A model generated the notes under the pieces. It made no database searches and was not told the DNA's origin. It saw only the letters and a list, made by a program, of their open reading frames with translations. From Macrostomum lignano (lineage: Eukaryota): a DNA stretch of 48,869 bases. The translations under genes were made by a program, and so were the position numbers. Where the stretch lies: positions 1 to 48,869 of the forward strand of contig NIVC01002681.1 of assembly GCA_002269645.1 (NCBI GenBank), given 5' to 3'. Positions 1 through 48,869 of this stretch are shown piece after piece; position 1 is the first letter of the stretch, and the number at the start of each line of letters is the position of its first letter.

Positions 1-1
1 C

Positions 2-643
2 TCGACCACCGAAACCGTGCTGGACACGATCGAGTTGTTTGCCGACTCTCGCTGGACTCGACTGGCCGTCTGCCTCGCCCCGATGCATTCGCAGCCCTCA
101 GTGGCCGACGCCCGACACCTGTTTATCTGCGGCGGCATCTCTGGCCGCTCGGAGGACCCGCTGCCTCTGCCGTGGCTGTATCGGCTGCCGCTAGACAAAC
201 CGCGCCGTCGGCATTGGCAACTACTGCCAGAGCTTCGGCGCCCGTTGGAACCATTGCCTTCTGCTGCGACGCGGTCGACTGTGGGCCTTCGGCGGACTGT
301 GTTGGACTGGACGGTCTTGAGCCGGTGCCCTGCCAGTCTGTTGAAAGCCTGGACGACGCGCACGCGTGCCGAGCTCGGGCTGGCAGATACGAGCGGAACG
401 TCTGCCGACAGGGTGCCGTCGCCTGCTGACGTGGCTCGGAGAGGAGGAGAGGCCTACGCTATAGCCGAAGTGGAATCGAATGCAATCAGCGTGACAGCAG
501 GGGACAGCCAATCATCCGGCTGCAGCGACAAGCTGCTGCTGCGATTCTGCCTTCGCAAAGGACGCTGGGACGAGAGCGTCAGGTGCCGCTGCATCGGGGT
601 CTTGCTCCTGGCTGCTTGGAGATACCCCGACTGCCCTAATTGA
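2..643 (+). CDS. C-terminal part of a Kelch-repeat (beta-propeller) protein, 5' end outside the window, about 4 apparent frameshifts
   Basis: Kelch motifs appear in successive frames: LDTIELF..W..L and LFICGG (frame of 17), RWNHCLLLRRGRLWAFGG (TGG at 246), PCQSVESLD (frame of 172), GWQIRAERLP (TGG at 381), then AYAIAEVES...GRWDE to the stop at 641-643. Confidence 0.6.
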   Translation, partial: STTETVLDTIELFADSRWTRLAVCLAPMHSQPSVADARHLFICGGISGRSEDPLPLPWLYRLPLDKPRRRHWQLLPELRRPLEPLPSAATRSTVGLRRTVLDWTVLSRCPASLLKAWTTRTRAELGLADTSGTSADRVPSPADVARRGGEAYAIAEVESNAISVTAGDSQSSGCSDKLLLRFCLRKGRWDESVRCRCIGVLLLAAWRYPDCPN

Positions 644-2264
644 AATGAGCAGCAGCTTTCAGTGTCCCCGAGGGAGCTTTTACGCCTGGAATTCAGTCGT
701 TATAACAACATTCTAAATCTAAAGTTGGGTAGCGCAGTTAGATGGTTAGTTTCTAGCGAACTGATGTCAACTGTACCATGCTATAGAGTTTGGTCCGGAG
801 ATTTATCTAGACATCGGTTATACAGTAAAATCAATCCCTGAACACGAGCTAGTCGAAAAACCCAGTACTTGTACATTTAGATATAGGTCTCTAATTTCGT
901 AAGAATCAAGTCGCCGCCCTACGGACCGTCGAGATATTCAACAATTTTACCAGAAGGTCGGATTTTCCTCGTGCATAATATACACCTGAGCAGCCAATCA
1001 ACACTACCCATCAGTGCAGCTGACAAGCTCTGACTCCGTTGACACCTGCCTTCACCCAGACGAAGCTTCTGGACATTAAACAGTTAAAAGCACCCGTAAC
1101 TATGGACACCCGTCGCAATTTCTCTAGTTTGTTACCCAAGCCCCAACAGCTGGACATGCGCAGCTAGTCTCTCAACCATTCCATCATCACCCCACAGCGT
1201 CGTACCTTTAACAACTGGCACCAGGTAACTACGGACAACCTGTTGTGGATTTCTGTCTCTGATCAAGTCTCAGCTGTTAGGTATCCTGAACTAGTCCAGA
1301 CTGAACATCCAGACGCCGTGAACTCTTCTTCACAGGCGACACGGTCAAATAGTGGATGAGGACCATAGACAATAGCTCGTACTAAGTTTATCTCTCCACG
1401 CCTACAAAAGACCTCGAAGAATGCACAGACCTCCGAAAGCTTTTGCGAGCGTATGATCTAGACGCAAGTGCCCTGTTTAACGCGATGACTACGTTATGAG
1501 TTAAATTTATAGCCCCAAAAATTAATTGAAAAGAGAATAAACTCATGTCTTAAACTTTTTTGATTTACTAAAAAATGACAATCAATTGACATCAAAGTAT
1601 ATCAAACATAAATATAAATAAATATAATAGTTCATATATTTATTCTATGTGAAATACATGCACTTTAAGTGCACTTTGCTATATTATATCATATGATTAC
1701 TTATCGAACAGTGAAGGTCATGAAATATGAAATATTATATAAAGAAAAACAGACAAATTATAAATTGGTCTAAGCAGAGTTAAGGTGTGTGCAGCGCAAT
1801 ATTCGAATAAGGGTTAAATCCGTTTTACAATTATCGTCATACATTTACGATTACAAATAACAATTGAGGTGAGCACAACCTCCGCAACTGAGGCATCAAT
1901 CAGTCAAATCAATCTGCAAATCAATCGATACAGTTAATAACTGATTAACATAACTGGTCAACAGGGGGGAAACAGAGAGGCAGGTAGCTCTGCTAGAAAA
2001 AGGCCCGAATGAAGAATGCTGTACACACACAACAATAACAATATAAGATGCGCCGTGTCCCTGAAGACAGTGCATTTATTCTTTTGTTTAAACATGCAAT
2101 AACATCAAGTACATCAAGTACCCGTTATGAACTTCTTTAACAAATAAATAACGTATCTCAACATGCATACAATAAGAAGAATCGAGAGTTGCTGTAAGCC
2201 TTCAAAACTCTTTCTGAATCACAAACACGGGGTTACAGTAGTTCCGTCAGATTTCTTTTGAGCT

Positions 2265-2358
2265 TTAAAACTTTCGAGAAATTTCAAACCCTTCCCCGCT
2301 GCGAAAGTTCTCAGCCGGGTCCTCCTCCATGTTCTCAAAGTCGTCCGCGTAGGCAGCA
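2265..2358 (-). CDS. PPP2R3B: PP2A B'' subunit, last coding exon (DAAYADDFENMEEDPAENFRSGEGFEISRKF*)
   Basis: Acceptor tttcgcaacgcag at 2359-2360. Phase 2 matches the GA|GTGAGT donor at 3568. Acidic tail, TAA at 2265-2267, AATAAA (minus strand) at 2075-2080. Confidence 0.7.
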
Positions 2359-2507
2359 CTGCGTTGCGAAAGTTGAAAATTATTGATTGGATTGATTTAG
2401 TTCTCAAGCGTGTACTAAAAGTAGTGCTATGCAAAAACATTTTATTTTTTATCATTATTTTATTTAAGAAAATGCAAAGATTTTTGACTATTGGATGTAG
2501 GACCATT

Positions 2508-3501
2508 GGAGGCTGGCCCAGCAACTGAGGATCTGGGAGGCTGGCCCAGCAACTGAGGATCTGGGAGGCTGGCCCAGCAACTGAGCATCTGGGAGCTGGC
2601 CCAGCAACTGAGGATCTGGGAGCTGGCCCAGCAACTGAGCATCTGGGAGGCTGGCCCAGCAACTGAGCATCTGGGAGGCTGGCCCAGCAACTGAGGATCT
2701 GGGAGGCTGGCCCAGCAACTGAGGATCTGGGAGGCTGGCCCAGCAACTGAGCATCTGGGAGGCTGGCCCAGCAACTGAGGATCTGGAGGCTGGCCAGCAA
2801 CTGAGCATCTGGGAGGCTGGCCCAGCAACTGAGGATCTGGGAGGCTGGCCCAGCAACTGAGGATCTGGGAGGCTGCCCAGCAACTGAGCATCTGGAGGCT
2901 GGCCCAGAAACTGAGGATCTGGGAAGCTGGCCCAGCAACTAAGGATCTGGAGGCTGGCCCAGCATCTGAGGATCTGGGAGGCTGGCTCAGTAACTGAGGA
3001 TCAGGGAGGCTGGCCCAACAACGTATGATCTGGGAGGCTGGCCCAGCATCTGAGGATCTGGGAGGCTGGCTCAGTAACTGAGGATCAGGGAGGCTGGCCC
3101 AACAACGTATGATCTGGGAGGCTGGCCCAGCATCTGAGGATCTGGGAGGCTGGCTCAGTAACTGAGGATCAGAGGAGGCTGGCCCAACAACGTATGATCT
3201 GGGAGGCTGGCCCAGCATCTGAGGATCTGGGAGGCTGGCCCAGCATCTGAGGATCTGGGAGCTGGCTCAGTAACTGAGGATCAGGGAGGCTGGCCCAGTA
3301 TCTGAGGATCTGGGAGGCTGGCTCAGTAACTGAGGATCTGGGAGGCTGGCCCAGCAACTGAGGATCTGGGAGGCTGGCCCAGCATCTGAGGATCTGGAGG
3401 CTGGCCCAGCAACTGAGGATCTGGGAGGCTGGCCCAGCAACTGAGGATCAGGGAGGGCTGGCCCAGCAACTGAGGATCAGGGAGGGCTGGCCCAGCAACT
3501 G
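2508..3501. repeat. 28-bp GC-rich minisatellite (gaggatctgggaggctggcccagcaact), about 35 copies, in the last intron of the PP2A B'' gene
   Basis: Direct tandem periodicity. It explains the repetitive ORFs at 2219-3357. Confidence 0.95.
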
Positions 3502-3568
3502 CACTCTGGGAGCTGGACTATAAACTCCTGGGCTAAGAGCACACCAGACATCAGCTAACATCACTCAC

Positions 3569-3965
3569 TCATCGTGCATAGCTCCGTTGCTCTCCTCAGC
3601 CACCAGTATCTCGTACATCTCAGCCGCGTACTTCTCCCAGTCGGACATGCCGGCGCACTCTTGAATATCGCGCAGATTGGCAAAGGGGTCGCGCTGCTCA
3701 TAGTCCAGGAACTTGTGCAGGTTGAACATGGTGTCAAAGAACACGCCGGCCAATTTGCAGCGCTTTAAATCGCCCAACGCGATTCGATTCGGCGGGCGGG
3801 CTTCACCATGTCTAGCATGGTGCACACGCAGTCTGCAGGCCCTGGTACTCCTCGATGCGGGCCTCCTCCATTCGGCGCATCTGCTCAGTGTAGAAGTACT
3901 CCATTTCGTACAGGGATATGACCCCGTCTCCGTCTAGGTCCATGCAGCGGAACCAGTATTCTATG
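3569..3965 (-). CDS. PPP2R3B: PP2A B'' subunit exon with second EF-hand, two apparent -1 frameshifts
   Basis: [26 protein letters not shown], then (shift near 3845) [13 protein letters not shown], then (shift near 3790) [23 protein letters not shown]...[18 protein letters not shown]. Matches PR70/PR72 motifs. AG at 3966-3967, GT at 3568. Confidence 0.92.
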
Positions 3966-4492
3966 CTGTTTAGTTGGAGGTTTTTAAGACGGTTGTTGCG
4001 TATTTAGATAGTCTACTACTGGAAGTAATATCAATTGAAAAATGATAAGCAGTTATTATTTAGAGGCAGGGGTTGTACACTGGCGCACTTTAAGCGACAT
4101 TGTCACACAACCGGCGAGATGCAATACTGCCATTCCGCCGACTCCCCTAAGCAGGCAGACAAGCCGCGGATACGTACGCAGTCATACGCACAGGCACACA
4201 CTCACACAGGAGTGTACAGCGGTCCTAACTAGCCGAGATTCCAATTTAGCCCCAGATTAATGCAATGCGACTGCACTTGGAATCGAGCCTGGGCCGCTGG
4301 CACATGAGAGCAGCCGTCTTATGATAAGCCGTCTGCTTATATAATCAAATAAACTTACAAGAACTATTGAAGAGTCGATAGAAAGATTGTTAAAGACTAT
4401 TTAACATCCACTACAAAGACTACAAAGCAATAAAAAAGACTTAACACCTTATAGAACTATTCAATAGGCTTAAAAAGGGCATTACAACTCAC

Positions 4493-4631
4493 CTCCTAGG
4501 ATGCCGTTTGTCCTCTTCGGCCAGGAGAAACCAGACAAAGTCTGGATAGGACATCCGACTCTCTGTCAGCAGAGATTTGTTGCGCGACACGGCGCCGGAG
4601 AAAATCCGATCGATAATCCGGTCTGAGAGGG
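4493..4631 (-). CDS. PPP2R3B: PP2A B'' subunit exon (ALSDRIIDRIFSGAVSR...MSYPDFVWFLLAEEDKRHPRS)
   Basis: Conserved PPP2R3 motifs. cag acceptor at 4632-4633 and gtgagt donor at 4492. Phases are consistent with both neighbouring exons. Confidence 0.93.
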
Positions 4632-5190
4632 CTGGAGCGCAAAAAATGAATGCCATTTAGGCCAAAGATAGATTCTGTCAATCTCTCTTTTATAGCTACT
4701 TCTGCCTATTTTCAAGGGCTATAGCTTCGGTACTCAGTGGTCGAGTGGCCGACAGATGAAATTTACAGACTTTCTCTTCCGGAATGCAGCTGTAGCCTAG
4801 AGATGAGGATGCGTAAGAGTGCCAACCTGACGATGTCCTTGTCTTTGAACCCGGTCGCTTTCACAAGCTTGGAATTTTTTTACATCTATCAAATTGGGAA
4901 GTTTTCGAGTTTGTGAAGCTTCAATCTGGGATTGTAAAAGCTTATGAGTCTACGAAGCTTCTAGATTGAGAAATATTCTGTCATTAGGAAACTTCTTTCA
5001 AAATCCAACGCAATCCTCAGCAAAAAACGCATGCAAAAAACAGAGAATCATATCATTAGCATACGATTAGAGGCACAGCAAAAGGGGGATTCAAGCAAGT
5101 CTCCTGTTTTGACTAGTCTTAGGCTCCGTAAATGATCGATGCATGCTAAAAGCCCTAGAAAAAAGGACATGATTTAACGTCACTTCGGGG

Positions 5191-5359
5191 GCAAGGTTTT
5201 TACAGTCGGAATTTCAAGTCAAATCCAGTCTATAGACAGTACTGGACTAGATTAGAACTAAACTAGACTAGATTAGACATAAACTAGACTAGATTAGAAC
5301 TAGACTAGATTTCAAACCCGATTAGATTTGACTTGAAATTCCGACTGTAAAAACCCTGC
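5191..5359. mobile_element. Small foldback/MITE-like element with 35-bp TIRs around an (actagactagattaga)-type microsatellite
   Basis: 5191-5225 gcaaggtttttacagtcggaatttcaagtcaaatc is the reverse complement of 5325-5359 with 1 mismatch. No clear TSD. Confidence 0.7.
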
Positions 5360-5874
5360 GGGCAAACCTCGGCGGGGAAAACTTCCCGCGGGAAATTCTC
5401 ATAGATACGTCACATCTCTGAGACAATCTAAAGTTTTTACTTTCGTGCATTTTTTTGAGCAGGCACTTGTTTACTTCTGACGAATGTTCTGACATAAACA
5501 GCATGCTGTTAAGATGCACTTTGAAAGTCAAACATGAGTATTCTTTTTCCATAGCATAGCTGCTGCATATACATTTCCTAATTGCAGTTACCTGGAATGC
5601 CTAACGAAAATGCCAAAGCCAATGCTGAGGCGGGTGGCATTTGAAGCAGGTAGCGACCTGAATTTTTGCAGCGATTTTGTTTTAGCAGAAATGTATTAAT
5701 TCGATTCGGTACCCCCCCCCCCTAGGCTAACAAGCGTACCAGTCACTTACGTCGCCCTAGAGTCGGTTGTAGGTAAAATAGATACTATAAGAAAGAAGTG
5801 ACTTTCGACGACACTAAAAGGACGAGATGTCACGGTAAAAGTCGTCAAAATTTGTCTGCGACTCTGGGGCACTT

Positions 5875-6561
5875 CTATAATGCCTCACGGACCGTAGTGT
5901 CGTATCTGAGGTGTGCACTATAATGCCTCACGGACCGCAGTGTCGTATCTGAGGTGTGCACTATAATGCCTCACGGACCGTAGAGTCGTATCTGAGGCGT
6001 GCACTATAATGCCTCACGGACCGTAGTGTCGTATCTGAGGTGTGCACTATAATGCCTCACGGACCGTAGAGTCGTATCTGAGGCGTGCACTATAATGCTT
6101 CACGGACCGTAGAGTCGTATCTGAGGCGTGCACTATAATGCCTCACGGACCGTAGTGTCGTATCTGAGGTGTGCACTATAATGCCTCACGGACCGTAGAG
6201 TCGTATCTGAGGCGTGCACTATAATGCTTCACGGACCGTAGAGTCGTATCTGAGGCGTGCACTATAATGCCTCACGGACCGCAGTGTCGTATCTGAGGTG
6301 TGCACTATAATGCCTCACGGACCGTAGTGTCGTATCTGAGGTGTGCACTATAATGCCTCACGGACCGTAGAGTCGTATCTGAGGCGTGCACTATAATGCC
6401 TCACGGACCGTAGAGTCGTATCTGAGGCGTGCACTATAATGCTTCACGGACCGTAGAGTCGTATCTGAGGCGTGCACTATAATGCTTCACGGACCGTAGT
6501 GTCGTATCTGAGGCGTGCACTATAATGCCTCACGGACCGTAGAGTCGTATCTGAGGCGTGC
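5875..6561. repeat. 43-bp minisatellite (cactataatgcctcacggaccgtagtgtcgtatctgaggtgtg), about 16 near-identical copies, intronic
   Basis: Period of 43 (tgcctca at 5881, 5924 and onward). Each unit has the internal inverted repeat gcctca...tgaggc. Confidence 0.95.
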
Positions 6562-6643
6562 TAGCGTCGCACTATAAACCCAGAACATTATTTAGTGTCT
6601 CATGTAAACAATAATAAAGTCATACAAAGCAGAACAAACTAAC

Positions 6644-7492
6644 CATAGTTATTGTGTCGCCTCAAATCCTCCTTGCTAATGAACAGATCGTGATCCGTGT
6701 CGATGTCCCAGAATTTGCAATAGATAACATAAAAGTGTTCGTAGCTGAAAAAGTCTGTAACCTCATTAATATCGTCTTTAAGCTCTAACGAGGCTATAGT
6801 TGCTAACAATTTAGATCTGCGCAACTCCTGACAGGTGATTCTACCAGTCCAAGAGGCGTTCACTTCGTAGAATATTCTAGCAATAACTGTATTCACATAG
6901 CGACCGTGAAACTCGGGCGCCTCCTGTAGGAAGCTCAAGCCGGGATGCGAATCCACAATGTCCTGTACTAGTGGCAGAAAGTCGTCCGACACTAGGTGTT
7001 GCCTAGCGCCTCGGGTCAACAGGTGCACAAATCTGGACGAATCGTCGCGAAAATTTTTTGTTAACTCTCGTCGCAAAGTTAACAGTCGGTCTTTAGCAGC
7101 CGGTCGTTGTTCTGTGCCGCCAGCAGCTGAGAACAGCGGCTGCTTCCAGAACTTTGGATAGCCCATCGCTTTGGCAATGTCGGCCATCTGTGCCAGCGTC
7201 ACAGTTTGGCCTTGAATCTCATCTAAAGCCTGAACTAATCGACTATCATCAACCGGAGCGGCGGAGCGGCCGAAGAAACTCGGCCAGTATCGGGGAAGTA
7301 GAATCTGGGAATGTCCTGACCGCGCAGCGAGTCCGCCTCTTTCAATAGCGCCGTCACCACCGGGCCGGCTGGGGTTGACGCGGCGTCCTCAGACGGAGTA
7401 GCCGTCGCAGTTGGCGAAGAGGGGCCGGTTGGCGAGGTTGCCGAAGTTTGCGGCGAATTAGAAGCCTCCTTGGTAGTGGTGGAGTCGCCCGA
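6644..7492 (-). CDS. PPP2R3B: PP2A B'' subunit core exon with first EF-hand, one apparent frameshift near 7250-7290
   Basis: QDIPRFYFP, FWKQPLF, QDIVDSHPGLSFLQEAPEFHGRYVNTVIARIFY, FFSYEHFYVIYCKFWDIDTDHDLFI. Acceptor aaaacag at 7493-7494 (phase 0), donor gttagt at 6643. Confidence 0.93.
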
Positions 7493-7641
7493 CTGTTTTA
7501 ATGAGAAAATAAAAGTGTACGAGTATATAAAAAAGAATAGAAACTGCATAAAAACGAGCGTCTCCCCCCCAAAAAAATCATAATAAATATTATTATGAGT
7601 TGAAAGTTGCTAAGTTGCAAGCTAAAAATCATCAAACTGAC

Positions 7642-9086
7642 ATCATCCATAACTGCGTCGCTGTCGTCTTTGCCAGTGGTTTCAATCTCAGACGAAACAA
7701 CAGCTGGTGCGCCGGAGTCATCTTCAGTGTCCACAGTCTTCACCGATGGTTGATCATGCTCGATTTTGTCTACACTTGGCTCCAGAGGCTCCGCTACTTC
7801 CTCTAGTGGCTTTGGTTCGGTTGGAGATTTAACTGGAGTAACAGAATCATCCTTTGTCAAAGTTGTATCAGCGGCAGAGGCGGCGGCTGCAGCCGCGGCT
7901 GCAGCGGCATTACTATCGTCGTCGCTCAAGTCAACAGTGTCAGGCAGATTCTTGAGTACATCCGGCCGATCTGAGGTCAGACGACCACCTTCGCAGCATC
8001 TGCATTAGACGAACCAGCTGACGGTGCATCAACGAGCACAGGTATCGGAGTCGGGAATGTCGTTGGCGTAGTGTCATTAGTTTCTGAAGCAGCAGCCTGT
8101 TTAGTAGAGTCGGTCGTTTCGCCTAGCGGTATGCGAACAACTTCAGGCGGCGTGCCAGCATCGTGCAGAGCCAGGGGCTTGTCTTTCACTAAACGAGGCC
8201 CGGGACCGCTCAACAGAGCTTCCGGCCGGCGTACTGGTGACAGAGGAGTCGTAGGAGAGGAGCCCGCACCAGGCGAAGCAATCGCTGGGGCCGTCATAGG
8301 CGACTCAAGCCGGGCATGAAACTGCGAAGCAAAACTAGGACTCTGCGGATCGCCACTGCTGTTGCCTCCGCCGCTGATGACGCTACTACCGGCACTGGTT
8401 TGCACACTTAGCGGAGTTGGCGATGGCGACGACTGCGGTGGGACTGAAGGCGGGCCGCCAACAGAATATTGTACAGTGACGGGTTTGTCACCGCCAGTCA
8501 GTACAAACTGTCCGCTTGTTCGGCCCATGCGCGGATGGAGACGAATACGGAACCGCGTGCCGCTACCTGCTGGTCCGACGCCAATAACACCAACGCTGCC
8601 CATGCCGCCAGCTGACGACACGGACGATGACGGACTAGGCGGCCGACCGCTGACAAGCTCCAATCGACGCATCGACGAAGTAGACGAAGCCGCGTCATCG
8701 TCGGCACCAGACGGCGTTGTCGCAGTAGACGAAGGTGCAGAGGAAGTCGACTGTGGCGGCAATAGCATGTGATAGCGCGTGACTTCGTGCTGTTGATTTC
8801 GGTGCTGCTGCTGCGACGGATACAGGTGCTGCATATGCTGATGCTGGTGTACATGAGGCGGCTGCTGCGGCGGGCGAGCGTTTGCGGGGACCGAGCCCGG
8901 GGCAATGGTTGCACCGGTTGCCGCGGCTAGCCGACGACACCGAGAGAGATGGACGCCGCCGCATCCCCAACAACCGTTTGTGACGTGAACTGAACGAGCT
9001 CTTGCAACTTCTAATCGACAGCTGTGGTAGACGCTAACTCGGCTAGTTACTAGGCTGCAGCCAACAGGGCTCACAGATAGCGACAT
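7642..9086 (-). CDS. Probable alternative first coding exon of the PP2A B'' gene: about 480 aa of S/P/T/A/Q-rich disordered sequence, one apparent frameshift near 7980-8008
   Basis: ATG at 9086. ORFs 7977-9086 and 7498-7929 join across a short window (EGGRLTSDRPDVLKNLPD). Phase-0 donor GTCAGT at 7641 matches the phase-0 acceptor at 7493. GC-rich and coding-like. Confidence 0.65.
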
Positions 9087-10516
9087 TATGTAAATATATT
9101 TTGAAAGATATAATTAAATAATCTAATCGTAATTCACTCTGTAGGTGAGAATCTTAGAGATAGACATTGCGATCTAGCTGCAGAAGGGAAAAGCGAGGCA
9201 GCAGATGCCGTCAAGCGCTGGGATCCGGGAGTGAGGTTGCCAGCTGTGAAGAGGAAGTGGGCAAAAACAGCACGCACAGGGGGTCGGGGGCACAATGCAG
9301 GCTATATCTATTCGTGGCGCTCTACTCCGTACTGACCTTTCCCTTTCCATCCGTACCGAAGCGTTTCCTCTACCTACTGTTGCCTCCAGTAATCCCCTCT
9401 TTTACCCTCACTTCCTAACCCTAGGCCATCTAAACATCGCCCAAATCCTTCCCAAACCAGTTCGTTTGGAAGCGTCGGCTGTTTTGCGTCACCGTCAGAT
9501 GCTGTAAAACGAGAGGAACGGAGGGTGGGAGGCCAGAAAGGGAGGTTAAGACCCAGTGACCATTAAAGCTGGGTATGTACGTCAGCACTCGCTGCGCCGT
9601 CATTCGATGCTGGTTCAGAAAAAACTGGGAGATAGAAGGAAAAGGTTTTAGTCAGACGTTGAAGCAAAGTATTGGAATGAACCTCCAAGGGAATAAAGCT
9701 TGTATAATGCGGCTACACTGCAGCAAACAGCGACTAATCCCCTATACGTTCATGCCGTACGAAAGACTTAAGTTTCACTAGCTTATTCGCACCGCACATT
9801 CGTCCGGCACAGATATAGAAAAGGAAGGACTGAAAATTTTGAACGCAGCGTTTCTAGCGACAGAAACGCTGGATGACGTAGGCTTGAAAATGGGCATCCC
9901 AAAATGCGCACTAGGATCGTTCAGGCGCAAAGGCAATGCAGTCTATCCTACGGCTCTTTCCCTCTTTATTTCTATCCGAAGGAAATAATCCCCGCACGAA
10001 TTTGGCTACGGGCTGTACAAATATCGTGAGATTCAATTTTGTGGGGTCGTTTCTAAACCTACAGATCAAGGGTGAACGAACTATAGTTGGCTCTTGGCAC
10101 TGGCTTCCAGCGAAAGTCGCGCGCACACGCAAGACAGCGTGTATCGCAGGAGAAATGCAGGCAAAAGCCACTAAAAATATAATTGCATCTTAACTTTCCG
10201 ACGGTATAGACCTTACCAAACTATCTGCGAAAAATTCCGCTCTGCAATGGTAGCGTTAGGGAATGAGAAAGTCGCAAACTGAATTTGATGTATAAGAGGT
10301 AAGAAAAATGCAAAGTGCGCACAAGATCAAGGGAAGCTTAAGACGCCAGTGTAACTTTGACTCGAATTTCTACTTTTTATGTGCAGTGATCTTTAAAGCC
10401 CGGGCAGCTCATTTGCTACAAAGGACATCAAAAGATACTTTATCATAGGGATATTTTTTCTTGCTAAATATACTTTTAGCTGGTTTTGAGCTTTTAATCG
10501 AACCTGTTAACTAAAA

Positions 10517-10804
10517 GGACCTGTCAACTTAAACTCATAAAGTGAAGCTTAAGTAACCTATGTACACAAATGATACGTTATTCTGCTCTAAGTGACACCA
10601 GATATAATTAGGGACTATTACGAGTATGTCTCGTAAATTGGAGTCCCTAATTATCCCCTTACTTGTTCTCTCCTATCTCAGATCCAATTATGGTCAATTT
10701 TTGCCAAATCAAGCTATCTGGTATCACTGTGAGCCGACTGACGTATCAATTGTGTACATTGGTTACTCTGGCTTTACCTTATTATGAGTTTAAGTTGACA
10801 GGCC
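10517..10804. mobile_element. MITE-like element with about 60-bp imperfect TIRs
   Basis: cctgtcaacttaaactcataa...atgtacacaaatgatacgt (10520-10578) is inverted at 10741-10802. Internal tagggact/agtcccta inverted repeat. TSD not evident. Confidence 0.7.
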
Positions 10805-12454
10805 ATTTGTGTGAAGGAAGTTCGAAATGAAACAAAAGCCGAAAATCATTTGATCTATGAATGGAGAAAGAATCTAGTAAATTTCCTCAACTTTGCACAT
10901 TTTGGTGTGCGTTTCTTCAGTTAGCATGACATGAATATCATATTTTTATTTGGTTAAAAAATCAAGTGAAAAAGCATTTTGATGTCAAATAAAGTGAAAT
11001 GACCAATGTGTAGTGTACTCAGTAAAATTTCTGATACAAGCTAAACTACTCGCAATACGAGACATAAGTAGGCAGTAGATTTGCGAAGCATTACAGTAAG
11101 CATTTAGTCTTAGGTATGGAATTGAATTTCAAATATTTATATACAGTCTTTGTTAATTTACAACTAAAAAACAACACGCACTGTAATGATACCCATAGAG
11201 TGGTTTTTTTTATGCCAAGCTTGCATCAAATAAAGCACAGATAAGAAGCAGATTGTCCTACAGAAATTGCACTGGCTGTTAAAGAAGAGAAATAATAAAG
11301 ACCTGTAAAGTGCAAAGACAAGATAGTAGATTGATATTTAAAAAGAAGCACTGCACTAGAAAGAGACAATGCAAAGATGGTATCAGCTGAACATTATATT
11401 GCATAAAAGAAAAATATAAACAGTTAACCTGGAAACCGGGCCATAAAAATCAATAATGGCTATTAAAATGGAGAACACTAATAAAGTAGTTTAAACTGAG
11501 ATGATTTGGTTGACTTTTAGGCTTGTAGTGCAGGATATTTAGTAACGCAGAACAAAAATTTATCAATATTTTTTAAAAGGAATATTAGTCAGATAAGCTG
11601 TTGATTAAATGAACAATGAACAGTTTACAGCCGCATCAAGGCGGTTAGACTTAGCTTCTGAGTTTTAAAAACATATCTTTGATTTATAACCATAATTTTT
11701 CCATTAAAAACCTGCTTAATGTTCTTTGTATGCTTTCGAAAAAGAGATTTTGAGTACAATTAGTCTCCCAATATTCCTAAAAATTGAATAAAAAAATAAA
11801 ACCAACAATGTCTATAAGCTCAGGGGGAAATCTTTCAGAATAACTTACTCTTCATACATGTCAGAAAAAGCAAATAAACATGATGAAGATGAACTCACAA
11901 GCCATCCACAGCGTCACAAATCAGTGATAAAAATGAAATAAAAAATGACTTAAAACAGATATAGTAATCAGTACACATTTAAAAAAAGACTGCATAGGAA
12001 CCAATGCAATACGCTCGTAATCCATCAAGAAGAGTGCTAAAAATGACATCTGAATAAAAGCCAATTGTTCCGTTATTCAATAATATTTACGCGGTTATTT
12101 CACTACATACCGGTGGGTACAGGGTGAATTTGAGCTCCGTTTAAAACTTTTTTGGATAACATTTATAAAAATGATTGAAACCAAGAGATCTACAACCCGA
12201 AATCTAATGAAGCTAAATAAATAAAGGTAGAATTAGATACAGAAAACGCACCCTACGACCTACACAGAAGTGGATAAAAGCAGCATTGTGCATTGTGTAC
12301 AAGCAAGTGTACACATCAGCTGAGGCAGCAATAACAGAATATTCATTTAAGGGAAAGAAAGAAGTTATATATGTGGCAAATTTTGATACATAATAGATAT
12401 CGAAAGCAATTATCAAATAAAGGGCAAATATAGAAAATTCTTTGTCTACAAAGA

Positions 12455-12736
12455 CTAGTCAGACTCAGCCTCTTCATCTATAGTTGTTAGCAGTTGTTGC
12501 TGTTGTTGCAACAATTGCTGCTCCTGCTGGTAAGAACAACCACCGCCTGTCGCTGACGAGACGAAACCGCGAGCTTTACAAGCCAGCGTGCAGTAGATGT
12601 GACAAACAATAGTCAGTTGGAATACCAATAGTGGAAATAGTACTGGCAGTACGAATATCGAACCAGATGACGTGTCTAATAGCCATAGTAGAGCGAAGGA
12701 ACACGAATAGAACAGTAGCCCAGCTGTGGAGTGCAT
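12455..12736 (-). CDS. Candidate 93-aa small protein with two hydrophobic segments and a polyQ/acidic tail, nested in PP2A B'' intron 1
   Basis: True ATG with A at -3 after a purine-rich leader. Hydrophobic stretches GLLFYSCSFALLWLL and IFVLPVLFPLLVFQLTIVCHIY. No family recognised. Confidence 0.3.
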   Translation of the reverse strand: MHSTAGLLFYSCSFALLWLLDTSSGSIFVLPVLFPLLVFQLTIVCHIYCTLACKARGFVSSATGGGCSYQQEQQLLQQQQQLLTTIDEEAESD

Positions 12737-13429
12737 GCTTGTTGAGGTCCTTTCTCTTTCTTTTGTATACAGTATATTATGTACAGCAGTTGTCCAGCTA
12801 ACGGTAACTAAATTATATGTATTTTATAGACTGCAAACAACATAAACTGGCCTTTCTACCTATATCTTTAAATACTGTGCTCCAGTTTGACTTGCTTAGC
12901 AATATATTTTTTCTCTGCTTCCGAGCTTGTGCACAACTAGCTGTAAGTATGTTTTTGCCACGCGGAATTCAGCGGAGGGGGGGGGGAGAGGAGGAACTGA
13001 ACTGAATGAACGAACAAGAGAAAGAAAGAGAAGAAAACCCGTAGAGCTAGGGGGGAAGGACAGCAGCTGCGGAGGCGCCTTGGTAAAATTCTGGATCATC
13101 GTTTTCCTTCTCTGCTTTGGCCTGCCTGTTCTCCTCTCTTCCCTTCACGAACCAACCAGTATGCGATGGCACGAGTGAGGGAGGTGGGGGGGAGGGGGAG
13201 AGGATGGATTCATCGTGCACTCCGCCTGATAGCCTGGTCAGAAAAATTGAGGCGTTTGAACAGGCCACTCGCGGGGAGGGGTAAGAAAACCAAAAACTTT
13301 CAGGAGCGCTCTCGGTTAGGGAGGTGGGGCAACAATGTACACAGACCCCACAGTGTAGAGTGTACATTGTACAAGACCAAAATAACAGCGGGGGGTAGCA
13401 GGCATGCAATCTGACACCCCCATTCAGCC

Positions 13430-13700
13430 CGGCTTCCTGTTCAAGCGCCGCGCGAGACACTCCGATCTCTTCAACAGCCCCTGCCGCAGCACCCCCACCC
13501 CAGACAGCCCCTCAATTCCACTTCCTACCCCCTTATTATACTTAGACTGAACTGGACAAATATAAATTAAGTAACGATATATATAGAGGTTGGTAGTGCG
13601 CTGCGGGGGGCCTGCCCTTGCGGGGTGCCTACAGCTAAAAATAAAGAGCTTGTGTCTGGCGCCTGGCTGAGCATTTGAGCTGTGAAAAAAATGGCGGACC
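13430..13700. promoter_or_regulatory. Candidate intronic promoter: GC-rich island with a YY1-like motif
   Basis: aaaatggcgg at 13688-13697 matches the YY1 consensus AANATGGCG. Local CpG enrichment inside an AT-rich intron. Confidence 0.4.
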
Positions 13701-14282
13701 TGAGTAACAGAGTTAAGTTCACGAAAAAATGTTAGGATTTTCTATTCGTTTACTACCTACGTTTTTATTCCCGATGGAGTTGGCTCATGAAGTATTATCA
13801 CGAGAGAGGCGAGGGGGAGATATAAAATCCTTAAATTCGAATGTATACTCGTTTGGATTGGGTTTTATAAAAATAGGCCATAAAAATGTCCATCCTACGA
13901 ACAAAAATTCACACGCATTTTTTGCCACCAATTACAGTCAGTATATATTTTTCAGTAATTTCATTTCGTCTAAAAAGCAGTGGAAAAAATTACACGGTCA
14001 ATTGACATTTTGCGTAAAAACTGTTTCAGTCTATTAATGAAAATTTTTTGCTCATAAATCATAAACAAAATATTTTGTTACTGTATAGCGTTTCTCTTGG
14101 ATTTTGAATTACACATCGAGAATATGTACATAGCAGTGATGGCACTATAGAAACTATAAAAATATTGATCCAACACTGCAATAAAACATTCAATTATTTA
14201 GAAATAAGCTTGCAACAGCTTGGCATACGTCGATTAAAGTACCTTAAGTTTTGACACAGTCGAACTCATCCTTACCAAATAA

Positions 14283-14527
14283 CACCCTAGCGTTGATTTG
14301 CTAAACATCTAATCCTACTCTACCCCCTACCAAAGTACACCCCAGCACTGATTGGCTAAGCCCTTCGTCCCCTCTACCCCTTCCAAATCACACCCTAGCG
14401 CTGATTGGCTAAACCCTTCGTCCCTCTCTACCCCCTACCAAATAATAACTCAGTGCTGATTGGCTAAGCCCTTCGTCCCTCTGTACCCCTACCAAATCAC
14501 AACCAACCAGTGTTGATTGGCCAAACT
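14283..14527. repeat. Five ~55-bp tandem units, each with a CCAAT-box-like core (tgattggct; the first is the variant tgatttgct)
   Basis: gatt(g/t)g cores at 14295, 14350, 14403, 14458 and 14515. Confidence 0.8.
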
Positions 14528-14624
14528 GATCATACCTAAGCTCTTATTATTCACCAAAAACATTCGTAAAATGTGAAAATCACGCAAAAAACAACCCAAA
14601 TTGATAAGAAATCAAAAAGCTCAC

Positions 14625-14978
14625 CATAGCTCTTCTAGGCGATACTCCACCGCTGCTACTACCATTGCCGCCATTCTTAATCGGCGCCTGTCGCCTTGGC
14701 GACCTAGGACTATAGGATCTAAGGCCGCCAGGCGTATTTAGATGATGATGCGGCGGAGTCTGAGGCCTAGGCGACGTCAACATGCCGCCAGCTGCGTGCT
14801 GATGCGGGCCAAGCGTAGGCGTTGGCTCAGCAACGGCAAGCATAGCAGCTAGAGATTCGCCTTCTAATAATTGTTGCAGATTTTCTCTCAGCACAGACAT
14901 TGTAGCCTCTTCGGTGAACCATCTTAGAAATAATTCGTCAATTTTCACCCGCAACAGCGGGCGAGATACTGTCTTCAT
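14625..14978 (-). CDS. PPP2R3B: PP2A B'' subunit, first coding exon (PR70-type N-terminus)
   Basis: MKTVSRPLLRVKIDELFLRWFTE matches the PPP2R3B N-terminal motif (LKMKVDELFLYWLSE). ATG at 14978 (the track start at 14984 is GTG). Phase-0 donor GTGAGC at 14624. Confidence 0.88.
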
Positions 14979-15690
14979 GCCCACTATTTGTTTTCACTTT
15001 GGTGATCGGTTTTATTACAGCATGGGTCAAATCGAATTAGTTAGAGTTATTATAAATGATTGTTTACACCATTCATCTAGCTAAAAATGCACTGACTACC
15101 GCAACTGTCGGTAGAATAATCATGAAAGGTAAAGGTAAAGTTAAGTTTAATACAAAATTATCATATTGAAATATTACTAGAAAAGTGTTTCTAATTCAAA
15201 TTATTTACCTAGCACTAAATCAACTACTATGAGTACTAAATAAAAAAATAATTCAAAACTATTTAGTAGTAAAACATGCTTTCAAGTGACTTATAATCAC
15301 AATATAATTTTGTTTTTTGTACAAAAAATACACAAAAAAAGCTTAGTATATAAATCAGATCTTTATTCACGTCACATTGCCAATTTAATTTTTATAGTAC
15401 AGGGTACAAACGGAAAATATCCCATACGAGCTAGAATAAAACATTATTCATACTACTGATTTTACGGTTAAGTAGCGTATAACGAACATAACAGAAAGAA
15501 ATTTACTTCATTTTGAAAATATATAGTTTTCTTGCAGATGTTTTACTAGGTTTACTACTTAAAGTACAACATCAAACAATACGTCAATTATATAAATCAA
15601 TCAGTCAATCAGAATAAACTTGGTTTATTATATTGTTTTTCTTCAGTAAAACACATCTAGAAAGCCGACAAATAGACCGAATAGATGGAT

Positions 15691-16255
15691 TTAAGAACTG
15701 TGCAGAATCCTATTGAACGCATTGTAGCCGCTCTCCATGTCGAACACCATCTGTCGAGCCTGAGCTTCATCCAATTCATCCGACGCGCCTAGCCCAGCTA
15801 GCACGTCCAGCCACTCTTTCACCTTGGCTTTGCCCTCGAAATCAGTCGGCAGCATTGACATTCTATTCATAGTTTCCATCAGTTCGCGCAGATTCGGATC
15901 CAATTGATCCTTGGACAGCATATTCAATCGCAGATTGTCCATTATGGTGATGTACAGGGCCACAATATCAGCAATACAGCGACTAGTATTGCCTTTGTCA
16001 TCCTTAATAGTGATTGGTCGGTCCTCTTTAATCCGACTGATAGCGGCTGGACAGTTCATTCGGTAGCGGGCTACGAATGTCTCCAAATCGGGATATTCGT
16101 CGCATTGCACCTGCCTGAATGCTGCTTTGTACTGGACAATTAGCTTAGAACAGGCGGCTGTGTACTCTTTAGCCGGGATGCAATCTTTAATGTACATCTT
16201 CTCCAGATTTTGCAGGGTGTTTAGCACAGCGTACAGCTCGGCCAGGTTGTCGTAT
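15691..16255 (-). CDS. VPS28: ESCRT-I subunit VPS28, second coding exon
   Basis: [24 protein letters not shown]...[17 protein letters not shown]...[22 protein letters not shown]...[16 protein letters not shown]. ctcag acceptor at 16256-16257, TAA at 15691. Confidence 0.97.
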
Positions 16256-16477
16256 CTGAGAGAATTTAAAGTAGTAAAAACATTTTTATTGTCAAAACAA
16301 GTCTCATGTCTACTAAAGTCAAGATGGACAATATTCTAATTAAAATTTAGCAATCAAATTTTGTAAAAGAAGGCCAGCTCTGCTTTGGCCTGCATAAGGG
16401 GGGGGGCTTCATAATACCAAAATTGTGTGACAGCATCTCAGTTGGTTGGGGAATGGGGCCATTTTTAATAGACTTAC

Positions 16478-16539
16478 TTTTCACGTTCTCGAGTATTTCG
16501 ATACAATTTCACTTCTTCGTAGAGCTCTTGGCGAATCAT
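16478..16539 (-). CDS. VPS28: VPS28 first visible coding exon (MIRQELYEEVKLYRNTREREK)
   Basis: Conserved ELYEEVKLY..AREREK motif. gtaagt donor at 16477 in the correct phase. Strong acceptor tcttttcttccag 8 nt upstream of the ATG at 16539. Confidence 0.9.
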
Positions 16540-17432
16540 ACTTGGAGCTGGAAGAAAAGATAAGAAGTTTATTTGTGCTGTTATATCATTACTTATTAGA
16601 ATTAATCATAACTGATGTAGATGGACACCCAATGCACACAATGCAGTGCCTTGGCTCTTCAAAGGAGTAAAAAAACAGCATTTAGTTCATAACATTGGGC
16701 ATGTACACAAGCATTTTATAGACAATGACTGCAAAAATCTCTAGCTGCTTTAACATACTTTCATATCTAATACAGATGGGAACTATGTACTATTTGTAGT
16801 ATTTGGCTTCAATTTAAGTAAAAAAATAATTAAAAAATGAAAATAGAATAAAAGTAGAATTTTCCAAGTAGAATAGCAAATGAGATTTAAATGATAAGAC
16901 TGAAGTGAATAGGATTTTTAATTGACTAGGAAGGATATATATATATGATATATATGTTCTTATAAATTAATCAACAAGTAAGAAATATTGCCTAATCAAT
17001 TTAAAATAACTATTAAATTAAAATTTACCATCATTAACAATGGTAAAAACCTATATGGGAAGAGAAATGTAGCATATTATATTGCAAATAAATTGGCAAA
17101 AAAGCTTTTGTTCCTAGAAAATTCATGGATTTTCTATAAAAAATGTTTATTTAAAAATTCAACAAAGGTATTGCTCTATTTATTAATTTTAATATCATGC
17201 TTATACTACCAAAAGTTGTCATATGTTGCTTCCTGTTCTATCTTATAAAGATACTAATACTACAAAAATGCACTAGAAGTTTTACCTAGCCTTATTTTAT
17301 AAATCTCTAATAGCTAATACAAGTATCAAAGTTGCCATAGTGGGAACTTCACTTTTGTTGATTATAGTTGTAATTTGTACATTAGTATATAGACTTCTTA
17401 ACTCTAAAATACAATCAGATATACTAAAAATG

Positions 17433-17488
17433 TCCTATATACTAAAAATGAGTTGTCTGTATGTATGAGATAGATTTCAGAAAAAACG
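17433..17488 (+). mobile_element. Orphan 5' terminus (TC...) of the Helitron family found at 20209-26956
   Basis: tcctatatactaaaaatgagttgtctgtatg...gatagatttcagaaaaaa matches the reverse complement of about 26895-26956. Confidence 0.75.
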
Positions 17489-17985
17489 TTATCACTAATA
17501 TTGTAACTAGTTTCTTAATATCATTGCCACATGTATTATATGTCCTTTACTGCTCATATACCTTTATTAGTATGCCATATATACTATATAGCTTACATTA
17601 TAGCATATATATCTTTTGCATAAGTGGTTATTATATTGCTATGTTTAGAATCCTATAGAAGAATAGCATATATTTACATGTTTAAACATTTTTATATAGT
17701 TTCTTTATTACAAAATGAATTAGTATCAGGATCATTTATCTAGGCAGTTTTTTATTTCTTAAAGTGATTTGCTTAGACTATTTCTAGGATGGTTTTTGCT
17801 GTTAAATGGTTATAAATCCTTCTAATACTTGCTTTTAAGGCCCTTTTTAATTAAAAAAATAAAGCAAGTCTCATTAAAAATGCCACTTCGAGCTATAGTT
17901 TGCTTTACAATACCATGACTTTTGCTTTAAATGTTAGTAAATAAAGAGACAATGTCAAAACTTAGAGCACTTTATTAATATTATT

Positions 17986-20026
17986 TTGATTACCAAATTT
18001 ACCAAATTTAATCAAAATGAAGTGCTTTATAGTTTTGATGCTGTCTCTTTACTTACTAACATTCTGCTGGAGTTTGCTATTAACCTTGCCACTGATACTG
18101 TATTCCAATATTTGAAACCAGATTTAGACAAAGAAACTTTCTGCAAACTCCTCACCTTTGCCACTAAAGGAATCTTCATGTTTAAGAATAAGCTTTACTG
18201 GAAGATTGATGGCTATGACATAGGGAGCCCTTTAGCCCCCACCTTGGCCAATCTTTGTCTGGCTCATTGGGAAGAGGAATGGATAAAGAGTGATATGGCC
18301 TACAAATTCTATAAGAGATATGTTGATAACTCTTTTTGTTTTCAATGAAGGGACTGACTATAGCCAATTCTTAGACATTTTGAACAGCACTTATCCCAAC
18401 ATAAAATTCACTGCTGAAAGAGATGGGAAATCTATACCTATTTTAGACATTCAGATTTTTGTTGAAAACAATTGTGTGTCTACCAAAGTTTAATGTAAAC
18501 CCACCTACACTGGTCTTCTGCTAAACTTCAATGCTCTGCCCAGCCTAATGGAAAGTGGGCCTACTGCGTGGTATGTCCCACTGGGCTTTTGAAATCTATA
18601 GCACTTGGACTAGTTTCCATGAAGAAATTTGCTTGATTAGCACCTATTTTTCCAAAACAACAACAACAACAACAGAGTACGCTGCCGGATCACAAAAGCA
18701 ACGTCAGTTGGCACGCTTCGAAGCCTGGGCGCGAACAAAGGCCGCATTGCCGGCAGAGTCCGGGGCGCCGGCGTCAGCCAGCAGACAGTCGACGTAGCGC
18801 CGTGTCCTCGCTTGTCCCCGCCGGTAGGGTGCCTGCAACGTAAGTAGCAGCACCTCCTGCACCGGCTCCGGACAGTAGGCCTCGGCGCGGATGACGTGGC
18901 CTGCCAGCTGGAGTCGCCGACGGCGCAGCAGATCGCTAGGACGGGCCAGGCCGGCGCGATGGTAGAGCGCCGTGTTGGTGACTCGCTCGTTGCCGATCTT
19001 GAAGGCGGCGCGCAGCAGGCCAGCGTGCGCCGCGTCGACTTGAGCCTCGAGCGAGTCTGTCAGCGTCCAGGTCTCGGCGTTGTATAACAGGACGGTTTCG
19101 ATCACCGCCTGGAACAGCGCCGCCCTCTGGCGGTCCGGTAGGGCCTCGGACTGCAGGACTGACCTTATAGAACGAAAGGCAGCCCAGGCAAGTCCTCGGC
19201 GACGCCACAGATCCTCGCGAACGTCGGGAACCAGACCGCCGAGGTAGACGAACTGCTGACATCTTGGAAGCTCACTCGCCTGTCCGTCAGCGCCTCGGCA
19301 GAAGATTGCAGCCTCGGTGTCGACCGGCACGCATAGCACGACGGTCTTCTGCGTGTTGACCACCAGGCCGACGCTCGCCGCAACGGCAACCAGCCTATCC
19401 AGCTGTCGTTGGGCGCCCTCGACGGTCGAGGACCAAAAACAATTACCTGAAATGATTCCTCAATTACCACATTAGGAAATTCATTGATGGTAAAGTTGGG
19501 AATCTGAACAATAGACAGAATAAGGAAGAACAGAAAGATCTGAGGACTAATTGCACCCATATCTCCATTCCTTTCTATGGGCCTACTTCTATTCATTTTA
19601 AAAAGAACCTCATCAGAGCGTTTAATAAGTATTTAAATGTGAAGCTCATGGTCACTTTCTGTTGCAAGAAAATTGGTCAATTTGTTTAGAATTTGAAATG
19701 TTGTATTTCTAGCTCCTTATAGGCAGGTGTCAATTACCAATTTCAATGTTCTGGTGACCAGAGTATCACCTACATAGGTTAAACTACCCAACATCTATAC
19801 ATAAGAAGTAAAGAACATAGGCAAAAGATGTCAGCCATGCATGACCACTTGATGATATGCACAGAATGCTATGACAGCCAAATAGATAAAAACTTTTTAC
19901 CATCTATACATGCTCAAATGAGTACAGACTGAAAGTGCTTGAGGTCCTATATATACATTGTGTAAACCAATCCTAAATAAGCAGCTTGCCAATAATGGTG
20001 CCAATGCCCTCCTTAGAGTATTCTAG
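17986..20026 (+). mobile_element. Degenerate Penelope-like retroelement (RT + GIY-YIG endonuclease), 5'-truncated and split by a LINE insertion
   Basis: RT motifs SFDAVSLLTNI, GSPLAPTLANL, RYVDN (catalytic YVDD mutated), LNSTYPNIKFT, KPTYTGLLLNF. After the insertion, GVNYQFQCSGD..TYIG*TTQHLYIRSKEH (19726-19818) and KPILNKQL. Multiple stops and frameshifts. Confidence 0.88.
18659..19432 (-). mobile_element. 5'-truncated RTE-type non-LTR retrotransposon with a (GTT)n tail and about 9-bp TSD
   Basis: End of RT and C-terminal domain: EGAQRQLDRLVAVAASVGLVVNTQKT, FVYLGG, AWAAF, LLYNAETWTLT, RRRRLQLAGHVIR. Intact frame, high GC, very short 3' UTR. TSD ccaaaacaa (18652-18660) / ccaaaaacaa (19433-19442). 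Confidence 0.9.
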
Positions 20027-20344
20027 GTATACACTTGTGCTCATCTCACTCTTTCTTTTTTTCTTTCTCTCTCTTTCTCTCTCTCTCTTTCCCTTTCTCC
20101 TTCTTTCTCTCCTCTCATTGCAACTATATAAGTGCTCCGTTGGACTGTACAATCTACTGTTAATTTAATATACATTTCTAACTTTTATTGACCTGTTTTT
20201 AGTTTTAACTAGCAATCTTCGCCCCCCGATGGGGGACATCTAGATAGAATCTCTGTTCTCTACAAGTATCAATAAGATAACCAAACAAACCCTTCACATA
20301 GTCAATAGAAAAACTGCTCAGATGAAGTGCAATGCAAAAAGAAA

Positions 20345-20690
20345 ACATCCTAAGACAGCAAGCATCCCCTCAGATAGCAAGCACCTCCAGATAGCAAGCA
20401 CCCCCCCAGATAGCAGGCACCCCCAGTTAGCAAGCACCCCCCAGATAGCAGGCACCCCCAGATAGCAGGCACATCCAGATAGCAGGCACCCCCAGAAAGC
20501 AAGCACCCCCAGATAGCAAGCACCCCCAGATAGCAGGCACCCCAGATAGCAGGCACCCCCAGATAGCAAGCACTTCCAGATAGCAAGCACCCCCAGATAG
20601 CAAGCACTTCCAGATAGCAAGCACCCCCAGATAGCAAGCACCCCCAGATAGCAGGCTCTCCCAGATAGCAAGCACCCCCAGATAGCAAGC
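20345..20690. repeat. 18-20-bp minisatellite (agcacccccagatagca) inside Helitron copy 1
   Basis: Tandem periodicity. Explains the GGACYLG-type ORFs. Confidence 0.92.
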
Positions 20691-22360
20691 GACATGGTGG
20701 CTTTTTACTGTTCGACATGGTGGCTCTTTAATGTTTGACATGGTGGCTCTTTAATGTTCGAAATGGTGGCTCTTTAATGTTTGACATAAAGTCACATACA
20801 TGTTTGACATGGTGGCTCTTTAATGTTTGACATAAAGTCACATACATGTTTGACATGGTGGCTCTTTAATGTTTTACATGGTGGCTCTTTAATGTTTGAC
20901 ATGGTGGTTCTTTAATGTTCGACATGGTGGTTATTTAATGTTTGACATGGTGGCTCTTTAATGTTCGACATGGTGGCCCTTTAATGTTCGACATGGTGGC
21001 TCTTTACTGTTAGACATGGTGGCTCTTTAATGTTCGATATGGTGGCACTTTAATGATTGACATCATGCCAGATTTATGTTTGACATGGTGGCTCTTTAAT
21101 GTTCGACATGGTGGCTCCTTTAGATTTGACATAATGGCTCTTTAATGTTTGACATGGTGGCTCTTTAATGTTCGATATGGTGGCTCTTTTATGTTTGACA
21201 TGGTGGCTCTTTAATGTTTCACATAATGGCTCTTTAATGTTTAACATGGTGGCTCTTTAATGTTCTTCATGATGTAGCTCTTTTATGTTACACATAGTGG
21301 CACTTTAACGTTCGACATGGTGGCTCTTTAATGTTTGACATAAAGTCACATATATGTTTGACATGGTGGCTCTTAAATGTTTGACATGGTGGCTCTTAAA
21401 TGTTCGACATGGTGGCTCTTAAATGTTTGACATGGTGGCTCTTAAATGTTTGACATGGTGGCTCTTTTATGTTCGACATGGTGGCTCTTTAATGTTTCAC
21501 ATGGTGGCTCTTTAATATTCTACATGGTGGCTCTTTTATGTTTGACATGGTGGCTCTTTAATGTTCTTCATGGTATAGCTCTTTTATGGTAGACATAGTG
21601 GCTCTTTAATGTTTGACAATGTGGCTCTTTAATGTTTGACATGGTGGCTCTTTAATGTTTGACATAAAGTCACATATATGTTTGACATGGTGGCTCTTAA
21701 ATGTTTGACATGGTGGCTCTTAAATGTTTGACATGGTGGCTCTTAAATGTTTGACATGATGGCTCTTAAATGTTTGACATGGTGGCTCTTAAATGTTTGA
21801 CATGGTGGCTCTTTTATGTTCGACATGGTGGCTCTTAAATGTTTGACATGGTGGCTCTTTTATGTTCGACATGGTGGCTCTTTAATGTTTGACATAAAGT
21901 CACATATATGTTTGACATGGTGCCTCTTGAATGTTCAACATGGTGGATCTCTTTTGTTCCACATGGTAACTCTTATGTTTGATACGGTGGCTTTTTTATG
22001 TCTGACATGTTGGCTCTTTAATGTTCGACATGGTGGCTCTTTAATGTTCGACATGGTCGCTCTTTAATGTTCAAAATGGTGGCTCTTTTATGTTCGACAT
22101 GGTGGCTCTTTAATGTTTGACTTGTTGGCTCCTAATTGTTTGACATAGTGGCTCTTTAATGTTCAAAATGGTGGCTCTTTAATGTTCGAAATGGTGGCTC
22201 TTTAATGTTGGAAATGGTGGCTCTTTTATGTTTGACATAGTGGGTCTTTTATGTTTGACATGGTGGGTCTTTTATGTTTGACATGGTGGCTCTTCTATGT
22301 TTGACATGGTAACTCTTTTATGTTCGATATGTTGGCTCTTCTATGTTTGACATTGCGCTT
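20690..22360. repeat. 23-bp satellite (gacatggtggctctttaatgtt[ct]) inside Helitron copy 1
   Basis: About 70 diverged tandem units with interspersed gacataaagtcacata variant units. Confidence 0.95.
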
Positions 22361-22419
22361 CTTTGATGTTTAGCAGTTTTGTTGTGTTTTCAAGGTGTTT
22401 TAATAAAAAAAATATTTTT

Positions 22420-22490
22420 TGCCCTACTAAGATTTGAACCCAGGTCGCTACATTAGCATTCCAGTCTGTTTGCATCAGGGCTATCTCTTT
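22420..22490 (-). other. tRNA-derived Pol III promoter-like cassette inside Helitron copy 1
   Basis: A-box-like tagccctgatg and B-box-like gggttcaaatc at tRNA spacing, with a T8 run just downstream. Confidence 0.55.
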
Positions 22491-23104
22491 TTAATTGGAG
22501 AACATAAATTGTGGCCCTTATAATTCAATTCTTTCAGCAAGTCAATTGGAGTAAAAAGTTATGACATAATCAATTTCTCAGTCAGCCAGTATCAGTCTCA
22601 ATTTAAGTTAGCAATATGGTTACGCAATTTAAATCATGTCGTGTGTGCATTTCTTCGGCACTGTTTTCAACTTGTTGTGATGCAATCTTTATCAGAATTG
22701 GAATTCAGTCAGTCAGTTTTTTCTCTAGCATTCTTACAATGCATTTCAAGTCGAAAATTTGGCTTGACCTTTGCAAAAAAGCATGTTTTTCGAATATTTA
22801 ATCCCTTTAACATTGAGCAATTTCTTAGCCAAGATGCATGTACCGTCCCAGGAAAATTTCTGATCGAATGGTGCAAGTTTGAAGAAAATCGGTTGAGCCA
22901 ATTTTTCTGAAATCTATCGCATAGCTAGTTACAGACATTTCATTTTTAGTATATAGGACTAGCAATCTTCGCCCCCCGTTGGGGGACATCTGTATAGAAC
23001 CTCTGTTCTCTACAAGTAACAAAAAGATAGCCAAAAAAGGCCTTCACAAAGAAAACAGACAAAATACTCAAAGGAAGTGCAATGCAAAAAGAAATCATCC
23101 CAAG

Positions 23105-23375
23105 ACAGCAAGCATCCCCCAGATAGCAAGCATCTTCCAGATTACAAGCAACCCCCAGATAGCAAGCATCCCCCAGATAGCAAGCATCCCCCAGATAGCA
23201 AGCATCCCCCAGATAGCAAGCATCCGCCAGATAGCAAGCATCTTCCAGATTACAAGCAGCCCCCAGATAGCAAGCATCCCCCAGATAGCAAGCATCCCCC
23301 AGATAGCAAGCATCCGCCAGATAGCAAGCATCCCCTACATAGATAGCATCCCCAAATAGCAAGCATCCACCAGAC
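23105..23375. repeat. 19-bp minisatellite (agcaagcatcccccagat) inside Helitron copy 2
   Basis: Tandem periodicity. Explains the DSKHPP/IASIPQ ORFs. Confidence 0.92.
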
Positions 23376-23444
23376 AATAAGTAGCTAGTGCGATAATTTC
23401 CTTAGCATTATAGTGGCTCCTTTAAAATTCGCTTACTTTTATGT

Positions 23445-26365
23445 TTGAAATTGTGTAAATTTTATGTTTGACATGGTGGCTGTTTTAAGTTCTACATGGC
23501 AACTGTTTTATGTTTGAAACAATGGCTTTTTAATGTCAGACATGGTGGCTCTTTTATGTTTTACATGGTGGCTCTTTAATGTTCGACAAAGTGGCTATTT
23601 AATGTTTGACAAGGTGGCTTTTAAATGTTTGACATGGTGGCTCCTTAATGTTCGAGAAAGTGGCTCTTTAATGTTTTTCATGGTATAGCTCTTTTATGTT
23701 CGACATGGTGGCTCTTTTAGGTTTGACATGGTGGCTCTTTTAGGTTTGACATGGTGGCTCTTAAATGTTTGACATGGTGGCTCTTAAATGTTTGAAATGG
23801 TGGCTCTTTAATGTTCGAGAAAGTGGCTCTTTAATGTTTTTCATGGTATAGCTCTTTTATGTTCGACATGGTGGCTCTTTTAGGTTTGACATGGTAGCTC
23901 TTTTAGGTTTGACATGGTGGCTCTTTTAGGTTTGACATGGTGGCTCTTTTAGGTTTGACATGGTGGCTCTTTTAGGTTTGACATGGTGGCTCTTAAATGT
24001 TACACATGGTGACTCTTTAATGTTTCAAATGGTGGCTCTTTAATATTCTACATTGTGGCTCTTAAGTGTTCGAAATTGTGGATCTTTTAGGTTTGACATG
24101 ATGGCTGTTTAATGTTCAACATAGTGGCTCTTTAATATTCTACATGGTGGCTCTTTTATGTTTAACATGGTGGCTCTTAAATGTTTGACATGGTGGCTCT
24201 TTAATGTTCGAAATGGTGGCTCTTTTGTTTTACATAGTGGCTCTTTAATGTTTGACATGGTGGCTCTTTAATGTTTGACATAAAGTCACTAATATGTTCG
24301 AAATGGTGGCTCTTTAATATTTTACATTGTGGCTCTTAAGTGTTCGACATGGTGGCTCTTTTAGGTTTAACATGGTGGCTCTTTTAGGTTTAACATGGTG
24401 GCTCTTAAATATTCGACATGGTGGCTCTTTAATGTTCGACATGGTGGCTCTTTAATATTCTTCATGTTATAGCTCTTTCATGTTTGACATGGTGGCTCTT
24501 TATTGTTCGAAATGGTGGCTCTTTAATGTTTGAAATGGTGGCTCTTTAATGTTCGAAATGGTGGCTCTTTATGTTTGACATGTTGGCTCTTTTATGTTTG
24601 ACATGTTGGCTCTTTTATGTTTGACATGGTGGATCTTTAATGTTCGAAATAGTGGCTCTTTTATGGTCGACATGGTGGCTCTTTAATGTTCGAAATGGTG
24701 GCTCGTTAATGTTCGAAATAGTGGCTCTTTCATTTTCGACATGGTGGCTCTTTATGTTTGACATGTTGGCTCTTTTATGTTTGACATGTTGGCTCTTTTA
24801 TGTTTGACATGGTGGCTCTTTATGTTTGACATGTTGGCTCTTTTATGTTCGAAATGGTGGCTCTTTTTTGTTCTACATGTTAACTCTTTTTATTTGATAC
24901 GGTGGCTTTTTTAATGTCTGACATGTTGGCTCTTTAATGTTCGACAAAGTGGCTCCTAAATGTTTGACATAGTGGCTCTTCAATGTTTGACAATGTGGCT
25001 TTTGAATGTTTGACATGGTGGCTCTTTAATGTTTGACATGGTAGCTCTGTTATGTTCGACATGGTGGCTCTTCTAGGTTTGACACGAAGGCTCTTAAATG
25101 TTTAACATGGTGGCACTTTAATGTTTCACATGGTGGCTCTTTAATGTTTTACATGGTGGCTCTTTTATGTTTAACTTGGTAGCTCTTTGTTATTTTACAT
25201 GGCAGCTCTTTTATGTTCGACATGGTGGCTCTTTAATATTCTTCATGTTATAGCTCTTTCATGTTTGACATGGTGGCTCTTTACTGTTTAACACAAAGTC
25301 ACATATATGTTTGACATTGTGGCTCTTAAATGTTTGACATGGTGGCTCTTTATGTTTGACATGTTGGCTCTTTTATGTTTGACATGGTGGCTCTTTAATG
25401 TTCGAAAAAGTGGCTCCTAAATGTTTGACATAGTGGCTCTTTGATGTTCGAAATAGTGACTCTTTTATTTTCGACATGGTGGCTCTTTAATGTTCGATAT
25501 GGTGGCTGTTTAATGTTAGAAATGGTGGCTCTTTTATGTTTGACATAAAATCACTTATATGTTTTATATGGTGCCTCTTAAATATTAGACATGGTGGCTC
25601 GTTTAGGTTTGACATGGTAGCTCTTTAATGTTCGACATGGTGGCTCTTTAATATTCGATATGTTGGCTCTTTTATGTTTGACATGGTGGCTCGTTTTTGT
25701 TCGAAATGGTGGCTCTTTTTGTTCTACATGGTAACTCTTTTATATTTAATACGGTGGCTTTTTTAAAGTCTGACATGTTGGCTCTTTTATGTTTGACATG
25801 GTGGCTCTTTAATGTTCGACAAAGTGGCTCCTAAATGTTTGACATAGTGGCTCTTTAATGTTTGACAATGTGGCTTTTGAATGTTTGACATGGTGGCTCT
25901 TTAATGATAGACATGGTGGCTCTTTTATGTTCGAAATGGTGGCTCTTTATTGTTTAAAATAGTGGCTCTTTTATGTTCGATATGGTGGCTCTTTAATGTT
26001 CGAAAAAGTGGCTCCTAAATGTTTGACATAGTGGCTCTTTGATGTTCGAAATAGTGGCTTTTTTATGGTCGACATGGTGGCTCTTTAATGTTCGAAATGG
26101 TGGTTCTTTAATGTTCGAAATAGTGGCTCTTTTATTTTCGACATGGTGGCTCTTTAATTTCGAAATGGTGGCTCTTTTATGTTTGACATAAAGTCACTTA
26201 TATGTTTTATATGGTGCCTCTTAAATATTAGACATGGTGGCTCATTTAGGTTTGACATGGTGGCTCGTTTAGGTTTGACATGGTGGCTCTTTAATATTCG
26301 ATATGTTAGCTCTTTTATGTTCGACATGGTGGCTCTTCTATGTTTGACATTGCGCTTCTTTTATG
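23445..26365. repeat. 23-bp satellite inside Helitron copy 2, about 125 units
   Basis: Same unit as in copy 1, in a longer array. Confidence 0.95.
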
Positions 26366-26413
26366 TTTAGAAGTTTTATGTTTTTAAGGTGTTTTAATAA
26401 AAAAAATATTTTT

Positions 26414-26484
26414 TGCCCTACTAAGATTCGAACCCAAGTCGCTACATTAGCATTCCAGTCTGTTCGCATCTGGGCTATCTTTTT
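26414..26484 (-). other. tRNA-derived Pol III promoter-like cassette inside Helitron copy 2
   Basis: tagcccagatg...tgctaat...gggttcgaatc with intact GGTTCGA. T8-to-T54 spacing is about 45 nt. T8 run at 26399-26406. Confidence 0.6.
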
Positions 26485-27304
26485 CAATTGGAGAACATAA
26501 ATTGTGGCCCTTATAATTCAATTCTTTCAGCAAGTCAATTGGAGTAAAAAGTTATGACATAATCAATTTCTCAGTCAGCCAGTATCAGTCTTAATTAAAG
26601 TTAGCAATATTAGTTACGCAATTTCAATCAAGTTTTGTGTGCATTTCTTCGGCACTTTTTTCAACTGGTTGTGATGTAATCCTTATCACAATTGGAATTT
26701 AGCCAGTCAGTTTTTTCTCTAGTATTCTTTCAATGCATTTCAGGTCGAAAGAGCTGCTTGACCTTTGCAAAAAAGCATGTTTTTCGAATATTTAATCCCT
26801 TTAAAATTGAGCAATTTTTTTGCCAAGATGCATGTACCGTCCCAGGAAAATTTCTGATCAAATGGTGCAAGTTTGAAGAAAATCGGTTGAGCCATTTTTT
26901 CTGAAATCTATCGCATACCTACCCACATACAGACAACTCATTTTTAGTATATAGGATTGTTAAATATAAATGAACAAATAAATTGTTACTAATTTTAATA
27001 GCCTGATGATACCTGACATGAGGCAAAACATGTCGCATAAAAATGATAATGCTCACTTTCTTAAGTCTACCTTGGTATATAAAATGTGTTGAAAAAAACC
27101 ATATGTTCATTTTAAGATTTCTCTTTATAAAAAATGTATAGGATTTGCATAGCTAGAGCTTAGACAAAATATGCAATGTCTAAATAATATATAGACATAT
27201 ATAATATATAGTATTATACTAGAAATAATTGCTTTTTATTTTTTCACTTATTGATAGGCCTATGCTAAAATTTTTCTTTACATATCATAGACATAGGACA
27301 TATA

Positions 27305-27942
27305 CCATAGTCCGGATCATGGCAGGGTGTATGCCAAACTAAAACTTGATGGATCCATAGTTTGTATGCCAATGTATGCCAAATTTTTTCTGCCTTCCCT
27401 AACTATATGCCACTTTTACAGTTAACAAAAAATAGAGCATATCGCAATTTAAATACAGTTACACCTATGTTATATATATCCCTGTTATACTGCAAGCAAG
27501 TAAAATATATATTATGCTTCTAGCAACAGGTTTTATTAGAATATTAAAATTATTCAATAGAACAATAGATGGGAATATATTTTGTTAAAGTGAATGTATT
27601 TCTAACATAAATTCCATTTTTTAAATTATCATACAAATTCCTAAAAAATACCAATGTTTATGTACATTACATTGCAAGTTGGGCTATCCTGTGGTTTCGC
27701 ACATTTAATTATTTCCAGAATTATTTCGCCTTCTATTCAAGGGTGGTGGGGGGTAGGGGTTGGAATTAAATGTGCGAAACTACAGGTTAGCCGCAAGTTG
27801 CAATAGCAACAGCGTGTATGCCACTCATGCCAATAGATAGGGCCCAGTTTTTTGGTTGTATGCCAATGTATGCCAATAGGGTTAGTAAGGGATGACTATA
27901 CACCAAATTAATTTGGCATATAGGCCATGATCCGGACTATGG
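27305..27942. mobile_element. MITE with perfect 19-bp TIRs and 8-bp TSD (hAT/P-like)
   Basis: ccatagtccggatcatggc (27305-27323) / gccatgatccggactatgg (27924-27942). TSD gacatata (27297-27304) / gacataca (27943-27950). Subterminal tgtatgccaa repeats. Confidence 0.88.
27682..27792. mobile_element. 111-bp MITE nested in the previous MITE (GG termini, 8-bp TSD, Merlin-like)
   Basis: 29-bp TIRs with 2 mismatches (27682-27710 and 27764-27792). Perfect TSD gcaagttg at 27674-27681 and 27793-27800. Confidence 0.88.
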
Positions 27943-29440
27943 GACATACATAGCACATAGGTTATCTTTGAATTTGATAGGCCTATTCTAAGATATTAGG
28001 CCTAATATAATAAATAGATCATAGTAATAGCCATAGACACTGCAGACCAAAAACTTTTCTAAAGGGTATATATGTGCAATTGTGTACCAATATACCTAAT
28101 TTAGCTGGCATACAAAGTGTGACAACTAATTCTAATGTCTAAGAAAGCTAAAGATCAATCATAAAAATTCATAACATTGACTGAGTAGGCCTAGTTACCT
28201 AGTATGCTATTTTCCTAATAAAATATAACAATGTCAATAAAATTTCACCTTTTATTAGCATTTTCTTTTGGTTCAACTTTCTGCAGACGAAATGAATAAG
28301 CACATTATAACACTATGCATCTAGATACTGACACTGCTAGAGTGCTTGCCACTGCTTGGTTGGTGCTAGGCCCCTATTTACGGAAATACTGTATAAGGTT
28401 AAAACATAAATAAAGTAGCCTCTAATTAATTCATACACGTTATTATACACATAATACACCCCGACCTACACAAAAAAGTTAATCATCAGCATCAGCATCA
28501 GCAGACAGCAGATGTCGATTTTCACGTTTTCTGTTTAGTTTAAAGTTTCTGAAATTCGGTTTTCTGTAATTTCTGAATAGAGCGTCAAAAAATTAGGTAA
28601 TATGGTAAATTTACAAGTTTAAACGGCCACTTCTATTTTAATTTCGTCGTACTGAGCCTCAAGCGTCTTGCTTAGTCTAAATTAGTTGAGAAAAAAACAC
28701 AGCAAGAATTATAACTATTTCTTGTAAATTTCTACAGCAAAAAGTCGTCAAATTAAATTTAGCCAACAAATCTTAAAACGTCGTTGCAAAAACCGCACGT
28801 TTATTTTTAAAAATATTTTATACTATTGATTAGTTTAGTACATTTTTCTGCTTTTATTTTAAAGGTACTTGTTATAATACTCTCTATCAGTTTGGTTACT
28901 TCTTAATGTAAAGGCACACTTTTAAAATTATTGTGTTTCCGAGTTCAATTTTGTATTTTTGCTGTCTAATTTCCGCCTTATGCAGGTTGTAACTGCGTTT
29001 TTAATCGTTTTGCAAGCGGTAAGGAACTTATTGCATTTATCTGTTTGGCTATGACTTTCAATTTCGTTGTTCTTAAGTGTAGAAAACGTAGTACAGAAGC
29101 TCACATTGTGCTTTGTTTTATTTTGGCGCAACCCACAAGGCCAAAACCACAATACAAGCCAATATTGATTATTTAAAAATAATGCATAGTGTAGGCAGTC
29201 GGAATCAGGCTTTTTAAACTATAAATTGTTGCTGTAAAATTATCATTGTAGTCCACCCAATTGGGTACTATGCATATAATGTTAGTGAAATGATTAGGCC
29301 TATCTTATGTTATTTTATCTAGTCACTAGTCAGGACAAGACAAGTCAAATTATTTGTACTGTTTTTTGCTTTGAAAAATGCTGCAAAAGTTCATTTTACT
29401 TCTAAAGTTCAAATTATATACAAAGTTTTACAATAAGTTA

Positions 29441-30124
29441 TAGAGCTGTCAAAATTAGAGATTTTATTCGAGACAAGATTTGAGATGAGAAAGGCTTATA
29501 AGTCGAGAATTAACAAGACAAGACAAAGTAAATCTAAAAAAATATATTTCAGAATTGCATCTTGTCTTGCTCTTATCTTGTCTTAAATTTCTTGATAAGA
29601 TACAATTCTAAAATGTATTTTTTAGATTTTCTAGAATACTTTCTTAATTCTAGTTTTAATTCTTTGCTATTTAGGCCCTATTCATAAGCATTTATGCTTG
29701 TAGTGTATAGGCCCTTGGCCCTACTATGTCTATTACTAATTCGTCAAAAGACCTACGTAGATTGTCTTCAAGTCTGCTGTGATACACCTTGCCGCAAAAC
29801 TGAAATGATAACTAAAAAAGCGCATATGCAATGCAAACTTGTATATAATGATATTCGTTAAATAACTAAAACTGCTTGACATTGGCTAGATTTTACCATT
29901 TGAAAATTGCCCTATCAAGCGTGTTACAACAAACAGTTGTATTTATATAAAAATTTGCTCCCCTTTTTATATCTTATCACTTAAAAGCTTTTGAATAAAG
30001 GTATCAGAAAAATTCTTGAATCTTGTCTCGAATTTCTTGACAAAATTTGAGATTTCTCGAGATGAGAAAAAATGTTGAGATCTTGTCTCAAATCTTGTCT
30101 CGTCGAGATCTCGTGACAGCTCTA
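29441..30124. mobile_element. Non-autonomous hAT-like element (684 bp)
   Basis: Termini tagagctgtca / tgacagctcta, subterminal gagacaaga repeats, perfect 8-bp TSD ataagtta (29433-29440 and 30125-30132). Confidence 0.9.
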
Positions 30125-31219
30125 ATAAGTTAATAGTTTTTTGGTATTCTTTATAAAGATAAATTTTATAGTTTTTTGTTTGAAATTTAAGTAAATTTTA
30201 TTTTAATTTTATTACTGTTTAAAATTTAAAATTTATACTTTCAAAATAAATAAATATATCTCATGGCGATATTCCCATTTAACCTTATTTTTTCCATAAT
30301 TTATACAAATTAGATTAGCTAATAATTAAACATATCATAGTTTAAACCAAAGAATGCTTTTTTGCTAATGCTAGGAAATTCTAGCATATTATTGTTTTTC
30401 ACTAATAGTCTTAAACCTAATATACTAAGAATTTTTAAGCCCTCTAATAAACATTTTTTAATATTTAGTAGTTAAATATAGTAAATTATACCTCATAAGT
30501 AATAAAGTTAAAGTTTCAATTCTATTAAATAGCCTATGACTAAATAAAAATATTAGGGAGGCCTACTTATCTTTTAGATCTTTGACTATAAATTTTTATA
30601 TGAATTTAACTTTTACTTCATTTTAGTCATTTGGTAAACATACATGCGCAACTTCTGAAATTACGCTGGCCGTGCGACTTAGTTTTCGATAAAAAATGCG
30701 ACTTACCTATGAAAGAGCCAAGCAAAAACTTTAGGTAAACGGCAGGAGTAACTATGACCATATTTTTAAAGCTAAATGCCTCGCCAGCTAATTAGTGCTG
30801 CGTGCAGATTCCGCGTTTTTATAACAGCTAATCCGTATGTCATCTAGTGGCGGCATGAAGCAATTAGTAAATTGTCAGTACAGTGTAGTGAGCATACTAC
30901 AAAAGTCATGATTCATGAATGTCCAGAAGTAAGTGAAGTGAATACAGTGTGACCTATAGCTCAAGAACGATTTGCTAGACGATTTGGCATGGAAGATGAG
31001 AGCCCTGATTCAGATGGCTCATCAGATGCAGAATACGAATCCAGTAGAGATACAAGCTGTGAAAACCCACATATTTTTAAACCACTGAATTCTAATTCCC
31101 GGAACTATTTTTGCATAGATTCTAAATTTGAAGTCATGCTCAAACAAAAACTTGTTAACAGTTAGGAAAAAGGCAAAGATGGGAGTAATGCATGTTAAAC
31201 TAAGATTTGAGGCCTTTGC

Positions 31220-31885
31220 AAATTCTCTCCATTCCTCAATCTTCTCATCCTCTTTTTCTTTTCTCTCTCATCCCTTATCCCTTCTCTCTTTCCTCTCCTC
31301 TCCTATCTCTTCTGTCTCCTCTCTACATTCTTATCTCTCCTCTCGTCTCTCTCCATTCCACTCTACTCTACTCTCTCATCTTATCTTCCCTCTCGTCTCT
31401 CTCCACTCTACTCTCTCATTATCTCTCCTCTCTTTTCTACTCTCTCATCTCTCCTCTCTTCACTCTCCTCTCATCTCCTCTTTATCCTCTCTTCTCTCAT
31501 CTACTCTCTCCTCTTTCCTCTTTCCTCTCTTCTGATCTTATCCATCATCTTTTCTTTCCTCTTTCCTCTAATCTCCTCTTCTCTCTCATCTCTTTCCTCC
31601 CTCAGCTTTTCTCTCCTCTTCTATCTTTTCTCCCATCGCATCGCTCGCCTCTCCTCTGTTTGCTTATCTCTAATCTTCTATTCCCTCTACTTTGAAGTAA
31701 GAAAATATGCACATATTTTTGCTGAAGATAAGAGGAGAGAAGAGGGCATTGAGGAGAAAGGGTAGAGAGAAAGGGGGAGAAGAGAGGAGAGTAAAAATGA
31801 GAGGAGAGAGAAGAGGGAAAAGGGGGAGAGAGAGAAGAGGGGAGGCAAGGTAGAGAAGAAGAGAGAGATGAGAGTTGAAGAGACA
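31220..31885. repeat. CT-rich low-complexity tract (about 31220-31690) followed by a GA-rich tract (about 31720-31885)
   Basis: Composition. Explains the S/L-rich spurious ORFs. Confidence 0.9.
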
Positions 31886-31929
31886 CCAACCTTGCTACTC
31901 GTAGTTAGGAAGTTTCAAAGAACCCGAGG

Positions 31930-31979
31930 GGCGAGGGCCAGATAGAGGGGCTTCGCGAGCCGGAGTTTGCCAACCCCTG
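31930..31979. mobile_element. hAT-like terminal fragment
   Basis: The reverse complement caggggttggcaaactccggctcgcg resembles typical hAT CAGGGGT.GGCAAAC termini. The partner end was not found. Confidence 0.55.
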
Positions 31980-32119
31980 CTCCAGAGTTTAAGAAATGAC
32001 GCGGGCTTCTGATTTCAAAGATCTTGTCTGTGGTTGAAGGCTTCTATTCTGTTTTTGCTCTCCTGCCACACTTGCACCTACTACCCCCTGATTGCCTCTG
32101 ATTGTGACTTACTTCCCTC

Positions 32120-33140
32120 TTATTGCGACTTAGTTGCTTCTTTTTGCGACTTACCTAATCCTTTTTGCGAATTACTTAATCCTTTTTGCGACTTACCTAA
32201 TCCTTTTGCGACTTACCTAACCCTTTTGCGACTTACCTAATCCTTTTTGCGACTTACTTAATCCTTTTTGCGACTTACTTAATCCTTTTGCGACTTACCT
32301 AACCCTTTGCGACTTACCTAACCCTTTGTGACTTACCTAATCCTTTTTGCGACTTACCTAATCCTTTTTGCGACTTACTTAATCCTTTTTGCGACTTACC
32401 TAATCCTTTTGCGACTTACCTAACCCTTTTGCGACTTACCTAACCCTTTGCGACTTACCTAACCCTTTGTGACTTACCTAATCCTTTTTGCGACTTACCT
32501 AATCCTTTTTGCAACTTACTTAATCCTTTTTGCGACTTACCTAATCCTTTTTGCGACTTACCTAACCCTTTGTGACTTAGCTAATCCTTTTTGCGATTTA
32601 CTTAATCCTTTTTGCGACTTACCTAATCCTTTTTGCGACTTACCTAACCCTTTGTGACTTAGCTAATCCTTTTTGCGACTTACCTAACCCTTTGTGACTT
32701 ACCTAATCCTTTTTGCGACTTACTTAATCCTTTTGCGACTTACCTAACCCTTTGTGACTTACCTAATCCTTTTTGCGACTTACCTAATCCTTTTTGCGAC
32801 TTACCTAATCCTTTTGCGACTTAGCTGATCCTTTTGCGACTTACCTAACCCTTTTGCGACTTACCTAACCCTTTTGCGACTTACCTAACCCTTTTGCGAC
32901 TTACCTAACCCTTTTGCGACTTAGCTGATCCTTTTGCGACTTACCTGATCCTTTTGCGACTTACCTGATTCTTTTTGCGACTTACCTAATCCTTTTTGCG
33001 ACTTACCTAATCCTTTTGCGACTTACCTAACCCTTTTGCGACTTACCTAATCCTTTTTGCGACTTACTTAATCCTTTTTGCGACTTACTTAATCCTTTTG
33101 CGACTTACCTGATCCTTTTTGCGACTTACCTGATTATTTT
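32120..33140. repeat. 20-22-bp minisatellite (gcgacttacctaatccttttt), about 47 copies
   Basis: Tandem periodicity. Explains the ATYLILF/CDLPNPF ORFs. Confidence 0.95.
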
Positions 33141-34279
33141 TACAACTTAGTTTGCTTCTTTTGCGAATTGTTTTTCTTTTGCTTCATTATTTTCCCTGAA
33201 CTGCTCTTTCTTTCGCTTTCCTCTTGCCTTTCTTGGTTCTTGTGTTTTTCTGTTTTTGGTTGACTCAATTTTGCGACTTACCCCTGGTCAGCCACGATTT
33301 ACGGTGGCCGGATCGGCCAGGTCGGCCAGCAGTTGCGCATGTATGTTTGGTAAATATTGTAAGGTTAATATTTATAAAATTGTATTTTATTTTGTCCAAC
33401 AAATATTATTTTAAAATTCAATATTTTTTTGCCAAATAAAGCCTAATAATATAGAAACAAAATAGCAAACTATAAAGTGGTATCTAATTATAATATTTGA
33501 ATAATATTTGTAAGTCAATCCATACTCCTTGCTTAAAATAATCTATTTGGTTATCTAAGTATATGTTTAAACTCATAGCTAAAAAGTTATCAATAAACAT
33601 AATTTTATTAATGTACTTATCAAACTAGTAGACTTACTAATACTATATTCATTATATATTGTTATAACTTTGAATACAATAAGTGATAAAAATGTTCAAT
33701 TCAAGTTTGGTTATAATTTTTTAAATGACCTCTATAAAAAAGCCTAAATAAACAAATTTGCTAATTAATAATTTTTTGTTCCATAAGTAAAAGACGCAGG
33801 GTATTAATATTAAGTTTTAATCAGAGAGATAGATAAGAGATTAGTGGAATAGTAGAATGATATATATAGTAAGGTTGAGGCATTGAGCAATTAAAGTTAA
33901 AGTGTAAGTTAAGCTAGGCAGATACAAAATGGAATGAAAGGGAAGCAAGTATAAATGTGCTGACTAACAATAAAAAATAGCAACATATATAATAAATAAA
34001 AAGTACTATTTTATGCTTGCATTAAAATTTATTAGATTGATTTTATTAGAAATGGATTTGATTAGAAAATATCAAACCTTAAAGAGTGAATAAGTTATTG
34101 AAATTTATATTTACAAAGCCAAGGTTTAAGTTGGCACTATAGCATTTTTAATCTGAAATAGAAAGTTGTTTGATTCCATTGCTAATTATTATCTTTATTA
34201 AGTTGGCAAAAAATTCCAAAATGAAAGTAAAAACTAGCTAGTCAATTAATATTTTTACCCATTTTTTCACCTCTCACAG

Positions 34280-34447
34280 GCAGTGCTCCAGTGCCAGATT
34301 CTGAGCCCTGACCAATGCAAGCAGTCTGGCTTCACTAGTGCTCTAGAGTGCTCCTCTTGCTCGCAATTGAAGCAGTTCGGCCTGTCTCAGTTGGATCAAG
34401 CCTGTCAGCAGTGCTGCAAAGGCGACAGTCTAGACAGTGCCAAACTG
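34280..34447 (+). CDS. SELENOF: Selenoprotein F (Sep15), Cys-rich exon; the upstream signal-peptide exon was not located
   Basis: CKQSGFTSALECSSCSQLKQFGLSQLDQACQQCC matches the Sep15 UGGT-binding Cys-rich domain. ctcacag acceptor, phase-0 gtaatt donor at 34448. Confidence 0.9.
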
Positions 34448-34648
34448 GTAATTTGCTGACTGCTGAACTCTTCTTCTACAACTCTGCTTTTGTGAATCAG
34501 TCTATTTGGTTTGCAGTGCTGTGTATTTTTTTGTTTGATCACTGTGCCAATCGTGGTATTCAATAATCTGCTTCTGTATTCAAGCATCTGATTCAGTCAA
34601 TCTTCTTTCTTTTCTCTCGACTGCAACTCGCTATCTGGCCTGCAAATC

Positions 34649-37600
34649 ATGGCTGATCGCATGCAAGACCAATCTGTTCATACAGCTGTACGACCTGGAG
34701 CAGCCCCGGGCAAGGAAGCCAGCTCGGCTAAGCGAAATCCTAATATAGTGATGCGCCAGCCACCTGCCGAATCAGCAAATAGAAACTCGTCCGATTTAGA
34801 TGGCGACAATATTCAACCGCCTCAGCAGCCGCCGCCAGTTGCGCCGAAGCCTAAAGGCAAGAAAAAAGATAAGAAAGAGAAAGACAAAGACAGAGAGAAG
34901 AAAAAGAAAAAAGACAAGGATAAGGACTCTGCTTCATCGCCGCCAGTGCCACCGCCGCCAGTAGCGCAGCCACCACTGCAGAAAGAGCCGCCCCCGTCAG
35001 TGCAGCCAATGCCTTCCCAGGCGCCGCCGCCACAGACACAGCCTGCGCCACCACAGCCGAAACCGCGCTCTCACGCTTTGCCTCAGACGGTGCCGTCACC
35101 GCAGCAACTGCCTTCGCCTACTCTACCGCCTCCCCAACCAGCGCAGGCGCAGCAGCAGTTGCGATCTTCGTCTCTGCCTCGCAATCAACCGGTAAATGCG
35201 AGCGGATCCACCAGCGGAGCTGTTACCGCATCCGCTGCTCCTATGTTGCCTAATGCCGCAGTCGCTGCTGCAGCAAGCAAGCCGCAACAGTCTCAATCGT
35301 TCCATGGCACCACCGCTGCCAGCCAGCCATCCGCCAGCGCCGTACCAGTTGATAATTTCGGTCCTGGCTTAGTTGGCATTGTTAATCACGGCAATAGTTG
35401 CTACATGAATGCCATAGTGCAATGCATCTGCCATGTTGACCCGCTGGCGCACTACTTTGCGTCCGAGCTATACCTACAAGACCTGTACGCGGGCACAGTT
35501 GATAAAAAAGGCCGCCCCATCCCACACGAATATCGCACCGAACTCACCGAGGCATTCGCTCAGCTATTAAAATCGCTTTGGTTTGGCAACTATCAGCCTC
35601 AACTGTCTGACAATCTTCGTCAGATTGTTGCTCAGACTCGACCGGAACTGGCTCTCCGGGATCAACAGGACGCCCACGAGTTTATGCTGCTGCTCCTGGA
35701 TCATCTCCACGATGAGCTCAATGGCTATAAACGACAGCCTAAGGCTAAACAGAAGCCGCCGCTACCCCCTTCTGTCAATGCCGACAGTGCCACTTTTGCC
35801 GACGACCACGCTCAAAGAAATCGTTCCGTTGTCTACCAGTTGTTCTATGGTTACCAGCGCAATCGTCTGCAGTGTCCTGGATGCAGTTTCACCACCAGCA
35901 CTACGGAGCCTATCACATGCTTGTCTCTGCCAATTCCTGTAGGCACAACCCGAGCGCTCACTATCGTACTAGCTGACGAGCGCGGCCGTCAGACTCGATT
36001 CGGCTTGGAAGTTGCTGCTGATGGTTCTGTGCGCGAGCTTCGACGCAGTTTGACAACTCGCTGGCAGCTGGAGGATCCCCGTCATCTGCTCCTGTGCGAA
36101 CTTGGACCAAACGGATTCTGGCGCACATTCCGCGACACGGATTCCACGGCTCTGTTGTGCGAGCTGGGCGAAGCAGGCAGCCTCTATGCTATTCAACTGC
36201 CCAATCCAGTTATGGACGATGGCGACGATTCTGACTCGAGCGACTCAGAGCCCGTCTATCGACCGGACGGTATCGGTGCTGGCATCCGACCCCAGGAAGA
36301 GGACCTTAGCTACATTCGCATCGTGTCCGTTCACTGCGAGCGCACCCGCAGCGGAGAGCTGCGCCGCTTTACTGGCCCGCTGCACACTCAGCTCCAGGTA
36401 CACTGTACTCATGCCGAGCTTAAAGAGGCCCTACTAACCGAACTGGAAAGGGCTGGAGATCTGGCTCGAATTGCTAATAAACGCGATGTCTATGTTGAAC
36501 TGCGCCTTGTTGACGGACCTCCGCAGTCCTCTGTCCTCCAGCAGAATCAGCGTTCACCGCCTCTTGTTGGTCCCGCTGTAGACCGGGCATTGAACTTTAA
36601 TCTGACCGATGGCGGGCCGCGTCATCTTAAACTCACAGTTGTCTGGGGTGTCGCCGAACGACAGCGCTACGCTGCCGCTTACGTTGATGAAATTGAAGCC
36701 GACGCTAGTCTTCGGACGGCGGCTGCTCAACAGCAGGACAGGCCAGTCAGCTTGCAGGACTGTCTGGCCGAGTACATGCAGGGCTTCCCAGCTTCTTGGA
36801 TGTGCCCGAACTGTCGCCGAGTTCAACAAGCTGAACAAATCTCACGAATGTGGACTTGCCCTGATCTGTTGGTCATTCAATTGAAACGATTTCAACAGAC
36901 TGGAACGCGCAAATCCAAGGTTTCCGCTTTTGTCCAGTTTCCTATCGAATCGCTGGACATGTCCGAATACCTTGACGAGGAGAATCTTGGCCGCCTGAAT
37001 CCTTACTCGCTGTCTGCCACTGGCCGGCATCCGCAGTCAGCAACGCCAGCCGATTTCACCTACGATCTGGTTGGCGTAGTCAACCACACTGGCAGCCTAC
37101 AGTCTGGCCACTACACCGCCTTCACGTTGAGTCAATCTGATCATCAGTGGTGGCGATTCAGCGACGGCCAAGTTGAAGCTCTGTCCGACATGACCGCTGT
37201 TAGCTCTTCGGATGCCTATCTGCTCTTTTATCAGCGCAGAACTCTTCGGGCCATTTTTGTTAACAATGCTCACTGGAGTGTAGCGATCGCACAGCAGCAA
37301 ATGTACGAGCAACAGTTTGAGCAGCAGCCGCCTCAATCACAGCCGCTGCCATTCCAATCGCTCAATTTGCCACCGGACGCGTCTCTGCCGCGAGAAGATC
37401 TAGGCGACGGCGGCGAGGTAGCGCTCAGGCGATCCGCGCGTCCGCCACAGGCTACTCTACCTATCAACCTCATTCCTAATATGATGCCTGCACCTCCGCC
37501 TCAGCCACAGGCGCCAATTCTGTCCATTGACGAGACAGCCAGCGGCATGACTGTTAAGACTGGTCGAGCTCGGATTCACGTTCCAGATAGTAAGAAGCGT

Positions 37601-37693
37601 CAGGGCAAATGGGTGTGGCGCGGCGGCGTCAAAGTCTGGGACGGTCCGGATCCGCCGCCACCGCAGGAGCAGCCGGTGCCGCCGCCTGAATGA
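34649..37693 (+). CDS. USP31: Intronless ubiquitin-specific protease (USP31/USP43-like, C19 family), 1014 aa
   Basis: Cys box GIVNHGNSCYMNA (Cys251), QQDAHEF, CPGC/CPNC zinc finger, WTCPDLLVIQLKRF, His box NHTGSLQSGHYTAF (His821), FSD. The NHGN and QQ.....WT.PD motifs fit the USP31/43 group, but the exact orthologue is not resolved. Lys-rich and Pro-rich N-terminus. Confidence 0.92.
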   Translation: MADRMQDQSVHTAVRPGAAPGKEASSAKRNPNIVMRQPPAESANRNSSDLDGDNIQPPQQPPPVAPKPKGKKKDKKEKDKDREKKKKKDKDKDSASSPPVPPPPVAQPPLQKEPPPSVQPMPSQAPPPQTQPAPPQPKPRSHALPQTVPSPQQLPSPTLPPPQPAQAQQQLRSSSLPRNQPVNASGSTSGAVTASAAPMLPNAAVAAAASKPQQSQSFHGTTAASQPSASAVPVDNFGPGLVGIVNHGNSCYMNAIVQCICHVDPLAHYFASELYLQDLYAGTVDKKGRPIPHEYRTELTEAFAQLLKSLWFGNYQPQLSDNLRQIVAQTRPELALRDQQDAHEFMLLLLDHLHDELNGYKRQPKAKQKPPLPPSVNADSATFADDHAQRNRSVVYQLFYGYQRNRLQCPGCSFTTSTTEPITCLSLPIPVGTTRALTIVLADERGRQTRFGLEVAADGSVRELRRSLTTRWQLEDPRHLLLCELGPNGFWRTFRDTDSTALLCELGEAGSLYAIQLPNPVMDDGDDSDSSDSEPVYRPDGIGAGIRPQEEDLSYIRIVSVHCERTRSGELRRFTGPLHTQLQVHCTHAELKEALLTELERAGDLARIANKRDVYVELRLVDGPPQSSVLQQNQRSPPLVGPAVDRALNFNLTDGGPRHLKLTVVWGVAERQRYAAAYVDEIEADASLRTAAAQQQDRPVSLQDCLAEYMQGFPASWMCPNCRRVQQAEQISRMWTCPDLLVIQLKRFQQTGTRKSKVSAFVQFPIESLDMSEYLDEENLGRLNPYSLSATGRHPQSATPADFTYDLVGVVNHTGSLQSGHYTAFTLSQSDHQWWRFSDGQVEALSDMTAVSSSDAYLLFYQRRTLRAIFVNNAHWSVAIAQQQMYEQQFEQQPPQSQPLPFQSLNLPPDASLPREDLGDGGEVALRRSARPPQATLPINLIPNMMPAPPPQPQAPILSIDETASGMTVKTGRARIHVPDSKKRQGKWVWRGGVKVWDGPDPPPPQEQPVPPPE

Positions 37694-39182
37694 TCAATTG
37701 GTCCAAATCTGCTGCAGTCGTTCGCTCTTTAAAGACTTCCCATCTCTCTGTTTCTCCGCTTTCTCGATTCGTCTTTTCTACGCTCGTACGTGACTTTTTT
37801 TCTTGTCTTTTAAAACATGCCAAGCTTTACTAACTGACTTGACTTTTAAAGAATTTTTGTTACTAATTGTTGAGTCGAATTTGGCGTCAAGAGAAGGCAC
37901 AGTTTCAGTGTGCTCAAAGTACTCCAGAAGAGAGCTAGCATATCAGCTAAGTGTAAAGTATTGAATGACAGTAAAATATTGTGTTAACCAAAGCGTATCG
38001 ATGTTAGATTTATTGACGTGTATCTAATAGCTATCATTAAAAATATGAAAAACTTCTAAATGATTCCACATTCGACTTATACACCACCACTTCAACAAAA
38101 AACTTTTTTGGAGTAGCATACCAACTTGACAAAATTATATTGTTAACTTTCCATTTGCCATGCATAGGCTAGTTTTAGTTGTTGAGAGGACATTTCTCCT
38201 TTAGTATCTCTAGTATGCATCCATCTTTTTGTAGAACTGAGCCATTTATTGCAACTCGGTTATAAAATACACAATCAGTCCAATAATTACAAAACCTCCT
38301 CCGCTATGTTTTTTTCTAAAGACTAACCAAATCTGCTTGGCTGTGCCTGCATTGTGATGTGATGCGCTTATTAATAACTGGCGCTTATTACTTAGTATTT
38401 TAGTTCGGCATATATGATTCCATATTTACAAATTTAATAAATATTGCTTAAAATTTGTTTTTTTTAAGCAACAAAATTTCTAATGCCACTATAGACATTC
38501 CACAATAGGTGAAGCTCTCTATACGAAGGCCTGTTGACTGCACATTCCTGCGCTCCATGTGTTTTTGCAACTCTCTGGTTACTTGTACTTGTATGACAGC
38601 ACCTTTTTAGTCCGGGCTGTCTGGTTACATTTTGATTATTCTACGAGCTATGCTATTTAATGCTCTTGTACGTTTCCATTTAATTGTATATGAAAAGTTT
38701 TTCTCTGTCCCTGTGTACTGCCCCACATTCCGTGATCCTATTGGCTATTACATTCCAGTATGCTGATATTCAATATTATCAGCAAATATTCTACCTTTAT
38801 GACCTTCTTGATTCACGTTGACTTTTTTGATTAATTCTTCACTCTAAAATACCAATTCACCCCAATCTGATTCGATCAGTTTTAGCTGTGCATGCGACTC
38901 ATTTAGCTAACAATATCTATTAAATATTAATAAAGTCGATATGAAAAGTGCAGATTTGCACATTCATAAAAATCCCAAACAATACATGTGCCCTTTTACT
39001 ATTAACAGTTATTAAGTACCTGAAAAGCGATTCAAAATGTCTTAAAATTGTTGCGAATTGCTTGAGGTCTTAATCATTTTTTGCCATAGTTCATCAATGC
39101 CAACTCATTTAGGCACATGTAGATGAGGATAGGCTTAGCAACAAGATCATCGTCATTATTTTCTCTTTTAATTTCGTTTTAG

Positions 39183-39246
39183 CGCTACCAATTTGCTGAG
39201 CTGGAGATATGCGGATGAAAACTGGGCAGGTATCCACAGATTGAGG
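39183..39246 (+). CDS. SELENOF: SELENOF exon containing the selenocysteine codon (RYQFAELEICG-U-KLGRYPQIE)
   Basis: TGA at 39216-39218 in the conserved CGUKLGR motif. ttttag acceptor and gtaagt donor in compatible phases. Confidence 0.95.
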
Positions 39247-39878
39247 GTAAGTTATTAAAGTTAATGCTAAATTTTCGTTTTTCATTTACTATACTAATAG
39301 TATCGAGGTTTAAGGTATAGGCAATTTTTTAAGTTCATAGACTTAGAAATAGTTGTACGTGTATGTCCAAGTATCCTACTGTTTCGCAAGTAGTAGAAAG
39401 GGTGTCAAGTCTGACTGTTCTATTTAACTAGTTGGTTTTGGTTTTATTATTTGTATGAACGTAGTACGCGCGACACTTGTTGACGGAAATCTTTGAGTTT
39501 TCAGCAGTTATATATCGTAATTTCGAAGCATATTTTTCCAATTTTAACAGCCAATTTAAAATGAATGTGATTTAATACTTTCACTATGAAATCATTTTAA
39601 TTTTGTAATAATTTAAACACAGCGAGCTTGAAATTTGGAAGTTACGTAAAGAAGAACAATTCATATCGGATTGTACCTGCGTGTAAAACGATGTCGTCGT
39701 TAAAATTCAATAAAATAAACGTCTTTGGATACAGTTTTAACACAGAGTAGTCTGACTGACTCAAGCTGTAGCTTTTAAAGTGATAGATAATAAAACCAAA
39801 ATAAATTTAAAGTTAACACAGTCACCGCACAAGCTGAAACTCAAAGTTAGCCAATTCTGGCAAAACTGGATATTGCAG

Positions 39879-40066
39879 CATTCATTAAGTCGAACCGACC
39901 GTCTCAGTTCCCGGGCTTGAGCATCAAGTACAAGCGGGGCGCTGAGCCGGTCATCCGGCTGATGCAGGACGAGGCTGCCAGGTCTGCTGGCACCGGTGAG
40001 GAGTTCGGCATCGATCGATGGGACACTGACACTCTGGAGGAGTTCCTCCGGGAGCGACTGGTGTAG
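39879..40066 (+). CDS. SELENOF: SELENOF last coding exon
   Basis: AFIKSNRPSQFPGLSIKYKRGAEPVIRL...RWDTDTLEEFLRERLV*, the Sep15 thioredoxin-like C-terminus. TAG at 40064-40066. Confidence 0.95.
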
Positions 40067-40489
40067 AGTTCAGTTCCTTGAGTTGGTTACTATAACAAGG
40101 CCATGGGGTGCTAAGTAAAACATTGCAATTGATAAAATGAAATTATAGCAATAATGGGCTAAATTATGCATAAAAATTGATAACTGCATTGATAGCAGTT
40201 AGCTGAACTGACTTAAAAAAGCATTTCATGGTCTTAACTAGTTTCAACAGACAATCGGTTTACATTTGATGCTTCGAGTCTAAGGGATACCTGCGTTACC
40301 AAAATATCATACTACTTTATTATTAAAAATGAAGCTGGGGAAGGGGCAAGTGAATGATCAAATTGCTTTTGTCGATTCGCTTTGCTCTGTAGCAAAAGCG
40401 AAAATGCGTAGCAAAATGAACTTTAATGGTCTGCAATTAGTCGGTTTGATATTAAATATAGCTATGTGTTGTCGTTATCCCACAGCTAA

Positions 40490-40562
40490 AAAAGCGCTCA
40501 TGACGCCATCGAGTAAAACTGACAATTTTGCAGTGCTCGATGAGCTGATTCTATCTGCTTTT
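40490..40562 (+). promoter_or_regulatory. Type II SECIS element in the SELENOF 3' UTR
   Basis: ATGA at 40500, helix gccatcgagt/gctcgatg(a)gc, unpaired AAA, mini-stem actg/cagt, TGA at 40546. Lower helix aaagcg/tgcttt. AATAAA at 40729-40734. Confidence 0.88.
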
Positions 40563-42342
40563 TTATTCTGCTTGGGATCCGCAGAATTGTTGCTTTTCCC
40601 TCTACAATGTTACATAATATTAGTCTTGCTCTCAACTTAATGTAGTGTTACAATGCATTAATAGTCTCTGGACAGTGCGAAAACCAGCATTGTTTAGTTT
40701 CACAAGCTTCCACAATTAATCAATTTGAAATAAATTTGAGCACAAAGCGCACGCTTTCAGTGTAGCATCGTCAACTTTCTGAAAAGTGGTTTTTACTGCA
40801 ACTGTATTTAACCAGAGTAACTATTTTGATGAGCGAGCAAATCTTCATTCCAGATGCAATCCAGTACAAATATGCGTACAATTATATAACTATAAGTCCC
40901 TTTCGGTTCGCTCACGCCACCATTAATGAAGCCTTTGAGCCAACTAATTTTTTTCTGAATCAATTGTTACCATTGCTGAACTACATGTATATTAGTCCAA
41001 GGCTATATTAGTAGAACTGCACTATTTTGAAAATAAACGCAAATTAACGCAACAATGTATTTTTGAATCCAGAAATTCGAGCCTTAAACCAAACGCATCC
41101 CTAACAGAATGCTTGCACTAACCCAGACAAAGCTCCGTTGTTGCTCGTAAAGCCGTCAAACGGCTAAGATATCAACATTGCTTACTTCTATCATTCAGCT
41201 GTACTACTGTACGCCGAGTAGCACTCGACACATTGAAGCATTTTTATCAGAAATAAAAAAAAAACATTAGATACCGTTTTATACTATGCAGTAACGTTAG
41301 TGCAAGAGTTAAACCATTTACATGTACAAGCGGTAGCCATATTGTACGCTCGTATTTTACATGTAAGAGCGGTTTAGCAGTGTAATTACTAGCTATTTTT
41401 ATTTCAATTTCCTAATGAAAGTGCGAATTCACTAGTTAGCTCAAAGTACGCTATATTCATAGCTAGTAGCTAATGCAGTGCATAGGTCGTACGAGCGTAC
41501 AGTGTATTTGTCTTGAAAAAGTTGACAGGCAAATAATACACCTAAGTGATATTGGGCCACGTGTACATCCTAAAAAAAGTTTAAAAGTGCCGATCATTTT
41601 GTATTTGCTTAAGGCTGCTTGGGTTCAAGTACTATAATTAGCTCAGCTTGCATAATTTAAGGCTCCAACATATTAATAAAATTAAAGCGAAATAGTAGTG
41701 ACAAACAAGCAAGTTTGAAGGCTCGTTCACACACCGCCATCGAATAGTAAGCCATGAAACCGACGCAAAAAATAGAAACCCAATGAAAAGTGAGGTGCAA
41801 GTTGTGTAATCACTAAAAGGGGTGCAATTCATACCTCTAAAAATGTCGACAGCACCTCTCATAGTTCCGACAATTTCTTAACCCTACCCTAACCCTAACC
41901 GTTGATGGAGATACAGAGTTGTGAGAGAAGCTGCATGATGGATGGTTTTCGGAGATGTGAAACCCCCTCAATAAAATTGGCTGAATCTGATGGTGGTGTG
42001 AATGGGTCGTTTAAGCGATTAAAGTTTTGCGTAAATGTTTAATTCAGGCAAACAATTGAGTTTAATAAATGAGATACTTTAAAAATCTACTCCTAAAAAG
42101 CCTACATATAAAATTAGGGGAAATAAAAAAAAGTTTGCTATCGCATTTGAATTTTCAAGTACGTGTATGCTTTTCGTGTACAGGGATTGAAATCATATAA
42201 CAACGGTTAGGGAAAACATTATTGAAAACGATCGGGCTTCATTGATAAGTTACCAGCTACACTGTATAGCTAATTCTCAGTGGCAGGATTACGGTGGTTC
42301 TCTGCCATGGCTATATGTATAATTGAATTAAGATCAACTAAG

Positions 42343-45300
42343 CTACTTGAGATCCCAATAGTGGTGGCTGTAGTAGTCGGGCACTCTGATGTTGAACTCC
42401 TTCGCCTTATATTCCGGCTGCCGGTCCACAGGCCGAAGAAAGGCGGGTCGCGGTGTCGTACCGGCGCTGCAGAAATTGGCCAGCTCGATTTTACCGTCGA
42501 TTTCGGTCACACGGGAGGGCCCGATAGTCACCCGAAACTGGGAGACGCGAATCAGAGGATGGACTCGGTTGATGTAGCTCTCCGGCTCTTGAGGCAGTTG
42601 GTCCGGCAATTTCTCGCGAATGCTCACTGGTAGAATGTCTCTACAATCAGTGATGCAGGACTGCATAGCTTTTCTGGCTTCATGGAAGTCTTCTGGATCA
42701 CTCCGAGTGCACACTGAGCAGGAATTATCGAAGTCTCGCCAGCTCTGGTGTCCATCCAAAGTTCTTTGAGGTGCCTCGAACTCTCTATTGAAATCCGTCG
42801 TGGCCTTATCCACCAGCAGTTTTAGCTGTTGTTCGGTATTTTTATAGTCTGGAACTTCAAAGTCGCAGTTGATCTGGCTTGGCACTGCTTCCAGTTTGGC
42901 CTGAATTTCCGCTTTGATTGAGCGACACTCGGAATCGAATTGCCACCATTCTTGATCTGATTCTTTTGCGCTTACAGGCAGAAACTTACAGGCAGTGGCT
43001 GCGTCTGAGCTGAAGTCGATTGAACTTGAAGGCTCCGGTGCCTCAGTGAGGCTTTTGGCTGCCTCTGTCAGTGAACTGAACGGCTGTGGTGCCTCAGTGG
43101 GGCTTTTGGCTGCCTCTGTCAGTGAACTGATCGGCTGTGGTGCCTCAGTGGGGCTTTTGGCTGCCTCTGTCAGTGAACTGATCGGCTCCGGTGTCTCATG
43201 GAATTCGACAGCTGTTTCTGAGAATCTAGGATCATTGCTGATTCTCTCCTCAACATTAGTCAATGCGTTCAACTCCCAAGGAGTGAGGAGGCGCTCTTCA
43301 AGTTCTTTAGCTAGTGAAGCTTGAGTAGTCTTAGGATTCATTTGAGTCGGAGAAGACAAACTGAAAGCTTCGTTGTGACGTGTGTAAGCACTGGAAATGC
43401 TTGCAAACGGAGATGTAGCCTTTGTTGTGATGGAACCTTCGAAGCCAAGGTGCTCAGTATATCTGCCATTGTTTCGCATACCCTGTGTTTTCTCATCCAG
43501 TGTGATCTGCTTAGCTTGTATTGTATATTCCTGCAGATCGATTCCACCTGACTCGGCTATGAGGCAGATCTGCTTTAAGGACGCAACGCAAATATTTCTG
43601 AAGCTGATGGACGGAGCGGCAAGTGTTATGCCGAATTTCAGAGCAAGTTCCCTTTCTCGGAACTCATTGCCAGAAAGTTTGATTGGCTTTCTAGTTTTTA
43701 TTTTCAATACATTCCTGACACACTCGAAAGTTTTTGCATTGATGAATCGGACCAAATTCTCCTTGTCAAAACTTGGGCAGTCAATTTGAAGTTCGTCAAA
43801 CTGGCAGTCTTTTGCAGCTCCAAAATCTGGCAGTTCTGATTCTGAGCGAATAAGAAAAGAAGCTGCGGTGATTCCACTGTTCACCCGAATTCTGCCCGAT
43901 GAAGTGACCTGCAGGCTGGAATCCACTTTTAGGCTCCCGATGTGCAGCTCGCTAGCGCAGTCAATACGAAGTGACTTAATAAATGAGATCTCTCCATCAA
44001 TACTGACAACTCTTGCTGATACTGCCACTTCATCGCTAATCAGGCACTTGCGAATATGCACTTTGCTGGCAGCACTGATCCAAGATCTTTCACTCGTGTC
44101 TGCACCATTTATTTCCACTTCGCTGCCCTCTAGGTGGAAGCTTCTGCATTTGGAATTCTCTAATTTGAGCAACCCCTGCTTGCCAAATGACTTCACTGCA
44201 CCGTTAAGTTGGCAGTCCGATAGACTCAGTGATCCGGACACAAACAGACTGCACCTGTTGCTCACTCTGGCCCCGTGGATAAAACCATCATGACTGCGCA
44301 GTGTTAGGGATGCAGAGAACTCCGGGTTTTCCATTTCACAGCGCTCACAGTCGATGCTCACATTTTGATCGAACCTGCAAAGTTTCATTGCGTCAAATGT
44401 GTGACATTTCAACGTCACTTCTCCTTTGAATCCACAGCACTCGCTAATTGAAATTTTGTTGAATTCGTCGATTTTAAAAGTCAACTCTGTTGAAAATCCT
44501 TCAATCGTTGCAGTGGCCGAAGCTTTGGATCCTTTGGGGCAAATCCAGGCTGATCCAACTTTGGCAGTTTTAATTTCCAGCTTGTTCACTTTCAATACAA
44601 GCTCTTGCTGAATGTCTGTTTCACCAGCTAAGACAAAAGAGTCGCATGACAGTTCCGTGTGCTTTAGTGATGAAGTCAAAATTGACATATTTTCCACTGA
44701 GCCCTTTAGCGAATCAATAAATCCTGAGCTTATCTTACATTGTGTCGGCTCAGCGCTCAAAATCAGCATCGAAGTCTCAACATTTTCTAGTTTTATATCA
44801 TTACCGGTCAAAAGAGCTGTATTCTCAATCGTCACGTGACTCAACACAACCGTCTTGGGTCTCGAATTCACTTGAAGCTGCATTGTCCTGATGTTTTTTA
44901 TGTTCACAGCTGTTCCTTCAGCGCATGTTTCAGGGCCAGACATCACAAGCAATTCTTTTGTGAATCCTTCGCTTTCTTGTTTGGAATTTATACCGTCTAG
45001 ATCAAGCACCCTTGTCTGTACCTGCATTCGATCCTGCACCAAAACACCACAAACCATTGTAACATCTGCTTTTAGTAGAAGGCTTTCAATGAATTCACAC
45101 GCGGTCACCTGCGCAGTAGTTTCAACTTTCGCTTCAACCTTTTGAACACAACAGCCTTGAAGTTGGAGTTTTTTTTGTCTTAAGTTGGACCTCTGCATAT
45201 CGCAAACTTTTGATCTCGCAAATGTTTGAGGCGCTGACTTGAATTCTGGTAGCATCAGTGTCTGCAACGCGGACTTCGGCGCTCTGGATGCAGGCTGTAT

Positions 45301-48300
45301 CCCGAATGTTGCAGCCAGTCATTGTGAACTGAGCATCCGCTTGAATGGTACCGTTTTTGAAGACGCATTCCGTCAAGGCGATGTTCTTGCCAGCGAGTTC
45401 GACAGAGTCGATTCTCGATACGAGATTCAACAGCACTGCTGGTGCGGCCATGGTTTCTTTGGCGTGAATGAAGAGACTTGTCTGCAGTCCAAAAGTGCTT
45501 GTAATGCAGCAACGCCTGCACACGGCTGTTACCTGACCAATTTCTGAGTCACTGATTGCCAGAATGCCGTTACTTTGTACTGTCAGATTGTGCAGACTGC
45601 AGTTTGACTTGATTCGTACATCACCCGAAATTCTTTTGAAGACGACACTGTTAACGATTTCTGTTGTCGATACTGAGGCGAAAAGTGCATCAGTAATGTT
45701 TATCTCTTCCGATTTTACTGCGAGCAGCCGGACTCCCACGATTCCATTTGTCGTACCCGTGACTTCTAGAGTGCGTGAAAAACATTGCGCAACTCGAGCT
45801 GCTATCGAGACAGTCAGTTTCATATCCGACTGAGATTGACAGTCGGAAATGCACAGTCTACCCGAGTTCAGCCAACTCAGACCTACCGAGTTGAGATCAT
45901 GAATGTTGAGATAAGAATTTCCTATATCCACATGGAGACTTCCGACTAGGAGTTGTTTCAGTGTTGTATGACCCTTGGCGATGACGACTGTGCTCTTATT
46001 TGTAATGAGCCTTTCGACATTCACAGACGAATCAGCCAGTAGTTTGAAATGGTCCAGCTGACAATCGCTCACAGTAACATGACCCAAACTGGCAACATCA
46101 CAGCCTTCATCAATCATCAGCCTCTCTAAGATTGTGTTTCCTCTTGACAAGATCTTCAGGGACTTGCCGCTTGAGTCGGACATTCTCAGCATTCGGCAGG
46201 AGATTTCAATGTCCTTCTGGACTTCACACATTCTTACTGTAGCTCCCACTGAACAGCCACGAAGTTTCATCGAGCCCAGTAAGCTGGCAAACGCGTGCGC
46301 AGTTTCTGACCAGGCTACGAGGTCGCCAAAGACGCTAGATTTGGACAGAAGAAAACCACTGTAAGCATCTACATGCATTTTCTCTGTCTCTGTCTCGAAA
46401 AATTTTAACTGCTTTCCCTGGAATGCCAGTCTAGTGAATTTGTTTTGTTTTGACGTCAAATCTGAGCAGAAAGCGACGAATTCGTCACTCATCGATTGCT
46501 CAATGGATAATTCTCCTTCTTTAGGGCATATGAACCAAAGTTTGGAGAGCATAGTTTCACTTACTTTTGCTTTGAAGCTGCATAACACCAAAGTTTCAGT
46601 GACATAAACATTTGCAATTTCGAAGTTATTGCTCGTGCAGGTTGCTGTTCCTAGACAGGTCTTTGTTGAGCTACCTGCAATCTTCGTCATGTTACTAGAG
46701 CGAACTTCTAAATCGGTGACGCTCGAGTCAGTTATTGTAATATTTTCAGCTTTGACAATTTTAAGTGCAGCAGCTAATAAGTCGTCAATTTGAAGGTCGG
46801 AGCACGAAACAGTCAGGTGCTGTGCTTCTACCTGCTGAATGCTGATTTTCTCTTCTGCGGTACAGTGCAAGTCTTTAAGGAAACAAAACTCACCGATGCT
46901 AAAGTGTCGCTTAGTTTTTGCCAAGAACTTTTCAAACACGTGCGATGTTCTTACCAGCAACTCATCAGTGACGTTGCAATTTAGGTTAGTAAACGAGCAC
47001 TTTAGAATCTGGCAGGAGTCGCTCAATATTGTGCAGTTTTCTAACTTCGATGATCTAGCTTAATGCTGACAAAGCTATCAGATGCTATTAGATAGGTTTT
47101 AGGCGCAAATACAAGCTTTGCATCGAGTTCATTGGAAATAATTGCCTCCAAAATCTCTGTGCTTGTACTATTCACGATACTCGCTGATTCAGACAGTAAA
47201 CAAAGTCTCTCAGATGCTAAATTGCCCACTCGAGCATTCTTAGCGGTGATCCAAACCTCCGTCTCACCAAGGATCTCGTCAATGCCGAGGCTTTCCTCCG
47301 CGGCCATCAGCAAATTCCGTGCTGACCAGATTCCGTACGCTTCAATTTGAGCACTTCTTAGAGTTACAGAGGCTTCTTCAGATGTCAAGCTTCGAGTCTT
47401 CAAGAGTTTCTCCGCAAAAATGTGCACATCCCCAGTGCACACAAGCCATGTTGTTGGCTGATCGGACCAAAGCTGGGCACAGACGGATTTGATGAGGGCT
47501 CCATCCTTCACCGCCATGGAGCCATCAGACCGCCAGCTTTCACAATCATACATGACTTTCTGGGCCTCAATTCGAGTAGGTCCGATCAGGCACAACCACC
47601 GACTTCGTTCGAACAGTCCGTTTGATTTCAGCGGCGTCCAATCGCACTTGTAAAGCTTCTTCCAGTAATCCGATAAGTCTTCTTCTGTTTCAGAAAACCC
47701 TTCCTTGATGGAAGCAGTAAAGCCTGCAAGCAGACTAGCAACTGAGGAATTTCTCTGCAGACCAGAAGTCTCTGTCACCGTCTGAAGTACCATTTTAGAT
47801 GCAGCCGAAACAACCTGGGCACACCGATTATGATTTTCTCTGAAAGCCTGTGCAGCGTCTAGCACCATGATTTTCAGTGCGTCACACATCTGATTGCTTG
47901 AATCTGGCTGCAGTACCTTTTCTAAATCTTTGATTGAAGCCTTCAGCTCGTCAGACCCCGATTCGATATCTGTGCAAATTTGTTCGGCAAAGCCAAAGTG
48001 CAATATGCTTCTGGTGGATATCGTTGGGCTACACAGCTTTGAAAATATCGTGATGAGGGCACAGCTTTTCATTTTTAGCGAATTTTTGGCCTGAACGTTT
48101 GCTGGTGTGAATTTGCTTGCATCATCGCCATCGTCGCGTTTACACAAGTGCATTAGCACTTTTCCGTTAAGTATGACATCTTCTGCACTCAGCTGACTTT
48201 GGTTGTAAATAAGCTTTGATGCTGAGATGGAGAGCTTCGAACGACATTTTAAGCTTCCAACGACAAGAGCATTTTCCGCTTCGCAAGCAATGGATCCCGT

Positions 48301-48869
48301 GTCTTGTATAGAAGCCAGATTATCAATAAATTTACTTATCAGGCGTAAGGTCTTGCAGAATGTGATTTTGCTTCCAGGTCAAGTGAAGCGGATTTATCTG
48401 CATGAATCTCTACAGCATTGATGTTTCGCATTTCGAAGGCTGATTTTGCTATGAGTTCCTGAGCACAGATTCTCACTTCAGCAGTGCTTACTTCATCGTA
48501 GCTGCCCACTAAGGAATCCTCAAGCACAACGCCATACGGACATTCTACAGTCGTGTCTTCAAAAATCAACCTATCAACTTTTCTTACTAGCAGTCGCGCT
48601 TGATTCAGCTCGAGTTTGCTGGACTCCCAGATTAACTTCTTGACAGACTGGACCACCATCAGCTCTGATACAAAAGTTCTCGCTGAGTTCATTGCTAGCA
48701 GCTCACCGTTATCAGAATTCACTAGAAGCGTTCCAACTTTAATCTCACAATTTGGGTGCATTTTCATCTCTCAGTTTTCAAATTCAATCAGCAGCAGGGT
48801 GGCTTTTGTTCTTCGAACTGAGTGATTTCACCACTTATTTTAACGGTTTTTGCGTTCAATATTAGTTTG
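42343..48869 (-). CDS. Giant intronless protein (>2100 aa, 5' end beyond the window), predicted beta-solenoid body plus distinct C-terminal domain; at least 3 apparent single-base frameshifts
   Basis: The ORFs 48339-48767, 47041-48159 (frame open from about 48376), 45134-47026 (open from about 47050) and 42343-45267 abut or overlap and join by single indels in short homopolymers. Continuous alternating hydrophobic/polar S,C,I,V,L,K,T-rich pattern. No splice signals are needed. Confidence 0.75.
43022..43195. repeat. 51-bp coding tandem repeat (17 aa, PQPISSLTEAAKSPTEA), about 3.3 copies
   Basis: Units start at 43037, 43088, 43139 and 43190. Confidence 0.92.

Follow-up and report, generated by a model that had tools for sequence, protein, structure and literature searches.

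To our knowledge, giant β-solenoid proteins are mainly surface devices of bacteria and phages, and β-helix-like proteins in general are commoner in these groups. The repeat of filamentous haemagglutinin (FHA) measures about 19-20 residues. Bactofilins are cytoplasmic β-solenoid polymers formed by far smaller bacterial proteins, while the bridge-like lipid-transfer proteins (BLTPs) are giant cytosolic eukaryotic proteins composed of amphipathic β-strands with helical inserts.

Here we describe a locus of the flatworm Macrostomum lignano that recalls each of these systems in part. The stretch analysed, hereafter the window, is a whole contig of 48,869 bp (NIVC01002681.1, assembly GCA_002269645.1). 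Its initial annotation had reported, at 42343-48869, a giant intronless orphan protein with a filamentous β-solenoid-like body, and had offered it as a horizontally acquired or lineage-specific adhesin, secreted filament or toxin carrier. We find that the underlying gene, Mlig022560, is a real, single-exon, transcript-annotated gene of M. lignano. Judging by the sequence searches, its protein is a lineage-restricted orphan and a genuine puzzle.

Gene structure and annotation

The region 42343-48869 is coding throughout, on the minus strand, which the initial annotation had left unstated. Its stop-free runs of 991, 641, 445 and 143 codons all lie on one strand at 45% GC, which excludes chance. 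They correspond to residues 966-3139 of Mlig022560, i.e. the 3′ two-thirds of the gene; the 5′ part is missing here, as the contig end truncates the gene at residue 966 of 3,139. The frame-repaired and 5′-extended protein that the initial annotation called for was supplied by the sister contig NIVC01000490.1, where a single ORF runs for 3,180 stop-free codons and encodes 3,139 amino acids from the first ATG. The intact gene is thus a single exon with an ORF of 9.4 kb. A second sister locus, L002, retains 2,110 open codons starting at its own contig end.

Mlig022560 is annotated only as fragments named ‘hypothetical protein’: PAA55970.1 (P0001; BOX15_Mlig022560g1, 953 aa) in the window contig, and PAA55961.1 and PAA82174.1 (P0002) as further entries of the same gene. 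Together, these entries are encoded on the window contig and two others. As the present annotation cuts the 3,139-residue protein into ‘hypothetical’ pieces of 953 and 1,318 residues, it would escape any screen. The assembly was built with Canu from PacBio reads and with Pilon, contains 180 Mb of redundant blocks, and has gene models derived from transcripts (PMC5730564). In the literature and supplements searched, we found no mention of expression data for ‘Mlig022560’.

Table 1 Features of Mlig022560, ordered from the 5′ to the 3′ end of the gene within the window.
Feature	Residues	Position	Strand	Basis or remark
Repeat copy outside the window	4-57			Iterative HMM
5′-most coding part on the contig	from 966	48774..48869	-	Holds 1-bp deletion at 48799
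TGA insertion, 3 bp, in-frame stop		48771..48773	-	Missing from NIVC01000490.1
CDS segment A	~998-1127	48381..48770	-	Comparison with NIVC01000490.1
CDS segment B	~1128-1570	47054..48380	-	Upstream edge: 1-bp deletion 48380
α-helix-like insert	1251-1350	47713..48012	-	Crude hydrophobic-moment profile
CDS segment C, strand-rich	~1571-2196	45177..47053	-	Upstream edge: 1-bp deletion 47053
Repeat unit, ~60 aa, ending ...S-x-G-h-x-h-SDCQ	1843-1902	46058..46237	-	Iterative HMM
Further repeat copies		46694-46822, 45836-45991, 44209-44388, 43882-44055, 43753-43815	-	Iterative HMM
CDS segment D (PAA55970.1)	~2197-3139	42346..45176	-	Upstream edge: +1 in A-run
Best-modelled stretch (170 aa)	2525-2694	43681..44190	-	AF2 pLDDT 70-83
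Low-complexity linker around the Pro-rich tandem	~2790-2929	42976-43395	-	
51-nt tandem repeat, 3.5 copies, Pro-rich unit (I/F)SSLTEAAKSPTEAPQP		43021..43198	-	
C-terminal non-repeat region, ~210 aa	2930-3139	42346..42975	-	Helices at low confidence; no family match
Stop codon of Mlig022560		42343..42345	-	NIVC01000490.1 and L002 end identically, ...HHYWDLK*

Frame lesions in the window

The giant intronless gene of the initial annotation stands, as a single exon with an intact ORF on the sister contig, but its description as ‘continuous’ does not hold for the window. There, comparison with NIVC01000490.1 shows four 1-bp indels and one inserted stop codon that interrupt the frame: deletions at 48799 (in a C-run), 48380 and 47053, an insertion at 45176 (an A-run that counts eight A in the window and seven in the sister contigs) and an in-frame TGA at 48771-48773. 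Since the ORF of NIVC01000490.1 is uninterrupted, these lesions are specific to the window contig. Short introns at the frame changes are ruled out: the sister contig reads straight across, and the differences are single-base indels.

Most likely, the lesions are residual PacBio consensus errors in one redundant copy of this locus. We also considered that they are real, in which case the window would hold a duplicate or homeologue of the intact gene in the course of decay; we regard this reading as rather unlikely. M. lignano DV1 does carry additional chromosome copies and redundant blocks (PMC5730564), and disruptive lesions are denser in the coding sequence (five in 6.5 kb) than in the flank (two indels in 10 kb); besides, the TGA insertion and the deletion at 47053 are non-homopolymer changes. 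However, the window and NIVC01000490.1 are 99.93% identical over 16.5 kb, with 2 mismatches against 7 gap openings, which is the signature of long-read consensus errors and not of neutral decay. The second sister locus agrees with NIVC01000490.1 at all three lesions that it covers. Moreover, NIVC01000490.1 bears a frameshift of its own: one of these indels disrupts its copy of the conserved UCH/USP gene. The window has that gene unbroken, an indication of consensus errors on both contigs. A dN/dS ratio between the copies is not computable, because NIVC01000490.1 and L002 differ by only 1 mismatch and 1 indel per 6.3 kb. A caution follows, in that this DNA was first read under the influence of frameshifts that belong to one redundant contig.

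Internal repeats and strand periodicity

The protein was initially described as a long run of short amphipathic strands, exemplified by the peptides AENITITDSSVTDLEVRSS and LHNLTVQSNGILAISDSEIG, both of which lie in the segment 45137-47059. Autocorrelation of hydrophobicity bears this out, with z = -7.6 at lag 1 and z = +3.4 at lag 2; a further signal appears at lag 19 (z = +2.7, or about 3). In almost all 50-residue blocks, the β-type hydrophobic moment prevails. The moment at 100 degrees exceeds it only in residues 1251-1350 and in three other such blocks. The helical insert previously placed at about 47650-48000 is in keeping with the α-like moment of the former, although its support is limited to that crude profile.

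Iterative HMM searches reveal degenerate internal repeats of about 60 residues. They number 7, whereas each of 20 shuffled sequences yielded 1 copy, or 2 in a single case. Their detection needed tile-versus-tile phmmer comparison followed by the iterative HMM; no repeats were seen on a self-BLAST dot-plot. The copies are mutually 15-29% identical and in places 80-118 residues apart (1843/1925, 2459/2570/2650). Despite such divergence between repeats, 3,139 codons have remained open, which suggests that the ORF has long been under selection.

A spacing also appears among the cysteines. Successive Cys-Cys gaps of 18-21 residues number 19, with 7.8 ± 2.7 expected, an enrichment equalled by a single shuffle in 5,000; with all bins scanned, 1.6% of shuffles equal it. 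With 108 cysteines (3.4%), the protein is somewhat above typical animal proteins, so that ‘unusually Cys-rich’, as it had been called, is overstated. By windowed Fourier analysis, the protein has no single period over its whole length, and an HMM of the 19-residue rung did not spread past its seeds.

Structure prediction

Single-sequence AF2 models of segments C and D reach a mean pLDDT of 37.8 and 41.3, respectively; that of segment C consists mostly of short strands, at low confidence. The best-modelled stretch, residues 2525-2694, has strand starts 18-19 residues apart and a stackable pattern x-h-x-h-x4-h-x-h-x-G. Its DSSP strands of 16-17 residues could also be antiparallel hairpins. Within it, residues 2586-2637 give a sub-threshold match to PF04519 (bactofilin), with E-values of 0.13-0.15 and scores of 12.8-13 bits, where the Pfam gathering threshold is 27.9.

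Foldseek searches of PDB and BFVD returned nothing significant (E>1, TM ≤0.19; BFVD matches with an rmsd of 13-51 Å). The non-significant matches are mostly β-helices: tail fibres, polygalacturonase, HMW1, HxuA, Hap and EspC. The AlphaFold and Foldseek check proposed at the outset thus yields 170 confidently modelled residues with regularly spaced strands, but no significant fold match.

Altogether, a β-solenoid-like body is plausible but unproven. It agrees with the rung signals of about 18-21 residues in the cysteines, at lag 19 and in one AF2 segment; the low mean pLDDT (38-41) and the missing global period weigh on the other side. The latter is also what one would see if the chain formed a divergent array of β-sandwiches of about 80-115 residues, or an antiparallel meander or groove as in VPS13/BLTP. 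The 80-118-residue distance between repeat units, the unusually long strands of the confident AF2 stretch and the missing signal peptide (see below), as in BLTPs, would suit such a fold. We nevertheless hold it to be rather unlikely: Pfam detects no Chorein_N, VPS13, Apt1 or Ig/FN3/cadherin-type domain, hydrophobicity and Cys both correlate positively at lag 18-21, which suits parallel stacking better, and Foldseek lists mainly parallel β-helices rather than sandwiches or meanders, none of them significant.

Absence of relatives

No eukaryotic family had been recognised initially, and our searches extend this to every collection tried. Scans of all 3,139 residues gave no significant match of any kind in Pfam and none in NCBIfam, and PHROGs gave none either (best E 0.12). 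PDB sequences contain no true match, including to the C-terminal residues 2930-3139, and the profile of the repeat unit finds none there. Nor did about 15 billion predicted proteins hold a true match in a word-indexed search of 5.8 billion clusters, queried with residues 1-1204 and segments C and D, which together cover the protein apart from residues 1205-1568. When 1.84 billion representatives were scanned in full by HMMER with segment D, only the protein itself and two artefacts, P0003 and P0004, were found. These two are ruled out as homologues, being matches to the 17-residue tandem repeat or to low-complexity repeats; the P0003 match arises from the Pro-rich unit (I/F)SSLTEAAKSPTEAPQP. 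By tblastn, neither phages (50,697 records) nor plasmids gave a match. The protein is therefore effectively lineage-specific, as had been supposed, with no relative in the collections searched.

Sorting signals

According to NIVC01000490.1, the protein begins with MSMKMNECIRIAASRVSVADRSQ..., a polar sequence without a hydrophobic leader, and residues 4-57 are already occupied by a repeat unit. The 3,139-residue ORF contains neither a signal peptide nor a transmembrane segment; its Kyte-Doolittle mean over 19 residues nowhere exceeds 1.7. Sequons for N-glycosylation show no enrichment, with 17 present against 24 expected. A trans-splice-type acceptor, TTTCAG, precedes the ATG by 66 nt and is codon-aligned with the ORF. 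Given this alignment, it is possible that a spliced upstream exon carries a signal peptide. The one candidate for such an exon, at 3434-3541 of NIVC01000490.1, is weak and has a non-consensus donor; we treat it as chance.

These observations bear on the first proposal for the function of the protein, namely a filament, adhesin or toxin carrier that is secreted or displayed at the surface, like FhaB/CdiA or a phage tail fibre. Its layout is superficially that of a polymorphic toxin, in which a long strand-rich body is followed by a Pro-rich linker at 43021-43198 and then by a distinct C-terminal part of some 210 residues, and HMW1, HxuA, Hap, EspC and tail fibres figure among the non-significant Foldseek matches. 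Yet the intact ORF is devoid of a signal peptide and of transmembrane segments, Pfam, NCBIfam and PHROGs give no match to a TPS domain, FHA repeats, a pretoxin motif or toxin domains, and the phage and plasmid searches are empty. The 108 cysteines, the sequon count and fold matches at TM ≤0.19 speak against it as well, which makes a secreted device improbable. On that improbable reading, a long β-helical stalk would present a C-terminal effector domain beyond the linker.

Genomic neighbourhood

Downstream, Mlig022560 faces a convergent selenoprotein gene: the SELENOF adjacency noted initially is confirmed by a Sep15/SelM exon at 39851-40063 on the plus strand. An Rfam scan of the window gave nothing at gathering thresholds, hence no SECIS call. 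Three contigs show the locus in conserved host synteny. An origin as a transposon or virus is ruled out, with no element genes adjacent and with conserved host genes as flanks on the three contigs.

Transfer from a bacterium, phage or giant virus followed by domestication, a form of the horizontal acquisition first envisaged, is extremely unlikely in our view. What recalls it is the intronless gene among neighbours with introns, the β-helix-like flavour of the protein and a GC3 of 0.46, compared with 0.52-0.57 in adjoining genes. This difference is small, however, and the neighbouring USP gene is a single ORF too, of 1,014 codons, so the absence of introns is not exceptional at this locus. The conserved synteny and the trans-splice-type acceptor upstream also speak against transfer, no prokaryotic or viral similarity appears in the ~15 billion sequences, PHROGs or NCBIfam, and the Cys content is unlike that of bacterial β-helix adhesins.

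Proposed architecture and role

We now propose that Mlig022560 encodes a lineage-restricted, intracellular, rod-like β-repeat scaffold, from a single-exon gene with contig-specific lesions; we give this reading a probability of about 0.5. The body would consist of degenerate amphipathic β-strand repeats, in which rungs of some 18-21 residues assemble into units about 60 residues long and cysteines occupy recurring positions. Two helix-like inserts would break it up, followed by the Pro-rich tandem linker and the C-terminal region of about 210 residues. We infer that the whole folds as a long, irregular β-solenoid-like rod, which, at 0.48 nm for each rung of about 19 residues, would extend over tens of nanometres. 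Without sorting signals in its ORF, such a rod would probably reside inside the cell and may serve as a structural scaffold or filament component in some specialised flatworm cell.

A bolder version, unlikely as it stands, holds that this is a native, long-maintained animal gene for a cytoplasmic β-solenoid rod of 3,139 residues with Cys ladders, the founder of a new family that has no relatives among the organisms sampled so far. If true, it would represent a previously unrecognised intracellular filament or hard-structure component, e.g. of sperm, stylet or anchor cells, and a native intracellular animal β-solenoid without homologues would make a new structural family. It would also offer a clean example of a very large lineage-restricted gene. 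As M. lignano is amenable to transgenesis and RNAi, the question is directly testable.

Comparison with known systems

With FhaB, HMW1 and CdiA (β-helix exoproteins of two-partner secretion, TPS), the Mlig022560 protein shares a very long single polypeptide in which short amphipathic strands predominate, as well as a separate C-terminal region beyond a linker. In places, its rung of about 19 residues resembles the FHA repeat, and HMW1 and HxuA are both among the non-significant fold matches. In contrast to FhaB and CdiA, it has no signal peptide or TPS domain (Haemagg_act/TIGR01901), and FHA repeats (Fil_haemagg/TIGR01731) are unmatched at E≤1 in Pfam and NCBIfam, the 19-residue pattern being local only. 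Residues 2930-3139 have no pretoxin or toxin match in Pfam, and the downstream neighbour is the convergent SELENOF, not an immunity gene. The protein is eukaryotic, set in host synteny, with 3.4% Cys, little Gly and Asn, and irregular rungs. The suggested kinship with FhaB/CdiA or tail fibres finds no echo in Pfam, NCBIfam, PHROGs or tblastn.

Autotransporter passengers and phage tailspikes or tail fibres, all right-handed parallel β-helices, supply the top Foldseek targets for both models, none significant: Hap, EspC, the phage 7-7-1 tail fibre, the AP22 tailspike and polygalacturonase, with E-values of 1.7-10 and TM ≤0.17. Unlike them, the protein has no translocator or tail-fibre family, PHROG or phage tblastn match.

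VPS13, ATG2 and other BLTPs resemble the Mlig022560 protein in being giant, with amphipathic β-strands and helical inserts, and cytosolic, as we expect the flatworm protein to be. They differ in that none of the family's Pfam domains (Chorein_N, VPS13, Apt1) is detected here, and the signals at lag 19 and in the Cys ladder point to stacked rungs rather than a groove. The difference from bactofilins is one of score and size, 13 bits against the cut-off of 27.9 and a Pfam model of 98 positions against an animal protein of 3,139 residues. Still, their weak match falls inside the best-modelled stretch, and they too are cytoplasmic and without sorting signals, the location that we consider probable for the product of Mlig022560.

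Coding sequence and annotation of the giant gene

Between window positions 42343 and 48869, the minus strand carries the coding sequence of the giant gene Mlig022560, open in long stretches that lie in different frames (see table). At 45% GC, such open lengths cannot have arisen by chance. The junctions at which the frame changes show no intron signals, and on a sister locus, L001 (NIVC01000490.1), the gene reads as a single unbroken stretch of 3,180 codons, with a 3,139-aa protein from the first ATG. The giant coding run without introns that the initial annotation described is thus borne out: L001 supplies the intact ORF for frameshift repair and 5' extension, and both peptides quoted as examples of amphipathic strands lie inside the 641-codon stretch. 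A second sister locus, L002 (NIVC01002682.1), has 2,110 open codons from its contig end. [quoted passage not shown]

Searched against proteins, the 991-aa piece matched a single entry, PAA55970.1 ('hypothetical protein BOX15_Mlig022560g1', Macrostomum lignano), whose cluster mate PAA55961.1/PAA82174.1 (g3, 'partial', 1,318 aa) comes from two further contigs of GCA_002269645.1. In the public annotation the ORF is represented only by its last 1,318 aa (g3) or 953 aa (g1); no gene model in the called-genes table for either sister locus includes the 5'-most 5.4 kb of its coding sequence (L001 4589-10000). The gene is under-annotated, because its 3,139-aa protein has been split into fragments. As the M. 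lignano annotation pipeline is transcript-based (StringTie, TACO, TBONE and TransDecoder; PMC5730564), the g1 and g3 models imply that 4 kb or more at the 3' end is transcribed. No expression data were found for Mlig022560, an identifier absent from the searchable literature text and supplements. At the SSLTEAAKSPTEAPQP tandem repeat (window 43021-43198, minus strand), both annotated proteins are one 17-aa unit short. This unit is encoded in all three genomic copies; either the transcript and the genome differ in repeat number, or the 51-nt difference is an artefact of alignment that entered the annotation as a gap or intron.

Features of the window and of the giant protein (lesions relative to L001)
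Feature	Position	Strand	Remark
Stop-free stretch	42346-45318	-	991 codons
Stop-free stretch	45137-47059	-	641 codons
Stop-free stretch	47044-48378	-	445 codons
Stop-free stretch	48342-48770	-	143 codons
Stop-free stretch	up to contig end	-	26 codons
1-bp deletion in C-run	48799		giant-gene CDS
TGA insertion	48771-48773		giant-gene CDS
1-bp deletion	48380		giant-gene CDS
1-bp deletion	47053		giant-gene CDS
1-bp insertion in A-run	45176		giant-gene CDS
SELENOF-type last coding exon, Sep15/SelM redox domain	39851-40063/40066	+	E 1e-13
UCH/USP	34649-37693	+	neighbour
VPS28	15691-16227	-	neighbour
PP2A B'' EF-hand exon	6639-7202	-	neighbour
Copies of the about 60-residue unit	residues 4-57, 1648-1690, 1843-1902, 1925-1976, 2459-2518, 2570-2627, 2650-2670

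Origin of the frame breaks

The giant gene is real, and its truncation and frame breaks are confined to the window contig. The 16.5-kb alignment of the window to L001 has 2 mismatches and 7 gap openings (99.93% identity), and L002 agrees with L001 at every lesion site where they overlap. Indels outnumber substitutions on both contigs, which points to consensus errors; the assembly was made with Canu from PacBio reads, polished with Pilon, and holds 180 Mb of redundant blocks (PMC5730564). That the window copy is a real duplicate in decay seems rather unlikely.

Conversely, L001 (about 18976) lacks one G at the equivalent of window 37374, inside the USP gene. The loss would put the L001 copy of a conserved UCH-domain deubiquitinase of 1,014 aa out of frame; the copy in the window is intact. 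Single-base indel errors are thus present on both redundant contigs. Where window 38358-33346 is aligned with L002 10390-15419, downstream of about 38360, identity to L002 is down to 94.7% from 99.7%, and that to L001 holds at 99.9%. One possible reason is that L002 represents a distinct homeologue or haplotype with a near-identical copy of the gene joined to it; another is recent homogenisation of the giant-gene region.

Genomic setting and relatives

Host genes flank the giant gene in an arrangement conserved on three contigs. The SELENOF-type exon, preceded by an AG acceptor, is convergent with it and lies about 2.3 kb from its stop. Across the window, no Rfam family, SECIS included, reached its gathering threshold. 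GC3 differs mildly (0.46 against 0.52-0.57 in the neighbours), and the neighbouring USP gene is also one large ORF, so that the lack of introns is not by itself foreign. With no bacterial, phage or viral similarity in the searches made, the horizontal acquisition suggested initially is unsupported, and we regard it as very improbable.

Long simple or tandem repeat arrays occupy window about 32100-33170, 2219-3218, 20318-20718, 22946-23377 and 31128-31695. The first aligns with itself at many offsets (87-90% identity); the others yield repetitive pseudo-ORFs on both strands. They fit the repeat-rich M. lignano genome. ORFs 17986-18348 (+) and 18704-19596 (-) read as putative reverse-transcriptase or retroelement fragments, with no Pfam match at E<=0.001.

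As judged from sequence, the giant protein is without detectable relatives, in keeping with the initial failure to recognise a eukaryotic family. Pfam, NCBIfam, PHROGs and PDB sequences gave no match above threshold, nor did tblastn against phage and plasmid collections. Among 5.8 billion clusters, a word-indexed search with residues 1-1204, about 1569-2209 and about 2150-3139 recovered only the protein itself. The last 991 residues, run in full with HMMER against 1.84 billion representatives, matched the protein itself plus two repeat or low-complexity artefacts; residues 1205-1568 were compared with the curated libraries, PDB sequences and phage and plasmid collections only. 'Orphan' here means without a relative among sampled sequences, which may lack other macrostomid genomes.

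Repeat architecture and predicted fold

The protein has an unusual all-beta repeat architecture. Its hydrophobicity alternates as in beta-strands (autocorrelation z=-7.6 at lag 1, z=+3.4 at lag 2), and almost all 50-residue blocks have a larger hydrophobic moment of the beta type than of the alpha type. Only a Pro-rich linker, part of the C-terminus and residues 1251-1350 (window 47713-48012), the 'helical insert' already noticed on first reading, depart from this. Tile-versus-tile comparison and an iterative HMM revealed a degenerate repeat unit, about 60 residues long and built of three rungs, often with an S-x-G-h-x-h-SDCQ end; shuffled controls (n=20) gave one copy each, once two. Since the copies share only 15-29% identity, the duplications are old; that 3,139 codons are nevertheless still open is taken as evidence of long-term constraint. 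Gaps of 18-21 residues between successive cysteines number 19, against 7.8 +/- 2.7 expected, a count reached in 1/5,000 shuffles, or in 1.6% once the choice of bin is allowed for. For hydrophobic residues, a correlation with z of about 3 is seen at lag 19 and again at lag 13. Windowed spectral analysis found no one period along the whole protein, and an HMM of the 19-residue rung picks up nothing beyond its seeds.

Single-sequence AlphaFold2 models of two segments, C (residues about 1571-2196) and D (about 2197-3139), were poor overall (mean pLDDT 37.8 and 41.3), apart from one confident stretch: residues 2525-2694 reach pLDDT 70-83, with strand starts every 18-19 residues, and their sequence stacks in the pattern x-h-x-h-x4-h-x-h-x-G. 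Foldseek gave no significant match to PDB (all E>1, TM <=0.17) or BFVD (TM-scores <=0.19). The non-significant PDB lists are mostly parallel beta-helices: tail fibres, tailspikes, polygalacturonase, LbH enzymes, HMW1, HxuA, Hap and EspC. The beta-solenoid-like body first proposed is favoured by the periodicity, repeats, cysteine spacing and modelled stretch; no significant fold match or single period emerged. Several weak, independent signals are consistent with a putative solenoid, to which we assign a probability of about 0.5-0.6; the main alternative is another beta architecture, either tandem sandwiches or a lipid-transfer-type groove.

Sorting signals and possible role

The full-length ORF from L001 begins with MSMKMNECIRIAASRVSVADRSQ... 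and has no signal peptide; no transmembrane helix is found either, since no 19-residue window exceeds a mean hydropathy of 1.7. A TTTCAG acceptor (L001 4517-4522), 66 nt upstream of the ATG (L001 4589) and codon-aligned with the ORF, fits the M. lignano trans-splice motif [T/C]TNCAG. As the 35-nt spliced leader has an ATG at its end (PMC8629364), an alternative in-frame start 23 residues further upstream (MSPERWSCQVKVDKQSKELFVLI...) is possible; this extension is likewise not hydrophobic. The protein contains 10.9% Ser, 9.8% Leu, 3.4% Cys, 4.7% Gly and 2.3% Pro, and its 17 N-glycosylation sequons, against 24 expected, show no enrichment.

These features speak against the secreted adhesin or toxin carrier envisaged at first, an improbable role that would require export by an unconventional route or an upstream exon that escaped detection. 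We infer that the protein may be a rod-like scaffold, or part of a filament, inside a specialised cell, because sorting signals and sequon enrichment are absent, its many cysteines recur at rung positions, a repeat unit already starts at residue 4, and the repeat body is elongated. If each rung takes about 19 residues and adds 0.48 nm, the roughly 2,400 residues of the body would form a rod of about 60 nm. Its bacterial analogies failed in every membership test. The giant gene is of interest because it is large, restricted to its lineage and found in a tractable model.
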